Part shown: positions 1-64,000 of the stretch, in pieces
How the letters are laid out: every line of letters starts with the position of its first letter
How positions within the stretch are numbered: the first letter of the stretch is position 1
Assembly (NCBI GenBank): GCA_030627005.1
Contig: DAOUSW010000005.1
Location: 3,470-67,469, forward strand
Source of the DNA: Methanosarcinaceae archaeon
GTDB taxonomy: Archaea; Halobacteriota; Methanosarcinia; Methanosarcinales; Methanosarcinaceae
Length of the DNA stretch: 64,000 nt
Direction of reading: 5' to 3'
The notes under the pieces: generated by a model
The model's input: only the letters and a program-made list of their open reading frames with translations
Databases searched by the model: none
Told to the model about the DNA's origin: nothing
Program-made: the position numbers and the translations under genes

Positions 1-70
1 CTGGGGAGCTCTTGCCCCTGTAGCATTACTCGGGGCTGTCCTGATCATCAGAAAAATGAGGGCCAAATAA
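1..70 (+). CDS. 3' end of a membrane-anchored protein (partial)
   Basis: Frame from nt 2 reads WGALAPVALLGAVLIIRKMRAK*: hydrophobic helix plus basic tail, TAA at 68-70. Confidence 0.55.
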   Translation, partial: WGALAPVALLGAVLIIRKMRAK

Positions 71-285
71 TCCCCTCGGTTTTTAAAGCTTCGATACGGT
101 TTTCCATATTTCCTTTTTTCTTTATTTCTTTTCTCTTTTTCTTCAAAAAGGTATCAGTAGCTTAACTACCACCAAACTGTTTTAATATTTTTATGCTGGG
201 TGATTACTTATACTTTTTTCACCATTTGTCTATGTAGCAATTGTTACATTATTTGTACTGTTTGCTTACTGAAGGGGGGTTTAGC

Positions 286-882
286 ATTAAGGTTATCGGA
301 TTGGTAGGTAGTCCTAACGTTGATGGAAATACTGCAAGGCTTGTGAACGAAATTCTTGCCGGAGCCGCAGAATATGGTGCAGAGACAAAGATGTACAACC
401 TGGCAGCTCTGGATATAAAAGGCTGTGATTCTTGCTGCAGGTGCCAGGAAAGCGGCAAATGTGCAATTGAAGACGATATGCAAATTCTTTACGAGGAAAT
501 CCGGACTTCGGATGCGGTGGTCCTGGGTTCTCCTGTCTATATGTGGCAGATGAGCGGCCAGACAAAAATCTTTGTTGACCGCCTGATGGCTTTTCTGAGG
601 CCTGACTTTTCAAGCCGGGTTGAAGGGAAAAAGCTCATCCTTGCCTTTACCCAGGGCAACTCCAACAGGGACGCTTTTTGTTCTTACTTTGAATACACAG
701 CAGGGCTTCTTTATTTCCTCGGATTTGATGTCCTGGATACGGTCGTTGCGGCGGGCACTGATATCTCCAAAATTTCAAGCAGGCCAGACGTGCTGAAAAG
801 GGCAAGAGAGGGTGGGAGAAAACTGGTCCCTTCTCTGACAGTGGCTTTTGCGGCAGCCAACCTGGGTGCCCAGAACGCCTGA
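286..882 (+). CDS. Flavodoxin-fold / iron-sulfur flavoprotein (Isf-like, NADPH-dependent FMN reductase family)
   Basis: KVIGLVGSP..GNT motif, CxxCxxCx5C cluster, VLGSPVY. Homology with the neighbouring paralog begins at ATT 286, after GGGGGGT; the ORF track uses TTG 241. Confidence 0.85.
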   Translation: MKVIGLVGSPNVDGNTARLVNEILAGAAEYGAETKMYNLAALDIKGCDSCCRCQESGKCAIEDDMQILYEEIRTSDAVVLGSPVYMWQMSGQTKIFVDRLMAFLRPDFSSRVEGKKLILAFTQGNSNRDAFCSYFEYTAGLLYFLGFDVLDTVVAAGTDISKISSRPDVLKRAREGGRKLVPSLTVAFAAANLGAQNA

Positions 883-911
883 GTGTGCCGTAATTTGTTT
901 TCCAAAAACAA

Positions 912-1012
912 TTTTTCCTTTTCTTTTTCCTTTTTCTTTTTCTTTTTCTTTTTCCTCTTCCTCTTCCTTTCCTTTTCTTTTTTCCCTTCTTTTCCTCTTC
1001 CTCTTTCCTTTT
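912..1012. repeat. Pure pyrimidine low-complexity tract
   Basis: About 100 bp of only T/C between the two flavoprotein genes. Confidence 0.8.
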
Positions 1013-1120
1013 GTTTTCGAGAGATGCTTCCTTGGCTTCCAGGGAATATTTTATAATTGTCTGCTTCCTTTCTTTACTGTAATTTTTAATCCAGTTTATA
1101 TCTCAGGGAGAATTATTAGG

Positions 1121-1669
1121 ATGAAAGTCTTAGGATTAGTCGGAAGCCCTCGCGAAGGGGCTAATACTGAAAAGCTTGTAAATGCAATTCTGGAAGGTGC
1201 TGCGGAAAACGGCGCAGAGACAAAAATCTACAACCTCTCAAAACTTGATCTCAACCCTTGCAAGGGCTGCATGACCTGCAAAATCGAGGGGAAGTGTGTA
1301 ATTGACGATGATATGCAGGAACTCTACGATGAAGTTCAGGCCGCTGACGCAATTGTGCTCGGGTCCCCTCTCTACATGTGGGAGATCACCGCCCAGACCA
1401 AACTTTTCGTGGACCGCCTTGTAGCCTTCATCAAACCGGACTTCTCAACCCGCCTCAACATGCCCAAGAAGTTCGTCCTTGCCTACACCCAGGGCAACCC
1501 TGATCCGACCACCTTCAAACCGTACTTCGATTATATGGAAGGCCTTTTCTCCTTCATGCAGTTCGATGTCCAGGGCAGCATCGTCGCAGCCGGGACCCGT
1601 GAAAAAGACGACATCCTTGCACAGGAAGCCGTCCTTGCCAAAGCAAAGGAAATGGGCACGAACCTGTAA
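1121..1669 (+). CDS. Flavodoxin-fold / iron-sulfur flavoprotein (Isf-like), tandem paralog
   Basis: ATG 1121; MKVLGLVGSPR, CKGCMTCKIEGKC, VLGSPLY. Confidence 0.9.
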   Translation: MKVLGLVGSPREGANTEKLVNAILEGAAENGAETKIYNLSKLDLNPCKGCMTCKIEGKCVIDDDMQELYDEVQAADAIVLGSPLYMWEITAQTKLFVDRLVAFIKPDFSTRLNMPKKFVLAYTQGNPDPTTFKPYFDYMEGLFSFMQFDVQGSIVAAGTREKDDILAQEAVLAKAKEMGTNL

Positions 1670-1773
1670 ACCCATAAAGCAACCCATTTAGCCGCAATGT
1701 TTAAGAAATATAATTCTATCTCTATGGTAGCCGTGGGAATTCCGTCTCCCACTATTTTTTTTCTACTCTTTCT

Positions 1774-2520
1774 TCAATCACTTTCCCGGCTCAGGTTTTT
1801 TTTCCTTTTGTTTCTCAGAAGCCCGCGCCCCTCATCGGTCTTAAAACTGCCTACTTCTTCCTGAATTAATTTGATCGTTTCCTCATACCTGTAAGATGGG
1901 TTATTCTTTGCACCGTTGTTTGCATCTGAAGGATGGGTCAGAGCGATCAGAGGAATCTTTTTTCCTGAATATGTAACGTGGTTGTTTCCATTTTTGGATA
2001 TTGTGCGTGGCAGTTTTTCACCATTCACGTACCCTGCGGCCTTACTTGTCACGTACCCAACAGCCTTTCCTCCCATACAAATTATGATTTCGGGCTCAAA
2101 AGCTTCTATTTCACGTTTAAGGTACCTTTTTGCACATTCTATTCTCGGTTGTTTGTGCGCTCCCTCTTTTTTTCCAGGGAAGCACTTTTGGTAGTGGGTC
2201 CAGTAAAACAAACTCAGGAACTTTTCTCTGAAATTCTCAAAATGTTTTCTGTCCTCTTTTGCTTTCTCTGCTTTGTAATCTGCGAATAAGATCGGAAGGA
2301 TCTTCTCCCTGAAAAATGAATTTTCAAAACTGGTCACGTCATCGAGTTTATTAGCTTGATTCGAAGGGTCCCTTGTAATTAACAAAATTTTCTGAGTATC
2401 CCTGACTTCAACGGTTTTTGGGATTGCAGTTTCATCCCTTCCACATTTTAAGTTCCCGCTTTTCCAGTCGGGGCACGAGTTTACCTCATTACAAATTTTT
2501 GTTAACATCTCTCGGTTCAT
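1774..2520 (-). CDS. Uracil-DNA glycosylase superfamily protein
   Basis: LLITRDPS, YWTHYQKCFP, EIEAFEPEIIICMG and LTHPS match UDG-fold motifs. Confidence 0.7.
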   Translation of the reverse strand: MNREMLTKICNEVNSCPDWKSGNLKCGRDETAIPKTVEVRDTQKILLITRDPSNQANKLDDVTSFENSFFREKILPILFADYKAEKAKEDRKHFENFREKFLSLFYWTHYQKCFPGKKEGAHKQPRIECAKRYLKREIEAFEPEIIICMGGKAVGYVTSKAAGYVNGEKLPRTISKNGNNHVTYSGKKIPLIALTHPSDANNGAKNNPSYRYEETIKLIQEEVGSFKTDEGRGLLRNKRKKNLSRESD

Positions 2521-2777
2521 GCTATCTTCCCGGTTATTTTTTCTTTTTAGGGAGAACTTTCAGCAAACTGGTGGAGGCTCTAAATTACCTGTGTTTTTCT
2601 AACTTTGTTTTGATAAGTGTTTTAATATTTTTAATGTTTCTTTTTTCAATCGCAAAACTGTTTTCCATATGAATTCACGTTAATATGTATGGGCAAATTG
2701 CAAAAAAAGAATCAAAAGTACACTTAAAATGGGCAGTGGTTTATCGGGAGAATCATTTTCCCTTTCAAAATTCTTTT

Positions 2778-3218
2778 TCAAAATTCTTTCTCCTCCTCAA
2801 CAGTCCACCTGTGCTGACATTCCCTGCACTGGAAAGCATGCTTCCGGATTTCAACCCTTTCGGGTGCGGTGTATTCTCCGCGCCCAGCAGCATTTTTCTG
2901 GGAGCCTTCGGAGTGGGCGTACTCAATGTTTTCTTCCGGACCGCCGAAGGCCGAGGTGAGAAACTCACGGCTTTCTATCCCCAGGTACTTTTTCGTAAAA
3001 AGCCGCTTGCAGTCCGGGCACCTGTGCCGGCGGAGGAAAATGGTAAGGGAAAGGGAGAACATGAAAAGGGTGGAAAGGATTGCTGCGGCTTCCACACCCT
3101 TATTGAGTCTGCTGACCATGATGGGGCTAAGAACCATGAGCATGAAAGTGACGGCTGAGATCAGGCCTGTGTAAAAAAGAGGGTCTTTGTGGCGAGGAAG
3201 GGGTTCTTTATGGTTCAT
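2778..3218 (-). CDS. Hypothetical membrane protein with zinc-ribbon motifs
   Basis: Two hydrophobic segments, then CPDC and CREC. Confidence 0.6.
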   Translation of the reverse strand: MNHKEPLPRHKDPLFYTGLISAVTFMLMVLSPIMVSRLNKGVEAAAILSTLFMFSLSLTIFLRRHRCPDCKRLFTKKYLGIESREFLTSAFGGPEENIEYAHSEGSQKNAAGRGEYTAPERVEIRKHAFQCRECQHRWTVEEEKEF

Positions 3219-3259
3219 CCGTAATTATCTTACAGCTAATTGTATATTTTTCTAGTGTA

Positions 3260-3516
3260 TTAGGACATTTTTGGGGTTTCTGGAATTACCGGTCCTATTT
3301 CTCTCCGGGTATAAGCACTTTCGTGGAATGGGCACCTGTTCCGGATATTTTGTATGAAAATATTAAGGATATGATAAAGAGAGCAGAAAGGATCTGTGCG
3401 GCTTTTATCCCTGCGAAGAAACAGATAAGCATCAGTAAAAATAAAATTATTGACACAGCTGAAGAATAAAAAAGCGGATCCTTTTGTATATGGTCAACTT
3501 CCGCACTATTATTCAT
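3260..3516 (-). pseudogene. Frameshifted, truncated paralog of 2778-3218
   Basis: Shared KDPLFY..S..AA.ILS.LF N-terminus; a shifted frame continues RCPFHESAYTRREIG, compare RCPDCKRLFTKKYLG. Confidence 0.55.
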
Positions 3517-3695
3517 AGCTCTTCTTTTAGAAATGTAATTATTTAAACTTGCCTATCCGTATTCGTGTTTGCCGAGTTATTTTTATATAAACATATTTTT
3601 TAGACAAAACCCTTCTTTTTTTATGTAATTCAATGTTGATATTTATTCCTTCTGGGTTTTAAGTCGTGGCTTTCAATGTCTTATGAGGAAATGTT

Positions 3696-3745
3696 GTCTG
3701 GAAAACATGGTCTGGAAAACATGGTCTGGAAAACATGGTCTGGAA
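3696..3745. repeat. 14 bp tandem repeat (GTCTGGAAAACATG x3.6)
   Basis: Direct reading. Confidence 0.9.
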
Positions 3746-3992
3746 TATATACTCTGAAAATTATTTTCTAGAACTTATTAGCCAGGAATCAGGGTTCGGT
3801 TTTTCCAGGTGGACAATTTCGAGACCATTTTAATATATATACGATGTATACTATGGAAGTTAATTATGGATAATATAATAAGCAATTGACTTGCTAAATG
3901 AGTCGACTTTGTTTTATTTCCCGCTTTGTTATGTTATCCCACCTGAGTGCATTGTTTCGCCTTATCATGCTGTCCCAACGGAATTGTTGCGA

Positions 3993-4113
3993 TACTAATT
4001 ACAATACTAATTACAATACTAATTACAATACTAATTACAATACTATACGATACTAATTACGATATACAATACTATACGATACTAATTACGATATACAATA
4101 CTATACGATACTA
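3993..4113. repeat. AT-rich tandem repeats (ATACTAATTACA and derivatives) upstream of the ABC permease
   Basis: Direct reading. Confidence 0.85.
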
Positions 4114-4132
4114 AAAACGGAGCCCTGACCCA

Positions 4133-5344
4133 ATGATCCCTCTTTCCCGTGCCGGAAAAATTGCCCTCAGCAGCATTTCTCATTCCAAAATGCGCTCGAC
4201 CCTGACAGTGCTCGGAATCGTTATTGGCGTTGCCGCAGTGATTGCAAACGTGTCTCTTGGAGGTAGTTTTAGCCAGTATTTTACGGACGAGGTCTCTACT
4301 ATCGGGTCCAACTTTATTTATATCGAGGGCATGGAACCGAACCTGTTTTATGAAAATGAGAAGCAGATTGTCGTAAACACGCCCGGGATCGAGGAGGTTT
4401 CGGTGCTCAAGCAGCAGTCAGGGGTGATCGGGTTCATGTCCCAGGCAAAAAACGTTCCTGTCTATGGGGTCTCGGAGGAATATGAAGAGGTTGCAGGTAC
4501 ACATCTCCGGACCGGAAACTTCGTCTCAGACAATGACAAGTACGCGGCAATCGTGGGCTACGACGTGGCGCACGAAAAATTTGACCGGGACATCAGGGTC
4601 AGGAATTCCATTGACATTACTTTCAGGGTAGGGGAAGGAGAGACAATCACTAAAACTTTCAAGGTAAAGGGAATTATCGAGAACCCGGACAGTGCGCTTG
4701 TCCAGGGTTTCAACGACAACGATGCCGTAATGATCCCCGTTGACGCCATGAACGAAATGCTGGGGGAAACGGACTACGGTGGGATCTTTGCCATGGCCGA
4801 GGACCTCGCGACCATTGAAGAGACCTCAAACGAGGTGGACGAGCGCCTGGCCCGGAACTTCGGGATTTCCGAAAGGGACCTTGAGGACAAGGATTCAAGG
4901 CCCTACTTCATCATTGACCAGGCAGAAATCCTGGAGCAGACCGACATGATGGCAAAATCCCTCAGTTCTTTCCTGACCGCTGTTGCCCTGATCTCTCTCC
5001 TGGTCGGCTCCATCGGGATCATGAACATCATGCTGGTAAGCGTGACCGAGCGTACCCGGGAAATCGGGATTCTCATGTCCCTGGGCTTTACTGGCTTTGA
5101 CATCCTGTTCCTCTTCATGGTTGAATCGATCCTCCTGGGTGTTTTCGGAGGCATCATCGGAGGTGCTGTGGGCATCGCCGGTGCCTACAGTGTGGAAACC
5201 CTCCTGAACCTGCCGGTAGTTTTCCCCTTTAGCCTGATAATAGCCGGGTTCCTCGTGGCTGTAGTCGTAGGCTTTGTCTCAGGCGTCTATCCCGCAAGGA
5301 AGGCCGCAAAGATGAAACCTGTAGACTCTCTGCGCTATGAATGA
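4133..5344 (+). CDS. ABC transporter permease, MacB/FtsX family
   Basis: RSTLTVLGIVIGVAAVIA; GSIGIMNIMLVSVTERTREIGI; YPARKAAKMKPVDSLRYE. Confidence 0.95.
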   Translation: MIPLSRAGKIALSSISHSKMRSTLTVLGIVIGVAAVIANVSLGGSFSQYFTDEVSTIGSNFIYIEGMEPNLFYENEKQIVVNTPGIEEVSVLKQQSGVIGFMSQAKNVPVYGVSEEYEEVAGTHLRTGNFVSDNDKYAAIVGYDVAHEKFDRDIRVRNSIDITFRVGEGETITKTFKVKGIIENPDSALVQGFNDNDAVMIPVDAMNEMLGETDYGGIFAMAEDLATIEETSNEVDERLARNFGISERDLEDKDSRPYFIIDQAEILEQTDMMAKSLSSFLTAVALISLLVGSIGIMNIMLVSVTERTREIGILMSLGFTGFDILFLFMVESILLGVFGGIIGGAVGIAGAYSVETLLNLPVVFPFSLIIAGFLVAVVVGFVSGVYPARKAAKMKPVDSLRYE

Positions 5345-5510
5345 AATCAAGCCAGGATCTGATCCAGCCAAAATTTTATTCCTCCAATTTTTAATTCACC
5401 CTGCCTCTAATCCAGCTGCACTTTAATTTATCCAATCTTTAATTCGCTGAGATTTAATTCAGCCGAACTCTAATTCAACCAGGCCCTGATCCAGGCAAAA
5501 ATCGACTGGT

Positions 5511-6242
5511 TTATTCTCTATCGTCTATTTTTTCGATTTTGCCACTGCCCGAAACCTGGGTGTTGAATTTTTCCGGGTCTCCCCAGTAGAACACACTCCC
5601 GCTCCCGGCGATCTCAACGTCCAGCTCCCTGTCCGTGTAAACCTTTGCATCTCCAGACCCGTATATTCTGACTCTGGTCACTTCAGTCCTGAGCCCGAGG
5701 GCGTCCACGTTTCCCGAACCGTCGATTTCGATCTCGTGTGTGGCGGCATCGCCTTCAAGGAGGAAGTCTCCTGAACCGGAAACCTGGCTCCCCAGGGAAC
5801 TTGCGTTTACTTCCATTTCTATATCTCCGGAACCTATGATTGCAAGTTCCAGGTTTTCGGAATCTATCGGCGTAGTTCCTGTTATATCCCCCGAACCGCT
5901 GAGGGAAAGGCTCCGGACTTCGTCCATCCCTGCATAGACCTTTATGGGCTCCAGGGGTCGAATGCACTTTTCTGCCCTGATTACCAGGACCCCGTTTTCC
6001 ACGCTGGTTTCCAGAAGGGGAAGGAGGTTGTCTTCGGCTTCGATCACAAGGCTGCTCCCACCGCCCTGTTCTACGAAAATGTCTCCTGGTATTTGGGAAT
6101 CCACGCTGTGATAAGGTTCAACGTTTCGGTTTTCCTCTTTCACGTTTCCTGATCCCGGTTCGCATTCATAAGCCGCACACCCGCTTCCAGCCAGCACTGC
6201 GGCAAGTAACACAATTCCCAGAAGAAGGAAAGAGACACTCAC
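5511..6242 (-). CDS. DUF2807 / head GIN-domain putative lipoprotein
   Basis: Signal/lipobox-like LAGSGC, repeated xSGSGxI beta-helix motifs. Confidence 0.8.
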   Translation of the reverse strand: MSVSFLLLGIVLLAAVLAGSGCAAYECEPGSGNVKEENRNVEPYHSVDSQIPGDIFVEQGGGSSLVIEAEDNLLPLLETSVENGVLVIRAEKCIRPLEPIKVYAGMDEVRSLSLSGSGDITGTTPIDSENLELAIIGSGDIEMEVNASSLGSQVSGSGDFLLEGDAATHEIEIDGSGNVDALGLRTEVTRVRIYGSGDAKVYTDRELDVEIAGSGSVFYWGDPEKFNTQVSGSGKIEKIDDRE

Positions 6243-6376
6243 AGGCTTTTTTCCGTTCTCCTATGCAACCGGTATTTCTTTCTTTTCTGCCTTTACTTCC
6301 TTTTCAAGCATCTTTTCCAGCCCCATTTCTTTTCCACTCACAGTTTTGTCTCTTTTGATATCGGTCTCTTTTAGTA

Positions 6377-6428
6377 ATCCCTTTCAATGATCCCTTTCAA
6401 TGATCCCTTTCAATGATCCCTTTCAATG
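6377..6428. repeat. 13 bp tandem repeat (ATCCCTTTCAATG x4)
   Basis: Direct reading. Confidence 0.9.
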
Positions 6429-6576
6429 CCCCGGATTTCCGGATATTGGAGTTTCGGGGCATGGTAGAGGAGAACACAGTCATAGCACTGTTTACTTTGA
6501 ATTTTTTTCTCTATACCTTATTTGACTTTTGAGCTTTAAATAGCAGGGTACGAAAGGATACCGCAACTCCGAATTT

Positions 6577-7059
6577 TCAACTGAATAAGAGTGCGTAGAA
6601 TACCAGCCCCAGAAGAGACATGCCAAAGCCTACCTGAACCAGGATTTTCCCCCGCTCGGCAGCCTCCCGGTTTGCTTTCACGGTTCCGTAACAAAACTGT
6701 CCCAGACCTGCTCCCGCAGGAAAGATTAAAGGCCAGAAGTAAGCCCAGCTTTCCCAGTTTCCTGTTCTGAACTGGTAGAGCAGGATCAAGCCCAGCATGG
6801 TCGGGATTCCGCTTATGGCGGCAATGACCTCCCCCATTCCTCCTTCCATTTCCAGGGCTGAGGCAAAGAGGAACATCCCGGTTGCAACAAGATAGAAGGG
6901 AAGGGCAAGGTTCCCCAGATTGATTCGCATACGAATGATTAGTATGAACCCTGCCGCAATAAACAGCATAATCACGAGGGCTATTATCATGCTGTGGTCT
7001 TTTCTTTTCTTCTGATCCTTTTCCATGGAACCCCGGGTCGAAGTCGCTGGTTCTTGCAC
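6577..7059 (-). CDS. Hypothetical multi-pass membrane protein
   Basis: Several TM segments, WESWAYFWPLI motif; start probably the internal ATG (MEKDQ). Confidence 0.65.
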   Translation of the reverse strand: MQEPATSTRGSMEKDQKKRKDHSMIIALVIMLFIAAGFILIIRMRINLGNLALPFYLVATGMFLFASALEMEGGMGEVIAAISGIPTMLGLILLYQFRTGNWESWAYFWPLIFPAGAGLGQFCYGTVKANREAAERGKILVQVGFGMSLLGLVFYALLFS

Positions 7060-7236
7060 GATTATTTCTGTTATTATTTATGTCCTATTGGTTATGATTT
7101 TATAGTCTGCCAATTTTTTTATTCTCAGGAAAGGGAGGCAATTTTCCCTACCCGAAGGGATAATAACAATTTCCGGGATAATCAGGTATAAGGAAAGCCA
7201 AGTACAAAGAATGCCGAATATAATGACAGCTGAATA

Positions 7237-7397
7237 TATAGTCAAGGCCCTAAATTCCTTCACCAATCTCAAGTGAAAGTTTAACCACAGAAAGCCCGGA
7301 AAACACGGAATAAAGGAAATAGGGGCACAATCCTTCCGTGCTTTCCGTGTCTTCCGTGGTTATAATGTAAGTGTAAATATTTGCGTTCGGGACTATA
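7237..7397 (+). mobile_element. MITE copy 1 (161 bp including TA duplication)
   Basis: Ends TATAGTC...GACTATA; similar along its length to three other copies in the window. Confidence 0.85.
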
Positions 7398-7549
7398 ATT
7401 ACAGCTGAATCTGAAGGAGAATGGGAGGAAAATCATCTATATACAATGCTGAATATAATTCATGTTGGATACTATTAAGCTGAACATAAGGAATTCATAT
7501 AATGTAAGCTGAATATTATTTGAAATAACAAGATCATGGGGGTCATTGA

Positions 7550-7981
7550 GTGTTACAGGAAACAACCGAAAAATCGGACGATGAGTGGAAGAAAGTTCTC
7601 ACTCCCGAGCAGTATTACGTCTTGAGGAAAAAGGGTACTGAAAGGCCCTTTACCGGAAAGCTGTACTATAACAAGAATAAAGGGGTTTACACCTGTTCCG
7701 CATGCGGCCAGGAGCTTTTTTCCTCTGATACCAAGTTCGAGTCCGGGACTGGCTGGCCAAGTTTCCTGGACGTTATTTCCAGCGACCGGGTCCGGCTCCT
7801 GGAAGATAATAGCTCTTTCATGCACAGGGTCGAGGTTGTTTGTTCCCGCTGTGGGGGGCATCTGGGGCATGTCTTTGACGACGGGCCGAAACCTACAGGG
7901 AAACGCTACTGTATAAATTCCGTATCCCTGGATTTTAAAGGGGCAGAAGAAGAAAAAGAAGAAAAAAAGGCCGAAAGCTGA
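7550..7981 (+). CDS. msrB: Peptide-methionine (R)-S-oxide reductase
   Basis: GTERPFTG, CxxC pairs, [24 protein letters not shown]. Confidence 0.97.
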
Positions 7982-8068
7982 ATGTGAACTGAAAGCTGAA
8001 TGTGAACTGAAAGCTGAATGTGAACTGAAAGCTGAATGTGAACTGAAAGCTGAATGTGAACTGAAAGC
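7973..8068. repeat. 18 bp tandem repeat (GAAAGCTGAATGTGAACT x5.3) starting across the msrB stop
   Basis: Direct reading. Confidence 0.95.
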
Positions 8069-8111
8069 GAGAGCTTGAAGTGCAGAACCTGTATGTGGGG
8101 CGTGAGTTTAT

Positions 8112-8300
8112 CTGAAAATCGAAAAAACCCAGGCGGAACTGGCTGGTTTTCTCGTATTTTTTATTCTTTATCTGGTTATTTTCAATCTGTTTTTCCGCTT
8201 TAGTGGGGGTGATTCACCTATCTTCGTGCCCGGGACTCTGCTTTTCTCTCTGCTTGGTTACTGGCTGGGCGGCTACCTGTACGATAGGTACCTGAAATGA
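8112..8300 (+). CDS. Small two-TM membrane protein (62 aa), probable CTG start; absent from the ORF track
   Basis: Reads KIEKTQAELAGFLVFFILYLVIFNLFFRFSGGDSPIFVPGTLLFSLLGYWLGGYLYDRYLK*; in-frame TGA at 8103; SD-like GGGGCGTGA before the CTG. Confidence 0.6.
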   Translation: MKIEKTQAELAGFLVFFILYLVIFNLFFRFSGGDSPIFVPGTLLFSLLGYWLGGYLYDRYLK

Positions 8301-8448
8301 CTTTTGATAAGAGTTCCCGGTACTTCGGAGAGCTTCCGGGGGCAGGCAGGTTTTGAAGGCAGGTCTTCTTAACTTTCTATATAGTTCTTCTTTTTAATTT
8401 GTATTTTCGCAAATCCTTTATTATAGATTACAACAATTTCCGTGGCAG

Positions 8449-9093
8449 ATGTTGAAAGCAATCATTTTTGATGTTGACGGCGTCCTTGTGGATTCCATGC
8501 AGTTCCACGCCGACGCCTGGATCGAATCCTTCTGTGATGTGGGAATTACAATTAAACGGGAGGACATTTACGAGATCGAGGGCTCAAACGGGTGGGGAAT
8601 TGTCAGGTCCATCTTTAAAAAGGCGGGGAGAATTCCCGAACCCCATCACCTGGACGAAATACCTCTGAAAAAGAGGACGATTCTTGATTTCGAGCGGATA
8701 AAACCCTTTGAAGGCATTGTTGACGTGCTGCAGGACCTGAAAAAGCACTTCACTCTTGCCCTGGTCTCAGGCTCCGACCGCAAGATAGTTGAAAAGATGA
8801 TAGAGCACTTTTTCCCCGGTATATTCGAGGTTACAGTTGCCGGGATTGATGTCGAGAACGGAAAACCTGCCCCTGACCCTTACCTGAAAGCAGTGGAGAT
8901 GCTGGGGCTTGAAAAGGAAGAATGCATCGTTATCGAAAATGCTCCTCTGGGCGTGGAGGCCGCAAAAGCCGCCGGACTTTACTGTGTGGCTGTTCCCAGT
9001 ACGCTGGGACCTGAAAAGCTGCAGCACTCTGACCTGGTGCTCGAGAATCACCCGGCTCTTTTGAGATACCTGAAAAATCTAACTCCTTCTTAA
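8449..9093 (+). CDS. HAD-family phosphatase (beta-phosphoglucomutase-like)
   Basis: FDVDGVLVDS, GKPAPDPY, IENAPLGVEAA. Confidence 0.92.
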   Translation: MLKAIIFDVDGVLVDSMQFHADAWIESFCDVGITIKREDIYEIEGSNGWGIVRSIFKKAGRIPEPHHLDEIPLKKRTILDFERIKPFEGIVDVLQDLKKHFTLALVSGSDRKIVEKMIEHFFPGIFEVTVAGIDVENGKPAPDPYLKAVEMLGLEKEECIVIENAPLGVEAAKAAGLYCVAVPSTLGPEKLQHSDLVLENHPALLRYLKNLTPS

Positions 9094-9152
9094 ATTATCT
9101 CTCCTTGCTTTGCTGGGGCCTGGAAGATAGCTTTTTCAGGACATTTTTTCCC

Positions 9153-10298
9153 TCATTTTTCAGGGCATTTTTCCCTCACTTCTCTTTCGAGAAGTCTCCT
9201 CACTGCTGCCGGGCCGTCCAGCGTTTCGGCAAGTTCCATTGCTCGCCGGGTCTTTCTGGCATATTGCTCGTCTTCCAGCAGTTCCCGGATGCAGGCAAGG
9301 ATTGCCTCGGGGCGGGTCAGGTAACTCAGACGCTTCCCGCAGCCCATTTCTTCAATCGTGCTGGCGTTATTTTCCTGTTCGTTGTGTTTTTCATCCGGGA
9401 AAGATAGGACCGGGAGCCCGAAAGCCAGGCTCTCCAGAAGGGTCCCGTGTCCTCCTGCAGTGATTACGAGGTCCGAACCTTTATAATAGGGAAAGGGATT
9501 TTCCGTGAAGCCTGTCAACTTGACGTTCTCCGGGATTTCCGGGAACCGGGAGGGATCGATCCCGGGGCCTGTTATGAAGGTATAGTTGATGCTTGGATCC
9601 AGTTTTGCGGCTTCGAACACGCTCCGGAATATTGCTGCCCGGTAACCGAAAGCCCCGATGGTGGAGAGGACGTTTGGGTGGGGGAGTTTTTTTGCCTCAA
9701 CTTCCCCGTATTTCCATCGGATCAGGGGGCCGCTGAAAAAGATCGTGTCATTAATGTCCCTTGAGAGCACAAAGTTTCGCCGGTTGACCGAGTAGGGGAG
9801 CGGGTAGTCCGGGACTATGATCCCGTCCACGCTTCTGAAGATGCGGGCATAAAAGCTTTTTACAAGCTTTCCGGCCAGCCCTACAAAGGGTCCTTTATTC
9901 CGGAAAAACTCTGCCATATTGAACTGGTGCCCGATAAAGTAGACGGGGATTTTCCTGTGTTTTGCTGCAAGGATGCCCAGGTAATACCCGTCGGAAAGTA
10001 CGACGTCCGGCTCGAGTTCTTTTAGCAATTTCAAAATTTTCCTTACATCCCCCGGGCTGGAATTTTTGAGGGTTTTTGCAATGGACTTTCTAATGTTCAG
10101 GGTGCCTGCCGTTCCCACAAGAGTCAGTTCCGGAGGGATTTCGCATGCCATGTATCCTGTTTTTTCGACCAGGTCCTTTGAGTAGCCGTATGCCCCGAAG
10201 TACACGTCATGCCCTGCGGACAGGAACTCTTTTCCCAGGGCAAGGCAGCGGCTTGTGTGTCCCAAACCTTCTCCGCACATTAACAGCAAAATTTTCAT
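9153..10298 (-). CDS. GT-B glycosyltransferase (family 28 / MurG-like C-terminal domain)
   Basis: GEGLGHTSR, ITAGGHGTLLESL, EQENNA. Confidence 0.88.
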   Translation of the reverse strand: MKILLLMCGEGLGHTSRCLALGKEFLSAGHDVYFGAYGYSKDLVEKTGYMACEIPPELTLVGTAGTLNIRKSIAKTLKNSSPGDVRKILKLLKELEPDVVLSDGYYLGILAAKHRKIPVYFIGHQFNMAEFFRNKGPFVGLAGKLVKSFYARIFRSVDGIIVPDYPLPYSVNRRNFVLSRDINDTIFFSGPLIRWKYGEVEAKKLPHPNVLSTIGAFGYRAAIFRSVFEAAKLDPSINYTFITGPGIDPSRFPEIPENVKLTGFTENPFPYYKGSDLVITAGGHGTLLESLAFGLPVLSFPDEKHNEQENNASTIEEMGCGKRLSYLTRPEAILACIRELLEDEQYARKTRRAMELAETLDGPAAVRRLLEREVREKCPEK

Positions 10299-10685
10299 TC
10301 GATTTAGCTCCTTCTCTTCTCCAACCCATGGCTTCTCTCTGCTTTAATTCTTTCTTACTGATTCGTTGTTTAAAAATATCTATTTGGGGGGGTTTCGATT
10401 AAAACCCGTGGAATTTATCGGCCTCATTATTCTGAGATGTGGAATTGGGTAAAATATGGTGGGGTTGGAAAATTGAATTGAAGACTAAATCGAAGTAAAA
10501 GTAGAGGTGAAATCGAAGTAAAAGTAGGGGTGAAATTGGAAATGGAATTGAAGGTTAAATTTGTGTAAAATCAGGGTCGGAATCAAAATAAAAATGAGCT
10601 GAAGTTGGAATCGAAGTAAAATTAGAGTGGGGTGAAATGAGATGAAATTGGAATCGAAAAAAAAGAAAAAAAGAGAACTTGAGGC

Positions 10686-12071
10686 TTAGAAGCCGTAGTT
10701 CTCAGGCAGGAATACTTTGACTTCGCTCTGGTACTTGGTAAGACAGTCGTCCATGAACTGGTCCATGTCGTCAGGGAGGGCATCGAGGGCTGCTTTTGCG
10801 TCCTTGAGTGCGCCTGCTTCGAACCTGGAGATTGAGAGCTTGCCTGCGACTCCCTCTTCGACAATGTTGCAGCATTCGATTGCTGCGTTCTTTGCCCTGA
10901 GGTAAATGTTGTCGCCGTCCTTGACGATTGCTTCTCCGACCTTGTATGCGTTGTCGTATGCAAGCACATAGCCCTGGGGGTCTCTGTACCTGTCAGAGAG
11001 CATGAACATGTCCCTGAGGACCTTTTCGTTTCCTGTCTCGAGTGCGGTGTTCATGAGGGCACAGTCGTATGCAAGGGATTCTCCCCTGCACTGGACACTT
11101 GTACCGCCGAATTCGCCGTGGTACTCAACGGATTCGTTGGACCAGACGTCACAGCACTGCATGATGAGGTTACCCATAACATCGGAGTGGGCGCAGGTGG
11201 AGGTCTTACCTTCCTGGGTCATCGGCATGCCGGTGATGGCTTTGATGATGACGTTTTCGTAGCCACAGTCCTTTCCGGGGCCAAGTGCGCCGTTTTCGTA
11301 TGCTGCAAGGGACCTTGGTGCGGAAATTGCCCTTGCGATGATTGCGAGGGTGTGGGCGAGGTTCTTGTCGAGCAGTCCGCCTGCAATGAACATCGCGGTG
11401 TTTGCCTGGGCACAGTCGGTGTCCCCTGCTGCAATGGTGCCGGTTTTCTTTGCAACTGCTGCGATGTCGGACCAGATCATGTCCATGTCAAGGGTGCCGA
11501 GACAGCCGATACCGTAAAGCATACCTGCGATGTCGTTCCTGAGGATTGCGTAGTCGAAAACTTCCTTACCACCCATACTTTCCACGGAAAGCAGGTCAGC
11601 GCCGTTTTCTGCGCATTTCTCGAAAGCTTCCATAAATACGGAGTACTTGTCTCCTCTGAGCTGGAGGAAGTCCCTGTTTTCACGGATGTCACCGATGGTG
11701 TGGCGCAGTGCGCACTTGATGCCGTATTCATCATGGTACTCTTCCATGATGGTCTTCTGGGCGTGTGCGACTTCTGCTCCCCATTCGGGGTTGTTGGACA
11801 TCTGCTGGACGTGTTCGGTTTCGAGGATAACTGCGGGGAAACCTACCTGGACCATTCTCTGCATGATGTCGGTGGTGATCCTCTCGTATTCATTTACGAG
11901 TTTTTCCTTGGATGCACCGGCTTCAGGTCTGGGGGCGTAGTTAACTTCAGGAATTGTGTAGCCAGCACCGATCTCGAGGCCGAGACCTGCTTTTACGGGG
12001 TGCTTGGTTTTTCCGAAGCTCATCTCATCTGCGCTTTCGTATGCCATTGAAGTGTATCTGTTTGCTACCAT
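10686..12071 (-). CDS. mtaB: Methanol:corrinoid methyltransferase MtaB
   Basis: YTSMAYESADEMSFG, ETEHVQQMS, AAGDTDCAQAN, GKDCGYE, CAHSD. Confidence 0.98.
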   Translation of the reverse strand: MVANRYTSMAYESADEMSFGKTKHPVKAGLGLEIGAGYTIPEVNYAPRPEAGASKEKLVNEYERITTDIMQRMVQVGFPAVILETEHVQQMSNNPEWGAEVAHAQKTIMEEYHDEYGIKCALRHTIGDIRENRDFLQLRGDKYSVFMEAFEKCAENGADLLSVESMGGKEVFDYAILRNDIAGMLYGIGCLGTLDMDMIWSDIAAVAKKTGTIAAGDTDCAQANTAMFIAGGLLDKNLAHTLAIIARAISAPRSLAAYENGALGPGKDCGYENVIIKAITGMPMTQEGKTSTCAHSDVMGNLIMQCCDVWSNESVEYHGEFGGTSVQCRGESLAYDCALMNTALETGNEKVLRDMFMLSDRYRDPQGYVLAYDNAYKVGEAIVKDGDNIYLRAKNAAIECCNIVEEGVAGKLSISRFEAGALKDAKAALDALPDDMDQFMDDCLTKYQSEVKVFLPENYGF

Positions 12072-12085
12072 CTATCTCGCCTCGA

Positions 12086-12859
12086 TTAGTGCTTGTGGAA
12101 TGCTTCTCTTAATGCTGCAATGTTGGAACCTGCAATGATTGCATCAGCGATCTTGGGTGCATCTGCGGCTTCTTCTCCGTAAACACCGAGTTCATACTGT
12201 GCAACGAAATCCTGGTTCACTGCACCGCCGCCACATGCGAATGGGACATTGAGGCCTTTCTCGACCAGCTTGTCGTTGACTTCCTTGAAGGCGTACATGG
12301 TGGTGGTCATGAGTGCGGTTCCGGTGACCATGATAGGCTTGTTCTCTTCGACTGCTGCGACGACTTCGTCAACAGGGCAGTCTCTTCCGAGGTCAACAAC
12401 GTCAAAACCGTTTGCCCTGAGGAGAGCGGTTACGATGTTCTTCCCGATGTCGTGAACGTCACCTTCTGCTACGTGGCAGACAACGGTTCCCTTGGTTTCA
12501 GGGGCAGTGTCGGAGTTTTCCTTGCAGAATTCGATTCCATCGAGCATTGCGTCGGCAGACATCATAACGTTGGGGAGGAAGATGACACCGTCGTCGTAGA
12601 GCTTGGTGACAACAGCCATTCCGACCATAAGTGCATCGTCAATAAGGGTAATTGCTTCCTTGCCTGCATCGATTGCTGCCTGGAGTCCCTCTACGACATC
12701 GTCTTCTTCACCCTCGAAGATGGCTTTTGCGATTGGGTAGATGAGTTCGTCTTTCGGATAGAGTTCTTCTGCGGCTTCTTCAGGAGTCATTTCCTTTTCC
12801 AGAGCCACATTGTATCTGGTTAAGACTTTTTTCAAGCTTTCTTCTGTAAAGTCCAGCAT
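12086..12859 (-). CDS. mtaC: Methanol corrinoid protein MtaC
   Basis: MLDFTEESLKKVL after GGAGGT; B12-binding GDVHDIGKNIV; ends FHKH. Confidence 0.98.
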   Translation of the reverse strand: MLDFTEESLKKVLTRYNVALEKEMTPEEAAEELYPKDELIYPIAKAIFEGEEDDVVEGLQAAIDAGKEAITLIDDALMVGMAVVTKLYDDGVIFLPNVMMSADAMLDGIEFCKENSDTAPETKGTVVCHVAEGDVHDIGKNIVTALLRANGFDVVDLGRDCPVDEVVAAVEENKPIMVTGTALMTTTMYAFKEVNDKLVEKGLNVPFACGGGAVNQDFVAQYELGVYGEEAADAPKIADAIIAGSNIAALREAFHKH

Positions 12860-14393
12860 ATTTTTAACCTCCATTCTGATTCAGCAAAAAAAGGTCCCGT
12901 TATCGCAGCCGTAAATGGGGTGTGCGGATCCCATCGGGCACCGGGTATTTCCGTTAAGCTGTAGAGGCATCTGTGCCTTTCTGTGGTGCGTACTCCCGGA
13001 AAGCCCACAGAGACTTCTGTTAAAAACAGGTGTATTTTAGGACTTCCTGCTGTACATACCCGTGAAAGACCTTTCCTCCACTTGATGCTCCGGATTTTTT
13101 CCTTTTTTTGAACCTTCCATGCCCATCTCCGGACATGTAACGCACAGCATAACGTGGCATCATCAAATATACCATAAACGACGGGAATTTTTTCCGGGTT
13201 TTGACGGGGATACATGGGCTGAAAAATTTTGAACCGGGTATGTGACTTATGGGGGTATTATATTCAGGGGGCACCGCTCCGGATCGCCATACTCAAAAAT
13301 TCAGGGGGGACTTTTTAACTCTCTGTGGGAAGACCTTTGTATTGTGTGGGGAGGGGGCACTCATAAAATATATTTTGTATCTCGGCATGTGCAGATGTAA
13401 GCCTGAAGGGGTGTGCAGATATGGGTGCAGACTGGAATATGCAGATTATAGTCAAGGACCCAAAGGCCTTCAGCAATCTCAAGCGAAAGTTTAACCACAG
13501 AAAGCACTGAAAACATGGAATAAAGGAAAAAGGGCACAATCCTTTCGTGCTTTCCGTGTCTTACGTGCTTATAATTTAAGTGTAAATATTTACGTTCGGG
13601 ACTATAGAATATATAATCTCTAAGTCTGCAAATTATAATCTCTAAGTCTGCAACATTAGTGACACTTGATTACATTTTGTATTATCTGGGAATGCTTGGT
13701 AACACCTGGTGAAAATTAGTATAAACTGGGAAAACCTGGTGAAAATTCTAAATTCTTCCGGGCAGTCATAAATGGGTGCATATATGACAAAAAATAAATA
13801 GGGAGAAGATAGATATAAGGCGTGGTGAGAGCGGGTCTGAAATGATTTTTACTAATACTAAAGGGTCTCTGTGCCTGTTTCAGGGGATAAGTCTGTTCTG
13901 TGATATTGTTTGAATAAAAAATTTTAGAACAGCTACCTTAAAAATTTTAAAGTCTCAGTTTTCATTAACCGGTTTGCTGAAATAAACTCGATTGAAAATT
14001 TTGATCTCCCTGTTTAGATTTTCTCATACTCATTATGTACTAATTGATTCTGTTCACGTTGTTCTATTCGTATTTCTATGGCTCTTGTTGCTGTTCTTTT
14101 CTTGTGTCCCCCTGATTTTTCTCCCTCTTTATTTCTTATTTTTTCCAGGGAGTTTGCGTCTTAAATTATCCATCCATATTTTTTTATATAAATGAGATGT
14201 GGATAATTCCTGTCTGTGATAAATTCCTACACTCCCCGCTTTTAGTCATATATATTAGGGGAGGCATCCGAATTTTTTGTTTGCCTTCGGGAGGACCCTA
14301 AATCCCGCGTAGTAAGGCACGCAGATAATGAAGCGTATCATTACCCCGAAAACCCCCAACCCTAAAAAACAAAGTGAAATCAAAGTGGTTTTT
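12860..14393. promoter_or_regulatory. Long mtaCB leader / divergent control region
   Basis: About 1.5 kb without a credible gene between mtaC and a divergent ArsR-type regulator; long mtaCB leaders are established in Methanosarcina. TSS not located. Confidence 0.55.
13447..13606 (+). mobile_element. MITE copy 2 (160 bp), inside the mtaCB control region
   Basis: TATAGTC...GACTATA; more diverged copy. Confidence 0.85.
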
Positions 14394-15248
14394 ATGCAAC
14401 CTGAGTTATTAGATGTCGTATTTCGTTCCAGAAAAAGAAGTGACCTGCTTTTGCTCCTGGGAGAGGAAGCCAGAACAATCGAAGAAATAAAAACCATTCT
14501 TGACGTTTCCCCCACAGCCATCCTGCCTCAGATCAAAAGGCTTACAGACAGCAGCCTTGTGGTTCAGAGGGACGGGTATTATGAATTGACTGGCCTGGGA
14601 GAAGAGGTCGTCAAGAAGGTCCGGCCCCTTGTCGATGTCCTGACCCTGCTAGAGCGAAACGACTACTGGCTGGAGCACGACCTTAACGGAATTCCCCAAT
14701 ATCTGCAGGACCGGCTCGGAGACCTCAAAGACTTCCGCCTGATCGAACCCGACCCCTGCCAGATTTTTGAACCCCGAACGGAAATCGTAAATTTCATTTC
14801 GGCTTCAAGTCATTTGATGGTTTTCTCTTCTTTTTTCAGGCCCGAGTTCCTGCCTATTTATTCCAAGCTCGGCAGGAAAGGTGCAAAAGTTTCCCTGATC
14901 TTAACTGAGTCGGTACTTGAAAAAACCCTGCACAATTATGAACGGAAGCTTAAGAAATTTACAGATATGCCCAATACCGAACTTTTCGTCTGTAATGACG
15001 GGGTCAAGCTTGCCGAACTTATCGTATCTGACCAGGGAGTGCTGGTTTCCCTCTTTGCCAGCAACGGCAGGTTCCACCACGATCATGCTTTCTGTTCCGG
15101 CCCTCAGGCTCTCGACTGGGTAAAGGAACTTTTTGAGTTCTATAAATCCCGTTCCAGGTTAATCAAAAACTCAAGGGGAATGGAAAGTTTTTCCTGCACT
15201 TCCGGGGCCGGTTTCCTGTCCGAATCTCCCCTGATCAGTTTGCATTAA
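14394..15248 (+). CDS. ArsR-type winged-helix regulator, methanol-specific regulator (Msr) family, MsrA-like
   Basis: FRSRKRSDLLLLL..EEIK..LDVSPTAILPQIKRL HTH; divergent from mtaCB as for known Msr activators. Confidence 0.85.
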   Translation: MQPELLDVVFRSRKRSDLLLLLGEEARTIEEIKTILDVSPTAILPQIKRLTDSSLVVQRDGYYELTGLGEEVVKKVRPLVDVLTLLERNDYWLEHDLNGIPQYLQDRLGDLKDFRLIEPDPCQIFEPRTEIVNFISASSHLMVFSSFFRPEFLPIYSKLGRKGAKVSLILTESVLEKTLHNYERKLKKFTDMPNTELFVCNDGVKLAELIVSDQGVLVSLFASNGRFHHDHAFCSGPQALDWVKELFEFYKSRSRLIKNSRGMESFSCTSGAGFLSESPLISLH

Positions 15249-15351
15249 CGGGTACGAAAGTTTCAAAAATGGTTCAGGAGACAGTTTTATCTCCCTCTCC
15301 TGACTCCCGGTTTTTCAAAATACACGATGCTATTTCCGGAGGTTGATTTGA

Positions 15352-16143
15352 ATGACCATGGACCTGCAGTTGATTGATACGATTTTCTTTTCGGAAAAAA
15401 GAAAGAACCTTCTCATGTTCCTGATGGAGGGACCTAAAACTATCGATGAGATCAAGACGGAACTCGACGTCAGTTCCAGCCCTATCATGGCCCAGATCCG
15501 GGTCCTGCTAAAGGACGGACTTCTGGTGCAGAAAGAGAGCCACTACGAACTTTCGGTCAAAGGAAAATTAATTGCCCCCAGGATGCAGCCTCTGCTTTCC
15601 ACTTTCCGGGTCTTTGATGAGAACCATGAGTACTGGGCAAGCCAGGACCTGTACACCCTTCCGCAGCACCTCCGGGAAAGGCTCGGGGAGCTGGGGTCCT
15701 GCCGGGAAATCGTGCCTGATAGGACTCATATCTTTGATTATCCTCCTGAGATTATGAACAACCTGTACAGGGCAAAAACAATCATGGAAATATCTTCCTT
15801 TTTCCGCCCCGGCTATCCGGGGCTTTATCTGGACCTTGTCCGGAAAGGCGTCGAAGTCTCAATTGTCCTTGACCGGCCCATATTCAAAAAACTGGCCTCG
15901 GAATACAGGGCTGATGTGGAAGCTTTCATAAGCATGGAAAATGCAAGCCTCTACGTCTGCGAGCATAACATCGAACTTGCTTCCAGTCTGGTAACGGACC
16001 GTTTCACTTCCATCTCCCTGGTTTCCAAAGACGGGAGGTACTATAACCACGAAATGGTAAGCTTTGAAGAAAGCGCCTTTGCCTGGGGACAGGAACTTTT
16101 CGGTTACTACAGGGATATGTCGAAACAGATAACCGAGCTCTGA
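15352..16143 (+). CDS. ArsR-type winged-helix regulator, Msr family, MsrB-like (not methionine sulfoxide reductase)
   Basis: IFFSEKRKNLLMFL..GPKTIDEIK; tandem paralog of the previous gene. Confidence 0.85.
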   Translation: MTMDLQLIDTIFFSEKRKNLLMFLMEGPKTIDEIKTELDVSSSPIMAQIRVLLKDGLLVQKESHYELSVKGKLIAPRMQPLLSTFRVFDENHEYWASQDLYTLPQHLRERLGELGSCREIVPDRTHIFDYPPEIMNNLYRAKTIMEISSFFRPGYPGLYLDLVRKGVEVSIVLDRPIFKKLASEYRADVEAFISMENASLYVCEHNIELASSLVTDRFTSISLVSKDGRYYNHEMVSFEESAFAWGQELFGYYRDMSKQITEL

Positions 16144-16335
16144 TTATACCGGGAGATAATTATCGAGCTAACTTTTATGGTCATTTCAATGCCCTTTTAT
16201 TGTGGAAATAACCTTTATGGTTACTTCACTACCTCTCTATTATTCGAATAACCTTTATGGTTATTTCAATGCCTATTTTTTGTCAGTTTTTGTTCCCAAA
16301 GCTTAAAATAGCCTTAAAACAGCCTTCCAGAAGCT

Positions 16336-16821
16336 ATGAAAAAAAGAGGCTTTTCCCCTGTCCTGGATGAAAATACCGAAATTCTGGTACTCGGCTCCCT
16401 TCCGAGTGACGAGTCCATCAGAAAACAGCAGTACTACGGAAACCCGGGAAATGACTTCTGGAGGCTGCTCGGGGGAGCTCTTGAGGAAGCCCTGCAGGAA
16501 ATGGACTATGAAACTCGGCTTGAGACCCTGAAAAGACATGGGGTTGGTTTATGGGACGTGTTCAAAGCCGGCTGGCGGGAAGGGAGCCTTGATTCAGGGA
16601 TCGGGGATGAAGAAATAAACAATTTTTCAAAACTGAAGGAACTGGCTCCGGAGCTCAGGCTGGTCTGTTTCAACGGCAAAAAAGCGGGAGAATACGAGGT
16701 CTTGCTCAGGAAAATGGGTTACGAGACAAAAGTTCTCCCTTCTTCAAGCGGGGCAAACCGGAGGTATTCGATAAAGAGGGTGCAGGAATGGGAAGCTGTT
16801 TTCAAGCTCGGCAATGAGTGA
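16336..16821 (+). CDS. DNA-deoxyinosine (hypoxanthine) glycosylase, UDG superfamily
   Basis: LVLGSLPS..SIRKQQYYGNPGNDFW, LWDV, FNGKKA, LPSSSGAN. Confidence 0.88.
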   Translation: MKKRGFSPVLDENTEILVLGSLPSDESIRKQQYYGNPGNDFWRLLGGALEEALQEMDYETRLETLKRHGVGLWDVFKAGWREGSLDSGIGDEEINNFSKLKELAPELRLVCFNGKKAGEYEVLLRKMGYETKVLPSSSGANRRYSIKRVQEWEAVFKLGNE

Positions 16822-16926
16822 TGATGGGTGGTTACGATAAATAAAAATCAATGACGGGCACTAAAGAGTACTAAAGAGCAATACGGGATAGCAGCGTCTT
16901 TCCATTCTTATTTTCGGGTGGCTTAC

Positions 16927-17106
16927 TTATTCGACTTCAATCGCTCCTAAAGTGCAGTTCTCTTCACAGGCCCCGCAGTCCACACATTCCTCTTCGTCCA
17001 CGACGGCAATGCCCTCCTCCTCGTCAAGAGTAATTGCTTCTACAGGGCACTCTTCCACACAGGTTCTACAGCCGGTGCATTCTTCTTTATCGACTTTTGC
17101 TGGCGT
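16927..17106 (-). CDS. 2[4Fe-4S] ferredoxin (59 aa) with ACG at the start position; absent from the ORF track
   Basis: (T/M)[58 protein letters not shown]; GGAG upstream; in-frame TGA three codons before the ACG. Confidence 0.85.
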
Positions 17107-17724
17107 TTTCTTTCAACTCCTTTGCTTCGTTTAAGGATAATATGGTTCTTTTCTTATTTATTTTATTCTCTTTATATATCTATGTGCCAGCTCCTCTTTG
17201 TCGTTTTACCTGTTGATGGGCTTCCTTGCTTGAGCTTCAAATTCGTCCCTTTTTTCGGAAATCCTTTTTAGGAATGTTCTCTCCCGCTTTTGTCCGATTT
17301 TGAGAATATCGGGGTAAATTTGTTGTACACATATTGTTCTTTTTTACTTTGTTTTGTCCCCCCTGTCAACTATAATCAAAATAAACATGTAAAAAATTGT
17401 CATACAAAATTTCCTGTACAATTGTTCTTAAAGGTGAAAATATCTTTGGAGATAAAAGTTAAAGTGTCAATCCAATTCTAAATCCAACTCTAAATCATCC
17501 GGATCGTTTGCTTCCTCCAAGCAATAAACATTTTATATATAATTTTAACAAAGTATATATGTAAAATGTTACTAACTTTCCATGCGACTTCATAAAATAA
17601 AAAGAATGTAAACTCTGCTACAAATGTCTTAAAACTTCTCATAAAATTGAAAATCAATACTCTGGGGCATTACATGGACATATCCACAAAAGACCAAAGA
17701 TGGAGGGGCCTGGCCAGGAGGATA

Positions 17725-18117
17725 ATGCGCCATTCCTCAATTTACTTCCTTATTATAATATTTACTACATTTGCAATCGGCTGCATTGAAGATGAGCCCT
17801 CTCAAAATTTTTCTGATACTCTTCCGGAGGATCAAAATTTTTCTGATACTCTTCCGGAGGGTCAAAACAATTCCAGGACCAACATAAGTGAAAATATAGA
17901 GAATACGCTGGTCGGACACCAAATTGTATACTATGACATAGCCGGTGAGCCCAGGTCTTACAACATATCCAAAAAAGATATTCGTAGTATTGAAAAGTCC
18001 GAATCGAACGGTGAGGTCATATGGATCGCAACAGTCGGGTCCGGTATGCAATGGGGGATACACCTCAACAGTACCGGCGAGTCGATCCTCGAAGAAATCC
18101 AATTATTCAGGACATAA
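17725..18117 (+). CDS. Putative lipoprotein
   Basis: GGAGG then ATG 17725; lipobox-like FAIGC; internal 30 bp duplication (QNFSDTLPE x2). Confidence 0.65.
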   Translation: MRHSSIYFLIIIFTTFAIGCIEDEPSQNFSDTLPEDQNFSDTLPEGQNNSRTNISENIENTLVGHQIVYYDIAGEPRSYNISKKDIRSIEKSESNGEVIWIATVGSGMQWGIHLNSTGESILEEIQLFRT

Positions 18118-18130
18118 AGAAGGTGTTAAT

Positions 18131-21100
18131 ATAAAAACGGGAATCTGTATCTTCTTATTATTTATATTCTTATTATCCACAACCGGAAGCGCAGTCTCTG
18201 ATGAATTTCATTCGAGCAGGGAAGCTATTTCTGAGGCACAGGTGAACACCGGGCAAGTTCCTGTGAACAAAGAAGCCCTATTCGCAGCAAAATACGGACC
18301 TGGCTGGAAAGTTTCGATAGACGGGGACTCAAACCTGCCGAGGAGAATGGTGGGAAGCAGTATCGAACTTACAGGAGTCTCCGAAGGGGCAGAGCCTGAA
18401 GTCAGGAAATTCATTGCTGATAACAGCCAGGTCTTCAGTCTGGATTCCGCAGAACTGGAGCTTATAAAAGAGGACCATGACCCTTCGCTATATGGAAAAG
18501 GCAGTGGTATAAGCAACCTTGTCTACAGGCAGTCGTATAAGGGGGTCCCCGTATATTCCTCAAGGGTCGGGGTCACTGTAAACGACGGGAAGCTCGTGGC
18601 TGTGGATTCCAGCTATTTTCCCGATATAACGGCCCCAACGGAAGCTTCAATAGATGAAATACAGGCTCTTTCTGCCGCAGGCAGAAATCTTGGTATTGAT
18701 ATTGCAGCACCTGTTACACCCCTGAGTTCGGTCTCGCTGGAAGAATTTTCCAGACCGGAACTTTCCGGGCCTGCCTCCGGGAAAAACGCTACCAAAGCGG
18801 AGCAGGTTTCCCTTGTGATCTATCCTGTGGAAAACGAAGGCGGCTATGAATACCACCTTGCCTATGAAATTGAACTGGCTCCCATCAAGGAGCCTCTGAG
18901 CGCCTGGGTTTATTTTGTGGATGCAAATGACGGGCAGGTCCTGTACAGGTATGACCGGATGATCCCTTTCACTATTAACGGGAACGTGACCGGTACAGTG
19001 TACCCCGAATGCCCTGCCGATACTCCTATAAACGTTCCTTTCCGGAACCAGACAGTATCGGTATTTAATGATACAAATAAAGTTCTCTTTTCTGAAAGAT
19101 TTGACGATGCCACAGGGTATGCAGTAACTTCCAATCCTATCGACCTGACCGGTGCGGTCAATTCCAGATTAAATTTCAGCACCAGATATGATCTCGAATC
19201 AGAGTATGATTATGCACATGCGGCTATTTCCGAAGACGGGAATTTATTCTATTTCATAGGAAATTTTACCGGCACCCGGGATTCCTGGACAGATGAGTCC
19301 ATAGATATATCAAATTATGACGGGGAGCAGGTCTGGATCGGGTTTTTTTATGTCACCGATGAATACGTTCTCGGTGAAGGCTTCTACGCAGACAACATCA
19401 TAGTCTCCAGTGATAATGGGGTAGTGTTTGCTGATGACCTGGAAAACGGTGATGAAAACTGGGACTTTAATATATTCAGTCTAAAAAATACATTTCTTAA
19501 CCCGGTAACAGCAACAACGGACGGGAGAGGTTTCTACAGCATCCCGGACCCGGCAGAAGACGTTTACATCTATTCGGATTTCAGCGGCCCCTATGTGAAG
19601 GTTATCAATGAGGACAAAACGAATACCTTTGTTGAATTTAACCTGAGCTCTCCAACACACGACTGGAACTGGGCTGATGTGGATACTTCCTATGAAAGGG
19701 AGGAGTCCAACGTATTCTACCATGTGAATGTCATCCATGACTATTTCACAACCGGAAGTCCCTTTGACATACACTCTATGGACTACCAGACAATTGCCAT
19801 CGTAGAGTACGGGTCGGAAACCGGGAATGCGTTTTCGGACGGGACTGACATCTATTTATGTGCAGCAGGGGACAGGTATGAGTCTACGGCCGTCCTTAGC
19901 GATGCTATCTACCACGAGTATACACACAGCGTTGTTGATCATGTCTATACGACAGATCTGCCGTACAGGGATGAATCCGGAGCCCTTAATAAAGGCTGGG
20001 CGGACTATTTTGCATGCACGGTTAACAATAATTCCGTTGTAGGAGAGGGATTCTATGTTAGTAGCGGCAGTGGCCTGAGAAACATAAATAATACCTGTCG
20101 GTACCCCGATGATATTGTTGGAGAGTCTCATTATGATAGCCGGATTATATCGGGTGCCATGTGGGACCTCAGGGAGCTTCTGGGTGCTGAGCTTGCTGAC
20201 GAACTGGTCCTCAGGGGCATGAAACTCGAGCCTCAGGACTTCCGGGAATACCTCGAAGATATACTGATAGTCGATGATGACAATGCCGACCTGAGCGACG
20301 GGACGCCTCATATCAATGCTATCTGCAAAGCATTCTATGTAAACCACGGGATAGACACGGAATTCTTCGATTCCGTCGCCCCGGAGCTTTCCGGGAAATC
20401 TCCTTCCGGCGGTTCATATATTTCCAGCAACACAACGCCTATAGCCGCCAATATAACATATTTGATTGACGTAGACCCTTCATCTATTTGCATGACGGTT
20501 AACGGGGAACCTGCCGCAGTAACAAAAACAGAAATAAACAAAGGTTACAGGGTCGAAAACATCCCCTTAATGCCATACGGGGATGGTGAAGTCGCGGTTT
20601 GTTTGAATGTATCGGATGCCGCAGACAACTTTATTTCCAGCAGCTGGTCATTCTTCGTGGATACAAAATCCCCTCTCTCAAATACTCCGGAGGATACGGA
20701 ATTTTCAGCAAACAGCACCACGTACTTCACAGGCTGGAAGCTTTTTGACCTGTATCCGGGGTACTACCGGGTATTATGCGATGGGGAAGAGATTGTACCC
20801 CCTGCGCAGTGGGCAAATGATACTCAGCTCTCAATCCCGGTGAATACCGATCTCGGGATCGGGGATTTTAACTACACCATTCAATACAACGATACTGTCG
20901 GAAACTATGGTGAGCAGGACACAGTTCTCATAACCATTGATTACTTCCCGGCTCCAAAAATCAACATAAGCTCCCCGGTAGACGGCTATTCAACGACATC
21001 CGGTTCAGTAACGGTTACTGGAACCGTAAACGGCACCGGATCATTACCCTCGGTTACCGTAAACGGGGTTGATGCAGACCTTTCCCTTGAAGGTTTCAAT

Positions 21101-21994
21101 GGCACATTCTCACAAACAGTATCCCTCTCCCTGGGCATAAATACGATATCTGCAAATGCCACAGATGCTCGCGGGAGCACTAACAAAACTTTCATAAATG
21201 TCACAAGAACCTCACTTTCAACAGATAGTGGCGGAAGCAGCGGTGGAAGCAGTGGCGGAAGCAGTGGAAGTAGTGGAAGTAGTGGAAGCAGCGGCGGTGG
21301 CGGAGGGGGTGGATCCCCCGAACCTGCGAGTAATGTTGAGATCAAGGAACTTTCCCAGCAGTTCGTGACAAATGGGAACCGTATAAGGTTCGCGTTCACG
21401 CAGGAAGTCACTCCTGTAGTTTATGTGGAATTCGATGCCAGAAGAAGTTTTGGGAAAACCACAACCATTATAGAAGAACTGAAGGGGAAGTCCTTCCTGA
21501 CTCCTGCCGAACCCGAAGGAGAAGTCTACAAGCACCTTAATATCTGGGTTGGAAACGGAGGTGTGGCAACCCCGGAAAATATCGGCAACCCTGTCATCGG
21601 GTTTAAGGTTGAGAAATCCTGGCTGGAGGAAAACGATATTTCAGAATCCTCTATCAAACTGTGGAGGTATAATGATGATGTGTGGAATTTACTCCTCCCG
21701 GATACAGTAGGGGAAGACGATGAATATGTCTACTTCGAGGCCGAGACCCCGGGCTTCTCACCTTTTGCCATAACAGGTGGCACACAGGAAGAGCCTGGAG
21801 TAGAAGTAAGCACTCTGGAAATTTTCCCGATGAAAAATCAGACCGATGCTTCGGCCGAGCCCGCTGAACAGTCCGAATCCGGAGAGAACTTTGAACAGCC
21901 CGAATCCGGAGAGAGGAATGCAGCAGGTCTGGATTTTAGATTTGTAGTGGGGCTGCTCGCCTGTGTATTCCTGGTTGTAAGGAGGAGAAGCTGA
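18131..21994 (+). CDS. Large secreted M4/M36-type metallopeptidase-like surface protein (propeptide, HExxH domain, Ig-like domains, PGF-pre-PGF domain, C-terminal anchor)
   Basis: Signal peptide after ATA 18131; YRQSYKGVPV propeptide; YHEYTH; GGGGGS linker then ETPGFSPFAI; TM plus RRRS tail. Confidence 0.8.
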   Translation: MKTGICIFLLFIFLLSTTGSAVSDEFHSSREAISEAQVNTGQVPVNKEALFAAKYGPGWKVSIDGDSNLPRRMVGSSIELTGVSEGAEPEVRKFIADNSQVFSLDSAELELIKEDHDPSLYGKGSGISNLVYRQSYKGVPVYSSRVGVTVNDGKLVAVDSSYFPDITAPTEASIDEIQALSAAGRNLGIDIAAPVTPLSSVSLEEFSRPELSGPASGKNATKAEQVSLVIYPVENEGGYEYHLAYEIELAPIKEPLSAWVYFVDANDGQVLYRYDRMIPFTINGNVTGTVYPECPADTPINVPFRNQTVSVFNDTNKVLFSERFDDATGYAVTSNPIDLTGAVNSRLNFSTRYDLESEYDYAHAAISEDGNLFYFIGNFTGTRDSWTDESIDISNYDGEQVWIGFFYVTDEYVLGEGFYADNIIVSSDNGVVFADDLENGDENWDFNIFSLKNTFLNPVTATTDGRGFYSIPDPAEDVYIYSDFSGPYVKVINEDKTNTFVEFNLSSPTHDWNWADVDTSYEREESNVFYHVNVIHDYFTTGSPFDIHSMDYQTIAIVEYGSETGNAFSDGTDIYLCAAGDRYESTAVLSDAIYHEYTHSVVDHVYTTDLPYRDESGALNKGWADYFACTVNNNSVVGEGFYVSSGSGLRNINNTCRYPDDIVGESHYDSRIISGAMWDLRELLGAELADELVLRGMKLEPQDFREYLEDILIVDDDNADLSDGTPHINAICKAFYVNHGIDTEFFDSVAPELSGKSPSGGSYISSNTTPIAANITYLIDVDPSSICMTVNGEPAAVTKTEINKGYRVENIPLMPYGDGEVAVCLNVSDAADNFISSSWSFFVDTKSPLSNTPEDTEFSANSTTYFTGWKLFDLYPGYYRVLCDGEEIVPPAQWANDTQLSIPVNTDLGIGDFNYTIQYNDTVGNYGEQDTVLITIDYFPAPKINISSPVDGYSTTSGSVTVTGTVNGTGSLPSVTVNGVDADLSLEGFNGTFSQTVSLSLGINTISANATDARGSTNKTFINVTRTSLSTDSGGSSGGSSGGSSGSSGSSGSSGGGGGGGSPEPASNVEIKELSQQFVTNGNRIRFAFTQEVTPVVYVEFDARRSFGKTTTIIEELKGKSFLTPAEPEGEVYKHLNIWVGNGGVATPENIGNPVIGFKVEKSWLEENDISESSIKLWRYNDDVWNLLLPDTVGEDDEYVYFEAETPGFSPFAITGGTQEEPGVEVSTLEIFPMKNQTDASAEPAEQSESGENFEQPESGERNAAGLDFRFVVGLLACVFLVVRRRS

Positions 21995-22059
21995 GGCTTC
22001 TCTTCCTGCCACTAATTCAAAAAAAATTTTAAAGTCCCGGTGCTTACAAAAATCCTTTA

Positions 22060-22708
22060 TCAGGGGATGTGGAATCTTAATCTGTAGTCATAGCTTCTGG
22101 CTTCCTCCGGAAGCTTTTCCAGTTCGGAGTATATGTCCTTCACCTTCCCTGTCACCTTACCGTCCCTCCGTATCCTCCGATGCAAGGTTCAACATGTCCC
22201 ACAGCTGTTTGGAAAGCAGGGAATCTTTTTCTGATAAATTCATCAAAAGGTCAATAAGTTCTGATTTTTCCATCCGCTCCAGGTACTCCTTTAACTCTGT
22301 CCGACAAACCTGATACGAATTCGGGGTCTTCCCGGCGGGCAGGGCAGGTCCCTTTCTGGCCATAATAAGCAGTGTGTCCCCTTCGGGAACAACCGGAACT
22401 TCCTCCCCCATCTCTACGAGTTCAAGGTATTCAAGCACGGCTGCAACCCCGTGTTTGCAGTCATGTTCAATCGGACAGGTGCAGGTGGAGTTAAGTTTCC
22501 CTTTTTCCAGAGACACTTCCGTAAAATATTCGACTGTTCCCAGTACCCTGGCGATCAGGCTACCTTCCGAGCTGCGCTTAATCTCTTTTACCCTTTCTTC
22601 GTCCTGGTACTTCATTCCCTCTGAAGTGGCTTTTTCTCCTGCCCAGGTCTGGAGGTCACCCCACCTGAGTTCCCGGAAGGTGTCGGGGCTTTCCTGGCTG
22701 GATTTCAT
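22060..22708 (-). pseudogene. Truncated, frameshifted SWIM zinc-finger paralog
   Basis: CTCPIEHDCKH; stop at 22157, but a shifted frame continues KVKDIYSELEKLPEEARSYD, matching IVRGISSELDLLWEEAQEYD of the neighbour. Confidence 0.65.
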
Positions 22709-22747
22709 GGTCAGGTATTTCGAGAAGGTGGTATAAAAAACAGGGGT

Positions 22748-24670
22748 TCACTCTTCAATAATCCGGTCCTTTTCCAGGGTATCAAGAATCTCAATAAGCC
22801 TCCTTTTGCGTCTATTTTCATCCCTGATTTCCTTGAGATATGTTTTCCATTCTCCTTTTTGTCTCCCGGCTTCCATAGTCTCTTTGATCTTCCGGAGATG
22901 TACTGCAGCTTCTCTGTAAGCATCCACTTTTGTTTTGAAAATTAGTTCTTCTGCAAGCTTTTTCCAGATTTCTATCGCAATGTCGGGGGATTTCTCATGA
23001 ACGGCATTTGTAATTTTATTCTCGTCGATGTAATATGCGTAGCTTTTTGCTGCCTCCCCTTCCTTTTTTAGTTCTTCGTACCACCTGATTACCTCATCCG
23101 GGGCTTTTTCTTCAATAGCTATTTTGATCAGCAGGTCAAGCACGGGAGGTTTAATGTCTTCGAATGAATCGGGTTCTAACAGCCCTGTTACCGGAAGAAC
23201 CCCGGGAAGGATTGAAGTTTCGGCTCTGTTTTTGGCCCGGACTGCGGGCATGTCTCCTTTTTCAAGGTATCTGTGAGCTATTTCCCTGACTTCCTGCCAG
23301 ACCCCCGCTTTTTCGGATGTTTCCCGCATTTTGAGATATGAAGATAATTCCGGACCTCTGAAGAACTCTTCTGCCTGAAGGGCTGCTGCAAAAAACAGGT
23401 CTCCCTCTTTTTCTTTGGTTTCAATCAGGAGATTGCGGAGACTGTGGGCCATTCCCGGCTTCTCTTCCCGGGTTTTTCCTATCCCCCTGTAGATCCATTC
23501 CACAGCCTTTTCTTTCCGGCCCGCTTCAAGCAGTACCCCCACCAGCCGGTCATAACTGCCTGTCGCTTCGGCCTCGCGTTCGCAGATCGGGATGGCTTCT
23601 TCAAAAAGGCCTGCGTTTTTCAGGGCCCGGACCAGCCGGTCTGCCACCCGCTTCCTGTCCCAGCTTGAATAGTCAGGGCAGTACCCTTCATCAATTTCAC
23701 GCAGGCGGGTTTTCAGAATTTCCGCAAAATTTTTCCAGTTCTCCCTTGAAAAATCCTCTCCCCAGAATGCATGTTCGCCAATAACGTCGTACTCATCTTT
23801 TAATTCAAATTCAAAGGCTTCGAACATCCTTTCGTGGGCCGGGCTAGGGGACCCGGATAGGGCTTCGAATACGATGCTCATGCAGTTAGAAAGTTCCATT
23901 GCGATTTCCCCTTCCTGGTCGTACTCCATAATGTCATCGTACCTGTTCATGATTCCTTTTCCGATATCTACCAGTTCATCATAATGTCCCGAATCAAGCA
24001 GGCTTTCCATCCGGTTTTGCACGTTTGAAAAATCGGGCATTGTACTTTCATAACTCCAGGGGTCGTACTCCTGCGCTTCTTCCCAGAGCAGGTCCAGTTC
24101 GGAAGAGATGCCCCTGACAATTCCTCCTATATCTTCTGTTTCAAGGTCCTGTCTGTCCCGGAGGTAGCTGCCAAGAGAGGGGCTTTTTTCCGAAAACTCC
24201 ACCAGGATGTCTATCAGTTCGGCTTTTTCAAGCCCGTCGAGCCACTCCCTCAGGGGCGGACGGGAGCTTTTCCGGGTTTTACGGCTTTCAAAAGCTTCGG
24301 GTCCCTCATGCATTCTCCTTACCCTCAGGAGGAGCAGGTCGTTCTCTGAAAGTAGAGGGACTTTTATTCCATGTTGCAGGAGGTTGAGATACTCCAGGAC
24401 AGTTGCAACCCCGTGTTTGCAATCCCCTCCAACAGGGCAGGTGCATACGGAACTCAGCTCCCCGGCTTCCAGGGAAACCTCTGTGAAATATTCCCTTCTT
24501 CCCCGCACCATTGCAAGCAGGCCTCCTTCCTGGGTGCGTTTTATTTCCTCAACCCTGCCTGAGCGCTGGTAATCCTCTCCCTTTGATGTGGCCCTTGAGC
24601 CGGCCCATTCCTCGATGTCGCTCCATTTGAGAGGCCGAAACGGGTCGGGGTTTTCACTTTCCGATGGCAT
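22748..24670 (-). CDS. SWIM zinc-finger protein with long helical C-terminus
   Basis: CTCPVGGDCKH SWIM motif. Confidence 0.8.
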   Translation of the reverse strand: MPSESENPDPFRPLKWSDIEEWAGSRATSKGEDYQRSGRVEEIKRTQEGGLLAMVRGRREYFTEVSLEAGELSSVCTCPVGGDCKHGVATVLEYLNLLQHGIKVPLLSENDLLLLRVRRMHEGPEAFESRKTRKSSRPPLREWLDGLEKAELIDILVEFSEKSPSLGSYLRDRQDLETEDIGGIVRGISSELDLLWEEAQEYDPWSYESTMPDFSNVQNRMESLLDSGHYDELVDIGKGIMNRYDDIMEYDQEGEIAMELSNCMSIVFEALSGSPSPAHERMFEAFEFELKDEYDVIGEHAFWGEDFSRENWKNFAEILKTRLREIDEGYCPDYSSWDRKRVADRLVRALKNAGLFEEAIPICEREAEATGSYDRLVGVLLEAGRKEKAVEWIYRGIGKTREEKPGMAHSLRNLLIETKEKEGDLFFAAALQAEEFFRGPELSSYLKMRETSEKAGVWQEVREIAHRYLEKGDMPAVRAKNRAETSILPGVLPVTGLLEPDSFEDIKPPVLDLLIKIAIEEKAPDEVIRWYEELKKEGEAAKSYAYYIDENKITNAVHEKSPDIAIEIWKKLAEELIFKTKVDAYREAAVHLRKIKETMEAGRQKGEWKTYLKEIRDENRRKRRLIEILDTLEKDRIIEE

Positions 24671-24925
24671 AGTAAGGTATTTCCATCTATATTATAAAAA
24701 AGAGCAGCTGGGAGGGATAACTGGCCAGGGTTCGGCTTTTTTCCGGTTAATTTTCAAAGTACCTGCCAAACACTTTCCTGTCTGAGGTTTCTCGAATACG
24801 GGAATTCGATACTGTTTTAATATATGTAGTTATATATACCCTTTATATTCTTTGATCTTGTTATCTGTCAGGTTTGTTCACATGGTGGCAACATTTAGTT
24901 GTCAAGATTTAAGGGAGTGGTAGGA

Positions 24926-27805
24926 ATGAATTTCATCTCTGTACTGGCCTCGAAGGCAAGAGAAGATATGCATTTGCGCATTACGCTAATTAATGGCGAA
25001 ACTATAGAAGGGGATGTCATTGACATTAACAACGAGGGCGTACTCGTCATAAACAATGATGTATTATCGGGCATTTCTTTCAAGATGGTCGGGGTATGGC
25101 AATTAGGCCTTAAAGAGACTAATAAGCCCGATGATCCCCTTACTCTAAAAGTAGCTCCCATTTACGCTGAGAATGAGGGGAATGATTCCTGTCTGCCTGA
25201 AGGTCTGCCTGAAGGTCTGCCTGAAGGTCTACACGAAGGTCTACACGAAGGTCTACATGAAGGTCTACATGAAGGTCTACATGAAGATCTGCCTGAAGAT
25301 CTGCATGGGTGTCTGCACGAAGATGACCTTGAAGTTTTCCTGGTCGGCTTTTCCCCGTATAATACCGTTCTTTCGGACATAGAACCAAATAAGCACATCC
25401 CCACACCACCTGATTTTCTCCATAAGGAGGAGAAGGATACTGATAGGAATACGTGGGATAGCATTCTCAGCCGTTATCAGAATGCTGAGGTAAATAACAA
25501 CCCGGAATACCTGGAATTTTTATCTGAAGAAATGATTTTTCTGGGGAGCAGATACCCGGGGTCAGGGGTCTTTTACTATAACGCTGCCTGTTTTAAGTTG
25601 AAGTGCTGCAACTATCCTGATGCGGGCCAATTGTTTGAGAGGGCGTTTAAGCTCGATAAAAAAAGTGAGTATCTTTATAACGCTGCCTTCGCCTACCTTC
25701 ATGAAGAAAACAAGCCGAAAGCCCTTGTCAGTCTTGGGATCTATTTCTGCATTGAGAACCCCCTCTCAGACATAAAAATGTGGTATAAATTCTGTGATAT
25801 TGTCAAAGAGACCGGGGACTACTATGTTTTCAAAAATGTCCTGCATGAGGTTTTAATCAAATTCTGCTCTCCCGATGAAGAATCAGCCGATTTGTTGAAG
25901 CTGCTGCTCCAGTCGGTTGTTTATGTATTTAAGGACGTAAATATTTTACAGGAGAAACTAATCCCCCTCCTTCGCTTAATTAAAAACAACAACCTGGACC
26001 CTGGCAGCGGGCAGGTTAAGCTTCATATGGGCCTTCTTGATGAATTAACGGACTTTCCCGGCTTATGTAAGCCCAATGATTCTTTTGATCGGATGGTCCT
26101 GTTTTTGAACTGCGACGATGGAGGCCGCGGTTCGGTTTTCGGGCCCGAGCTCGTTAATGCAGGGGACGGCGTGGGGAACGGCAATGCAAATCCCGTGAAC
26201 CTTGAACCTCCCCTTGAAATGTACGTTTCTCCCGCAGGTCTCCGGGTTTCGGGTTTTATGACTCCGGAGAGCCCCGGGTTTGCAAGTAAAGGAAGTTTTG
26301 AGTTTGCAAGTAGGGAAGGTTCGGAGGGTTCAAATGAGGAAAGCAAGGAGTTCCCAGGCAAGGACGAGGATGGAATTTCATTATCAGAGCATTACTCTAC
26401 AGGCCTGAAGAGCGGGCATATTTACCGGACGATTCCTCCGGGCAGGTATGGTTTCCTGAGAGATGGGGACGGAAGGGAATATCATTTCAAATACGAGGAT
26501 GTTTTGGGGAACGCGGGGTATATTGATAGTGCTACCGAGGACAACCAGTTTCCCGTTTTATTCAAATGCAGAGCCAGTACTCTGGAAGATGTGGCTACTC
26601 CCAATACGGCTTATATCGTCTTTTCCACGGAATTACTGGATAATATCATTGCTCTGGCCAGGCAATTTTCCCGGGAAAAGGATTACCCTCATGCAATCCT
26701 CGAATTAAAAACCGTACTCGATTATGATCCTGATAACTTCGAAGCCGGAAATTTGAAAGAGAGGTGGGAAAAGTTATACGAAGAAAAGTACATGACAAAT
26801 CTTGACAAAAACAAAATTAATTTTGAACCTAAAAATGAAGCTGAGTGGAGGCATAAAGCCGATCTGATGCTTAAGCTGGGTATGTGTGAAGAAGCTCTGG
26901 ATGCCTTTAATCGTGCAAAGTCCGGGATGTCGAGTTCTCTTTACGGGCAGGGCATCGCATACCTGAAAACGGGAGCATATGCTGAAGCCGTTGAATGTTT
27001 TAAAAAGGTCCTTGTAAAAACCCCCCTGTATTACCATGCCAGTTATGCCAGAGGGCTTGCGTACCAGCGCCAGGGGATGTATAAAAGTGCCCTGGAAGAT
27101 TTCAATGAGGTCGTAAGGCTCCGGCCTGACTATCAGGATGCCTGGAAACAAAAGGCGTTTGTACTGGACCAGCTGGAAAAGTTTGAGGAATCCATAGAGG
27201 CATACGATATGAGTCTGGCCCTGGTCCCCACGGACTGGAAGGCTCTTTCCAGAATGAGTTCGGTCCTTACCAAACAGAACCGGCTTTCTGAAGCAATGGA
27301 ATGCGTAGAAGAAGCTTTAAGGCATGTCCCTGACCACCCGGATTCCCTTTTTGCAAAGGGATATATCTTCCAGAAAGAAGGCAAACTCGATAAAGCCCTG
27401 GAATGGATCGAAAAGAGCCTTGAATATAATCCGGGGAATGTAAAAGCCCTTACCAAAAAAGCGTATATCCTTGCAAAATTAGGGGACCACGGGGCCGCAG
27501 TCGACGCAATTGAAAAAGCTATCCACCTGAACATGAATAACCCCAAGACCTGGTATTACAGGGGGGTCATTTTCCATTATTCGGGAGATCATGAAAAAGC
27601 AATTTCTTCATACCTTTGCTCTCTCGAGCTCAAGCCCGGGGTAAAAAGGGTAATCTCCTGTAAGGAAAGAGCTGAAAAAAGCCTGGCTCTTTCCCTGAAA
27701 TTGGTTCAGGAGGCAAATGAGGAAAAAGCCTTCCCTTTGAACTCAAGTCCCGAATTAGACGAACTTGTCTCACAATTCAATAAAATTCATTCTCACAGCA
27801 GCTAA
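24926..27805 (+). CDS. Large TPR protein with putative Sm-like N-terminus and cold-shock/OB-like segment
   Basis: Many C-terminal TPRs (AWKQKAFVL, TWYYRGVIF); GRYGFLRDGDGREYHF; internal 12 bp EGLP/EGLH repeat. Confidence 0.75.
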   Translation: MNFISVLASKAREDMHLRITLINGETIEGDVIDINNEGVLVINNDVLSGISFKMVGVWQLGLKETNKPDDPLTLKVAPIYAENEGNDSCLPEGLPEGLPEGLHEGLHEGLHEGLHEGLHEDLPEDLHGCLHEDDLEVFLVGFSPYNTVLSDIEPNKHIPTPPDFLHKEEKDTDRNTWDSILSRYQNAEVNNNPEYLEFLSEEMIFLGSRYPGSGVFYYNAACFKLKCCNYPDAGQLFERAFKLDKKSEYLYNAAFAYLHEENKPKALVSLGIYFCIENPLSDIKMWYKFCDIVKETGDYYVFKNVLHEVLIKFCSPDEESADLLKLLLQSVVYVFKDVNILQEKLIPLLRLIKNNNLDPGSGQVKLHMGLLDELTDFPGLCKPNDSFDRMVLFLNCDDGGRGSVFGPELVNAGDGVGNGNANPVNLEPPLEMYVSPAGLRVSGFMTPESPGFASKGSFEFASREGSEGSNEESKEFPGKDEDGISLSEHYSTGLKSGHIYRTIPPGRYGFLRDGDGREYHFKYEDVLGNAGYIDSATEDNQFPVLFKCRASTLEDVATPNTAYIVFSTELLDNIIALARQFSREKDYPHAILELKTVLDYDPDNFEAGNLKERWEKLYEEKYMTNLDKNKINFEPKNEAEWRHKADLMLKLGMCEEALDAFNRAKSGMSSSLYGQGIAYLKTGAYAEAVECFKKVLVKTPLYYHASYARGLAYQRQGMYKSALEDFNEVVRLRPDYQDAWKQKAFVLDQLEKFEESIEAYDMSLALVPTDWKALSRMSSVLTKQNRLSEAMECVEEALRHVPDHPDSLFAKGYIFQKEGKLDKALEWIEKSLEYNPGNVKALTKKAYILAKLGDHGAAVDAIEKAIHLNMNNPKTWYYRGVIFHYSGDHEKAISSYLCSLELKPGVKRVISCKERAEKSLALSLKLVQEANEEKAFPLNSSPELDELVSQFNKIHSHSS

Positions 27806-28082
27806 TAAATTGCGAAAAATTGTTTTTTATTGAGTTTCCTGCATGGGTTTATTGTTTAGAAAGGTGTTCTGGCTGTCTATATTGCCCCACATTACAAAGA
27901 CTGCAATACATGCCCTTGCGTAATTACGTCCAGGGCATAGTGAACATGGAAAACTATTTGTATTAATTGTGAATCCTCACTTTGTGTATAATTATAGGGT
28001 GCCAGCCTCGACCAGCCTCGACAGCCTCGACAGCTCAGTCCGGGAAAAGATGGATGAACACGAATACGATGGGTAAAGACAT

Positions 28083-30851
28083 ATGAGCAATAAGCAGACT
28101 CATAACCAGAATCCGGAGCAGAAAGCCAGAGATGATATTGATAGAAAACTAACCGAGTCTGGCTGGATAGTGCAGGAAAAGACCGGGATAGATTGGAATG
28201 CTTCCAGGGGCATTGCGGTTAAGGAGTACCTGACCGATGTGGGGCCGGTTGATTATGTACTCTTTGTTGATAAAAAGCCCGTTGGAATCATTGAGGCGAA
28301 AAGGGACGAGGAAGGCCATCGGTTAACCGTTGTTGAGGAACAATCCTCTGAGTATGCTGCAAGCAAGCTAAAGTATCTGAACAATGACCCTCTTCCTTTT
28401 GTGTACGAGAGTACCGGGGAACTTACCCGATTCACAGACTTCCGTGACCCGAAACCCAGGTCAAGACCTGTTTTTTCATTTCTCCGGCCCGAGACTTTTG
28501 AGGAATGGCTCAAAAAAGATAAACCTTTGAGGGAAAGGTTTCTGGATATACCCGAATTGCGGACAGAAGGGCTGCGGGACTGCCAGATTACCGCTATCTC
28601 AAATCTTGAAAAATCCTTTAAGGACAACCGCCCGAGGGCGCTGGTCCAGATGGCAACAGGTTCCGGAAAGACCTATACTGCCATAACCTTCATCTACCGA
28701 TTACTAAAATTTGCGGATGCCAAAAAGGTCCTGTTCCTTGTCGATACCAAAAACCTGGGTGAACAGGCCGAGCAGGAATTCATGGCTTATGTGCCCAATG
28801 ACGACAACCGCAAATTTACCGAGCTGTACAATGTACAGCGCCTGCGTTCCAGTTATATCTCATCGGACAGCCAGGTCTGCATTTCCACAATTCAGCGGCT
28901 TTACTCTATTTTGAAGGGGGAGGAGCTGGACGAGAAAACCGAGGAAGAAAACCCCGCTGAGAAAGGATGGCAGCCAAAGGAACCGCTTCCTGTTGTGTAT
29001 AATGAGAAGGTCCCCCTTGAAGTGTTTGATTTTGTGGTCATAGACGAGTGCCACCGTTCCATATACAACCTCTGGCAGCAGGTGCTTGATTATTTCGATG
29101 CTTTTTTGATTGGCCTGACAGCTACCCCGGACAAACGCACATTCGCGTTTTTCAATGAGAACGTGGTGAGCGAGTACAGCCATGAAGAAGCTGTGGCAGA
29201 CGGCGTGAATGTGGGCTATGATGTGTACACCATCGAGACTGAAATCAGCAAAAACGGGGCAACGATAAATGCGCGGGAGTTTGTGGACAAACGGGTGAAA
29301 CTTACCCGTAAAAAACGCTGGGAACAGCTGGATGAAGCTGTCACCTATACTGCTAAGAAGCTGGACAAAGACGTGGTAAACCCCAGCCAGATCCGGCATG
29401 TGATACGGACATTCAAGGAAAAGTTGCCTGAGATCTTCCCCGGCAGAGAGGAAGTCCCAAAAACCCTGGTCTTTGCCAAGAGTGACAGCCATGCCGATGA
29501 TATCATCAATATACTGCGGGAAGAGTTCAACGAAGGCAATGCCTTTTGCAAGAAAGTGACCTACAAAGCGGAAGAAGATCCAAAATCGGTGCTGGCAGAT
29601 TTCCGCAACGCTTACAATCCCAGAGTAGCGGTTACGGTGGACATGATTGCCACGGGTACGGATGTTAAGCCCCTGGAATGCCTGCTCTTCATGAGGGACG
29701 TCAAGAGCCTCAATTATTTTGAGCAGATGAAAGGCCGGGGCACAAGGACCCTGGGCTATGATGACCTGAAAAAGGTGACAACATCGGCTGTTTCTGCCAA
29801 GACGCATTTTGTAATTGTGGATGCCGTGGGCGTTACAAAGACCTTAAAGACCGACAGCAGGCCTCTGGAACGCAAAAGAAACACGCCTCTGAAAGACCTG
29901 CTTGCAGCAGTAACCTTTGGCGCCCGCGACGAAGACCTTTATGTTTCCCTGGCTTCCCGCCTTGCAAGGCTGAACAGGCAGATAAGTGAAGATGAAAGGG
30001 CCACTTTTGCTGAGAAAGCTAACGGAAAAACTCTCAATCAGACCGTAAAGGACCTTCTCAATGCATATAACCCCGATATCATCGATCTCAAAGCTTCCGA
30101 AATTCAACTGCGCCAGCCGGAAATCCAGGACGCCGATGCTCAGAAAAAGGCACATGAAACCCTGATTGATGTTGCAAGGTCCACCTTTTCCGGCGAGCTG
30201 AACGAGTACATCGAAAACGTCCGCAGGGTCCATGAGCAGATAATCGATGCCGTGAACACCGACACCGTGCTCAGGGCCGAATGGGACAAAGACGCCGTGG
30301 CAAAGGCAGACGAGCTGATCATTGACTTTAAGGCATATATGGAAGCCAACAAAGACGAGATCTCAGCCTTGAGAATCTTCTATAACCAGCCCTACCAGCG
30401 CAGGGACGTCACCTTCACGATGCTAAAAGAAGTCCTGGAAAAGCTGAAACTCGAAAAGCCCCACTTCGCCCCCTTCAGGGTCTGGCAGGCTTACGAGCAG
30501 CTTGAAAAGGTAAACGGCAACTCCCCCAAAAACGAACTCATAGCCCTGGTCTCCCTGATCCGCAGGATAACCGAGATCGACCCTGTCCTCACAGCCTACG
30601 ACCGGACCGTAAACCGGAACTTCCAGGACTGGGTATTCAAAAAACAGGCAGGAACCCTGAAATTCAATGACGGCCAGATGAACTGGCTCCGCATGATAAA
30701 AGATTATGTGGCTACCAGCTTCCACCTGGAAATAGACGACCTTGACTACACTCCCTTCGATGCCCCTGGCGGGCGCGGCAGGATGTACCAGCTTTTCGGG
30801 GACGAGATGAATTTGCTTATAAGTGAATTGAATGAGGCCCTGGCGGCGTGA
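28083..30851 (+). CDS. hsdR: Type I restriction endonuclease subunit R (EcoEI/type IB-like)
   Basis: DYVLFVDKKPVGIIEAK nuclease motif, MATGSGKT, VIDECHRS, QMKGRGTR. Confidence 0.93.
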   Translation: MSNKQTHNQNPEQKARDDIDRKLTESGWIVQEKTGIDWNASRGIAVKEYLTDVGPVDYVLFVDKKPVGIIEAKRDEEGHRLTVVEEQSSEYAASKLKYLNNDPLPFVYESTGELTRFTDFRDPKPRSRPVFSFLRPETFEEWLKKDKPLRERFLDIPELRTEGLRDCQITAISNLEKSFKDNRPRALVQMATGSGKTYTAITFIYRLLKFADAKKVLFLVDTKNLGEQAEQEFMAYVPNDDNRKFTELYNVQRLRSSYISSDSQVCISTIQRLYSILKGEELDEKTEEENPAEKGWQPKEPLPVVYNEKVPLEVFDFVVIDECHRSIYNLWQQVLDYFDAFLIGLTATPDKRTFAFFNENVVSEYSHEEAVADGVNVGYDVYTIETEISKNGATINAREFVDKRVKLTRKKRWEQLDEAVTYTAKKLDKDVVNPSQIRHVIRTFKEKLPEIFPGREEVPKTLVFAKSDSHADDIINILREEFNEGNAFCKKVTYKAEEDPKSVLADFRNAYNPRVAVTVDMIATGTDVKPLECLLFMRDVKSLNYFEQMKGRGTRTLGYDDLKKVTTSAVSAKTHFVIVDAVGVTKTLKTDSRPLERKRNTPLKDLLAAVTFGARDEDLYVSLASRLARLNRQISEDERATFAEKANGKTLNQTVKDLLNAYNPDIIDLKASEIQLRQPEIQDADAQKKAHETLIDVARSTFSGELNEYIENVRRVHEQIIDAVNTDTVLRAEWDKDAVAKADELIIDFKAYMEANKDEISALRIFYNQPYQRRDVTFTMLKEVLEKLKLEKPHFAPFRVWQAYEQLEKVNGNSPKNELIALVSLIRRITEIDPVLTAYDRTVNRNFQDWVFKKQAGTLKFNDGQMNWLRMIKDYVATSFHLEIDDLDYTPFDAPGGRGRMYQLFGDEMNLLISELNEALAA

Positions 30852-30856
30852 GTTCA

Positions 30857-31025
30857 GAGAAAACTGTGGTGAAACTGTGGTGAAACTGTGGTGAAAAGTG
30901 GGGTGAAAATAATCGGATAAAAGCAAAAAAATAAGCATCTTGCGGTGGAAAATTGATCATAAAAGAGGAGAATAGGTTGGGAGAATAGTTTGGGAGAAAA
31001 GTGGGGAAAAAAGTGGGGTGAAAAC
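30857..31025 (+). repeat. Degenerate repeats (GAAACTGTGGT x3; AAAAGTGGGG units), possible gene remnant
   Basis: Direct reading; partly translates as KVGKKVG-like low-complexity text. Confidence 0.5.
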
Positions 31026-31242
31026 TAGCATCCCGGGGTAATTCATAGACTTTCTTTTTCTCACCGTTTTCAGTACTGGTGGACACGACCTCAATTACGT
31101 CAGGAATGTATATTATCAATGAATTGTTATTATTAATGGGGCGGTTTATGATGGGCAGGCGAAGAGCATGGAACGCTTCTCTGTACTTTTGGAAGAGATA
31201 AATAAAGACAATAAGTGAATAATATATTGGGAGTTGAGGTGT

Positions 31243-31614
31243 ATGGGAATAGCTGAAGAAACGCAAGTTCCAAGGCACAGGACTTTTGTGGCGTCAACGG
31301 AAATAAAAGGATCTAAGATCCTTACTGTTAAAGATGAAGAACTCGGAACGATTAAAGAAGTCATGATTGACTCTGAATGGGGAAGAATCGCATACGTAGT
31401 ATTTGCTTGTGATTGTTTTCTTGGTATGAAGTGTAAATTCTTTGCCATTCCTTGGGGAGCTCTTGAAGCAAATCTAGGAGAGTATATCCTTAAAGTTGAT
31501 AAGGGAGCATTCAAAACGGCAGAAGGCCTGGATGAAAATGTGTGGACTTTAAATCGTAACGATTTGGTTAAAGTGTATGAACAGTATAATGTTCCTCCTT
31601 ACTGGGAAGTTTAA
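31243..31614 (+). CDS. PRC-barrel domain protein
   Basis: GAGGTG then ATG; IKGSKI...LGTIKEVMID...GRIAYVV...FFAIPW. Confidence 0.88.
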   Translation: MGIAEETQVPRHRTFVASTEIKGSKILTVKDEELGTIKEVMIDSEWGRIAYVVFACDCFLGMKCKFFAIPWGALEANLGEYILKVDKGAFKTAEGLDENVWTLNRNDLVKVYEQYNVPPYWEV

Positions 31615-31841
31615 AAGCTCATTTTCGGGTGATGATTTAGCCATATATGGGAACCATAGGACGTTGTTTAAGAATGTAATAATTAGTACAGCATTTGATG
31701 TACACACTGATCGACAGAGTATATGACTGATGATTTACAGGTAGACTTTGCAAAAATACTACTGGTATATATTACTCAGAATAATATAACCGCTAGTATT
31801 TTATACTTTAACTTACATATTATATATTGTTCACAAGGAAC

Positions 31842-32440
31842 TAAGCTGTAAAATGAAGCAAATTCAGGACAGAGTAAAACCTGATCCCGCAATAAACTTC
31901 ATTGACGCGTAAGCTGTAAAATGAGGCAAATTCAGGACAGAAAAATCTGATCCCGTATAATACTTCATTGGCGCGTAGCTATAAGGTGGAGCAAATTCAG
32001 GACGGCTTGAAAACCGATCCCGTAATCTACTTCATTTATGGCGTAAACTGCGAAATGAAGCAAATTCAGGGCAGTCTGATATCTGATCCCGTAATCTACT
32101 TCATTTATGGTGTAAACTGCGAAATGAAGCAAATTCAGGACAGGGTAAAAGCTGATCCCGTAATCTACTTCATTGACGTGTAAGCTTAAAATGGAGCAAA
32201 TTCAGGACAGAATAATCTGATCCCTCAATAAACTTCATTGGCGCGTAGCTATAAGGTGGAGCAAATTCAGGACGGCTTGAAAACCGATCCCGTAATATAC
32301 TTCATTTATGGCGTAAACTGCGAAATGAAGCAAATTCAGGACAGTCTAAAATCTGATCCCGTAATATACTTCATTGACATGTAAGCTTAAAATGGAGCAA
32401 ATTCAGGACAGAAAAATCTGATCCCTCAATAAACTTCATT
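31842..32440 (+). repeat. Array of 9 structured units, period 65-69 bp
   Basis: Consensus RTGRAGCAAATTCAGGAC-N8/10-CYGATCCCG-N6-ACTTCATT-N15-18; unit starts 31853, 31921, 31986, 32055, 32124, 32191, 32256, 32325, 32392. Confidence 0.95.
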
Positions 32441-33045
32441 GATGCAGACCAAACCTTGTGAACCCCTTATTCACTCTTTTAATCAAAGTTAAAGCGTCTA
32501 GATGTTGTTTCCTCTTCTTTTACTGTTTTTCTCAGCTTTTTGTTTTAGATATTTAACAAGCAACGTAATTATACTGTTTTGAGCCAAAATGAGCAGAATT
32601 CCTGTCTACAGACACTTCCACGTAGTATGAAAAATGTTTTCACTTTAGAAGGTGAAAATTAGTGAAATACCGGGATTGTCTGAATACATATTTACGTTCA
32701 CAATCCCAATCATCCCCGGTTAATTTTCAATGGTACACTATTTTCGAGATGCTTTTTTTGTTTGCGGCTCTAATACAGACCTATATGCTTTTATACAGTT
32801 TTAATTTCTTGTTAAATTACTGAAAGGCACGAGTAGACAATTATTTAATCAACTGACATCTTAAAAGTACTTCAAAATTGATAATGTTCGAATACAGATT
32901 TATATGAGGCTCTGGCGGCTTGAATACAAATGTATAATATTCAATTTAAATTTGACCGATTTGCGGTTTAAGTGAACTATATTCATATATATCTAAACAG
33001 TATAAATTTATACAGTGTTTTCATGAATGGGGTTGATAAGGAATT

Positions 33046-34533
33046 ATGAAACTTCTATATGATACAAATATTTTAATTCACATTCAAGATCCAAAAGAGC
33101 TTTCTCCCAATCTTCAAGCATTGTTAACAATAATCCGAGAACATGGTCATCAGGAGTTTATCCATCCTGCTTCTTTGAAGGATATCGAAAATGATAATGA
33201 TACTGAAAGAAGGAGAATAACTTTATCAAAGCTTCGTGGTTATCCTCTGCTTCCTTCACCGCCTACTCCAGATGATGAGTTTACATCTTTAGTAGGTATT
33301 CCCGTAAATTCACATGATGAAAATGACAACGAAATTCTTTTTTCACTTAAAAAAAATCTTGTAGATTTCCTCATAACAGAAGATAAAGGAATCGGAAAAA
33401 AAGCCAATTTACTGAATCTTGATGATAGAGTGCTTTCAATTGATTCAGCTCTCAATTATTTTACGGCCTTATATCAACGTTTTTTCCCTAATCATAGTTT
33501 ATTGAGGAAATGCTATGCTCATGAAATTGATATTAATCAACCGTTTTTTGACTCACTTAAATCAGATTATGGAGATGCGGATTTTAAAAAATGGTATGAT
33601 AAATGTATCAAAGAAAGTCGTGAATGTTACACTTATGAAGAGAATGACAAAGTTAAAGCTTTTCTCATGCTAAAAGAAGAAAATGAAGTTATTGAAACAC
33701 ATTATCCCATTCCTGCCACAAAAAGAGTTAAAATTGCAACACTAAAGGCCGATTTATCAGGTTCTAAAATGGGCGAACTCTTCCTCAAAATAGCTTTTCA
33801 GTATTGCATAAATAATCAGATTTTTGAAATTTACTTAACTCATTTTGAAACTGAAGATGACACCTTATCTTATCTCATTGAGAACTTTGGTTTTGAAAGA
33901 GTAGGAGAGCTGGCAAAGAATGATGAACCGGTATATCTAAAGAAACTTATCCCGGAAACTACTGAATTACGGCCATTAGAAATTGCTAGAAAATCCTATC
34001 CTTGCTTTAAAGATAGTGAAAGTGTTAACAAATTTGTGATCCCAATTCTTCCCGAATTTCACGATATTCTATTTCCTGAATACAAAAGAAGGCAAATGAA
34101 ATTGACAGATTATTTTGAAATCAATATTCCTGGCAATGCAATAAAAAAGGCATATCTTTCATCACGATTTTCTTCCAGATTGGGACTCGGAGACATAATT
34201 CTTTTTTATCGTTCACATGATCAAAAAGCGATAACTTCTCTCGGAATAATTGATCAGGAACCAATACGAACCAGTAATTTAGATGAACTTAAAAGAATAG
34301 TAGGTAAAAGAAGTGTATATTCTGAAGAAGAACTTAAAAAATGGGCAGAAAAATCAGTTTTTGTTATCCGTTTCAAGCATCACTTATACTTACCAAATCC
34401 TCTGAATCTGAGTTATCTCATAGAAAATGATATTTTGAAAAGTGCCCCACAATCGATAACTGAAATAAACCATGAACAATATCTATCTCTAAAAACTGGT
34501 GGCAAACTCGATGAACGTTTTACTGTCAATTAA
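33046..34533 (+). CDS. PIN + GNAT + EVE/PUA-like fusion protein
   Basis: LYDTNILI...HDENDNEIL...LITED (PIN); KIATLK...GELFLK...FGF (GNAT); GNAIKKAYL...GDIILFYRS...APQSITEI (EVE/PUA-like). Confidence 0.8.
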   Translation: MKLLYDTNILIHIQDPKELSPNLQALLTIIREHGHQEFIHPASLKDIENDNDTERRRITLSKLRGYPLLPSPPTPDDEFTSLVGIPVNSHDENDNEILFSLKKNLVDFLITEDKGIGKKANLLNLDDRVLSIDSALNYFTALYQRFFPNHSLLRKCYAHEIDINQPFFDSLKSDYGDADFKKWYDKCIKESRECYTYEENDKVKAFLMLKEENEVIETHYPIPATKRVKIATLKADLSGSKMGELFLKIAFQYCINNQIFEIYLTHFETEDDTLSYLIENFGFERVGELAKNDEPVYLKKLIPETTELRPLEIARKSYPCFKDSESVNKFVIPILPEFHDILFPEYKRRQMKLTDYFEINIPGNAIKKAYLSSRFSSRLGLGDIILFYRSHDQKAITSLGIIDQEPIRTSNLDELKRIVGKRSVYSEEELKKWAEKSVFVIRFKHHLYLPNPLNLSYLIENDILKSAPQSITEINHEQYLSLKTGGKLDERFTVN

Positions 34534-36526
34534 ACCAAAGTATGTTGATGAAATTCTAGCTGGTAAAAAGATATTTGAGTTTAGAAAATCCATTTTCAAA
34601 AAAAAGGATATAGGCAAAGTATTCATTTATTCGAGTTCTCCTGTCAAAAAAATAGTTGCATCATTCGAGATTGCCAGAATCATTGCCGATTCTCCTCAAA
34701 AACTCTGGAATAAATGCCAGAAATATGGAGGAATCCCTGAAAATGACTTTTTTGAGTATTTCAAAAATTCAGATATTGGTTATGCAATAGAAATAACCAA
34801 TCTTAATGAGTTTTCTGAGCCAATTAATCCCTACAAATTAAAACAGGACTTTAGACCACCACAATCTTACTGTTATTTACCTTTGGATTATTTTGAAAAT
34901 ATAAACATCAACAGTATTCCAAGAATAAAAAAACAGGATATGGTGCTGTTGGAATCAGGTAATGAATATTTCTCCAATTCAGATACCAATAAAAACTCCA
35001 GCAAAAAACATACACAAACTAAACTTTCCAATGAAGATGAATTTCAAAAGATGCCAGGACTGTCAGAAGGGTTGCTGAAAAATAACATGATTATGGAAGA
35101 GAGAGCTGGATGGATAGAAACTGAATTGGGTCAAGTAGCTGAAATTATAATGGGACAATCGCCACCATCTTCAACTTACAATGAATATGGTATTGGACTC
35201 CCTTTTTTTCAAGGAAAAGCAGAGTTTACTGAACTACACCCCCTTGTTTCAAAATGGTGTTCAGAGCCAAAGAAGATTGCTGAATCAAACGATATTCTAA
35301 TTTCGGTTAGAGCCCCAGTTGGAGCAACAAATATTGCTAACCAAAAGTGTTGCATTGGTAGAGGATTAGCAGCCATTCGTTACCCCGATTGCAACAAGTA
35401 TGTGTTCTACTTTTTGAGATTAATTGAAAAAGAATTGGATAAAAAAGGTACTGGCACGACCTTTAAAGCGATTTCAGGTTCAGTTTTAAAGAGTGAAGGA
35501 ATCCCTTTAGCTCCTCTTCCCGAACAACGCGCCATAGTCTCCAAAATCGAGCAGCTCTTCAGCGAACTGGACAACGGCATTGCCAACCTCAAACTGGCAC
35601 AGGAACAGCTCAAGGTGTATCGGCAGGCGGTGCTGAAGAAGGCGTTTGAAGGGGAGCTTACGAAAAAATGGCGGGAGCAGCAGACTGATCTGCCGGATGC
35701 GGGGGATTTGCTGGAACAGATTAGGAAGGAAAGAGAAGAAGCTGTAAAAGCCTCCGGCAAAAAACTGCAAAAAACTAAGCCTTTTACTGAAGTGGAATTG
35801 ACAGAGTTACCGAGACTACCCGAAGGATGGGGATGGGAAAGATTGGAGGGAGTCGGATATTGGACAGGAGGTGGAACTCCTTCAAAACAAAACCATTCTT
35901 ATTGGAATAATGGTGATGTTCTTTGGGTTTCTCCAAAAGATATGAAAACTACGTTGATTTTAGATACCGGAGATAAAATAACCAAAGATTCAATTGAGAA
36001 TTCTTCCGCAAAATGGATAGCTAAAGATTCAATACTTTTTGTTGTTAGAAGTGGAATCATTAGAAGAATTTTGCCGATCGCATTAGCAGGGAAAAACCTC
36101 ACAACAAACCAAGATTTACAATCATTGACTTTATTTTGGGGAGATAAAGATTATGTATTCTGGTATTGCCAGGCTAATGAGCAAGTCATTAGGGAAAAAT
36201 GCGCTAAAGATGGTACAACTGTAGACAACATTGAAGTTCCACGTTTGAAATCATACCCGATAGCAATTTGTTCCCTCCCTGAACAACAAGCCATCGTTCA
36301 GGAAATCGAAACCCGCCTTTCAGTCTGCGACAAGATAGAGCAGGATATAAAAGAGAATCTGGAAAAAGCCGAAGCACTTCGGCAGAGTATTTTGAAAAAA
36401 GCGTTTGAGGGGAAGTTGCTTAATGAAAGGGAGCTGGCAGAGGTTCGAGGGGCAGAGGATTGGGAGCCGGCTGAGGTTTTGCTGGAGAGGGTGAAGGCTG
36501 AGAGAGCAGGGAATGGGAAGACGTGA
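34511..36526 (+). CDS. hsdS: ASCH domain fused to type I RM specificity subunit S
   Basis: MNVLLSIKP..GKKIFEFRK...PPQSYCY (ASCH), ~60 aa linker, then two TRDs with conserved PLPEQRAIV...LKKAFEG and PEQQAIV...LKKAFEG; single open frame. Confidence 0.88.
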   Translation: MNVLLSIKPKYVDEILAGKKIFEFRKSIFKKKDIGKVFIYSSSPVKKIVASFEIARIIADSPQKLWNKCQKYGGIPENDFFEYFKNSDIGYAIEITNLNEFSEPINPYKLKQDFRPPQSYCYLPLDYFENININSIPRIKKQDMVLLESGNEYFSNSDTNKNSSKKHTQTKLSNEDEFQKMPGLSEGLLKNNMIMEERAGWIETELGQVAEIIMGQSPPSSTYNEYGIGLPFFQGKAEFTELHPLVSKWCSEPKKIAESNDILISVRAPVGATNIANQKCCIGRGLAAIRYPDCNKYVFYFLRLIEKELDKKGTGTTFKAISGSVLKSEGIPLAPLPEQRAIVSKIEQLFSELDNGIANLKLAQEQLKVYRQAVLKKAFEGELTKKWREQQTDLPDAGDLLEQIRKEREEAVKASGKKLQKTKPFTEVELTELPRLPEGWGWERLEGVGYWTGGGTPSKQNHSYWNNGDVLWVSPKDMKTTLILDTGDKITKDSIENSSAKWIAKDSILFVVRSGIIRRILPIALAGKNLTTNQDLQSLTLFWGDKDYVFWYCQANEQVIREKCAKDGTTVDNIEVPRLKSYPIAICSLPEQQAIVQEIETRLSVCDKIEQDIKENLEKAEALRQSILKKAFEGKLLNERELAEVRGAEDWEPAEVLLERVKAERAGNGKT

Positions 36527-36555
36527 GAAGGCTCGGTGATTACTACGGGAGCGCG

Positions 36556-36802
36556 GAGGGTCACGAATACCCCGACTTTCAAGTTGGGGATGAAGTGAAC
36601 CCTCGCACGTTTTTTTGTGCCCCTTTAGATTGAAATCCCTTACTCCTTTGTAATTTGAGGTTTCTCGGTATCATGATTACAGGAGTTCGAATTGCTACTC
36701 TAATATTAAAGAAACTTTGTCAAACGATACTAAACACTTCCCAAGAAACCGGGCGGGCGGCCCGAAGCATACCCCACCTTTTAAGGTGGGGTGGCCGCCC
36801 GC
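36556..36802. mobile_element. Pair of related compound hairpins, possible IS200/IS605-type end remnants
   Basis: CCCCGACTT-TC-AAGTTGGGG (36570-36589) and ACCCCACCTT-TT-AAGGTGGGGT (36771-36792), each inside an outer GC stem. Confidence 0.4.
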
Positions 36803-36926
36803 AATTTGATTTGTTTATATGATCACTCCTATTGCTGATGAGAAAACTGAGGGTGCAATTGAGGGCGTAAAAACATAAACCACAGGATCAAAGGATATCA
36901 TCGGCTGGTTAAATGATACTGTTAAT

Positions 36927-37088
36927 TACCCCCCAAGCTACCCCCCAAGCTACCCCCCAAGCTACCCCCCCAAGCTACCCCGCAGGCTACCGCGCAAGTT
37001 ACCCCGCAAGTTACCCCGCAGCCACCCAGCAGGCTACCGCGCAAGCTACCGCGCAAGCTACCGCGCAAGCTACCGCGCAAGTTACCGA
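36927..37088 (+). repeat. 12 bp tandem repeat (CCCCAAGCTACC / GCGCAAGCTACC), PQAT/PQVT-coding
   Basis: Direct reading; about 13 degenerate units. Confidence 0.85.
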
Positions 37089-37170
37089 GTAAGCTGGCAA
37101 TAGATGTTGAAAATCAAGTTTCGTAAAGAAGAAATACAAAAATATTACTCTCATCTCAAGGATCCAAACC

Positions 37171-38703
37171 ATGTCTGAAAATACCTCATCCATCGTTTCC
37201 AAAGTCTGGAGCTTCTGCAACGTCCTGAGGGACGGGGGCGTGAGCTACGGTGATTATCTGGAACAGTTGACCTATCTCATTTTCCTGAAAATGGCTCAGG
37301 AGTACAGGAAGGAGCCATATAACAGGGATATTGGTATCCCGGAGGAATATACCTGGGACAGGCTGAAACAGCAGCGTGGAGCGGAGCTCGATACTCATTA
37401 CAAGGGGCTCTTGGAAGAGCTGGGGAAAAAGCCGGGAATGCTGGGGCAGATCTTCCTCAAGGCCCAGAACAAGATAAGCGACCCTGCAATGCTGTACAAG
37501 GTCATTGATATGGTCGATAAGGAAAGCTGGGTCATGATGGGTGTGGATACCAAGGGAGAAATCTACGAAGGGCTCCTGCAGAAGAACGCAGAAGATACAA
37601 AAAGCGGAGCCGGACAGTACTTCACCCCGAGGCCTCTTATCAAGGTCATGGTCCGGTGCCTGCAGCCCGAACCCCTGAAGACCATAGGTGACCCCTGCTG
37701 CGGTACAGGCGGGTTCTTTTTAGCAGCTTATGACTTCCTTACCTCACAGCACAGGCTGGACCGGGAACAGAGCCGCTTTTTGAAAAACAAAACCTTTGGA
37801 GGGAATGAGATCGTCGCAGGGACCAGACGGCTTGCCCTTATGAACATGTTCCTGCACAACATCGGGGAAATCGACGGGGAGCCCATGATCTCCAATTCCG
37901 ACGCTCTTATAGCCGATCCCGGCTACCGTTACGATTACATCCTCACCAACCCGCCCTTCGGAAAGAATAGCAGCATGACCTTCACCAACGAAGAAGGCGA
38001 GCAGGAAAAAGAAGAGCTCACCTACAACCGTCAGGACTTCTGGACAACCACGAGCAACAAGCAGCTCAACTTTGTGCAGCATATCCACACCATCCTAAAA
38101 ACCGGCGGGCAGGCAGCAGTAGTACTGCCGGACAATGTGTTGTTTGAAGGCGGAGCAGGGGAGACCGTGCGCAAAAAGCTTCTTGAGACCACCGACCTGC
38201 ACACAATCCTGCGCCTGCCGACAGGCATCTTCTATGCGAATGGGGTAAAGGCAAACGTGCTTTTCTTTGAGGCAAAACCCGCAGCCAAAGAGCCCTGGAC
38301 AAAAGAAGTGTGGATCTACGACTACCGCACAAATGTGCACCACACCCTCAAAAAGAATCCGATGAAGTATTCGGACCTGGAAGACTTTGTCAAATGCTAT
38401 AACCCCGAAAACCGTTTCAGCCGTACTGAGACCTGGAGCGAAGAAGCTCCCGAAGGCAGGTTCCGGAAATTCGGCTATGAGGAAATTGTAGCAAGGGATA
38501 AAACGAACCTGGATATCTTCTGGCTCAAGGACAAAAGCCTTGCTGACCTGGACAACCTTCCGGACCCAGATATTCTTGCAAACGAGATCATCGAGAATAT
38601 GGAGGCTTCGCTGGCAAGTTTCAAGGAGATTATGCTCACAATTAATGGAAACGGGGGAGACAACGGAAGCGGGGGAGACAATGGAAACGGGTACGGGAAT
38701 TGA
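37171..38703 (+). CDS. hsdM: Type I RM N6-adenine methyltransferase subunit M
   Basis: GAGQYFTPR, DPCCGTGGF, LTNPPFG, VVLPDNVLF. Confidence 0.95.
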   Translation: MSENTSSIVSKVWSFCNVLRDGGVSYGDYLEQLTYLIFLKMAQEYRKEPYNRDIGIPEEYTWDRLKQQRGAELDTHYKGLLEELGKKPGMLGQIFLKAQNKISDPAMLYKVIDMVDKESWVMMGVDTKGEIYEGLLQKNAEDTKSGAGQYFTPRPLIKVMVRCLQPEPLKTIGDPCCGTGGFFLAAYDFLTSQHRLDREQSRFLKNKTFGGNEIVAGTRRLALMNMFLHNIGEIDGEPMISNSDALIADPGYRYDYILTNPPFGKNSSMTFTNEEGEQEKEELTYNRQDFWTTTSNKQLNFVQHIHTILKTGGQAAVVLPDNVLFEGGAGETVRKKLLETTDLHTILRLPTGIFYANGVKANVLFFEAKPAAKEPWTKEVWIYDYRTNVHHTLKKNPMKYSDLEDFVKCYNPENRFSRTETWSEEAPEGRFRKFGYEEIVARDKTNLDIFWLKDKSLADLDNLPDPDILANEIIENMEASLASFKEIMLTINGNGGDNGSGGDNGNGYGN

Positions 38704-38748
38704 AACTACTGCCCGCTCTAATTTTGTCTCCCGGTTGAGAACCGGACT

Positions 38749-39420
38749 TTACCCGGTCTCTTCCGGTACCTGTCGGGCGCGCCCGAAAACTATCCCCATC
38801 AGCAGGAACACAAAGGGGGAGACCCCGGCGTAGCCCAGGATTCCGATATTTCGGACATTCATGTTTGCAAGCGGTACCCCGATTAACCCCGCAAGACTCA
38901 GTAAGCCGCTGGCAACCATAAGAATCCGAACAGTTTTCTCCAGCCTTCCTCTCCTGAATACAGGTGCGGCAAAGAGCATTGAGAGGGCAAAGAAAAAGTC
39001 CCATGCGAGTATGTCCATTGTATATGCTACGGACGGCCAGCTGAAGGAAAAGAATAGTGAAGCCAACGGCAATCCCGCAGCCTCGATCTGACGGCTTACA
39101 GTAAGGATAACGAAGTGGACACTACAGGTAATGCTTGCCATAAGGACCATAAATGCAAGTGCAGTATGGCTGTACATTCTGGTCTCGGGAGAGGCATAAG
39201 CGTGAACTGCGACCATAACAATGACCATCAAGGGCGCCATCACAACGATGAGCAGTTCCAGTATGGTGAAGAAAGGGTCCCCGATCGGGTCTTCGGGCGA
39301 CTTGAGTGAGAGGAATCCAAGAACCAGCGTAAGCAGATATGCTATCAGGAGGAAAAACACGGCCAGGGCTGCAGCTCTTCCCAGGCTGCGGTGTTGTCTG
39401 GTGAAGCCTTCATGTTCCAT
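38749..39420 (-). CDS. Hypothetical multi-pass membrane protein
   Basis: About six hydrophobic segments. Confidence 0.7.
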   Translation of the reverse strand: MEHEGFTRQHRSLGRAAALAVFFLLIAYLLTLVLGFLSLKSPEDPIGDPFFTILELLIVVMAPLMVIVMVAVHAYASPETRMYSHTALAFMVLMASITCSVHFVILTVSRQIEAAGLPLASLFFSFSWPSVAYTMDILAWDFFFALSMLFAAPVFRRGRLEKTVRILMVASGLLSLAGLIGVPLANMNVRNIGILGYAGVSPFVFLLMGIVFGRARQVPEETG

Positions 39421-39449
39421 CGTTCAACTCCTTTCGTCGCGGTGTTACT

Positions 39450-40223
39450 TTACGTGACATCTTGAAACAATATGCAGCGCATGGAAACCGACGCATAAAC
39501 TATTTCTTCGCAAAAAAAGCTGGCAGTCTCGTTTTTGTCTGTTGCGCCAAGGGCGTAGATTAGAGGGATATAATGTTCGGCGGAATTGACAGATAATATT
39601 GCGTCTTCCCCGAGTGATTCGTAATTGACCAGCTTCAGGTCGTCCCTGGCTGTAACATATTTTTTCACTTTTTCATCAAAATTGATTGCCCATTTATATG
39701 GAGTTTCGGACATTCTTGCCAGCATGAGGTTATGCACGACGTTTCCGGTGCAAAAAATCAGGATTCCCTCTTCTCTTAATTTGTAGAGTTTCCTTGCCAG
39801 TTCATAGTGCTGCTGCATGCTGAGTTTTCGATTTATGCTGAGTTCGACTACCGGGATGTCAGCATCAGGATACATCCTTGAAAGTACACACCAAACTCCG
39901 TGGTCAATGCTCCATTTGCCATCAAAATTAACTTCTTTAACCAGGTCTTTTACTTTTGTAACAAGTTCCTTTGAACCGGGACACTCGTATTTCTGGTCAT
40001 ATAATTCCTGTGGGAATCCATAAAAATCGTGGATTGTTTTAAGCTTCTCGCTTGAAGTAACACTGGTATCCTCTCTCTCATAGTGTGCGGATATGGCCAG
40101 TATTGCTTCAGGTTTTGGAATTTTTTTGGAAATATTTCTCCAGCCTCTTGTAAACTCATTGTCCTCTATGGCATTCATGGGGGAACCATGGCCTATGAAC
40201 AGAACTGGCATAATTTTTTCCAT
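39450..40223 (-). CDS. 4,5-DOPA-type extradiol dioxygenase (YgiD/LigB-like)
   Basis: PVLFIGHGSPMN, ISAHY, TIHDFYGFP, DHGVW, GNVVHNL, EHYIPL. Confidence 0.9.
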   Translation of the reverse strand: MEKIMPVLFIGHGSPMNAIEDNEFTRGWRNISKKIPKPEAILAISAHYEREDTSVTSSEKLKTIHDFYGFPQELYDQKYECPGSKELVTKVKDLVKEVNFDGKWSIDHGVWCVLSRMYPDADIPVVELSINRKLSMQQHYELARKLYKLREEGILIFCTGNVVHNLMLARMSETPYKWAINFDEKVKKYVTARDDLKLVNYESLGEDAILSVNSAEHYIPLIYALGATDKNETASFFCEEIVYASVSMRCILFQDVT

Positions 40224-40405
40224 ACTTTTGACCCCGTTGTCCATTCTGTTTTCAGTATCCTCTTCTCCCATATCTCAAAATAATTAAGCACATGAGTATA
40301 TTATGTATCATAACCTATAAATCTCATAACCCTGTCAGAACACGTAATGGTTGCAATCATTTCAAAGCAGTTCGTTAAAAATATGGGTAAGTGGGAAGTG
40401 TTGAC

Positions 40406-40904
40406 ATGACTGAGAGGCAAGTCGAAAGCGTGGTTATCGAAATTCCGAAAGGAAGTCGGAACAAATACGAGTACGATAAGGAAAGGAAAGTGATCAAGTT
40501 CGACAGAATGCTTTTTTCTTCAATGATGTATCCCTGTGATTATGGTTTTTTTTCCTGATACTCTGGCACTTGACGGTGACCCTTTAGATGTCCTGGTTTT
40601 AATGTGGGAACCTACATTTCCGGGATGTGTGATAGATGTACATCCTATTGCATTATTTGCCATGGAAGATGATAAGGGAGTAGATGACAAGATACTCTGT
40701 GTTCCAAAGGGTGACCCCTTATGGAATTATATAGAATCAATCGACCAGGTCCCTCCTCATCTCTTAAAAGAAATTACTCACTTCTTTGAAACTTATAAGC
40801 ATTTAGAGCATAAACACGTGAAGGTTATTGGTTGGGACGGTCTCGAAGCAGCAGTCAATATAATCCAGGAAGCTAAATCCCGATATCTCGAACAAAATAA
40901 ATGA
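40406..40904 (+). pseudogene. ppa: Family I inorganic pyrophosphatase, +1 frameshift in a T8 run
   Basis: [14 protein letters not shown]...YPCDYGF in one frame, [16 protein letters not shown] in the next; T8 at 40546-40553 where T7 restores GFFP. Confidence 0.9.
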
Positions 40905-41345
40905 TCTTCCGGTCTTGCATAAACGATGTAACCGTCTTGCTTAGTTTAGTAAGTTTTGGTTTTTTTGTAAGGCCTATAAAAGGGACCTGCTGGAATAGTA
41001 CTGAAAAATGGAAAACATCCGTTGAATGTAAACTTTCCGAACTCAGCCGGTTTTTCCGGAATAGCCTTCTCCGTCCGTTTCTGTCCCGGACGTAGTCCGG
41101 CTTTTCCTTAATTAAAAATATTACGATAATTATAATGTATCTACGGTAACATCAAATTGGACACCGGAACTAAAATTACATAAATATTTAAAAACAGTCT
41201 TTACTTATTTTTATATGAATTGCGCATTTGAAATGCCGAACAGTCAATTTCACTATTTATATAATAATACACTTTTTCCATAAAAATACAATTAGAACCA
41301 TTTAAATACAACTACTTTTGAATAAAAACAGTTTTAGGGACAGCA

Positions 41346-41996
41346 ATGCCAGTCTATGAAAATACCAGGTTGACCCTTGAGGAGGTCGGAAACACAAAAC
41401 TAGTTTGTGTCACCAAGACAATTGAACCTGCAAGGATAAACGAAGCTATCAGGGCCGGAGCCCCTATCATCGGAGAGAACCGGGTCCAGGAGTACGAGGA
41501 TAAGTGTGCCGATGTACTGCCCTGCGAGACCCATCTTATAGGCCATCTGCAGACAAATAAAGTCAAAAAAGCCGTAGATCTCTTTGATCTTATCCAGTCA
41601 GTTGACTCCCTTAAGCTAATAAGGAATATAAACAGGAGGGCCGGGGCTATTGACAAAGTACAGAGGGTCTTCCTTCAGGTTAACATCGGCAACGAGCCGC
41701 AAAAACACGGCTTTGGACCGGATGAGCTAAAAAAGGTAATAACAGAGATCCGCGCTCTCAGGAATGTCCGTGTGGAAGGCCTCATGTGCATCCCTCCTTT
41801 TCTACCCCCCGAACAAACCCGTCCCTATTTCAGGAAGATGAAGGGCCTTTTTGATGAACTGAAGCAGGAAAACCGGGACAACATCGATATCAAGGAACTA
41901 TCAATGGGCATGTCCGGCGACTACAGGATTGCCATCGAGGAAGGAGCCACGATGGTGCGTGTGGGCTCTGCCATATTTGGGGAGAGGAAGTACTGA
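41346..41996 (+). CDS. yggS: PLP homeostasis protein, YggS family
   Basis: VCVTK, GENRVQE, HLIGHLQTNKVK, LSMGMSGDY, VRVGSAIFG. Confidence 0.95.
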   Translation: MPVYENTRLTLEEVGNTKLVCVTKTIEPARINEAIRAGAPIIGENRVQEYEDKCADVLPCETHLIGHLQTNKVKKAVDLFDLIQSVDSLKLIRNINRRAGAIDKVQRVFLQVNIGNEPQKHGFGPDELKKVITEIRALRNVRVEGLMCIPPFLPPEQTRPYFRKMKGLFDELKQENRDNIDIKELSMGMSGDYRIAIEEGATMVRVGSAIFGERKY

Positions 41997-42220
41997 AAGT
42001 GCTGCTTTGTGGAAAATATAAATTCAGTATATACTTTTTTCTAATGGGGTCATTGAAAATATTTAGCTGCCGCTAAAATTGGAACTTATTCAATAATTTT
42101 ATACGATCAACTATTTCAGAGGCAACGAGCTCTATAAAAACGCTAGTATGGGATGCCCTGGCACTCCTGAGCAAAAACCACCCCTCGAAAACTAGGCGTT
42201 GAAAATGAGCAAAATTCATT

Positions 42221-42263
42221 ATGGGCCTGCTGAGATTCAAACTCAGGACCTCCTCCGTGTGAA
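42221..42263 (-). other. Degenerate 3' fragment of tRNA-Val (older att-like direct repeat)
   Basis: ATGGGCCTGCTGAGATTCAAACTCAGGACCTCCTCCGTGTGAA, 3 mismatches to the intact tRNA. Confidence 0.8.
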
Positions 42264-42366
42264 TGTGTCTTATGATGTCGAAAACGCATTCATAAACTTA
42301 TATATATAATTATGTACCATTTTTTATATGAGCAGTTGTGCTGCTTATATAGGGGGAAGTGATAAG

Positions 42367-42693
42367 GTGGCTGAGAAAAAACCTATCATCAGAGTGTATT
42401 TCGCCAAAATCAAGGAAGCATATTATAACCTATCTGAAGAGGAAAAGCAAGAGTTCATGCGTAAGGACCGCGAGCAAATGGACGAGCTCGGGATGAAACT
42501 CCTGATGATGATTGACTGCCGCTGGTCCAGTGAAGAGTGGGATTTTATCGGGATTGAGGAATGGCCAGGCATAGAAGCTCTTGAGGAGCGTGCCAGGTTC
42601 GAAAAAGAAGAACTGGAAGCATTCAGGTATGCTGAATCGAAGACTTATCTGGGTACCGGTACTTTTGGAATTGGCGAATATGGTAAAGAATAA
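42367..42693 (+). CDS. Hypothetical protein (possible dimeric alpha/beta barrel)
   Basis: GTG start 42367; protein-like composition; fold is a guess. Confidence 0.6.
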   Translation: MAEKKPIIRVYFAKIKEAYYNLSEEEKQEFMRKDREQMDELGMKLLMMIDCRWSSEEWDFIGIEEWPGIEALEERARFEKEELEAFRYAESKTYLGTGTFGIGEYGKE

Positions 42694-42728
42694 AACCTGA
42701 GGCAATGGAGACCTGAACCATTTCCGGA

Positions 42729-42825
42729 GTGTCTATATCACAACGCAAAGCTGCAATAGTCGCAGGGTTAGGGTTACTAATCATGACTCTGGCCTATTTC
42801 TTCGCTGATTTTTTTGCTTTCCAGA
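42729..42825 (+). pseudogene. 5' fragment of a DUF4386-like membrane protein
   Basis: SQRKAAIVAGLGLLIM resembles DUF4386 N-termini, then similarity ends. Confidence 0.4.
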
Positions 42826-42897
42826 ATCCTGGAATCAGGGTCTCATTTCTTCCATGTGAGAATAAATCATATAAAACAGCAACAACATCTCTAAATT

Positions 42898-43416
42898 ATG
42901 GAATACCGGAACGAAGAGTTTGAAGCGGAAACCTTTAAAGATATTGATCTTACAGACGTATCTTTCAATAATTCAAGGTTTATTGATTGTGATTTTGAAA
43001 ACTGCAACTTATCAAACGTCGATCTGGATAACACAAAATTTCAGAATGTAAGATTCAAGAGCTGCAAAATTCTGGGATTGGATTTTTCAAAATGTAATGA
43101 CTTTATACTCGCTTTTGGATTTGAAAATTCTTTTCTTTCCCTGTCAGTATTTTCCGATATAAATTTAGAAAATACGGATTTTACCAATTGCCAGATCTAT
43201 GACTGTGATTTTGTGAATACCAATCTTACAAATGCTAATTTTGAAAATTCCGATCTTAAGAACAGTCTCTTTGAAAATGCGAACCTTAGCTTTACATCGT
43301 TCAGGAATGCAAAAAACTATGATATAAATCCAAATAACAATTTTCTAAAAAAGACAATCTTTTCTATCCCTGAAGTTATCTCCCTTTTAAATATCTATGA
43401 CATTGTACTGGAATAA
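42898..43416 (+). CDS. Pentapeptide repeat protein
   Basis: Repeated (A/S)(D/N)(F/L)xx units, e.g. TNLTNANFENSDLKNSLFENANLS. Confidence 0.9.
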   Translation: MEYRNEEFEAETFKDIDLTDVSFNNSRFIDCDFENCNLSNVDLDNTKFQNVRFKSCKILGLDFSKCNDFILAFGFENSFLSLSVFSDINLENTDFTNCQIYDCDFVNTNLTNANFENSDLKNSLFENANLSFTSFRNAKNYDINPNNNFLKKTIFSIPEVISLLNIYDIVLE

Positions 43417-43497
43417 ACTACTGTTTTAGCATCTCCTGGTGAAGAATTTAATGAATACTTGGTAGTTGTACAACCATTAAGCAAAATATGTGATTAA

Positions 43498-43845
43498 ATG
43501 GTAATTATTAGCTTCTTAACAGCATTGATTTTAACAATATTAATAGAAGAGACCGTTACTTTTCTTCTAGGCTACAGAACTAAAAACACATTCTTAGTAG
43601 TCTCCTTAGTCAACGTAATAACAAATCCAATTGCAAATTACATTGTAATGGCAAACAATATTTTCAATATCATAAAGCCTGATATTTCACTGGTAATCGT
43701 TCTTGAAGTCTTGATTGTTTTCATTGAGTGGAAAATACTGGAATACGCTCTTCCAGATCAGAAAAAACAATCCTATTTAATCCTTTCAATAATAATGAAT
43801 CTCGCCTCTTTTTTAACCGGCGTAATACTATTCGGCCTGCCATAA
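43498..43845 (+). CDS. Hypothetical membrane protein
   Basis: Four hydrophobic segments, NVITNP motif. Confidence 0.7.
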   Translation: MVIISFLTALILTILIEETVTFLLGYRTKNTFLVVSLVNVITNPIANYIVMANNIFNIIKPDISLVIVLEVLIVFIEWKILEYALPDQKKQSYLILSIIMNLASFLTGVILFGLP

Positions 43846-43876
43846 ACTTATATATCAAAATCAACCAAAATAGCTT

Positions 43877-44917
43877 ATGCCTTCTGATTCTAAAAAAAAT
43901 CTCACAGTTTACGGATTATCTCACGCAGCAATCGATGCAAGTTGTGCTGCAGTGGCATTTTCATTATTATCTTCAAAATCAATAACTAATGACTACTTTA
44001 TCCAGCTAGTCATCATGTATAATGTTATTGCTTTCGGCTCCCAGACTTTAGTCGGCCTTCTGGTAGATAAGTATAGATGTCCAAAACTCTCAGCAATTTC
44101 CGGTTCTGTTATAACAGCCTCGGCAATACCTGTCTCTTTTCTATCGCCCCTGTATGCAATAATCCTTGCAGGTATCGGAAATGCCCTATTTCATGTAGGC
44201 GGCGGGACAATAAGTCTCAACCTGACAAAAAATAAGGCAGCAGCACCAGGGATATTTGTAGCTCCCGGAGCATTGGGACTTTTAATAGGAACGCTTTACG
44301 GAAAAAGTGGGTCCTTTACAGCCTGGCCATTGCTGATAATAATCGCTATTCTCTGTGCCCTCATGTATTATACAAAATATCCGGAAATAAATTACAAAAC
44401 AGACGAGAAAATAAACACAAACTATTTTGAATCAATCATACTCTTGCTTCTTATGACAATCGTAGCAAGATCAGTAATCGGCTCAGTGGTCGTTTTGCCC
44501 TGGAAATCCGACATCTTTCTATTAGTAACACTAACCTCAGGTATAGTCCTGGGAAAAGCTTTCGGTGGAATTATAGGAGATAAATACGGCTGGCAAAAGG
44601 TAGGAGTCATATCTCTTTTAATATCTGCTCCACTACTCGCATTTGGAGCAGCAATACCGGAGGCAGCAATACTCGGAATTTTCCTCTTCAATTTTACAAT
44701 GCCGATTACTCTGGTAGCAATCTCAAATACACTTCCAGGAAGACCTGGCTTCTCATTTGGCTTGACAACACTGGCATTAATAATCGGAGTTCTCCCAACA
44801 TACGCAGGCGCAGGCAGTTTCATGTCACAAAGCCATTCAGTATTCGCGATAATCATCAGTTCAGCAATAGTCCTGTATTATGCACTATTTTTATATAGCA
44901 GAAAACCAAATGTCTAA
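43877..44917 (+). CDS. MFS-like membrane protein
   Basis: About 12 TM segments; GLLVDKY and GIIGDKYG loops. Confidence 0.7.
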   Translation: MPSDSKKNLTVYGLSHAAIDASCAAVAFSLLSSKSITNDYFIQLVIMYNVIAFGSQTLVGLLVDKYRCPKLSAISGSVITASAIPVSFLSPLYAIILAGIGNALFHVGGGTISLNLTKNKAAAPGIFVAPGALGLLIGTLYGKSGSFTAWPLLIIIAILCALMYYTKYPEINYKTDEKINTNYFESIILLLLMTIVARSVIGSVVVLPWKSDIFLLVTLTSGIVLGKAFGGIIGDKYGWQKVGVISLLISAPLLAFGAAIPEAAILGIFLFNFTMPITLVAISNTLPGRPGFSFGLTTLALIIGVLPTYAGAGSFMSQSHSVFAIIISSAIVLYYALFLYSRKPNV

Positions 44918-44946
44918 AAAAGACAAGAAAGTTAAAAGGTAAAAAA

Positions 44947-45165
44947 ATGAAAAAAGCAAATATTATCATAATATCATTGTGCCTAAGCGTATCCATTTTA
45001 CCTTCAGTAGTTCGTGCAGATATGATTTCTCCAGGGGCTACTGCTGCCTTACTATTGATTATTATAGCACCTATAATTGGAATAATTGCCCTGATTGCCT
45101 GGCTGGTGATTAGAAAAATTAAGAAAAATAATGATTCTAAAAGAGAGCCAAAAATCAGAGCCTAA
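44947..45165 (+). CDS. Small protein: signal peptide, one TM, basic tail
   Basis: MKKANIIII...VVRA/D then IIIAPIIGIIALIAWLVI RKIKK. Confidence 0.6.
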   Translation: MKKANIIIISLCLSVSILPSVVRADMISPGATAALLLIIIAPIIGIIALIAWLVIRKIKKNNDSKREPKIRA

Positions 45166-45534
45166 TGCCACAGAATTTTTTTTAAGGATACTGGTTATAT
45201 TCAGAGGAATAATAGTTTGAATTGTAATTATACTTCTTGTTTTAGTATCAAGGATATTTGATCTGAGTTATATTTTCTTCTGAGTCAACTGGAAAATTAA
45301 TTCTTGTTTTAAAAAAATTAGGTCGTGTCCCCAGGTTATTGAACCGGAACTCTGAAAGTTAATAATTCCCTTCGAGCGTGTCTTAATATTAAATTTGATT
45401 CTACAACAGGGACAGACTTACGGCATTTGAACTGAAAACGTTAGCATTAAACCGTTAGATGCCTAAAGTGGAAATTCTAGCTATGATGTCTACTATGAAA
45501 CCTCTAAATCTGAAAAGAAAGGAGATAAAAGTAG

Positions 45535-45578
45535 TGGGCCCGCTGAGATTCGAACCCAGGACCTCCGCCGTGTGAAGG
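45535..45578 (-). other. 3' fragment of tRNA-Val (att-like direct repeat)
   Basis: 44 bp TGGGCCCGCTGAGATTCGAACCCAGGACCTCCGCCGTGTGAAGG, 1 mismatch to the tRNA. Confidence 0.9.
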
Positions 45579-45701
45579 TGACTTTAATCCAGTATTATTC
45601 CATAAAAATTTCCTGGTACATATGCTCTGGAATGTGCCAGAAAATGATTTATTTCACTTTTTAACCTGAAACTAAATTTTCAATTTATCTAAATTGCCCC
45701 T

Positions 45702-46535
45702 TCATCCCTTCTGCTTTTTTGACCACTCTGCCCTCCGATCATGAGCCATTTTCAGCAGGAACTCCTCTGCAGCTTCAGAGGAATTACAATATTCATGCCA
45801 GAGCCAGCCGCTTGGCTCTCCGGGCACCACAATGATTCCCTTTTTCTTTGCAACGCCCTCAAGGATTATCCGCGCGGCTTCTTCCGCTGGAATTGCATCT
45901 TCAGGAGCCTGTACCTCTTCATGGACCGGACCCAGTATTGGCTTTTTCCAGATGCGTGAAACGACAGCTGAGGGGCATGTCACCGAGAAATGAATGCCTT
46001 CTTCTGCAAATTCGTACCGCATACTTTCACTCATCCCGACCACGGCGTACTTGGTGGCGCAATAGAGTGCCTGGAATGGGAACGGTACAAGTCCTGCAAT
46101 GGAAGCCGTATTAACTATGTGACCTCCGCCCTGCAGCCGCATAACTGGCAGCACGGCGTTAATGCCGTATATTACACTCCAGAGGTTGACATCAATAATA
46201 GCTTTCCAGTGCTCAAGAGTGGCGTCGACAGTCGGCATCGTACCCCCGATCCCTGCATTATTAAATAAAAAGTCAATTCTGCCTTCCAAGGTGATCATAT
46301 CCTGAACAGCCTTTTCAACTTCCGGTTGTTTTGTCACGTCAACAAGCAGAGTACGAATCTGTCCTGCATACGCGCCAAGATTTTCAGCCGCTGATGCCAG
46401 GCTTTCTGCATTCCGACCAGCCATGAAGACTATCGCTCCCTTCTCCAACAGGGCTTCACTTACTGCATAACCGATTCCGGAATTCGCACCGGTTACCAGA
46501 CAACATTTGTCCTTGAAATACTCGTCAACTCCCAT
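45702..46535 (-). CDS. SDR family oxidoreductase
   Basis: VTGANSGIG, NNAG, NTAS, YCATK. Confidence 0.93.
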   Translation of the reverse strand: MGVDEYFKDKCCLVTGANSGIGYAVSEALLEKGAIVFMAGRNAESLASAAENLGAYAGQIRTLLVDVTKQPEVEKAVQDMITLEGRIDFLFNNAGIGGTMPTVDATLEHWKAIIDVNLWSVIYGINAVLPVMRLQGGGHIVNTASIAGLVPFPFQALYCATKYAVVGMSESMRYEFAEEGIHFSVTCPSAVVSRIWKKPILGPVHEEVQAPEDAIPAEEAARIILEGVAKKKGIIVVPGEPSGWLWHEYCNSSEAAEEFLLKMAHDRRAEWSKKQKG

Positions 46536-46644
46536 TTCACTCCCCCTTTTCCTTTTCAACGGTTCTGTTTTGGTTGATTCTGTTTTGATTAGTTCTGTTC
46601 ATTTTTTTAGGATACAAATTTCTCTTATGCATTGTCCAGCAGGG

Positions 46645-47115
46645 TTATAGCTGGCGAATTATTGCCAGCACAGCTACAACATAGGCAATCGGCCCTGTAT
46701 AAATCACCTTAAATAGTGCCAATCTGTCCACAGAAAGCTCTGCAATGCCGAATAGAGAGAACATGGAGACGGTTAAAGTCACCATGATCAATACCGTACA
46801 GCTGAACAGCACCGTGCCCAGTAATGCCCCTCTCCTCGACAGCCTTGACAGTATCGGCCCCGGCTGGGGTAGGTTTTCATCTTTGAAATGGCCGGCGCGA
46901 AGCTGGCGGTTAATATCGGCTGCCGAGAAGACTGTCACAAGCCACGTCATCACGATTGAGGTGATTATAGTATCAACCAGAATCCCGGATAAGGCAACGG
47001 TGTCCACATTCCTGTTGATGAGAAACGCCAGGAGCGGATTTACCACCATGTTAATCAGGGCGGCTGCCAGGGCCTGTTTCTGGATATACGAGTCAATCGA
47101 GCTCAGACTTACCAT
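46645..47115 (-). CDS. Hypothetical membrane protein
   Basis: Four hydrophobic segments; overlaps the end of the upstream gene. Confidence 0.65.
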   Translation of the reverse strand: MVSLSSIDSYIQKQALAAALINMVVNPLLAFLINRNVDTVALSGILVDTIITSIVMTWLVTVFSAADINRQLRAGHFKDENLPQPGPILSRLSRRGALLGTVLFSCTVLIMVTLTVSMFSLFGIAELSVDRLALFKVIYTGPIAYVVAVLAIIRQL

Positions 47116-49515
47116 ACCTCTGCTCCACTGCCAAAGTGGGCAGTGAAGACCTTGCCCGGGTCTTCTGTCTCCTCTACATTTGGTATCCGGCGTGTTTCCA
47201 GGCTCCCGTATCCTGCGGGGACATACAGTGTGAAGTCGAGAGGGTTTTCGCCCTCAGAGACAGCCTTAAAGTAGTTTTTAATAGAAGCGGGATTGCTGGT
47301 TAATTGATCCGTGCTTCCGGTATAGGCTCCTCCATTTCGAGTTTTATCTGCGTACAGAAATGCTGCGCCGTATAGAGATTGGAAGATGATAGTCTCAGGT
47401 GACTGGGAACCATAGATACCGTTAGTGAGCTGGATATAGGTAGCCAGCTGCCAGCTAGGCCACATGCCTTTGCCCCAGTTCATTCCCGGAACGAAGGGAT
47501 CTTCCCCCCCCCTCTTCAGATCGTGACATGTCAAAGGCCTGGGTTGCTATCGTTACGAGTGAATACTCCTGCATGAAATCATGTCCCTGAGGATTCCAGT
47601 CTTTACGGGAAGGCTTGAGGCCGAAATCGGCAATAGAATAAAAAGTCCCTCTGAGCTGGCCGTACTCTTCTGTTAGCATAATATCAAAGGAGTGGCTCAG
47701 TATTCTGAAACCCGGGGTCCAGACTCCTTTCCTCCCGTTTTCATCGTAATCTATTATCCCGTCACTGTTCTCATCGTAGCCATCCATGAATTCTTTTAAA
47801 AATGAGGAGCCTGTCAGCTTATCGTGGGCTTCTGCATAGCTCAGGAGGGTCTTCTGCATGTCCCATGGCATGCATGAAGGGTTATAATACATCGTTTTCG
47901 TCATCAACTCCAGGAATTTCCTGTCCTCTATCCTGCCCAGGTGCCCATCCAGGGAAGCCAGTGGCGTTTTTGTCAGGGTGTCCCAGCCGACAACATAGTA
48001 TTTCTGCTGCCCCACACCTCTCGCTTCAGCATAACGGTACAGGTTGTACCTGAAAAGAGGTGAATCGAGACCTTCCTCTGTTGCGATGTTTTTCCCGTCA
48101 ATTATTGCTACAGGAACGTGGTGGACAAACTCTGTAGGCCAGCCGTTCTCATCCTTGAGCTTCAATGCTTCACGCATAGGTACCGTTTTGAAACAATATC
48201 TGGCGCAGAGGAGGTCGAGAGCCACACAGTCCAGGGACGCCCAGACGTAACCTTCAGGGATTCTGACAGCTCTGCCATCCGGGTTATGGGAGATATTAAT
48301 CATATCTATTCCATCACTTACATGCACCATGAACACGTTCTGGTTCTGCACTGCCCTGATAACGTCCGCCTGGGTCCCTGGCATTCCTGCAGTTTTTGTT
48401 GTGATGTATTCTCCTTTCTCATCTTTTACAGGCAGGTTGGTATCGTCATCCATCTTTACGATCCAGGGCATATGCGGTAGCTCACCTTTGTAAGATGGTA
48501 CTGCTCTGGACGGGCACGCATATTTCCATTTCATATCACCGCTTCCCGTCTCGCAGGGAGCCTGCGTGGGGTAAAGGCCGATACCAAGGTTCTTGATAGC
48601 ATTTGTGATAAGATCCTGAGCATGGATCTTTAGCTTGGGGACATTAATAAGAACGCAGCCGGGGTAGTCTTTAAGGTCTTCACTGTCATCCGGGTTCCCG
48701 CCGACAATCGCCTTGTGCAGTGTGATCTCTTTGTAGTTTGCTCCATCTGGAACTTCGACCGTCCTGCCCCTTGAAGCGTCTTCATCAAGTTTGTTCAGGT
48801 CATAGACCATCAGCCGGTCTCCTGCTTTCCCTGGCGGGAAGAACCTTCCGGCAACGCTATCTTCATATCCTTTCATAGGGTCGTCTTCATGGGAGGAAGG
48901 ATGGCGCTCTGACAGGTATCTGCGGACAAAGAAAAAACCCCATCCCCCGTAGAAATCCTCACTCCGCCCTTCAAAAAGGGCTTCTGTGGTGATGTCCTTT
49001 CCGAAGGTTAACCTGAAAGAGATTGTCATCAACAGGGCGGAAGTCGAAGCCTCCCCCAGTGCCATCTGATAATAGTGTATGTCAAGCCTGTCATGGAACC
49101 ACCTCATCAGAGCGGCTATAAGGGGCCATTCGGTACAGATGGGAGCACCCAGGCCTTCGCCATGTGTCCCTGCGTCAATGGCGACCGGGCCAACCAGGTT
49201 GGGCTTGAATAACAATTTCTTGCTGGACCGTATCGGTGACTGCACCTGGCTGACAAACCCTGTCTCCCGGTCCAGCTCACCCAGGGAAGAATCAAGATTG
49301 GCGTAGATATAATCAATTTTTTCAACTATCTCCGCCCAGGCTGCTGTATCGTTCTCGTTGATGACCTTCTGGAGCAAACCGGGGACTCCGGCATAGGCCT
49401 TTGAGACATCCATCCTGCTGCCAGCGACCGGTGATCCCTCAGAATCGACCTTCCTCTTTCCCAGTTTCGAATCGACAACCGCATCTTTCGAATATTCTTC
49501 GTTTATGGTACTCAT
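47109..49515 (-). pseudogene. Large DUF362-family protein split by a +1 frameshift in a G9 run
   Basis: FKPNLV, LINVPKLKIH, NAIKNLGIG; C9 at 47504-47512 on +; removing one base joins SEEG to EDPFVPGMNWG. Confidence 0.8.
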
Positions 49516-49797
49516 CTTTTCCCCCCATTGACGCGAAGTGGATAAGGCTGCATCAAACACTTCCCAATAAAAAGACAAATTCCAGGTTTTCTATAGCTCC
49601 AGGTTTTCTATAGCCTGTTGTGATACTTCTTTTTTGACTCTTTCTGATGCGCCCCTTCGATATCGTTATTCCTTATATTATGTTTTCTCAACGTCATCTG
49701 AATATTACGTGGCATGTATTATAGATATTATATATATTATCCCTATTCTATATATCATCTAATATCACATATTAATCCGAATATTGGGGGGTTGATT

Positions 49798-50598
49798 ATG
49801 TTCCGATTTGAAGATAACAAATGCTATAGAATGCCGGCCCACTTTGGCGGTTTTGACTGCCCTGGCCCTGAAGCAGCGCTGTATTATAGGGATGCAGTTT
49901 CTGTAACCTTTACGTATACGACGGACGAAAACCAGCTGGCAAGCTATGTGCCCGAAGGTTTTGAGCTGTTACGACCTGAATTGAACATCTCCTACAGTCA
50001 GTTTCGAGAGATCGACTGGATGGCGGGAGGTGCGTATAACCTCGTCCAGGTCAGTGTGCCTGCCCGTTTCAACGGCAAGCGTGACCAGCTGGAAGGGCAG
50101 TTTATTCTGGTAGTCTGGGAGAACAAAACCTGGCCGATCCTTGGAGGGAGAGAAGAGACCGGCATCCCAAAAATCTATGCCGACATCGAGGACCTGCACA
50201 CTATCCAGCCGAACTACTATACCAGTGCCAGTTACGAAGGAAACACATTCCTGCGCCTGGAGCTGCTCGGAGCAAAGCCTGTAAACGAGCAGCTGTTATC
50301 GGAGATGCAGGCTTCTGCAGCCACAATCAACGCCCTTGGGTGGCGCTACATTCCAAAAGTCGGCGCTCCCGGGGCGGACTTGAGCCAGCCCATACTGTAC
50401 CCACAGGGTGCTGAGGTCCACAGCGCATGGGCGGGCAGCGGCACTGTCAAATGGACACAATTGAGCTGGGAGCAGAACCCGGGACAGTGGCATATCATCA
50501 AGGCACTGGCAGAGTTGCCCATGCTAGAGATGGCTCCGGCCATCATGGTGAAAGGGGTCATCATTTTAAAACCCAATAATGGACGTGTTCTCGAATAA
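49798..50598 (+). CDS. Acetoacetate decarboxylase-like family protein
   Basis: YRMPAHFG, GREETGIPKIYA (ADC-fold Lys motif). Confidence 0.8.
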   Translation: MFRFEDNKCYRMPAHFGGFDCPGPEAALYYRDAVSVTFTYTTDENQLASYVPEGFELLRPELNISYSQFREIDWMAGGAYNLVQVSVPARFNGKRDQLEGQFILVVWENKTWPILGGREETGIPKIYADIEDLHTIQPNYYTSASYEGNTFLRLELLGAKPVNEQLLSEMQASAATINALGWRYIPKVGAPGADLSQPILYPQGAEVHSAWAGSGTVKWTQLSWEQNPGQWHIIKALAELPMLEMAPAIMVKGVIILKPNNGRVLE

Positions 50599-50868
50599 TT
50601 GAAAGCCTGCCCGCTGAATCCTGCAGGTTTTTTCATATTCTTTTTTGCGGATTGATCTGACAACAGAGCTCTTCAATTTAAAAAACATACATGATATTCT
50701 TCGAATAACAGACAAAAAAATGAAAGTACTGGAGAGCATTTTCATGCCAAATTAGGTTGGAGCCTCAGTAAATCTGAAATTAAAAAGCGAAAAGTAAAAC
50801 CAGAGATTACACATCCCTCGGTAAGGCTTCAACAATCGGAAACAGAAGAAAATAAAGACAAAACCACA

Positions 50869-50942
50869 TGGGCCCGCTGAGATTCGAACTCAGGACCTCC
50901 GCCGTGTGAAGGCGACGTCATAACCGACTAGACCACGAGCCC
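50869..50942 (-). tRNA. tRNA-Val(CAC)
   Basis: Cloverleaf GGGCTCG/CGGGCCC-A, anticodon loop TTCACAC, T loop TTCGAAT; CCA not encoded. Confidence 0.97.
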
Positions 50943-51258
50943 ATGGTGTATAAGGAAACCCCTGAGGGTTGAGCAACCATAAAATAGAACTTCTTACGTA
51001 TAAGCTTATCGCCTGTTTGTCGGTTTCGGGCTTTCCCTGACCGGTTATACTGCTCTTTTATGGTGTAAGCCGGATTTCTTGCGAGTTCTCTCTTTTTCCA
51101 GGTCTCCCGGCTCAGCCAGACCGCAGGTTATATAAGCGTTCTTTGATATCTTTACAGTGGTAATATCATTACACTGATATTTTACTGTACACGGCATAAA
51201 TTTTCCTTTATACGATAAATTTTCCTTTATACCGCAAAAAAGCTTCATCCCGGTTTAC

Positions 51259-52023
51259 ATGATCGAAATACTGAAAATCCTCTTCTGCATGCCCTTTTTG
51301 CTCTACTCATGCTACTCCGACCTGAAGGCCCGGCGGGTCTCCAATAAGGTCTGGAAATACATGCTAGCCTCGGGCTCGGTCTTTGTCCTCTATGAACTTG
51401 CTACAGGCGGGGTTCCCTATCTCAAAGCCCTTCTCATTTCCGGTGTAATCGTATTTGTTATCGTCTACATCCTTTTCCAGTTCGGGGCTTTCGGAGGCGG
51501 GGATGCAAAAGGGTTGATCGTGCTTTCCATCCTTCTTCCCACTTACCCGGTCTTCAGGCTGGGCGGGGAATTTTATCCCCTGCTCGGCCTTCCTCCTATC
51601 GGGCTCTTTACGTTCACGGTGCTCGGAAATGCCCTGCTCCTCACAATCATCGTGCCCCTCGGGATGTTTTGCTACAACCTCCTGCACTTTTCCCCTGAGA
51701 TGCTCAAAAAGCCCTTCTACATGTTCATAGGGTACAGGACTGCGATTTCTTCCCTGAAGAATAAAGAGCACCTCGGCCTGCTCGAGAAGTTTGAGATGAA
51801 TGAAGCCGGAGAATTGAAACGGAGCTTTGCCAGGGCTGGGCTTAACTTCGATGCAAACCTGAAGCCCGAACTTGAAGAATACGTAAAAAAAGGTTTGATT
51901 GGAAACGAGGTCTGGGTGACTCCCGGCCTTCCGTTCATGCTTTCGATTACTGCAGGTTTTGTTGCTGCAGTTGTGTTTGGCGACCTCCTGTTTTACATGG
52001 TCATGCACTTGATGCTTGGGTGA
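51259..52023 (+). CDS. Prepilin/prearchaellin peptidase (A24; FlaK/PibD-like)
   Basis: YSDLKARRVSN and GGGDAK catalytic aspartates; VWVTPGLPF. Confidence 0.9.
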   Translation: MIEILKILFCMPFLLYSCYSDLKARRVSNKVWKYMLASGSVFVLYELATGGVPYLKALLISGVIVFVIVYILFQFGAFGGGDAKGLIVLSILLPTYPVFRLGGEFYPLLGLPPIGLFTFTVLGNALLLTIIVPLGMFCYNLLHFSPEMLKKPFYMFIGYRTAISSLKNKEHLGLLEKFEMNEAGELKRSFARAGLNFDANLKPELEEYVKKGLIGNEVWVTPGLPFMLSITAGFVAAVVFGDLLFYMVMHLMLG

Positions 52024-52058
52024 ACACTTGTCTCAGGCATTGCAGTAACGGACTCTTT

Positions 52059-52219
52059 TATAGTCCCGAACGTAAATATTTACACTTACATTATAACCAC
52101 GGAAGACACCGAAAGCACGGAAGGACTGTGCCCATATTTCCTTTATTCCGTGTTTTCTGTGCTTTCTGTGGTTAAACTTTCACTTGGCATTGGTGAAGGA
52201 ATTTGGGTCCTTGACTATA
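52059..52219 (-). mobile_element. MITE copy 3 (161 bp)
   Basis: Reverse-complement copy, TATAGTC...GACTATA. Confidence 0.85.
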
Positions 52220-52278
52220 GATCAAAAATGGATCAAAAAATGCTCAAAAAATGAATTAAAATGGATCAAAAAAGGTTT

Positions 52279-52866
52279 TCAGCGCTTCTGCACGATCATA
52301 AGCCCGTAAAGGATAGTTTCTGCAATCGGGGGGTTTTCAGGGGTTCCTTTTGCAATCTTCTCTTCCGGGTAGCCGAGGTTTTCACAGGTGTAGAGTTCCG
52401 CCGAAAGGCCCATTTCCAGAAGGACTTCGGCAACTTCTTCGGAGCCGAATTTAGCGTCGGGAAGTAAAAATACATTCCTCCTGTTTTTCAGTTCCCGGAC
52501 CAGTTCGCCTTTTGCGGGCTCGAAGTCCCTGCCGTGGGCAGTAATTGCTGTGAGGTTTGTAAGGTTCACTCTCGTGCGGGCACAGGCTACCTGCATTGAT
52601 GAGATCCCCGGGATTACGGTATCCTTTTCTCCTGCAAACTTCCCGAGGCCGGAAAACATGGGGTCTCCCGTGGACAGGACCACGGCGTCGTCGGGCAGGA
52701 GGTGGAGGGACTTGTAGTCCTTGATCGTGTTTGTCTTGCAGGTGATGTATTTCTGTGCAAGTTCAAGAGCCCGTTTTGCGCCGTAAACGATCGATGCATT
52801 CTGAATAGCCTCGATCCCTTCTTCCGTGAGCATGCCGGGCCCGACCCCGACTCCTACCACTATCAT
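52279..52866 (-). CDS. cbiE: Cobalt-precorrin-7 C5-methyltransferase
   Basis: VGVGVGPG, STGDPMFSG, IPGISS, ENLGYPEE; downstream of cbiD. Confidence 0.88.
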   Translation of the reverse strand: MIVVGVGVGPGMLTEEGIEAIQNASIVYGAKRALELAQKYITCKTNTIKDYKSLHLLPDDAVVLSTGDPMFSGLGKFAGEKDTVIPGISSMQVACARTRVNLTNLTAITAHGRDFEPAKGELVRELKNRRNVFLLPDAKFGSEEVAEVLLEMGLSAELYTCENLGYPEEKIAKGTPENPPIAETILYGLMIVQKR

Positions 52867-52906
52867 GCTTTTTTACCTCTGTCCGCTTTTGTATTTTTAT
52901 TCTCAC

Positions 52907-53926
52907 TCAATTCTCACTCTTGCTGTCCATCAGGACCGAGCCGTCCCTTTCGATGACAACAATCCTTGCGCCATTCCCTTTTTCGATTGCCATCTTGAAG
53001 GCTTCTTTCAGGCGCTCGTGTTCCGGGGCTTTTTCAAGCATCTCCACGACTGTTGCATAGCCGCTTCCTTCGAGCATCTGCGGGTTGCCCCATTTCAGGA
53101 CAAGGCCCGGAAGGCCGCAGATCACAATGTCTCCCGAGGCCGCCCCGAGCCCTTCGGAGATCCGGCTCCCGACCATAACCACGGTATAGTCAGGGAAAAG
53201 CATGTGGGAATAGCGCATCCCTATGCGCCCGGTGGTCAGGACCACTTTGTCGGTACAGCGGATCAGGTCTCCTTTCATCTCGCCAAGGTGGTCGTTCCAG
53301 GGCTCAACGAAGCCGGTGCTTCCGAGGACTGAAATCCCGCCTTCGACTCCTATCCTGCTGTTCAGGGTTTCTTTTCCGATCCTTTCTCCCTCGGGAATCG
53401 AAATCGTGACTTCCGCTCCCCGCAGGCCCAGTTCTTCCACGGCTTCCTGCACCGCGGCTTTGATCTGCCCCATGGGGTTCGGGTTGATTGCAGGCTGACC
53501 TTTCGGGACCTGGAGCCCGTCCCTCTTTACAACCCCTATGCCCTTTCCGCCAAGGATACGGATCCCGTCAGCTTCCCTGGCTTCGCCCACAAACTCAAGG
53601 CCGCGGGTGATATCGGATTCGTGGTCGTTCTGGATCTTTTTTACAATGGCACGCCCTGAACCCGATTCGCTTACTTCAAGGTATGCCCTGAGCCCTGCAG
53701 GGGTCGGGACGGAAACGCGGTCAACTGTTTTTTTAAGGGAGAGGACCGCGGCTTTTGCTGCGGCAGTGGCAGTGGTCCCGGTGGTGTACCCGCGTTTCAG
53801 AACAGAACCGTCGCTCAGGACGACGATCATTCCGGATGCCACTTTTTCTTCCACTTCTTCCCTGGGCATCCCGGTGCGGGCTATCCATTCTTCCGGGATG
53901 TCAAAATTGTTAACGGGATCTATCAT
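52907..53926 (-). CDS. cbiD: Cobalt-precorrin-5B C1-methyltransferase
   Basis: [47 protein letters not shown]. Confidence 0.95.
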
Positions 53927-54482
53927 GGAAGATATTCAGGGGTTTTTTGTATAAATATATTGATGTGGAAATTTGGAAATGGCCTGATTTTATCCTGCCT
54001 GAATTGAAAATATCCTGGATTTATCCTGTCTGAACCTATCCGGAATTTATTCTGACAGAAAACATCCTGAACAAAAAAAGACATCCGAAAACAGCTTTAA
54101 GAAAAGGGGTGGCACCATTCCAGGGTGTTGGGGATATTTCATTCGTTTTTTCTGGAAATGGGGGGTATCCAGGTTTTGGGAATGGGGGGGGTTTCCATTC
54201 TCTCATGGGGGGTTGGTGTGTGAAAAATAGCCCGGAATGGTGCCTATAAAGATGCCAGTTCTATGCCTGACACCTGTTCCTAACTCTTCAGTTATATTAT
54301 ATAAATGTTTAGCAAATACTTATCTTTTTTCCAGTGTGTCATTTGTTGACATGGGTAGTAATTGTTAGTCTATATACCTGATGTATCTTCCTCCCGGTAG
54401 TGTTTTCCAATACTGGCAAATCAGCTCTTGTTCCCGAGAGTTTGATTATTTGTTTTATGTTGGGGTGCGCAGCCCTGCGGGT

Positions 54483-56695
54483 TTACTGGATTCTGGCAAA
54501 CATCCTGTCAAGTTCCCCTCTCGTGAAGGTGAGGACCGTGGGCCGGCCGTGGGGGCAGGAGTAGGGATTTTCCGCCTGTTTCAGCTGTTCCACCAGTTCT
54601 TCCATCTGCCGCAAACTGCAAGCAGCCCCCCCTTTGATTGCCGCCCTGCAGGCCATGGTCTTGCAGACCTGTTCGGAAACTCCCGTGTCCTTTTTGATCT
54701 TTCCGCCCGCAAGCAGCTCCGAGATGAGGTCGTGGATAATCCCCGGGTCTTCCAGGCGCCCGAAGACGTCCGGCACGAAAGTCACCACATAGGTGTTGTC
54801 CCCGAATTCCGAGATTCCAAAACCGTGTTCTTCAAGGTAGGGGATGTATTCTTCCATGAGCACCTTTTCTTTCGGGGTCAGGTCTATAGTAATCGGGGTG
54901 ATCAGTTCCTGGACCCTGTTCTTTTTCATCTTCAGGATCTGCTCGTAGAGGACGCGCTCGTGGGCGGCGTGCTGGTCGATTATCACAAGGTCCTCCCCTT
55001 TTTCGGCAAGGATATAGATCTTCGAGACCTGGCCAATGATCCGGAGGCCTTCAAGGGGGTCAGTGTTGGCTTTTTTATTCGCTTTTTGCGCCGGGTATTC
55101 CCTTTCTACCTCTTTTTCAGTCCCCTTTTCGGTCTCCTTTTTCAGTCCCTTTTTCAGTCCCCTTTTCAGTTCCTTTTTCAGTCCCCTTTTCAGTTCCTTT
55201 TTCAGTCCCTTTTTCAGTCCCTTTTTCAGTCCCCTTTTCAGTTCCTTTTTCAGTCCCCTTTTCAGTCCCTTTTTCAGTTCCCTTTTCAGTCCCCTTTTCA
55301 GTCTCTTTTTCAGTCTCTTTTTCAGTCCCCTTTTCTATCTCTTTTTCTTTTCTTTCTTCTCCTGTCGCCTTTTCCTCTTCCTTTTCTTTTCCGGCTTCTT
55401 TCCTATCACTCTCGCTGGTAATATCCAGGAGCCGCTCCGATCTTTTCAGTCTTCTTTCGGTATCTTTTACCGGATAACTGTAGGTTTCGGGTTTTTCCCT
55501 GAAGAGTTTGCTTCCGCCTGCCGGAACTTCTGCGGCTCTTACGATGTCTTTTCCGGGACCATTCCCGGGACCATTCCCGGGCTTTTCCGAAGTATCCGTT
55601 TTTTCAGGGAACTGCACCCTGCCCTCCGGCTCCCGGACTTCCAGGGTTTTCTGGTGGGTTTTGCCTTCCTTTTCCCTTATCTCGGGAGCAAGCCCGTGTT
55701 CCGAAAGGGTCTTTTCCACGGCTGCAGTCACTGCATTGCTGATTTCCTCTTCCCTGCTGAAGCGGACCTCTGCTTTTCGCGGGTGCACGTTTACGTCCAC
55801 TTCCTGCGGGTCAAGGGTCAGGGAGAGCACAGCTACAGGGTAACGTCCTTTTGGAATTTTCGTGTAGTAGCCCTGGCGGATGGCTGCGTTTACGGCTTTT
55901 GAGGTCACGGGGCGGGTGTTTACAAAGAGGAACAGCTGGTCTCCGGTTCCCCGTGTAAGTTCGGGCTTTGAGACGCAGCCCCGGATAACAACGTCCCCTG
56001 TCAGGGATTCCACGGGGAGCATGGACCTGGCAGTTTCGGGGCCTAGCAGGTTTACTACACTGTTCAAAAGTTCGCTTGAGGCGGGGTTTCTGAGAACGGG
56101 CTTTCCGTCGCTGAGAAGTGTGAATGAAATCTCAGGGTTTGCTAGGGCGAGTTTCATTACAACGTCCGTGATATGGGCAAGTTCGGTCCTGTCGCTTTTC
56201 AGGTACTTTTGCCTTGCCGGGGTGTTGTAAAAGAGGTCTTTTACGTGTACAGCTGTTCCCGGAGCCGTGCCGACATTCGAGCTTTCCAGTACCTGCCCTC
56301 CGTGGATAACCACCTTCGTGCCTGCGAGTTCTTCGGGGGGGCGGGTCAGGATTTCCACTTTCGCGATAGCAGTAATGGAGGAGAGGGCTTCTCCCCGGAA
56401 ACCCATGGTGGCCACGGTGTCCAGGTCTTCGATTTTCGTAAGCTTGCTTGTTGCGTGTTTTTCATATGCGAGCAGGGCATCTGCCCGGCTCATCCCGCAG
56501 CCATTGTCCCGGACTAGAATCGATTTCTTGCCCCCCTTTCTCGACCTCGATCCGGACCTCGGTGGCTCCGGCATCGATTGCGTTGTCTACCAGTTCCTTT
56601 ATGGCGGATGCGGGACGTTCGATCACCTCCCCGGCTGCGATCTTGTTTATTGTATCCTTATCAAGGATCCTGATTTTATTTCCTTGCCCTTCCAT
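54483..56695 (-). pseudogene. mutL: DNA mismatch repair protein MutL, two +1 frameshifts as sequenced
   Basis: [41 protein letters not shown]; extra G in the run at 56531-56536 and extra A near 55138-55142. Confidence 0.92.
55126..55330 (-). repeat. 12 bp coding tandem repeat (EKGT)n in the MutL linker
   Basis: About 15 or more TTTTCAGTCCCY units. Confidence 0.9.
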
Positions 56696-56779
56696 GCCTC
56701 TTTCTCCTTTTTTCATTTCGTGAGATGTAATTTGCTAGCTCTTTCAGTTCGTGATGCTTAACCTGGCAGCTTTTTCAAT

Positions 56780-56940
56780 TATAGTCCCGGACATAAATAT
56801 TTACACTTACTTTATAACCACGGAAGACACAGAAAGCACGGAAGGATTGTGGCCCAATTTCTTTTATTCCGTGTTTTCCGTGCTTTCTGTGGTTAAACTT
56901 TCACTTGAGATTGGTGAAGGAATTTGGGTCATTGACTATA
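56780..56940 (-). mobile_element. MITE copy 4 (161 bp) between mutS and mutL
   Basis: Inserted in a ~30 bp local repeat; the intact neighbouring unit reads TTTTCAAT-TA-GTGAAAC, showing a TA duplication. Confidence 0.9.
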
Positions 56941-56977
56941 GTGAAACTTAACCAGGCAGCTTTTCAATTAGTGAAAC

Positions 56978-59746
56978 TTAACCCAGCAACTTTTTCAGTT
57001 CGTGAAGCTTGTTCATGGCTTCAAGGGGGGTCATATCGTCCACATTCAGCCTTTTCAGGGCGACTTCCACGGGACTTTGCCTGTTTGCCTGCGCCTGGGT
57101 CCCGCCTCCGCTGCCGGGGTCGAAAAGCAGCATCTGGGTGTAGCGCGTGGCTGCCTTGCCTTTTTTCCTTTTCCCGTTTTCCCCTTCTTCGGCTTCTTCA
57201 AGCAGGTTTTCCCGTTCCAGTTCCTTCAGGATCTCGTTTGCCCTGTCTATCACCTTTTCCGGGACCCCTGCAAGCCTTGCAACCTGGATCCCGTAACTCC
57301 GGTCCGTTGCCCCCGGGACGATTTTCCGCAGGAAAACCAGTTCGTGGCCTTCTTCTTTTACCGCGATGTGGTAGTTTTTGACCCGCTTTAATTTTTCTTC
57401 AAGAGCTGTCAACTGGTGGTAATGCGTGGCAAAAAGGGCTCTTACCCCGACCTTTCCCCGGTTGTGCAGGTACTCAACAACGGCTTTTGCGATGCTGTAC
57501 CCGTCGTAGGTGCTTGTCCCCCTCCCTATCTCGTCCAGGAGGACCAGGCTTTTTGGGCTTGCGTTGTTCAGGATGTTTGCAAGCTCAACCATCTCTACCA
57601 TGAAAGTACTCTGCCCGCTTGCCAGGTCGTCAAAGGCCCCTATCCTCGTAAAGACCTGGTCCACGGTCCCGATGGAGGCATGGGACGCCGGGACAAAGGA
57701 GCCTGCCTGGGCCATGATTGCGATCAGGGCACTCTGGCGCATGTAAGTGGACTTTCCTGCCATGTTCGGGCCCGTTACCAGTAAAAACTGCTTTTCCTTG
57801 CAGTCCATTTCGGTGTCATTAGGGACAAACCCCCCTGGAACGGTATTTTCCACAACAGGGTGTCTTCCGTCTCTGATCAGGATCTTGCAGTCCTCGGTCA
57901 GCTGGGGGCGGACGTAGTTGTTGTTTTCGGAAGCCTCCGCCAGGTTGGCTAGCACGTCCAGGGTCCCGGTGCTTTCCGCTGTCTGCTGCAGTTTCCTTGA
58001 GTATCCTGCAACGGTTTTCGTGATTTTTGCGAAGATCTCGTATTCCAGGGCCACAGCTTTTTCGTTTGCAGAGAGGATCAGGCTTTCTTTTTCCTTCAGT
58101 TCCGGTGTGAAGAAGCGCTCGGCATTGGTCATGGTCTGCTTTCTGATGTAGTCTTCGGGCACCTGGGCGCTGTTAGCGTTGGTAACTTCGATGTAGTATC
58201 CAAAGACCTTATTATACCCGACTTTCAGGGACTTGATCCCGGATTTTTCCCTCTCCTTTTGCTGGAAAGCGGCAATCCACTGCTTGCTGTTGCTTGCAAT
58301 GTCCCTCAGTTCGTCCAGCTCTTCATTGTAGCCCTTTTTGATCATCCCGCCTTCCCGGACCGTTAGAGGCGCTTCGTCCGCGATTCCCTTTTCGATCAGT
58401 TCCGCCAGGGTTTCGAGTTCCGGGAATGCCTCGAGTTCCTTTCCTATCTCTTCCAGGAGTTTCGAGCTGGTCTTCTCGAGCAGGCAGTCCCTTACGGGCA
58501 CAACGGCTGTCAGGGATTTTTTCAGGGCTACAAGGTCCCTTGCGTTTGAGTTCCCGTACACGATGCGGCCGACCAGGCGTTCGATGTCCCGGACCTCGAA
58601 GAGCCAGTCCCGGATGTCATAGCGGAGCAGGGCGTCTCCTGCCAGTTCTTCCACGGCGTCCAGCCGCCGGTTGATATGTTCGACGGAAAGGAGCGGTTTC
58701 AGGAGCCATTTTTTCAGGGCCCGGCTCCCCATGGGGGTCTTTGTGCTGTCCAGCACCTTAAAAAGCGAGTTTTCATTCCCGCCGTCCCGCACATTTTTCA
58801 CGATTTCCAGGTTGCGCAGGGTTATTGCGTCGAGCACCATGAACTCGGAGTTCGAGTAGGTCCGCAGGGTGTTTATGTGGGCAAGGTCCCGCATCTGGGT
58901 GGTCTTTGCGTATTCCAGGGCTGCCCAGGCCGAATATACCGCAAACTCCAGGTTTTCACAGCCCATGCCTTCCAGGGTCGCAACCCCGAAGTGTTTTTTA
59001 AGCATCTCTCCCGCTTCTCCTGTCCCGGAAAGTTCGGGGGCGAATTCGTGGACAATGGTCTGGTCCCTGAGCCGGCCTGCAAGTTCGGGGTTTCCGTAAA
59101 GGGATGGGGGCAGGATGCATTCTGCCGGGTGCATGCGGGCAAGTTCGCTCATAAGCTTTTCAAAACCCTCAGAGTCCCTGAACTGGGTGGTCAGGAATTC
59201 CCCTGTGGAGATGTCCAGAAAAGAGACACCGAGTTCCATTTCCCCGGGGTTTTTGTCGCTTTTGCCGGCTTTGCCGCTTTTCCCTGCTTTATCTCCTTTC
59301 TCGCCTTTCCCGTTCCCACCTTTGCCGCTTTTGCCGCTTTCCCGGCCTGCTACTGCCATCAGGTAGTTATTCGAGGCGTCGGAAAACATGGAGGAATCTA
59401 TGGCTGTCCCCGGGGTCACTACCCGGACAACACCCCGTTTCACGACTCCTTTTGCCTGTTTCGGGTCTTCGAGCTGCTCGCAGATTGCCACGTTGTACCC
59501 TTTGTTGATCAGCCTCGGGAGGTAGGTGTCAATGGCATGGTATGGGATTCCTGCAAGCGGCATCTTTTCCCCGGACTTATCCTTCCCCCGGGCGGTAAGG
59601 GTAATTTCCAGTTCCCTTGCGATTGTCTTTGCGTCTTCCCCGAAAGACTCGTAGAAATCGCCCATCCGGAAGAAGATGAGGGCATCAGGGTGTGCTTGCT
59701 TTGCTTCATAGTACTGGCGCATTGCAGGGGTCATCTGGTCATTCAT
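56978..59746 (-). CDS. mutS: DNA mismatch repair protein MutS
   Basis: TPAMRQY, FRMGDFYESF, TGPNMAGKST, DEIGRGTST, FATHYH. Confidence 0.97.
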   Translation of the reverse strand: MNDQMTPAMRQYYEAKQAHPDALIFFRMGDFYESFGEDAKTIARELEITLTARGKDKSGEKMPLAGIPYHAIDTYLPRLINKGYNVAICEQLEDPKQAKGVVKRGVVRVVTPGTAIDSSMFSDASNNYLMAVAGRESGKSGKGGNGKGEKGDKAGKSGKAGKSDKNPGEMELGVSFLDISTGEFLTTQFRDSEGFEKLMSELARMHPAECILPPSLYGNPELAGRLRDQTIVHEFAPELSGTGEAGEMLKKHFGVATLEGMGCENLEFAVYSAWAALEYAKTTQMRDLAHINTLRTYSNSEFMVLDAITLRNLEIVKNVRDGGNENSLFKVLDSTKTPMGSRALKKWLLKPLLSVEHINRRLDAVEELAGDALLRYDIRDWLFEVRDIERLVGRIVYGNSNARDLVALKKSLTAVVPVRDCLLEKTSSKLLEEIGKELEAFPELETLAELIEKGIADEAPLTVREGGMIKKGYNEELDELRDIASNSKQWIAAFQQKEREKSGIKSLKVGYNKVFGYYIEVTNANSAQVPEDYIRKQTMTNAERFFTPELKEKESLILSANEKAVALEYEIFAKITKTVAGYSRKLQQTAESTGTLDVLANLAEASENNNYVRPQLTEDCKILIRDGRHPVVENTVPGGFVPNDTEMDCKEKQFLLVTGPNMAGKSTYMRQSALIAIMAQAGSFVPASHASIGTVDQVFTRIGAFDDLASGQSTFMVEMVELANILNNASPKSLVLLDEIGRGTSTYDGYSIAKAVVEYLHNRGKVGVRALFATHYHQLTALEEKLKRVKNYHIAVKEEGHELVFLRKIVPGATDRSYGIQVARLAGVPEKVIDRANEILKELERENLLEEAEEGENGKRKKGKAATRYTQMLLFDPGSGGGTQAQANRQSPVEVALKRLNVDDMTPLEAMNKLHELKKLLG

Positions 59747-60024
59747 TTTTTATTCCACTGTAAGCTGTTAAGTCGGTTTGGTATAAAATAGAAAGTCGAG
59801 TGCAGTTGGTAGGGTCAAATTATCCCGGTCAAATTATCCCCGGTAAATTAGCTTAAACCTGCTGCCGCAGCCCAGCCGATGCTCGCTATTGCCGGATTGC
59901 TGCAGCTTGAATTTTATGCTTTTTGAATGCTATGCCTTTATGTGAATCCTGCTTCTTATATATAATTTAACAATTCGGAATTGTAAGCCGATCAAAGGAG
60001 GAACCTGTTCTGAGCCGGGAAAAA

Positions 60025-60216
60025 TTGATCGAGGTCTGTCCTGTCTGCGGGAATTCGGATCTCTACTACGAGGTCGGTGGGTATGCCGGCAAAGTCTACC
60101 ACTGCAAGGAATGCGGGTATATGGGAGCTTTCATTGTAGAGGGGAATGAGGAAATGGTTGATAAAATCCGGGAAAAGTATAAGCGGGAAAAGGAGAAGGT
60201 GGCGGAAGAAAAGTAA
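60025..60216 (+). CDS. Small CPxCG zinc-ribbon protein
   Basis: CPVCG...CKECG; TTG start. Confidence 0.75.
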   Translation: MIEVCPVCGNSDLYYEVGGYAGKVYHCKECGYMGAFIVEGNEEMVDKIREKYKREKEKVAEEK

Positions 60217-60490
60217 GCCGGTAAAAAAATTTCATAGAAATATTTTTAACTGTCTTGGTCATTTAAGGCATCATGAGCACTATTAATAGTTCCAGCACTT
60301 TAGTTACAAGCTCCTTTACTCAAGTCATGCCAGGGGAGTTGTTTTTTGCAATTTTTCTCATTTTGATATTCTGCATTTTCTACTTATTTTACAGGAAAAA
60401 GAGAAAGTGACATCTGGGAAATATATCTGTAATCTTTTTTGAATTCTTCTCCCAAAGCTACAAGGTTTTTGGATTCGCCTGTGGATAAAC

Positions 60491-60702
60491 GGGGTTCTCA
60501 CCGCCCGCCTCTGCGGGCGGCTTTTTCCAATAAATTGCATGGAAAATGAATAAGAGCCTATTCGAAAAGTGGTTACTAACAAATATGCTGGCAAGATACA
60601 ATCTTTCTTATTTGGAATGTCACAGCTCATGTATTTTTATTCATTTTTCTTTTTTTTCAACTTTCCTGGAAAGGCCGCCTGCTTCGCAGTCGGTGAGTGC
60701 CC
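60491..60702. repeat. Two related hairpins in inverted orientation flanking an AT-rich core
   Basis: CTCACCGCCCGC-CTCT-GCGGGCGGCTTTTTCC (60491-60528) and GGAAAGGCCGCCTGC-TTC-GCAGTCGGTGAG (60668-60702). Confidence 0.6.
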
Positions 60703-60981
60703 CGGGACCTGAAATCCAGAGTTAAAAACTGGAACCGGGTTTTAATGATCAATTCAAAAAAGGTGGCAGTTCACATGTTTAAGTAGCAGATCTCGATTTG
60801 GGGATTTTTTATTTGCAGGCCCATCTTTTGATAATATTTTACATTTATCTTTAAAAAATTAACTAGTGGTGTAATAAAAGCCAACTTTTTTAACTGAAGG
60901 CTCTCTTACTTGCAATTATTGGCAAGTTATTCCCCCCCTCTGTACAGTAAATTCTGAAAAATCCCTTAAAATGTGATATAT

Positions 60982-61377
60982 ATGAAACTTCGTGTTGTAA
61001 GTTCAAAAGAAGAAATTGATACATTAAATGAAAGTGAAGAACTCATCCACTTCGCATTCAGGCCGTCCAACAAAGACGTATTCAAACTTATTATAAGGTG
61101 TCCGAATGTAAAAGCGATCCATGTCCCTTCTTCATACAAGAAAACCATTTCCAGCTCTGCCCAGATGTACCTCTCAATGCAGGACATTGCCTTACTTGAA
61201 GGTGATGTATGGGGTCACAGGAAAGACATCAATGAATATTCGGAAGTTTCCCCGCATGTTCTTGGCCGCATAACGGAACTAAAGTCCGAAGGGCTTTCCG
61301 AGCAGGATATTGTTGAACAGATTAAGGGAGAAACAAAACTCAGCCCTGACCTTATAACCTTTATTATGTCTATCTGA
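60982..61377 (+). CDS. DUF1699 family protein
   Basis: MKLRVVSSKEEI..LN..E..IHFAFRPS...GDVWGHRKDINEY. Confidence 0.85.
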   Translation: MKLRVVSSKEEIDTLNESEELIHFAFRPSNKDVFKLIIRCPNVKAIHVPSSYKKTISSSAQMYLSMQDIALLEGDVWGHRKDINEYSEVSPHVLGRITELKSEGLSEQDIVEQIKGETKLSPDLITFIMSI

Positions 61378-61592
61378 TGTTTTTAAAAAACTGCATGTTG
61401 GCCGATCAAATCCTGATCAGCTTTCATTTTCTTTTTTTCTGGTGCTGTTTCCGGCATTCCTTATAATAATTCAATAGAGTCCTATTTTAAAAATCGAAAT
61501 CCGATTCTTAGAAAGCGAGATTCGATTTTAAAAACCGAAATACTAAAGCCAGAACTCTCTGTAAGAAAAACAATTAGAAAATAAGAGTTTGA

Positions 61593-61667
61593 TGGGGCCG
61601 CTGAGATTTGAACTCAAGTCGCAAGACCCCCAGCCTTGCAGGATGGACCAGGCTACCCTACGGCCCC
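61593..61667 (-). tRNA. tRNA-Pro(GGG)
   Basis: GGGGCCG/CGGCCCC-A, anticodon loop CTGGGGG, T loop TTCAAAT. Confidence 0.95.
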
Positions 61668-61866
61668 GCAGAGTAGAATTTGCTTCTTAGATGACAATTC
61701 TTGGTTTGCTTGCCATCGTAAACTATTGTAATCAAATATGTAGTATAAATGTATATCGGTAAGAATATGAAATTTGGGTTCTTTGTTAGTATTTTTGTTT
61801 GGTTGTTGTTGTGAGGAAAAGCTATCCTCATTTTTTTATTTGTCCTTCCTTCCTCGCTCCGGATTC

Positions 61867-62475
61867 TCAAAAACCGGGGCCTGAAGGGCCATTCAGGAGT
61901 GTTTTTGCCCGGAGGACCCTCTGGACTATGGTTATGTGGGAAAACACGGCTATAAGCACAATTGCCCAGCTCAGCAGTCCTGTCAGGGCTCCAAAGGCGA
62001 GGATGAGCATCCTTTCGGTGCGTTCGGCTACCCCCACACTGAGCTTCCGGCAGCCTGCGGATTCTGCCCTGGCGCGGGTGTAGCTTACCAGGAAAGAGCC
62101 TATCAGAGCAAAACCTGCCCAGAGCCAGCTTTCAATCCCCAGAATGGGAGGAAGCGCAAGTTTTCCATTTACAGCCCCGGCTATGATCCCGAGGAACATC
62201 AACCCGTCGGAGTAGCGGTCGCAAACCGAGTCAAGCACTCCTCCAAAGGGGGTGGTGATACCTTTTGCCCTTGCGACTCCCCCATCCAGGATGTCAAAGA
62301 CCCCGCTGAAGAGTATCAGGAGTCCTCCTTCAAAAGGCCTGCCAAGGGCAAATGCCGCCCCTGCGACCACGCTCACCGCAAACCCCAGCAGGGTCAGGGT
62401 GTTCGGGGAAAGGGGGATTAAACGGGCTAGAGGAGTTATCTTATCTCTTGCGCTGTTTTTCAGATCGTTGAATAT
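61867..62475 (-). CDS. CDP-alcohol phosphatidyltransferase (archaetidylinositol phosphate synthase-like), probable ATA start
   Basis: SPNTLTLLG upstream of the track start; DILDGGVARAKG...GGVLDSVCDRYSD signature. Confidence 0.88.
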   Translation of the reverse strand: MFNDLKNSARDKITPLARLIPLSPNTLTLLGFAVSVVAGAAFALGRPFEGGLLILFSGVFDILDGGVARAKGITTPFGGVLDSVCDRYSDGLMFLGIIAGAVNGKLALPPILGIESWLWAGFALIGSFLVSYTRARAESAGCRKLSVGVAERTERMLILAFGALTGLLSWAIVLIAVFSHITIVQRVLRAKTLLNGPSGPGF

Positions 62476-62787
62476 TTCTATCCCTTCCTTTTTCCTGGCT
62501 GGAATGATCCTTTATAGCAGTAGTCTGAATTTATGATATTTTGAGTCGTTGAAATAATAAGTTATCTTCTCTTAAATATGATAGCTCTGCTGAATCCGGT
62601 AACTTTGCTGAATCTAATAACTTTGCTGAATATGATAAGGTCTCTTCCATTGAATATTCTACTATTGGGCTTATCTTTTTTGGGAAGATGGAGGAAACAG
62701 CCGGGCTTTTAAATAGTGCCGGCGGGATTCCGATAAAGTTTTGATCTGGTTGCTTAATTTTTCTTCTGAATATGCGGAGATGAAAAA

Positions 62788-63936
62788 ATGGATCTTGTAG
62801 ACAATCACAGGGCAAAGTGCACACAGTGCGGGCAGTGCCTGGACGTATGCCCGCGTTACGATGACATCGATTTGCTTGAACGCTTATACGGATATCTGGG
62901 AGGGGACTCTGAAATTGATCCCGGATCCCTCCTTGGCTGCCTTACCTGCGGACTCTGCGGCGAGGCCTGTCCCGAGGACCTGGGAATCAAAATGCTGATT
63001 TCCCCTGCCCGGCAGAAGTGGGTGGATGAACACGGCCTTACGGACCGGCAGACATTGATGGACCCGGATGCTGATAACAACCTGGTGAAAAAGATTGCCG
63101 AAATGAGCGAGGTTCCCGAATTCCGGGGTGGGAAAGGGTCCGTTGTGTATTTCCCTGGTTGTGCCGGCGGTTACATCAACACCAATATGGCAAAAGCTGC
63201 CGTCGCCCTGTTTGAAAAAGCCGGAGTAGATTACACGGTCCTGAGTGGGGTGGAGTACTGCTGCGGGGCGGTTTCCGCAGGTGCGGGTAACCCGGGGCCT
63301 CTGCGCCGGAAGGGGCAGAAGAATATCGAGGAAGTCCGGAAAAGGGGAGGACAAATCCTGGTAACTGCCTGTCCCGGCTGTTTCAAGGCTTTCAAAGAAA
63401 TGTATCCCAGGATGTTTGGGGACCCGGGTTTTGAAGTCCTGCAGATTTCCCAGTACCTCGAACGCCTGGTCCGGGAAGGCAAACTCAAGCCCGAAAAGGT
63501 CCTCAAAAACAGGGTCTTTTATCACGACCCCTGCCACCTTACCCGGGGAATGGGCGTTTACCGGGAAGCCAGGGAACTGCTGGAATGTATTCCGGGAACG
63601 GTTCTCGCAAACAAAACTCCTGAAAATTCGGCATGCTGCGGGTTTGGCGGCGGGGTGCGGATCAACTATCCCTCCGAATCCATGGCCGTGGCCTCGGACC
63701 GTTACAGGGCTGCGGGGGAATTGGGCTGTGATCTAATCATAACCAACTGTGCCGGCTGCATGCAAAACCTCGTGGAAGCCGGAAAAGATGAGGATCTCAG
63801 GGTTTTTGATCTTGCCGAGTACCTTGCCCTAACTTTTGGAATTGAAATCGAACGTGATGATGAGGAAATGCTGGAAGTTGTCAACAGGGCTTACAGGCTC
63901 TGTGTTTCAGGTTACGGGGAAAATGATTCCCCATAA
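62788..63936 (+). CDS. Fe-S protein with two CCG domains (HdrD/GlcF-like)
   Basis: CTQCGQCLDVCP, CLTCGLCGEACP, YCCG, ACCG, HDPCH. Confidence 0.9.
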   Translation: MDLVDNHRAKCTQCGQCLDVCPRYDDIDLLERLYGYLGGDSEIDPGSLLGCLTCGLCGEACPEDLGIKMLISPARQKWVDEHGLTDRQTLMDPDADNNLVKKIAEMSEVPEFRGGKGSVVYFPGCAGGYINTNMAKAAVALFEKAGVDYTVLSGVEYCCGAVSAGAGNPGPLRRKGQKNIEEVRKRGGQILVTACPGCFKAFKEMYPRMFGDPGFEVLQISQYLERLVREGKLKPEKVLKNRVFYHDPCHLTRGMGVYREARELLECIPGTVLANKTPENSACCGFGGGVRINYPSESMAVASDRYRAAGELGCDLIITNCAGCMQNLVEAGKDEDLRVFDLAEYLALTFGIEIERDDEEMLEVVNRAYRLCVSGYGENDSP

Positions 63937-64000
63937 ATGATTTTTCCTGAAAAAGTACTCACAAGCAATTATCCATAAACTACATATTCGATCTCAAGTC

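Follow-up and report, generated by a model that had tools for sequence, protein, structure and literature searches.

A conserved tandem-hairpin RNA gene in Methanosarcinaceae related to spRNA14 of Methanosarcina mazei

Positions 31798–32546 of the 64 kb stretch of Methanosarcinaceae DNA analyzed here (the window) form a complete, independently transcribed plus-strand gene for a stable structured RNA of approximately 640 nt. Pair counting and RNA coverage identify the body of this RNA as nine tandem hairpin modules (31842–32447, plus strand). About 50 loci in Methanosarcinaceae carry homologous arrays of 1–12 units, with several such loci in a genome. As an overall explanation, we favor such a hairpin-RNA gene with a role as a multivalent protein-binding scaffold or sponge, a combination to which we assign a probability of about 0.45.

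A first-pass annotation of this DNA had described a tandem array of nine 65–69 bp units, each with three conserved blocks. This array is genuine and the blocks were correctly recognized. The units occupy plus-strand positions 31842–31909, 31910–31974, 31975–32043, 32044–32112, 32113–32179, 32180–32244, 32245–32313, 32314–32380, and 32381–32447. The unit core GCAAATTCAGG occurs exactly nine times, always on the plus strand, and is absent elsewhere in the window. TRF calls the array at 31842–32440 with a period of 69, 8.9 copies, and a score of 603, and also returns higher-order periods of 201 and 270. These periods, together with unit subtypes that recur in other species in unchanged order, bear out the higher-order pattern noticed earlier. 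The variable segments between the blocks measure 3–8 nt, recur among the units, and are shared between species. Characteristically, an array closes with a unit ending in ..CTTCATTGnTGCAG.

The outer half of the hairpin module consists of a 7-bp stem, an internal loop with constant C·A and A·A/C oppositions, and 3 bp (AUU/AAU). The inner half contains a bulged U, a C–G pair, an A·C mismatch, GGA/UCC, a bulged A, and CAG/CUG, closed by an 8-nt apical loop (nnU-R-A-A-A-n). RNAalifold, which had been suggested as a check, did not return a consensus structure with default settings on 232 units, and we therefore adopted explicit counting of pairs over the units. Among 104 diverse units, the previously proposed outer stem AATGAAG/CTTCATT is paired in 98.8% of cells, and the whole module in 95.6% compared with 28–45% in slid controls. 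An inner stem does exist, but the register first drawn for it (TCAG/CTGA) was wrong: covariation favors CAG (29–31) with CUG (40–42) plus GGA/UCC, with the bulged A as invariant unit column 25. Pair 30–41 is A–U in 149 units and G–C in 62. The outer stem contains 1355 Watson–Crick pairs, 231 G·U pairs, 7 A·C oppositions, and 21 others. The asymmetry between G·U and A·C, together with the covarying A–U/G–C pair, indicates selection on the plus-strand hairpin. Covariation within the module is thin, with one strongly covarying pair and remaining support mostly from one-sided G·U changes.

Single units fold better as minus-strand RNA (z of −3 to −5 compared with −2 to −3). We nevertheless rejected this strand because the advantage stems from the constant C·A positions, while the variable positions show the 231 to 7 preference for G·U, and because the spRNA14 annotation and a poly(A) run in RNA data agree on the plus strand. 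Readings of the unit as a K-turn, C/D, H/ACA, or tRNA-like element were discarded after their supporting motifs were not found in it. One hairpin arm, GCAAAUUCAGGAC, is nearly invariant; base pairing to another nucleic acid would fit this arm equally well.

The array is framed by conserved elements of a transcription unit. A TATA box (ATTTTATA, 31798–31805, plus strand) lies inside the conserved promoter block ccgccaGTATTTTATAc; its distance upstream of the arrays is fixed, and it is conserved in all genomic contexts. The same TATA box occupies positions −29 to −22 relative to the 5′ end annotated for spRNA14 in M. mazei and lies about 26 nt upstream of the leader G in M. barkeri and in an M. 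thermophila-type locus. The TTATATA motif noted previously at about 31820 is part of a second AT-rich TATA-like element (ATATTATATATT, 31817–31828, plus strand). It is present and conserved in all loci, but it falls between the TATA box and the transcription start, and it is the upstream TATA box that functions. Transcription is predicted to start at about 31827, 22 nt downstream of the TATA box. This position and the choice of the upstream TATA box follow from homology to the mapped 5′ end of spRNA14, where TTGGTTCA.. aligns with TTGTTCAC.. of the window. A second start or processing site may be located at 31848, where an adapter-joined RNA contig ends in linker-type sequence.

Two helices connect the ends of the transcript. 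In helix T1, the leader strand GTTCACAAGG (31829–31838, plus strand) pairs with the trailer strand CCTTGTGAAC (32454–32463, plus strand). Compensatory changes in T1 occur in several homologues: CACTAGG/CCTAGTG at locus L024, CATGAGG/CCTTATG at L040, GGTCAC/GTGATC at L016 and L033, and CATAAGGG/CCCTTATG at the M. thermophila-type locus. On the plus strand, the leader/trailer duplex has a consistent advantage in stability over its minus-strand counterpart, and T1 appears in both the MFE and the centroid structure of the whole transcript. Helix T2 pairs CTGTA at the beginning of unit 1 (31846–31850) with TGCAG just past the last unit (32443–32447), both on the plus strand; predictions place it in nearly all loci and also in the fold of the whole transcript, which is closed by T1 and T2 with z = −4.3. 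Since the leader of about 12 nt pairs with the trailer, the RNA ends close on each other. We rejected a bulge-helix-bulge site for splicing endonuclease, as the T1/T2 junction is a symmetric 7 × 6 internal loop rather than two 3-nt bulges 4 bp apart. A circular RNA was also discarded, with no 3′-to-5′ junction contig among the RNA contigs.

Oligo-T is an archaeal termination signal, and five T-tracts follow the trailer on the plus strand (32477–32480, 32518–32521, 32526–32530, 32537–32541, and 32543–32546; terminator zone 32477–32546). Tracts of at least four T average 5.6 per 150 nt downstream of the arrays compared with 1.4 in random windows from the same loci, and the first tract typically starts 13 nt past the trailer helix. 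Every genomic context preserves the promoter, the leader, the trailer, and the T-tracts.

Evidence for expression comes from assembled contigs with word depths, which are unstranded and not per-base. In metatranscriptomes and in pure culture, coverage of the array is very deep, with zero depth on both flanks. Word depths reach 80,000–138,000 in a soil metatranscriptome, and soil and sediment metatranscriptomes both show extreme abundance of the RNA. In pure-culture runs, the array attains 9,000–68,000 compared with 22 for the contig of a neighboring gene and 100–860 for a tRNA, and one such library contains a poly(A) run on the plus strand of the array. The RNA contigs extend to 32455–32466, with adapter-joined ends at 32458 and 32466 and zero depth past approximately 32466. 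Contigs of 304, 321, and 124–135 nt span the linkers, which carry the highest depth in the contig data; adapter-joined ends were not seen at the internal linkers shown in RNA contigs. The array RNA thus appears to accumulate largely as multi-unit molecules. Metatranscriptome contigs never include the leader (31829–31841), probably because a short dead-end branch off a repeat is clipped during assembly. Trimming of the leader from the mature RNA is made less likely by a pure-culture unitig that reads through it and by the spRNA14 annotation, which starts at the leader.

A search for the hypothetical unit peptide in the supplement of a study on M. mazei Go1 led to an annotated homologue. The sRNA catalogue used in PMC11456600 lists spRNA14 (NC_003901.1:1237971–1238211, minus strand) as one RNA of 241 nt, presumed to be a small-protein mRNA, and attributes it to a dRNA-seq study of 2009. 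A unit profile built from the window and related loci matches three units in spRNA14 with E = 1.2e-24, 6.1e-22, and 2.7e-21. This gene shares with the window gene the TATA spacing, the orientation, and a closing helix between leader TTGGTTCATAAGGG and trailer CCCTTTGAACC, but it has three units instead of nine and resides in another chromosomal context, an ABC-transporter neighborhood also seen in nine other genomes. Its mapped ends agree with the predicted leader and trailer, and the annotation stops 7 nt beyond the equivalent of the T1 trailer strand. In M. mazei, the RNA reaches RPKM values of 1,200–9,300, and its level differs about 4.8-fold between nitrogen conditions (PMC11456600). The literature that could be searched does not describe the tandem-hairpin family of spRNA14, its closing helix, its multi-locus spread, or its environmental abundance, and the array core sequence was not found in the relevant literature searched.

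The family set comprises 48 other loci plus model strains. Module number varies freely between orthologous loci, and M. barkeri and an M. thermophila-type genome have single-unit versions. At its simplest, the family RNA is thus a rod-like molecule of about 100 nt, the central hairpin of which has been amplified 1–12 times. Arrays are located between a PAS kinase and an ABC transporter at 9 loci, between hsdR/PRC and cargo-hsdS-hsdM genes at about 13 loci, and in many further unrelated contexts. No protein gene was found consistently adjacent across 49 array loci. The PRC-barrel protein at 31234–31614 was rejected as a dedicated partner because at RM-type loci it is a neighbor in only about half of the cases, and in other contexts it is absent; it remains a lead only. 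A viral origin was likewise dismissed, the array being without match in viral contigs. In the window, Rfam 15 at gathering thresholds detects two tRNAs only, and scanning of 31600–33100 at E ≤ 10 produced chance-level matches only.

The first-pass annotation had linked the array to a downstream PIN-GNAT-EVE/ASCH-HsdS module. This module corresponds to the candidate defense system PDC-M11 catalogued by PADLOC. It consists of PDC-M11A, a 495-aa PIN/EVE protein (33046–34533, E = 3.9e-147, full length), and PDC-M11B fused to an HsdS type I specificity subunit (34499–36526, residues 3–134, E = 1.8e-49). The proposed link does not hold: a PDC-M11A homologue adjoins this array only and none of the 48 other loci. 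The location in a type I restriction-modification island beside PDC-M11 is one of several insertion contexts without functional coupling. This case warns against inferring functional links from adjacency inside defense islands.

Three other accounts of the array have to be weighed against the scaffold explanation. The existing reading of spRNA14 as an mRNA extends to a polycistronic transcript for up to nine related peptides of about 19 aa (consensus M-(K/E)-Q-I-Q-D-x-(L/V)-K-x-D-P-x-I-(Y/N)-F-I-x-x), possibly with a dual function. Candidate peptides of the MKQIQD... type would be MEQIQDSLKTDPEIYFIDAQDVR and MKQIQDGLKTDLAIYFIDA. A start codon (ATG/GTG/TTG) is present in one frame in 226 of 232 unique units, this frame is open for 19 codons in 175 of the 232, and its crude N/S of 0.64 is below the values of 1.04 and 1.29 in the other two frames. 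Furthermore, sORF_117 (MEQIQDSLKTDPEIYFIDAQDVR, unit 1 of spRNA14) was curated manually as "yes" in the Ribo-seq study of M. mazei. The TE of spRNA14 (0.30/0.62), however, is under the sRNA mean of 1.13 and far under the CDS mean of 4.49 (PMC11456600), and neither proteomic detection nor a BlastP match is on record for the M. mazei sORF. The outer stem sequesters the AUG, no Shine–Dalgarno sequence precedes it, truncation affects 25% of the units, and most loop indels span 1, 2, or 4 nt. The frequent stop-creating change C18>T (about 10%) is exactly the one that converts C·A to U–A. Eight conserved codons show 19 synonymous against 96 nonsynonymous variants, and the radical variation among residues (K/E at 50:50, V/E/A, P/L, Y/N) is explained by G·U pairs, the bulge, and the internal loop. 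The covarying pair 30–41 and the terminal helices are also outside any coding logic. These substitution patterns point to constraint at the RNA level rather than at the peptide level, and we consider a peptide-coding function unlikely.

Even less probable is cleavage of a precursor at its linkers to yield trans-acting guides, antisense regulators, or RNA antitoxins of about 65 nt, including an antitoxin or decoy for PDC-M11. Near-identical tandem units do resemble the production of type III antitoxins, crRNAs, and TIGR RNAs; the adapter-joined end at 31848 falls in linker-type sequence, and the near-invariant arm GCAAAUUCAGGAC is what one would expect of a seed or guide. Against cleavage stand the linkers themselves, which carry the highest depth, are bridged by contigs of 124–321 nt, and are free of adapter ends where shown. 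The catalogued spRNA14 is a single 241-nt RNA, and M. barkeri and the M. thermophila-type genome carry single-unit versions. Conservation of the variable segments across species sets them apart from spacers. No nuclease or toxin gene is consistently found beside the arrays, the PDC-M11A homologue being next to this one alone. A mainly DNA-level or cis-acting element (minisatellite, protein-binding sites, insulator or terminator) with the RNA as a by-product is the most remote of these accounts and largely refuted. The array does form an imperfect palindrome, its minus strand folds with lower free energy, and about 13 arrays lie between hsdR/PRC and cargo-hsdS-hsdM genes. Strand-specific tolerance of G·U (231 versus 7) cannot come from selection on DNA, though, and together with the very high RNA abundance it contradicts the DNA protein-binding sites that had been offered as an alternative. 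The array has its own conserved promoter and terminators, its RNA is extremely abundant between flanks at zero, and homologues are present in non-RM contexts and as single units. Unit subtypes are individualized and stand in the same order in different species, in contrast to a homogenizing minisatellite; the array is not the ordinary minisatellite considered earlier.

Type III toxin–antitoxin repeats measure about 34–36 nt, the toxin cleaves them into monomers, and its gene follows immediately downstream. ToxI-type antitoxins share with the array tandem short structured repeats and their own promoter and terminator, but the units here are 65–69 nt long, multi-unit RNA appears to predominate, and a conserved downstream gene that could encode an endoribonuclease toxin is absent across 49 loci. 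The earlier idea of a processed noncoding RNA array was right in predicting a transcribed and structured plus-strand array with its own promoter, while the type III antitoxin analogy fails because there is no conserved downstream toxin, the linkers are bridged at top depth, and spRNA14 is one 241-nt RNA. CRISPR arrays and TIGR (tandem interspaced guide RNA) arrays (PMC12045711) also alternate conserved blocks with short variable segments and are transcribed. In contrast to both, the variable segments of the present array are 3–8 nt long, recurrent, and conserved in order across species. The array is thus not a CRISPR, as had been recognized from its recurrent segments, and Cas domains are absent among the neighbors scanned. 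A Nop-domain tas gene was not found among the flanking ORFs of the window or the recurrent neighbor clusters, and TIGR-Tas was rejected on this ground and on the conserved rather than hypervariable segments. We also rejected a box C/D guide RNA (no tandem G·A arrangement of a K-turn in the consensus) and an H/ACA guide RNA (an internal loop of only 3 × 3 and a stem not followed by an ANA box), neither with an Rfam match.

The favored functional analogy for the array RNA, the CsrB-type sponge, would come with a multivalent protein-binding scaffold or sponge as the most likely mode of action. In bacterial CsrB, RsmY, and RsmZ, each hairpin module is a potential protein-binding site. Like the array RNA, these sponges are abundant noncoding RNAs with a variable count of repeated hairpin modules. 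CsrB and RsmZ differ in that GGA is exposed in hairpin loops, whereas in the array GGA is inside the GGA/UCC stem. An Rfam scan as permissive as E ≤ 10 matched no Csr/Rsm family to the array, which has no sequence relationship to these RNAs either, and CsrA is a bacterial protein not known from archaea. Each hairpin module of the array would bind one copy of a putative protein or RNP, and the RNA would titrate, store, or scaffold this partner as a multivalent platform with a dose that depends on module number and on transcription. Such a platform is suggested by the invariant arm, the fixed C·A, A·C, and two bulges, the conserved loop, and the variable module number. As no protein gene is consistently adjacent, we infer this step from the anatomy of the RNA alone.

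A broader version of this proposal, which we hold more tentatively, assigns the family to an unrecognized archaeal RNA class: a closed rod with a hairpin amplified up to 12-fold that would act as a nitrogen-responsive, dose-tunable scaffold or sponge, or as an RNA-only assembly, with the peptide label of spRNA14 a misreading. This version places the RNA among the most abundant Methanosarcina transcripts in culture, methanogenic soils, and sediments. We know of no modular protein-sponge RNAs established in archaea, a topic that a sponge role, if true, would open.

Among methanogens, Methanosarcina is a main model, and it is a major source of methane in soils, sediments, and digesters. The array RNA outnumbers neighboring transcripts hundreds- to thousands-fold. 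Given this abundance, conservation down to single noncanonical pairs, and several loci per genome, its role is very likely central. The family has no Rfam entry, and a functional study was not found in the literature searched. Its recognition provides a testable gene model of promoter, closing helix, modules, and terminators, for which spRNA14 in M. mazei offers a genetically tractable entry with nitrogen-dependent change in expression. Finally, a large share of the reads left unassigned in methanogenic metatranscriptomes can be attributed to the unit signature.

The nine-unit array of the window is a gene for an RNA of many hairpins with closed ends, which is strongly transcribed and builds up to very high levels (probability above 0.9). 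Tandem Repeats Finder recovers a single array at 31842–32440 with a score of 603, 8.9 copies at period 69 and two higher-order periods, 201 and 270. All nine copies of the invariant core GCAAATTCAGG in the window lie in this array, on the + strand, and a profile search (E ≤ 10) found no additional unit copies in the 64 kb. The core count and the alignment of the units (65–69 bp, n = 9) bear out the first-pass annotation, which had described nine units with conserved blocks. The array matches no Rfam 15 family at gathering thresholds or at E ≤ 10.

Words from the array stretch are present in public soil and sediment metatranscriptomes. The contigs cover only 31842 to about 32455–32466, with zero on both flanks, which substantiates the earlier proposal of a transcribed RNA array. 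Hundreds of variant contigs were found, with word depths (means per assembler contig, strand-blind, short dead-end branches dropped) of 1,000–5,000 in metatranscriptome set X1, up to about 1,500 in X3 and 80,000–138,000 in X2. Because such branches are dropped, the absence of the leader, the strand before the first unit, from these contigs is not read as trimming. The linkers between units are bridged by contigs of 124–135 nt and 304 nt, and depth peaks there. Adapter-joined contig ends at 31848, 32458 and 32466 mark defined molecule ends; among the internal linkers shown there were none. In four cDNA libraries from a single organism, whose flank is identical to an M. mazei-type contig (L050), array words reach depths of 9,000–68,000, and a 321-nt multi-unit unitig has a mean depth of 9,393, compared with 22 for a neighbouring-gene contig and 100–860 for a tRNA of the window. 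One contig from this organism ends in an A-run after 31945 on the + strand; we attribute the run to a poly(A)-tailed library read in the sense orientation, and it fits a + strand RNA.

Conservation extends in every context over the 80 nt before the first unit (..ccgccaGTATTTTATAc, 9 nt, then ACATATTATATATTGTTCACAAGGAACTAAGCTGTAA); about 100 nt 3' of the last unit are conserved too (GnTGCAGaCCAAACCTTGTGAACC.., then T-rich tracts). The leader GTTCACAAGG (31829–31838, +) is complementary to the trailer CCTTGTGAAC (32454–32463, +), and the two strands co-vary between loci: CACTAGG/CCTAGTG (L024), CATGAGG/CCTTATG (L040), GGTCAC/GTGATC (L016, L033), GGTTCATAAGGGA/TCCCTGTGAACC in the ABC-context type and CATAAGGG/CCCTTATG in an M. 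thermophila-type locus. This duplex is more stable on the + strand throughout (e.g., −21.8 vs −11.4 and −23.3 vs −14.1 kcal/mol). A second short helix pairs CTGTA (31846–31850, +) with TGCAG (32443–32447, +), and both the MFE and the centroid structure of the whole 643-nt transcript are closed by the two helices (z = −4.3). Tracts of at least four T are enriched four-fold downstream of the arrays, at 5.6 against 1.4 per 150 nt; the first usually starts 13 nt past the trailer helix, and those of the window lie at 32477–32546. Downstream of a single-unit gene in M. barkeri Wiesmoor (CP009526; L052, 7610–7800) we observed 15-nt tandem units, each with a T-tract (AACTGGTTTTAATTC), and an M. thermophila-type locus (L054) contains an analogous CTGATTTTCAT repeat. 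Tandem duplication seems to have multiplied the T-tracts of the terminator.

Folds of single units have lower free energy on the minus strand. This advantage is uninformative because it stems from the never-varying positions C18·A55 and A25·C47. Read on the + strand, the 7-bp outer stem of the 232 unique units comprises 1355 Watson-Crick, 231 G·U and 7 A·C cells, and the same 231 G·U cells would be mismatches on the minus strand. A minus-strand RNA was rejected on the counts of 231 G·U against 7 A·C. From the outer stem the module continues through an internal loop (C·A, A-U/A·A, A·A/C), three base pairs AUU/AAU, a bulged U and a C-G pair to an inner part made of an A·C mismatch, GGA/UCC, a bulged A, CAG/CUG and an 8-nt loop nnU-R-A-A-A-n. 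We examined this pairing in a structure-blind MAFFT alignment of 104 diverse units with slid-partner controls and 500 shuffles. In the proposed structure 95.6% of cells are paired, as opposed to 28–45% with partners slid, and the covariation score and the double-change count both exceed all 500 shuffles. The apical-stem pair 30–41 is A-U in 149 units and G-C in 62, intermediates being few, and pair 26–46 appears as G-C, G·U and A-U, with A·C almost absent. Covariation, which the first-pass annotation had named as a check, is present, strongly so at one pair. The outer stem drawn there stands on the pair counts, and its inner stem TCAG/CTGA is in the wrong register, given that column 25 is invariant and column 41 covaries with column 30. 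In nearly every unit the loop consensus U-R-A-A-A (columns 34–38) reads UAA or UGA, almost never UAG, followed by AA. UAG can code for pyrrolysine in Methanosarcinaceae. The preference may be coincidence, but the motif is conserved and exposed.

Relatives in model strains were located by retrieving ABC permease orthologues and scanning the orthologous site with the unit profile. An M. mazei-type contig carries at least two units at this site; M. barkeri Wiesmoor and an M. thermophila-type genome carry one diverged unit each, with the same TATA box, leader and trailer. In these two sequences C·A replaces the A·C mismatch of the module, as if the non-canonical pair itself were retained. Judging by the single-unit genes, the basic form is a rod-like RNA of about 100 nt, whose central hairpin is amplified in the arrays. 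As each unit starts with ATG AAG CAA.., the hypothetical peptide was sought in M. mazei Ribo-seq data (PMC11456600). There, sORF_117 (MEQIQDSLKTDPEIYFIDAQDVR) is given as 'on spRNA14', a 241-nt transcript of M. mazei Go1 (NC_003901.1:1237971–1238211, minus strand). This RNA is a three-unit member of the family (unit profile matches E = 1e-24 to 3e-21). Its 5' end TTGGTTCATAAGGG coincides exactly with the leader and follows ATTTTATA at 22 nt, and its 3' end ..CCCTTTGAACCACCAAAC lies directly past the trailer strand. spRNA14 thus independently confirms the strand, the promoter assignment and the multi-unit transcript, and by homology transcription in the window would start near 31827. Homology and architecture both place the window array in the spRNA14 family. 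The published RNA RPKM of spRNA14 is 1,200–9,300, with an RNA log2FC of 2.27 in a table described as −N vs +N; its translation efficiency is 0.30 and 0.62, the means being 4.49 for CDS, 1.13 for sRNAs and 0.19 for tRNAs (PMC11456600). The module is absent from the other annotated M. mazei sRNAs in these tables, and none of the papers searched mentions spRNA14 in its main text.

Could the units encode a small peptide, alone or as part of a dual-function RNA? An ATG, GTG or TTG start is present in 226 of the 232 units, but the AUG lies within the outer stem and has no upstream Shine-Dalgarno sequence. The frame stays open for 19 codons in 175 units; in a quarter of units it is truncated, and loop indels are mostly of 1, 2 or 4 nt. 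Stop codons arise most often through C18>T (about 10% of units), the very change that turns C·A into U-A. A crude N/S ratio of 0.64 in the peptide frame, compared with 1.04 and 1.29 in the other two, would speak for coding, yet the eight conserved codons hold 19 synonymous and 96 non-synonymous variants, and the frequent 'amino-acid' changes (K/E about 50:50, V/E/A, P/L, Y/N) are accounted for by their positions, which are exactly those of G·U wobble, of the bulged U or of the internal loop. Ribo-seq curation of sORF_117 is 'yes', although the translation efficiency is low and the spRNA14 peptide lacks both proteomic and BlastP support (PMC11456600). Neither the 30–41 covariation nor the terminal helices have a coding rationale. 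We conclude that the constraint acts mainly on the RNA, and a peptide-coding or dual function is unlikely.

Scanning one genome per species for the exact pattern identified 48 loci, at most three per genome, nearly all in Methanosarcina, other Methanosarcinaceae or Methanomethylovorans; a viral contig collection contained no family arrays. By profile search the 48 loci hold 1–12 units per array and 249 units in total (232 unique). Two typical arrays with Methanosarcina-like RM genes (L007, L027) are binned as 'Candidatus Cloacimonadota' MAG STD2_63. This assignment is almost certainly wrong, because the same sample series also yielded a Methanosarcina MAG (STD2_179, L037). Clustering of flanking ORFs revealed at least two recurrent contexts. 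About 13 loci lie within type I RM islands, always in the order hsdR (with or without a PRC-barrel gene), array, variable cargo, hsdS-hsdM; nine have an ABC-2 transporter on one side and a PAS sensor kinase on the other, and the remainder are diverse. The RM-island cargo differs by genome (SLFN/AlbA_2 protein, McrB-like AAA_5 ATPase, UPF0175/PIN-like pair, DUF4352 lipoprotein). Orthologous loci differ in hairpin number (3 vs 6, 5 vs 12), and so do paralogous ones. Unit subtypes retain identity and order across species, and the array is therefore not a homogenising satellite.

In the window, an AT-rich spacer of about 600 bp separates the array from the gene of a 495-aa protein (33046–34533, +), a full-length match to PDC-M11A (PADLOC, E = 3.9e-147). 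It is followed by an ASCH-HsdS fusion (34499–36526, +) whose ASCH part matches PDC-M11B (E = 1.8e-49) and whose remainder is a type I specificity subunit. The 'PIN-GNAT-EVE/ASCH' pair is thus already catalogued as a candidate defence system, here inserted into a type I RM operon. The first-pass annotation had tied the array to this module. Across the flanking-ORF clusters no other array locus adjoins a PDC-M11A homologue; the co-occurrence is unique to the window among 48 loci in varied contexts, and the basis for a functional link is gone.

The hairpin has a 5' arm that hardly varies, mismatches and bulges that are fixed and a conserved loop, all hallmarks of a specific recognition surface, and a freely varying hairpin number is to be expected if dose matters. 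Because a recognition-type hairpin is combined with variable module number and retained subtype order, we propose, as the simplest model, a multivalent platform: the RNA would bind many copies of one protein or RNP and titrate, store or scaffold that partner. This scaffold or sponge mechanism is tentative, with the odds somewhat against it; the combined statement of RNA identity and mechanism comes close to an even chance. CsrB/RsmZ-type sponges resemble the array RNA in this proposed logic but not in ancestry, and the array is without the defining features of Csr/Rsm sponges. It likewise lacks those of TIGR, among the neighbours scanned, of C/D or H/ACA guide RNAs and of CRISPR, the last as had been anticipated. 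The conserved downstream toxin gene that defines type III antitoxins, to which the repeated RNA had been likened, is absent as well. The one member already catalogued is listed as no more than an anonymous transcript, with a small protein as its presumed product. The literature sources searched contain no account of a tandem-module family, a closing helix, a multi-locus distribution, single-unit ancestor-like forms or dominance in environmental metatranscriptomes. The array RNA is an expanded, re-interpreted form of a known RNA, the spRNA14 family; there is a substantial chance, though less than even, that it forms a new functional class.

A co-directional gene for a 126-aa PRC-barrel protein (31234–31614, +) ends about 230 nt upstream of the array. 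Such a protein adjoins the array in about half of the RM-type loci. PRC-barrel domains have a proposed role in RNA metabolism, and the protein is a candidate partner of the array RNA, as a lead only. The gene stands beside the array in at least seven other RM-type loci and is missing from other contexts.

Further genes of this region encode a TPR protein (24899–27805, +), HsdR (28083–30851, +) and HsdM (37171–38703, +). A 640-aa SWIM zinc finger protein (22748–24670, −) matches the PADLOC candidate PDC-S62 (E = 1e-26), with weak DpdE-like matches, so that 22.7–38.7 kb looks like a defence island. Within the type I RM operon, PDC-M11 spans 33046–36526, and its ASCH component is in-frame with a full HsdS specificity subunit; this fusion suggests that the effector pair is physically coupled to the RM specificity machinery. 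Between hsdS and hsdM lies a 12-nt tandem repeat, TACCCCGCAAGC (about 13 copies, 36926–37086); the same motif codes for PQATPQAT... repeats within the SLFN/AlbA_2 protein of related RM islands (e.g., L009). Many other perfect or near-perfect short tandem repeats (12–29 nt units, up to about 20 copies) occur in the window, at 3696–3745, 4036–4114, 6377–6428, 7973–8068, 25198–25307 and 55112–55347, some of them within ORFs, such as 25198–25307 in the TPR protein.

What the first reader, a model, noticed from the sequence alone, without database searches (positions are those of the whole stretch)
34511..36526. ASCH domain fused in frame to the HsdS specificity subunit
Seen: one open frame joins a complete ASCH domain (GKKIFEFRK, PPQSY) through a ~60 aa polar linker to a two-TRD HsdS. 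Established: ASCH is a PUA-superfamily nucleic-acid-binding fold, and canonical HsdS has no such domain. Inference: the M2S or R2M2S complex would carry a reader domain that might sense modified bases or RNA, or recruit the upstream PIN-GNAT protein, coupling restriction to a second effector. An internal start at MIMEERAG (~35088) could also yield plain HsdS.
Basis: partly seen in the sequence, partly recalled or inferred. Interest (0 to 1): 0.75.

Follow-up and report, generated by a model that had tools for sequence, protein, structure and literature searches.

The report
ASCH–HsdS fusion, already described
The gene is real and conserved in Methanosarcina-family archaea: a small nucleic-acid-binding ASCH domain, normally the partner of a PIN-GNAT-EVE defence-candidate protein, is fused to the DNA-recognition subunit of a type I restriction enzyme, but this architecture was already reported in 2020 and its function is still untested.

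Summary
Observation confirmed. Window 34511-36526 (+) is one 671-aa ORF made of three parts. The first is an ASCH domain (aa 1-126; AF2 model TM 0.88 to Zymomonas ZmASCH). The second is a disordered polar linker (aa ~127-192). The third is a complete two-TRD HsdS. It lies between hsdR and hsdM.

The fusion is not an artefact. Clean fusions of 605-721 aa occur in at least 8 other Methanosarcinaceae species and at least 16 protein clusters (Methanosarcina, Methanolobus, Methanococcoides, Methanohalophilus). They form one clade. That clade also holds secondarily interrupted forms: a TAA-TAG split, an in-frame TAG, and a poly-A frameshift.

The ASCH part matches PADLOC PDC-M11B. The overlapping upstream 495-aa gene matches PDC-M11A, a PIN-GNAT-PUA(EVE) protein. 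This pair is conserved widely (58/72 loci).

Bell et al. 2020 (PMC7641849) already described these operons, their link to type I R-M, and the ASCH-HsdS fusion in Methanohalophilus, with the same inference. I found no experimental study.

The internal Met is not conserved and has no SD, so the fused protein is probably the main product.

The likely role, which is inferred, is a flexible tether coupling the PIN-GNAT-EVE/ASCH module to the R-M complex.

Novelty: already known. Interest: modest.

The parts
28083..30851 (+). hsdR, type I restriction subunit (922 aa; ResIII/DEAD helicase plus EcoEI_R_C C-terminus)
   Evidence: Pfam; PADLOC REase_I
33046..34533 (+). PDC-M11A = PIN-GNAT-PUA(EVE-like) protein, 495 aa. 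PIN is ~33046-33495, GNAT ~33508-34080, PUA-like ~34138-34530
   Evidence: PADLOC PDC-M11A E 3.9e-147, full length. AF2 pLDDT 86.8. Foldseek finds GNAT N-acetyltransferases and ZmASCH-like matches; the latter are assigned to the C-terminal domain. Naa50 profile hit at aa 224-289. Weak EVE at aa 372-479. PIN_3 sub-threshold in 11/13 relatives, with D6/D94/D113 invariant
34511..34533 (+). 23-nt overlap of the M11A stop region with the ASCH-hsdS start (different frames). SD-like GGTGG at 34498-34502
   Evidence: Sequence. Overlaps of ~20-38 nt in nearly all relatives
34511..36526 (+). Fused gene ASCH(PDC-M11B)::hsdS, 671 aa
34511..34888 (+). ASCH domain (aa 1-126). K20/E23/R25 motif. Y40, K46 and S119 are equivalent to ZmASCH Y47, K53 and S128
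   Evidence: PADLOC PDC-M11B E 1.7e-48
34889..35086 (+). Polar linker (aa 127-192), predicted disordered; length and sequence vary among orthologues
   Evidence: pLDDT <50 for aa 142-190; alignment
35087..35095 (+). Relic hsdS start codons (M193, M195). No SD upstream; not conserved outside Methanosarcina
35108..35587 (+). HsdS TRD1 (aa ~200-359). Same TRD1 as in L011, L012, L014 and L015; different in L013 and L016-L018
   Evidence: Pfam stretch 200-359
35588..35806 (+). HsdS central conserved helical region (approximate)
   Evidence: PADLOC/HMM coverage; boundaries inferred
35807..36334 (+). HsdS TRD2 (aa ~433-608, approximate)
36335..36526 (+). HsdS C-terminal conserved helical region plus stop
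   Evidence: boundaries inferred
37171..38703 (+). hsdM, type I N6-adenine methyltransferase (510 aa)
   Evidence: Pfam N6_Mtase 226 bits plus HsdM_N; PADLOC MTase_I E 4e-194

Best explanation
Identity (shown). This is the Methanosarcina orthologue of a conserved Methanosarcinaceae gene. In it the ASCH protein that normally partners a PIN-GNAT-EVE protein (PADLOC candidate system PDC-M11, components B and A) is fused to the N-terminus of a complete two-TRD HsdS. The join is a ~65-aa disordered linker. The gene lies inside an intact hsdR...M11A-ASCH::hsdS...hsdM operon.

Mechanism (inferred). The full-length fusion is the S subunit that assembles with HsdM and HsdR. The ZmASCH-like basic nucleic-acid-binding cleft therefore rides on a flexible leash next to the DNA held by the type I enzyme. 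[quoted passage not shown] The fusion thus physically couples the second effector (RNase plus acetyltransferase plus modified-base reader) to the R-M complex. In lineages where ASCH is a separate gene next to hsdS, the same coupling would be non-covalent.
For: The fusion is real and conserved. There are clean 605-715-aa ORFs in 8 other species and at least 16 full-length clusters. The fused forms make a single clade in the ASCH tree.

A-B partnership. M11A lies immediately upstream, with overlapping genes, in 58/72 loci. Both genes hit the PDC-M11 models.

ASCH-HsdS partnership. ASCH sits directly upstream of a separate hsdS in 12 loci. In six of these the survey found no M11A upstream of ASCH; examples are L022 (PIN-ASCH-hsdS) and L046.

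ASCH is fused to other accessory modules elsewhere. It is fused to AAA_17 in L061 and to HTH in alpha-proteobacteria (PMC7641849).

Linker and start. The linker is disordered. TRD1 is swapped among orthologues while ASCH stays constant. The internal Met is not conserved and lacks an SD.

Cleft residues. The three ZmASCH residues shown by mutagenesis to matter for nucleic-acid binding or RNA cleavage are invariant or nearly invariant here.

Same inference in the literature: Bell et al. 2020, PMC7641849.
Against: No expression or proteomic data exist for the window organism or its cultured relatives. Most M11A-ASCH pairs (about 47 of 84 loci) have no type I gene within 8 kb, so the module can work without R-M. 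Interrupted forms (L004, L007, L008) show that the covalent link is dispensable or easily lost. PDC-M11 is only a candidate; I found no published defence phenotype.
Confidence: 0.55

Rival explanations
1. ASCH works for the R-M enzyme itself. [quoted passage not shown] This is the reading given by Bell et al. 2020.
For: ASCH is adjacent to hsdS without M11A in L022, L025, L039, L046, L052 and L075. PUA-superfamily relatives (EVE, YTH, SRA) read modified bases; foldseek also finds the McrB N-terminal domain, VcaM4I and dsDNA-bound TRIP4 ASCH. PMC7641849.
Against: In every fused locus with upstream sequence, M11A is also present. The closest characterised homologue, ZmASCH, bound unmodified ssDNA and ssRNA and cut ssRNA; no modified-base specificity was reported.
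Confidence: 0.2
2. ASCH is an enzyme. It would be either a ZmASCH-type Mg-dependent ssRNA nuclease or a YqfB-type N-acyl amidohydrolase that reverses a mark written by the GNAT domain, and it is delivered to DNA-bound complexes by HsdS.
For: ZmASCH has RNase activity, and Y47, K53 and S128 are conserved as Y40, K46 and S119. K20, E23 and R25 are invariant. YqfB, an ac4C amidohydrolase, is a structural neighbour. The partner protein is a GNAT.
Against: The ZmASCH authors found no conserved acidic metal ligands in the cleft. The YqfB match is weak (E ~1e-2, TM ~0.7 on the target). No acetylated nucleic acid is known in these organisms.
Confidence: 0.12
3. The fusion is functionally neutral. Stop-codon loss joined two adjacent, same-frame, translationally coupled genes, and the two parts act exactly as they do when separate.
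For: In L008 the two genes are in the same frame, separated only by TAA-TAG and five codons. The linker is unconserved and disordered. Interruptions recur.
Against: The fusion persists across four genera and through TRD swapping. The relic start and SD have decayed in most lineages.
Confidence: 0.1
4. The fusion is an artefact or pseudogene, or only the short HsdS from M193 is made.
For: NCBI annotates the M. spelaei orthologue as 485 aa from the internal Met (P0122). M193/M195 are retained in the Methanosarcina subclade.
Against: Identical protein in three assemblies. Clean fusions in isolate genomes. The internal Met is absent in 5 of the 8 other fused orthologues, and no SD precedes it in the window.
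Confidence: 0.03

Closest known systems
ASCH-HsdS fusion in Methanohalophilus within PIN-GNAT-EVE / type I R-M operons (Bell et al. 2020, BMC Biol 18:159, PMC7641849)
   Same: Same operon type, same domain order and same family (Methanosarcinaceae). The Methanohalophilus orthologues were recovered here (L018; P0412, P0425).
   Different: The window is a Methanosarcina-lineage orthologue with a longer linker and different TRDs. It lacks the COG2865 (Schlafen/AlbA_2) gene that several relatives carry in the operon.
PADLOC phage-defence candidate PDC-M11 (A + B)
   Same: Both model sets are matched (A: E 3.9e-147, full length; B: E 1.7e-48), and the genes are adjacent and overlapping.
   Different: B is normally a free 125-170-aa protein; here it is the N-terminus of HsdS. 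PDC-M11 is a candidate, and I found no published phenotype.
ZmASCH, Zymomonas mobilis ASCH protein (PDB 5GUQ/5GUS; Kim et al. 2017, PMC5615036)
   Same: Same ASCH subfamily (profile E 6e-21; TM 0.88, rmsd 1.8 A). Y47, K53 and S128 are conserved.
   Different: Only about 21% identity. ZmASCH is the ASCH portion of a protein deposited as 'HTH domain-containing', not an HsdS fusion. RNase activity has not been tested for this protein.
Canonical type I HsdS (two TRDs plus two conserved helical regions)
   Same: aa 193-671 align end to end with ordinary 440-500-aa HsdS proteins, and the gene lies with hsdM and hsdR.
   Different: It carries a ~190-aa N-terminal ASCH-plus-linker extension. Public annotation and precomputed Pfam list only PF01420.
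PrrC anticodon nuclease held latent by the EcoprrI type I enzyme (recalled from the literature, not re-read here)
   Same: An RNase-type effector gene embedded in a type I hsd operon, suggesting an R-M-coupled second line of defence.
   Different: There is no homology: M11A hits only PDC-M11A models. The coupling here would be through a covalent ASCH-HsdS tether. No trigger is known.

Membership tests
Type I R-M specificity subunit (HsdS) | Two target-recognition domains separated by conserved helical regions | tested here: met
   PF01420 scores 119 bits in 2 stretches. PADLOC Specificity_I models are matched nearly end to end (positions 5-415 of 431) by aa 198-637. Plain HsdS proteins align to aa 193-670.
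Type I R-M specificity subunit (HsdS) | Encoded with hsdM and hsdR in one locus | tested here: met
   hsdR 28083-30851 and hsdM 37171-38703
Type I R-M specificity subunit (HsdS) | Assembles as M2S1/R2M2S1 and sets the methylated target sequence | not testable with these tools
   Needs biochemistry or a methylome
ASCH domain (PF04266, PUA-like superfamily) | Passes Pfam's gathering score | tested here: inconclusive
   The window scores 20.4 bits against a cut-off of 21.2. Close relatives pass at 25.0 and 25.8 bits, and many relatives carry precomputed PF04266.
ASCH domain (PF04266, PUA-like superfamily) | PUA-like beta-barrel fold with flanking helices | tested here: met
   AF2 pLDDT >90 for aa 1-120. 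Foldseek to ZmASCH gives TM 0.88 and rmsd 1.8 A, and also finds TTHA0113, TRIP4 ASCH, AF2351 and YqfB.
ASCH domain (PF04266, PUA-like superfamily) | N-terminal GxKxxExR motif (recalled from Iyer et al. 2006, not re-read) | tested here: met
   G18-K-K20-I-F-E23-F-R25. K20, E23 and R25 are invariant in 58 sequences.
ZmASCH-like subfamily | Cleft residues Tyr47, Lys53 and Ser128 needed for nucleic-acid binding or RNA cleavage | tested here: met
   They align to Y40, K46 and S119. Y40 and S119 are invariant and K46 is at least 90% conserved. The mutagenesis is described in PMC5615036.
ZmASCH-like subfamily | Mg-dependent ssRNA cleavage | not testable with these tools
   Needs an enzyme assay
PADLOC PDC-M11 | Both component HMMs matched by adjacent genes | tested here: met
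   A: E 3.9e-147. B: E 1.7e-48. 23-nt overlap.
PADLOC PDC-M11 | Protects against phage | not testable with these tools
   Candidate only. The literature searches found only a listing of it in a strain's defence inventory.
(PIN)-GNAT-EVE + ASCH operons (Bell et al. 2020) | GNAT acetyltransferase core in the large protein | tested here: met
   Naa50 profile hit E 7e-4 at aa 224-289. Foldseek finds NatC, NatD, Naa50 and PaiA.
(PIN)-GNAT-EVE + ASCH operons (Bell et al. 2020) | C-terminal EVE/PUA-like domain | tested here: met
   Foldseek of the full-length model to ZmASCH gives TM 0.75 on the target; I assign this match to the C-terminal domain. Pfam EVE matches aa 372-479 at 16.4 bits, below the cut-off of 23. 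Some relatives carry PF01878.
(PIN)-GNAT-EVE + ASCH operons (Bell et al. 2020) | N-terminal PIN domain | tested here: inconclusive
   PIN_3 matches the full profile in 11/13 relatives but below the cut-off (best E 7e-4; window 0.014). D6, D94 and D113 are invariant. NCBI names relatives 'PIN domain-containing'.
(PIN)-GNAT-EVE + ASCH operons (Bell et al. 2020) | Companion ASCH gene and association with type I R-M | tested here: met
PrrC / EcoprrI-type R-M-guarded anticodon nuclease | PrrC-family protein (ABC-ATPase-like N-domain plus ACNase C-domain) | tested here: not met
   M11A matches only PDC-M11A models in PADLOC and no PrrC-like family in Pfam. The resemblance is functional and positional only.

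The most novel reading that the evidence does not exclude
The covalent ASCH-HsdS tether makes the PIN-GNAT-EVE protein a guard of the type I enzyme. It would be held or controlled on the R-M complex through ASCH. It would be unleashed as an RNase or acetyltransferase toxin when phage anti-restriction factors or unusually modified DNA disable or stall the complex. Alternatively, GNAT and ASCH could form a writer and reader/eraser pair for an acyl mark on nucleic acid that the type I system uses.
Probability: 0.15. Interest if true: 0.75.

Novelty: already known. Interest (0 to 1): 0.3.

Why it matters
The fusion is a natural 'Rosetta stone'. It argues that the widespread but uncharacterised PIN-GNAT-EVE/ASCH module (PDC-M11) acts together with type I restriction enzymes. 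It also gives a defined construct for testing how a second effector is wired to an R-M complex.

That idea is already in the literature (Bell et al. 2020). This analysis adds the following:
- The phyletic extent: four genera and at least 16 protein clusters, in one clade.
- Evidence that the fused protein, not an internal-start product, is the conserved form.
- The naturally split, TAG-interrupted and frameshifted variants.
- The structural link to ZmASCH, with its tested cleft residues conserved.
- The fact that public annotation calls these proteins plain 'subunit S' and misses the ASCH part.

Tried and rejected
(1) My first reading was that the window lost a 12-nt stretch holding L008's stops and SD. 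The DNA alignment rejects this: it is colinear and ungapped, and TAA-TAG in L008 aligns with TTG-CTG in the window.

(2) The 1.84-billion-representative search with the full-length fusion returned only plain HsdS proteins in its top 150. It was useless for counting fusions and useful only for the HsdS boundary. The word-indexed search did recover the fusions.

(3) RNA-seq evidence for co-transcription or an internal transcription start: only metagenome runs hold the window, plus one weak RNA run of a relative. No runs were found for the Methanohalophilus or Methanolobus loci.

(4) Pyrrolysine read-through as the explanation for split forms. L008 has TAA followed by TAG, so it is a true stop. 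L007's single TAG in TRD1 and L014's TAG in M11A could be read through in Pyl-decoding hosts, but nothing tested here shows that.

(5) No Rfam family matches in 30800-38800.

(6) There are no extra hsdS cassettes or second ASCH copies in the window, so there is no shufflon-type switching.

(7) Iyer et al. 2013 (cited by Bell et al. for the DNA-base-acetylation idea) is not held in the library, so it is cited only second-hand.
Full report
OBSERVATION

Window 34511-36526 (+) is a single 671-aa ORF. An upstream GTG at 34499 falls inside the SD-like GGTGG at 34498-34502, so ATG 34511 is the likely start. Every orthologue begins MNVLLSIKP.

Pfam finds Methylase_S (119 bits, two stretches). ASCH scores just under the cut-off (20.4 vs 21.2 bits). 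PADLOC Specificity_I models are matched nearly end to end by aa ~198-637. In the 1.84-billion-representative search, ordinary 440-500-aa HsdS proteins align from query residue ~193-200 to the end. The HsdS module therefore begins at the internal MIMEERAGW, with ATGs at 35087 and 35093.

The ASCH call is secure at profile and fold level. A 58-sequence profile hits the Zymomonas ZmASCH structures 5GUQ/5GUS/5Y6B/5Y6C at E 6e-21. The AF2 model has pLDDT >90 over aa 1-120 and superposes on ZmASCH with TM 0.88 and rmsd 1.8 A. Residues 142-190 have pLDDT <50, which indicates a disordered linker.

NOT AN ARTEFACT, NOT A ONE-OFF

The identical protein is called in three assemblies, though these may share reads. 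More tellingly, a scan of one genome per species found 381 relatives. My ORF/HMM survey of the 80 best loci, plus the loci, gave clean uninterrupted ASCH::HsdS ORFs of 611-715 aa (stop to stop) in eight species:
- Methanosarcina spelaei
- Methanosarcina sp. UBA8098
- a Methanobacteriota MAG
- Methanococcoides seepicolus
- Methanolobus psychrotolerans
- a Methanosarcinaceae MAG
- Methanolobus sp. WCC5 (complete genome)
- Methanohalophilus euhalobius

All of them lie in the order hsdR ... M11A - ASCH::hsdS ... hsdM.

The word-indexed protein search found at least 16 distinct full-length fused clusters (643-721 aa, at least 99% coverage). These include Methanosarcina siciliae HI350 and Methanohalophilus halophilus. 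Shorter-coverage fusions with other TRDs include Methanolobus zinderi. All are annotated only as 'restriction endonuclease subunit S' with PF01420.

An NJ tree of ASCH domains places all fused forms in one 12-leaf clade with nothing else in it. This tree is midpoint-rooted and has no bootstrap support.

Three interrupted forms are nested inside that clade:
- L008-L010 have TAA-TAG followed by AGGTGA and the hsdS ATG, in the same frame.
- L007 has one in-frame TAG inside TRD1, where L008 has Glu.
- Methanolobus sp. T82-4 (L004-L006) is frameshifted at an A9 run in TRD1.

The simplest reading is one ancestral fusion in Methanosarcinaceae followed by secondary breaks.

INTERNAL START

M193/M195 survive only in the Methanosarcina subclade (window, L011, L013). 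L012, L014, L015, L016, L017 and L018 have no Met there. The window has no SD in the 5-12 nt before ATG 35087, whereas the split relative has AGGTGA. The fused protein is therefore the conserved product. A minor short form in Methanosarcina cannot be excluded.

WHAT THE ASCH IS

The top 120 relatives of aa 1-195 are free 118-224-aa proteins. PADLOC identifies the domain as PDC-M11B (E 1.7e-48). It identifies the overlapping upstream 495-aa gene (33046-34533) as PDC-M11A (E 3.9e-147, full length).

M11A lies immediately upstream of ASCH, usually overlapping by ~20-38 nt, in 58 of the 72 loci with enough upstream sequence.

The M11A model (pLDDT 86.8) matches two kinds of structure. One is the GNAT N-acetyltransferases NatC, NatD, Naa50 and PaiA. 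The other is ZmASCH itself, which I assign to the C-terminal PUA-like domain. A Naa50 profile hit and a weak Pfam EVE hit agree with this.

The N-terminal 150 aa match PIN_3 over the full profile in 11/13 relatives, but below the cut-off. D6, D94 and D113 are invariant. The partner is therefore PIN-GNAT-PUA(EVE).

LINK TO TYPE I R-M

Of 84 non-redundant loci, 26 have at least two hsd genes within 8 kb, 10 read ASCH into HsdS, and 12 have a separate hsdS directly downstream. In six of those 12 the survey found no PIN-GNAT-EVE gene upstream of ASCH. Two were inspected:
- L022 has a stand-alone PIN, then ASCH, then hsdS.
- L046 has hsdM, a 114-aa gene, ASCH, hsdS and hsdR.

ASCH of this family is also fused to AAA_17 in a Sulfurovum locus. 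According to the literature it is fused to HTH in alpha-proteobacteria.

LITERATURE

Bell et al. 2020 (PMC7641849) make the following points:
- They describe (PIN)-GNAT-EVE proteins.
- They say almost all such operons encode an ASCH protein and often an AAA_17 ATPase.
- They note frequent association of PIN-GNAT-EVE with type I R-M.
- They state that none of the modules had been characterised experimentally.

My searches for PDC-M11, GNAT-EVE, ASCH+HsdS and ASCH+type I found no later functional work.

ZmASCH binds ssDNA and ssRNA and cuts ssRNA with Mg2+. Its Y47F, K53E and S128A mutants reduce binding or cleavage (PMC5615036). These residues align with Y40, K46 and S119 in the window protein. 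Y40 and S119 are invariant and K46 is nearly invariant.

MECHANISM

Shown:
- The domain identities.
- The disordered linker.
- Conservation of the fusion.
- The A-B gene coupling.
- The ASCH-hsdS adjacency.

Inferred:
- The fusion protein is the S subunit of the complex.
- ASCH, on a ~65-aa leash, binds nucleic acid near the enzyme-bound DNA and docks or controls M11A, so that the two systems are coupled.

Rival readings are:
- an R-M-intrinsic modified-base reader;
- an ASCH enzyme (RNase or deacylase);
- a neutral fusion;
- a short-form-only product.

These are scored in their own sections. None could be separated computationally here, because no complex prediction or expression data were available.

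VERDICT

The architecture and its suggested meaning are already published for a sister genus, so novelty is 'already known'. Interest is modest (0.3) and rests on the system being experimentally untouched.

Noticed in passing
window 31842-32442: Tandem array of ~69-nt units (8.9 copies, 77% matches; also periods 201 and 270) in the low-GC gap between the PRC-barrel gene (31234-31614) and M11A. The whole units are alike, so it is not CRISPR-like. There is no Rfam hit.
   Followed up: partly
window 36926-37086: A 12-nt unit TACCCCGCAAGC repeated ~13 times, ending ~85 nt upstream of the hsdM start. A length-variable repeat here could affect hsdM expression.
   Followed up: no
window 36753-36802: Very stable nested GC-rich hairpin (-41.6 kcal/mol, z -4.6) followed by a T-rich run, ~230 nt after the hsdS stop and before hsdM. 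It looks like a terminator and suggests hsdM may have its own transcript.
   Followed up: partly
window 30859-31024 and 38647-38691: Short tandem repeats (11-13 nt) just after hsdR. An 18-nt repeat encodes the Gly/Asn/Asp-rich C-terminal tail of HsdM.
   Followed up: no
L007:748-750 and L014:7064-7066: In-frame TAG codons in the fused hsdS (L007) and in M11A of the cultured Methanococcoides seepicolus (L014, at a variable position aligned with D177). These lineages are thought to decode UAG as pyrrolysine (my own knowledge), so read-through rather than truncation is possible.
   Followed up: partly
L004:~10535 (same in L005 and L006): Methanolobus sp. T82-4: the ASCH::hsdS frame breaks at an A9 homopolymer in TRD1. 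The break is seen in ENA, NCBI and JGI assemblies. It could be a pseudogene, a slippage-prone switch or a shared assembly error.
   Followed up: partly
L004:7056-8405 and 11767-13251; L009:146-1528: Relatives carry COG2865-type Schlafen/AlbA_2 - HATPase_c_4 - wHTH genes between hsdR and M11A, and between hsdS and hsdM. The window has none, only a PRC-barrel gene and repeats in that position.
   Followed up: partly
L061:3067-4005: Sulfurovum MAG: a second ASCH gene downstream of M11A is fused to an AAA_17 P-loop domain. This is another ASCH fusion to an accessory component of the same system.
   Followed up: partly
L022:7494-8477: Methanoperedens: a stand-alone 160-aa PIN protein replaces PIN-GNAT-EVE upstream of ASCH-hsdS inside a type I operon.
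   Followed up: partly
L011 (M. spelaei) vs P0122: NCBI annotates the M. spelaei hsdS as 485 aa from the internal Met, although the ORF is open for 677 aa including ASCH. Precomputed Pfam lists only PF01420 for all fused proteins, so databases systematically miss the ASCH part.
   Followed up: yes

Follow-up and report, generated by a model that had tools for sequence, protein, structure and literature searches.

Cassettes that pair a (PIN)-GNAT-EVE protein with an ASCH-domain partner have been described computationally on three occasions: first by Iyer in 2013, as cited in the two later papers (PMC7641849, PMC5499597), then by Matelska et al. in 2017 as families PIN_15/PIN_17 (PMC5499597), and again in 2020 by Bell, Wolf and Koonin, who noted a link to type I restriction-modification (R-M) and, in Methanohalophilus, a fusion of ASCH to HsdS (PMC7641849). 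In PADLOC the pair is catalogued as PDC-M11, a "guilt-by-embedding" find in type I R-M, BREX and DISARM; entries designated PDC are predictions made from such embedding (Payne et al. 2024, bioRxiv 10.1101/2024.01.29.577857). No experimental characterisation of the PIN-GNAT-EVE + ASCH pair was found in the literature, and the sole family member with experiments is ZmASCH of Zymomonas mobilis (PDB 5GUQ/5GUS), a Mg-dependent ribonuclease that binds ssRNA and ssDNA and cleaves ssRNA, not DNA. The PDB chain of ZmASCH is named "Helix-turn-helix domain-containing protein", which suggests that it is one of the HTH-ASCH partners of GNAT-EVE operons; alpha-proteobacterial ASCH partners carry a fused XRE HTH, as classical antitoxins do (PMC7641849, PMC5499597).

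Other systems share parts of this design. The anticodon nuclease PrrC, nested in the type I R-M system EcoprrI, is held latent by the R-M complex and is unleashed once the Stp protein of phage T4 inhibits that complex. It is almost exclusively embedded in type I R-M (bioRxiv 10.1101/2024.01.29.577857). The GNAT toxins TacT, AtaT and ItaT of type II toxin-antitoxin (TA) systems, which acetylate aminoacyl-tRNA, consist of a single domain that has the canonical acetyl-CoA motif, and their antitoxins are of the RHH or HTH type; an analogy between them and the PIN-GNAT-EVE cassette has been proposed (PMC7641849, PMC5499597). EOLA1 (K21/E24/R26 + S7) deacetylates ac4C and has bacterial relatives in R-M operons beside endoRNases, although the murine protein has been reported inactive. 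Finally, the modification-dependent restriction enzymes with PUA-family sensors, for example the EVE-HNH enzyme VcaM4I, are HNH or PD-(D/E)xK DNases that act alone on modified DNA.

The locus described here lies in a 64,000-nucleotide stretch of DNA (the window) from a Methanosarcina-like archaeon, in which a two-gene candidate virus-defence cassette is found inside a type I R-M operon with the order hsdR ... A - ASCH::hsdS ... hsdM, all on the + strand. Pfam and PADLOC recognise all three type I subunits: HsdR (28083..30851, 922 aa; Pfam ResIII 2.8e-41, EcoEI_R_C 1.2e-37 and HSDR_N; PADLOC REase_I), HsdM (37171..38703, 510 aa; Pfam N6_Mtase 5.9e-67 and HsdM_N; PADLOC MTase_I 3.9e-194), and HsdS, which exists in the window only as a fusion to ASCH. 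The cassette is almost certainly a member of PDC-M11. Gene A matches PDC-M11A over its full length (PDLC04422, E 3.9e-147, aligning residues 1-494 with positions 1-500 of the 501 in the profile), and residues 3-134 of the next ORF match PDC-M11B (PDLC04424, E 1.8e-49). With the catalogued operon the locus shares the same two genes, the domain order, the full-length HMM matches, the type I R-M association and the ASCH-HsdS fusion, and it shows no essential difference. The remarks of the initial annotation that similar pairs had been noted computationally in defence contexts (PDC-M11, Matelska 2017, Bell 2020) and that the mechanism is uncharacterised both stand. The novelty it implied is low: the R-M association and the ASCH-HsdS fusion had already been published.

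Gene A (33046..34533) is a real ORF of 495 aa whose product combines a PIN domain, intact in its acidic residues, with a GNAT fold and an EVE-type PUA reader; these domain calls were made in the initial annotation from the letters alone and are now recovered from Pfam matches of family members (PIN, EVE) and from Foldseek (GNAT, EVE). Its homologues number 1366 in 90% clusters; at the 50% identity level, 577 clusters reach E<=1e-30. The PIN domain (residues 1 to ~142, 33046..33471) belongs with Pfam PF13470 PIN_3: of the 34 N-termini compared in the family, 33 match this model (best 2.1e-7, over positions 1-114 of the 115 in the profile). For the window itself E is 0.014, and its 16.7 bits fall below the 27-bit cut-off. 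Over 72 sequences, conservation reaches at least 97% for the acidic residues D6, D50, D94 and D113 and likewise for T7, N8 and T111; the four Asp residues and T111 count as invariant, and metal binders are probably among the acidic ones. The AF2 model of this region alternates strands and helices in an order that fits the alpha/beta PIN fold. The Foldseek list for the whole protein was filled by GNAT and ASCH matches, and the N-terminal profile had no match among PDB sequences. Residue 14 is Q in the window and in 4 of the 71 loci aligned; E occupies the position in 67 of 72 relatives.

The GNAT-like domain (residues ~151-301, 33496..33948) was delimited by Foldseek, secondary-structure order and conservation. 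Foldseek matched it to PaiA (1TIQ), Naa50, NatD and others with probability 1.00 and E ~1e-4, and elements 154 to 300 of the AF2 model follow the GNAT order beta1-alpha1-alpha2-beta2-beta3-beta4-alpha3-beta5-alpha4-beta6-beta7. Invariant residues are R227, K229, T232, G239-x-K241-x-G243-E244, T265, D272, E294 and K299, with H266 kept in 69 of 72 sequences. In the family alignment, the canonical motif A that binds the acetyl-CoA pyrophosphate (R/Q-x-x-G-x-G/A) is absent, and the beta4-alpha3 loop reads x-x-x-G239-x-K241-x-G243-E244, invariant yet non-canonical; Matelska et al. likewise found motif A missing and judged the domain probably inactive (PMC5499597). The EVE/ASCH-like PUA domain (residues ~325-495, 34018..34530) has the invariants K329, P333, G363-N364, K368-A369-Y370 and F387-Y388. 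Pfam PF01878 EVE was matched by 20 of 21 members (best 3.5e-5), with the window at 16.4 bits against a cut-off of 23, and Foldseek found ZmASCH 5GUQ (E 2.9e-7) and the EVE proteins 2GBS and 1ZCE. Gene A has in common with TacT, AtaT and ItaT a GNAT fold in a two-gene, TA-like cassette, but its motif A is non-canonical, its GNAT domain is flanked by PIN and EVE, and its partner is ASCH. With the VcaM4I-type enzymes it shares an EVE/PUA reader, a nuclease and a defence context; here, however, the nuclease is a PIN domain, a GNAT-like domain is added and the ASCH partner is obligatory.

Gene B is a single ORF of 671 aa from the ATG at 34511 (34511..36526), with an in-frame GTG upstream at 34499. 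The initial annotation took its 5' part for a stand-alone ASCH gene ending near 34900, between hsdR and hsdS, but no stop codon is present there and the ORF continues to 36526: frame 0 has no stop in the 202 codons that begin at 34511, against 11 and 23 stops in the other two frames. PADLOC assigns the part that follows the PDC-M11B match to Specificity_I (1.4e-71). Three segments can be recognised, namely the ASCH domain (residues 1 to ~129, 34511..34897); a polar linker of ~70 aa (34898..35110), which in an alignment of fused proteins varies in length and sequence between genera and is predicted to be disordered (AF2 pLDDT 26-37 over residues 110-201); and the HsdS moiety with two target-recognition domains (TRDs) and conserved helices (35111..36526; Pfam Methylase_S, two stretches, 2.7e-34).

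The ASCH domain scores 20.4 bits in Pfam, slightly below the 21.2-bit cut-off, and matches ZmASCH 5GUQ with an E of 5e-11 as a single sequence and 2e-23 as a family profile. Homology to ZmASCH runs across the whole domain at ~30% identity, Y47, K53, S128 and the G-x-K-x-x-E-x-R strand being kept; the C-terminus is HsdS, not HTH. Residues S6, K20, E23, R25, Y40, W66, Y83, P117 and Q118 are invariant in 74 sequences. The K-x-x-E-x-R strand and N-terminal Ser/Thr of the ASCH superfamily (putatively its TRIP4/EOLA1-like clade) are present, and S6, K20, E23 and R25 match S7, K21, E24 and R26 of human EOLA1, a protein of the TRIP4-like clade that shares the ASCH fold. This EOLA1-type Ser/Lys/Glu/Arg motif, a candidate catalytic set, had not been recognised before in the ASCH of the cassette. 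A HMMER comparison with the PDB gave no match to the ASCH-type N4-acetylcytidine amidohydrolases (E. coli YqfB, EOLA1), and the YqfB-type catalytic set Lys21, Thr24, Arg26 and Glu74 does not apply, the equivalent of the nucleophile Thr24 being the invariant E23.

Besides the window, 8 genome loci and M. siciliae HI350 encode in-frame ASCH::HsdS fusions, and at least 15 protein clusters contain them. Linkers and TRDs differ (TRD1 is not the same among the fused orthologues), and lengths are 605-714 aa (L001-L007, L018, L086 and the clusters). The fusion spans four genera of the Methanosarcinaceae, Methanosarcina, Methanolobus, Methanococcoides and Methanohalophilus, a distribution that is new. 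It links the cassette and the R-M system physically. The fused proteins align without a conserved internal Met ahead of the HsdS core; most orthologues lack a start codon for HsdS alone, so that the sole HsdS made in these carries ASCH. Outside the fused group, the A-ASCH pair lies immediately 5' of hsdS in distant lineages (L008, L024, L028, L049, L074, L076), and in the Methanocellales 14 nt separate the stop of ASCH from the start of hsdS. The position directly upstream of hsdS is thus regular even without fusion, which is also a new observation.

The two genes of the cassette are tied by a dual-coding overlap of 23 nt (34511..34533) between the stop codon of A (34531-34533) and the ASCH ATG, and 69 of 75 loci keep precisely this length together with an ATG start. 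Inside A, 8 nt before that ATG, is a Shine-Dalgarno-like GGTGG (34498..34502) encoded by the conserved Gly-Gly of the A C-terminus; of 11 junctions inspected, archaeal and bacterial, 10 have GGTGG, GGAGG or GGCGGAGG at this position, and L023 does not. Both the overlap and the translational coupling inferred from it in the initial annotation are correct, and what is new is that this arrangement is kept in most loci. The coupled two-gene layout is like that of type II TA systems. Upstream of A, nucleotide homology with relatives begins at 32883, and a conserved TATA-like box, TATAAATTTAT (33001..33011, ~41 nt before the A start), is the putative archaeal promoter of the A-ASCH::hsdS unit; ATAAATTTAT is invariant in an upstream alignment of the window, M. 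spelaei, Methanosarcina UBA8098 and M. siciliae. As noted from the start, the module is low in G+C (0.325 in A and 0.303 in ASCH, against 0.498 in hsdR, 0.515 in hsdM and 0.458 in the window), and its AT content exceeds that of its flanks in 70 of 70 loci.

Genes enriched beside the pair encode R-M, GmrSD, AlbA_2/HATPase_c_4, AbiEii-like AAA_21 and YhcG nuclease proteins. A survey of each locus by phmmer with the window's Hsd proteins, together with a Pfam census of two genes per side, found no type I R-M gene near the pair in about two thirds of 79 loci. The R-M link is thus facultative, and a guard function cannot be the general mechanism.

The best explanation, to which we assign a probability of roughly 0.4, is a toxin-antitoxin-like defence cassette whose effector is tethered to the R-M complex, or gated on it, by the ASCH partner. 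That the cassette serves defence or addiction in some form is probable; the specific gating mechanism, in which the ASCH on HsdS holds the effector at the R-M complex, is put forward tentatively. In favour of this explanation we count the PDC-M11A/B matches, the verified domains, the invariant catalytic-type residues in ASCH and in each of the three domains of A, the 23-nt overlap and its SD-like motif, the fusion, the position 5' of hsdS, the defence neighbours, the AT-richness, the activities of ZmASCH and EOLA1 and the HTH-fused ASCH of alpha-proteobacteria. Against it we count the GNAT-like domain without motif A, the facultative R-M link, Q14 in the window, and the less common gene order, with the toxin ahead of the putative antitoxin.

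A rather unlikely alternative, stated by Bell, Wolf and Koonin (2020) for the Methanohalophilus fusion (PMC7641849), is that ASCH on HsdS binds modified DNA bases and tunes type I methylation or cutting, discriminating m6A or phage hypermodifications, for example, while PIN-GNAT-EVE handles modified or acetylated nucleic acids from phage GNAT-EVE proteins. The fusion does place one ASCH per HsdS beside DNA, modification-dependent restriction enzymes usually sense through PUA-family domains (EVE, SRA, YTH, ASCH), the ASCH-like barrel of BapA binds 5hmC DNA with the base flipped out, and relatives have type IV GmrSD enzymes within these operons. However, this leaves unexplained the strict translational coupling of ASCH to A and the lack of an R-M neighbour in most pairs; the predicted disorder of the linker, ~70-90 residues long, favours a tether over a fixed reading head, and the sole characterised homologue, ZmASCH, acts on single-stranded RNA.

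It is less probable that the cassette is purely an addiction module, stabilising itself and the R-M island by post-segregational killing with no direct antiviral role, such that fusion of an antitoxin-like ASCH to hsdS would make hsdS loss lethal. The TA-like architecture with its coupled start, the low G+C and the patchy spread across archaea and bacteria would suit such a module, as would the higher nucleotide identity of A-ASCH between Methanosarcina genomes (88-96%, against 82-83% for the adjacent hsdR) and the transposase that adjoins the module in M. siciliae. Defence and addiction can coexist, however; the several defence-gene neighbours and the detection by guilt-by-embedding fit the expectation for defence cassettes, and EVE and ASCH, as reader domains, point to recognition of a nucleic-acid mark, for which pure addiction would have no need.

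We consider improbable the proposal of Iyer et al. (2013), as cited, that the GNAT domain adds a further epigenetic self-mark by acetylating a DNA base, possibly under RNA guidance through PIN, with EVE/ASCH reading or erasing the mark and ASCH on HsdS coupling it to type I R-M. One operon does combine a GNAT with two PUA-like readers, further GNAT and ASCH-like genes or fusions directly follow the pair in three loci (L009, L036, L041), the ASCH has a putative EOLA1-type deacetylase motif, and ASCH has DNA-binding modules as fusion partners, HsdS at this locus and HTH at others. The GNAT domain, however, has no canonical acetyl-CoA pyrophosphate motif, PIN_3, the family of the PIN domain, is VapC-like and RNase-type, DNA is not cleaved by ZmASCH, and archaea are not known to have an acetylated DNA base. 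A last reading, in which a lost stop or an assembly error joined ASCH to hsdS without functional meaning and the long ORF is artefactual or decaying, might be suggested by the unfused Methanocellales layout, from which a single stop-codon loss could make the fusion, and by the M. spelaei annotation, which calls HsdS from an internal start, but this is refuted by the comparative data: the frame is open across four genera, including a complete isolate genome, and through divergent linkers, the 72-codon linker when shuffled stays open with P = 0.002, a conserved internal Met is lacking, and the fused proteins keep all invariant ASCH residues.

We return to the toxin-antitoxin-like cassette and its proposed gating on the R-M complex. 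The initial annotation proposed a back-up or abortive-infection arm guarding the R-M system; this idea is strengthened by the covalent fusion of ASCH to HsdS, which it had missed, and weakened both by the loci that have no type I R-M gene near the pair, so that the module is not R-M dependent, and by the published argument that the GNAT-like domain may be catalytically dead (PMC5499597). The likeness to PrrC/EcoprrI lies in an effector with an RNase domain nested in a type I hsd operon, and by analogy the covalent ASCH-HsdS link would allow the same logic. The likeness is in logic only, as no PrrC model is among the PADLOC matches for A or B; the window has two genes, reader domains and a GNAT-like domain, and association of A with the R-M complex is a proposal.

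In the mechanism we propose, A would be the effector or toxin. Its EVE domain would dock it on a modified or acetylated RNA base, most likely in tRNA or another structured RNA, where the PIN domain would cleave and the GNAT-like domain would acetylate, or bind an acyl or nucleotide ligand. The ASCH partner, made stoichiometrically with A, would serve as a gating, antitoxin-like subunit: it would bind A, or else bind or hydrolyse that same acetylated base. This gate would be built into HsdS in the Methanosarcinaceae, so that the effector would be held on the type I R-M complex and report its state; disabling or titration of that complex, for example by anti-restriction proteins or through hsdS loss, would release the effector and stop translation, providing these archaea with a PrrC/EcoprrI-like back-up.

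Gene A (33046-34533, + strand), for which a protein of 495 aa is predicted, is nested in a type I restriction-modification (R-M) operon. In this operon, hsdR (28083-30851, +) is followed by an AT-rich gap of 2.2 kb, gene A, a gene B of 671 aa starting with the ATG at 34511 (34511-36526, +), a second gap of 644 bp and hsdM (37171-38703, +). The initial annotation had proposed the 495-aa reading frame, a 23-nt overlap with the start of an ASCH gene and an unusual AT-richness, and these points were confirmed: the stop codon of A and the ATG of B overlap by exactly 23 nt, and the G+C content is 0.325 for gene A and 0.303 for the ASCH part of B, against 0.498 for hsdR, 0.515 for hsdM and 0.458 for the whole window. 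The separate ASCH gene that it had placed between hsdR and hsdS, ending near 34900, does not exist, as there is no stop codon at that position; from 34511 the frame is open for 202 codons, over which the other two frames contain 11 and 23 stops.

Past the ASCH domain, the ORF goes on to encode a complete HsdS with two TRDs (Pfam Methylase_S, 2.7e-34; PADLOC Specificity_I, 1.4e-71). ASCH and HsdS form a single ORF of 605-714 aa across the window and its relatives, which are found in Methanosarcina (loci L001-L003 of our genome scan and the complete genome of M. siciliae HI350), Methanococcoides (L004), Methanolobus (L006 and L018), Methanohalophilus (L007 and protein clusters) and a Methanosarcinaceae MAG (L005). 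That the long ORF is an artefact is very improbable and is excluded by the comparative data, since the open frame recurs in these relatives, including the complete M. siciliae genome, and when the 72-codon linker was shuffled the frame stayed open in 0.2% of shuffles. Among the fused proteins the linker varies in length and sequence, the first TRD differs, and in most no Met precedes the conserved start of HsdS (W-x-x-x-x-L); the fusion has thus been retained through swaps of the specificity domain. In most of the fused loci, judging from these sequences, the fusion would be the only route to HsdS. In the AF2 model of the fusion, residues 110-201 are predicted to be disordered (pLDDT 26-37), and the pTM of 0.32 is too low to say how ASCH packs against HsdS. 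The Methanocellales keep the gene order in unfused form, with hsdS starting 14 nt past the ASCH stop, and A-ASCH lies directly 5' of hsdS in several distant lineages (L024, L028, L049, L074 and L076).

Assignment of the domains of A required the family as a whole. With gene A alone, the Pfam matches to EVE and PIN_3 were weak and both under cut-offs; against PDB sequences, the full-length protein gave only spurious cytochrome oxidase matches (E 0.2) and the N-terminal profile gave no match, and NCBIfam has no model for A. The PIN assignment was settled, in place of the PDB sequence search, by a Pfam scan of 34 family members, in which 33 N-terminal regions from diverse loci matched PIN_3 (best 2.1e-7, whole profile covered). 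Also, across 72 sequences, the PIN residues D6, D50, D94, T111 and D113 show conservation of 97% or more. The AF2 model of A (pLDDT 82) places residues 154-300 in the canonical GNAT strand/helix order, and Foldseek matched the model to many GNATs, including PaiA, Naa50 and NatD, at probability 1.00. For the C-terminal domain, Foldseek returned the Zymomonas mobilis ASCH protein, ZmASCH (5GUQ, E 2.9e-7), and the EVE proteins 2GBS and 1ZCE, and 20 of 21 family members matched Pfam EVE. The PIN-GNAT-EVE organization proposed by the initial annotation is thus supported by the family scans, the predicted fold and Foldseek, with the caveat that motif A of the GNAT is non-canonical: an invariant G239-x-K241-x-G243-E244 loop takes the place of the acetyl-CoA motif. 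This replacement was noted earlier by Matelska et al. (2017, PMC5499597), who suspected loss of activity. Strict conservation of the loop, of T265/H266 and of E294/K299 argues for a functional GNAT-like pocket, perhaps not that of a standard acetyltransferase. Close to the first PIN aspartate, residue 14 (33085-33087) is Gln in the window and in 4 of 71 loci aligned, and Glu in 67 of 72 family members, changing the motif HIEDP to HIQDP; in alignment A1, M. horonobensis (P0002) and Methanolobus (P0020) have Gln here too.

The first 129 residues of B match PDC-M11B of PADLOC (1.8e-49); they also match the ZmASCH crystal structure, at E 5e-11 when the sequence was searched singly and at 2e-23 when a profile of 74 sequences was used. 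ZmASCH is a Mg-dependent ribonuclease specific for single-stranded RNA, in which Y47, K53 and S128 have a part in binding or cleavage, and the window ASCH retains each of these residues. Residues S6, K20, E23, R25, Y40, W66, Y83, P117 and Q118 are invariant in 74 ASCH partners, and the first four correspond to S7, K21, E24 and R26 of human EOLA1. For EOLA1, an ASCH protein of the TRIP4-like clade, a preprint of August 2026 reported N4-acetylcytidine deacetylation, and described bacterial relatives in R-M operons beside endoRNases. Membership of the YqfB-type amidohydrolases was rejected for the ASCH domain, as the Thr nucleophile is replaced by Glu.

The genome scan identified 79 loci, mostly archaeal with a few bacterial, the former from Methanosarcinales, Methanoperedens, Methanomicrobiales, Micrarchaeota, Thermoplasmatota, Altiarchaeota, Theionarchaea and one Asgard MAG. 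The family of A comprises 577 clusters at 50% identity (E<=1e-30), again mostly archaeal, nearly all of 480-510 aa and collinear. The ASCH gene is next after A in about 75 of the 79 loci, and its ATG is exactly 23 nt inside A in 69 of the 75. A GGTGG or GGAGG motif lies 7-10 nt ahead of this ATG (10 of 11 junctions inspected) and codes for the conserved Gly-Gly at the C-terminus of A. This conserved overlap, with the motif ahead of the ATG, is strong sequence evidence for translational coupling of A and ASCH and for a fixed stoichiometry.

In a Pfam census of two genes per side of the pair, the families represented were N6_Mtase (20), ResIII/EcoEI_R_C (10), Methylase_S (10), AlbA_2 with HATPase_c_4 (13), the YhcG nuclease (4), GmrSD (3) and AbiEii-like AAA_21 (3). 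The setting of the pair is a defence island, with type I R-M genes nearby in roughly one quarter to one third of loci only. A viral origin of the module is unlikely, with 6 matches in 2.9 million viral contigs, 3 of the 6 adjoining DNA-methylase-like (HsdM) genes. In some Methanoperedens, Methanovorans and Methanolobus loci, ASCH is followed by a further GNAT domain that has an ASCH-like region at its C-terminus, either as a separate gene (L009:5676-6932) or as an ASCH-GNAT-ASCH fusion of about 566 aa (L036:2348-4045 and L041:11505-13202); GNAT and ASCH-type domains therefore recur together.

The flanks are less AT-rich than the module in 70 of 70 loci (median G+C difference of the module from its flanks, -0.08). 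Upstream of A lie a conserved TATA-like box and an SD-like leader, which suggest a putative promoter of its own for the A-ASCH::hsdS unit, near 33001. An Rfam scan of 27000-40000 gave no matches, and a sigma-70 promoter/terminator scan, a model not meaningful for an archaeon, gave counts near the shuffled expectation. In a search of sequencing runs, DNA matches were to metagenomic contigs only (best 0.95 of sampled words, marine sediment), and a single RNA run held 0.09 of sampled words. Between Methanosarcina genomes, the A-ASCH block (32883-35837) has 96%, 92% and 88% nucleotide identity, and hsdR (28102-30851) 82-83%, a hint that the cassette was recently exchanged or is more strongly constrained, partly by dual coding.

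The hsd operons of relatives (L001-L007, L018 and L086) contain extra embedded genes absent from the window: an AlbA_2 + HATPase_c_4 + wHTH protein (COG2865-like) between hsdR and A, and an AlbA_2/Fic-like_C protein or a GmrSD type IV enzyme between ASCH::hsdS and hsdM; the M. siciliae operon also has a MULE transposase. In the window, the first interval holds a PRC-barrel ORF (31234-31614; Pfam PRC, 4.7e-15), whose homologue in L005 lies instead downstream of hsdM, and a tandem array (31842-32440) of about 8.9 copies of a 69-bp unit with 77% matches, higher-order periods of 201 and 270 bp and no Rfam match. A CRISPR-like nature was ruled out for this array, as the entire unit repeats and spacers are absent. 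The second interval holds about 13 copies of a 12-bp repeat, TACCCCGCAAGC (36927-37086). In tblastn this repeat weakly matches the low-complexity C-terminal end of the AlbA_2-type genes found at that place in relatives, and it may be what is left of an embedded gene since deleted; tblastn, used to look for traces of the relatives' extra genes, gave a low-complexity match (36913-37033) and nothing else. Upstream of hsdR is a TPR-repeat ORF of 968 aa (24899-27805), in which a 12-bp tandem repeat (25198-25307) encodes PEGLHEGL repeats.

The pair corresponds to the PADLOC candidate PDC-M11, one of a set of "guilt-by-embedding" predictions drawn from genes that lie within type I R-M, BREX and DISARM systems (bioRxiv 10.1101/2024.01.29.577857). 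Iyer et al. (2013), as cited in PMC7641849 and PMC5499597, described this architecture, as did Matelska et al., under families PIN_15/PIN_17. Bell, Wolf and Koonin (2020, PMC7641849) reported that PIN-GNAT-EVE is associated with type I R-M, that the ASCH partner is nearly universal and that ASCH is fused to HsdS in Methanohalophilus, and stated that none of these modules was characterised. Full-text literature searches returned neither later work on "GNAT-EVE" nor any experiments on the cassette. The locus is thus another member of an already described, uncharacterised kind of cassette, and is not new as a discovery.

Its identity as a PIN-GNAT-EVE + ASCH cassette is almost certain, and a role in defence or addiction is probable. 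One protein combines PIN and GNAT-like effector-type domains with an EVE reader, their sites conserved, and its translationally coupled ASCH partner carries an EOLA1-like motif and in this lineage is covalently joined to HsdS. In the mechanism we propose, with a probability of roughly 0.3, A would be a latent effector whose target is RNA bearing, or acquiring, a base mark; ASCH would gate A, either through binding to A or through binding or hydrolysis of the same mark; and the gate on HsdS would tie A to the R-M complex, whose loss or inhibition would release the effector, following the logic of PrrC/EcoprrI. The ASCH domain would fit an antitoxin-like domain combinable with various DNA-binding modules, with which the HTH-ASCH variants of alpha-proteobacteria (PMC7641849, PMC5499597) agree. 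A more specific version is doubtful: ASCH::HsdS as a physical tether by which a PIN-GNAT-EVE toxin is held at the type I R-M complex, the R-M enzyme serving as infection sensor in an archaeal, non-homologous counterpart of PrrC/EcoprrI, and the GNAT-like domain and ASCH acting as a writer/eraser or ligand/gate pair on N4-acetylcytidine-type RNA marks. Of the other explanations, that of Bell et al., in which ASCH is a modified-base reader tuning the R-M enzyme, is also unlikely; a pure addiction module is rather improbable, and the DNA-base acetylation system of Iyer et al., as later papers cite it, quite improbable.

With the 2026 finding of ac4C deacetylation by a Lys/Glu/Arg-type ASCH, EOLA1, the old "nucleic-acid acetylation" idea for GNAT-PUA operons is now a testable writer/eraser hypothesis. 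Genes embedded in R-M operons have been a productive source of new defence systems, and this cassette is widespread. The HsdS fusion provides a direct experimental handle on whether the effector rides on the R-M complex and is triggered when R-M is disabled. Archaeal immunity outside CRISPR and R-M is poorly known, and a characterised archaeal cassette would therefore be useful.
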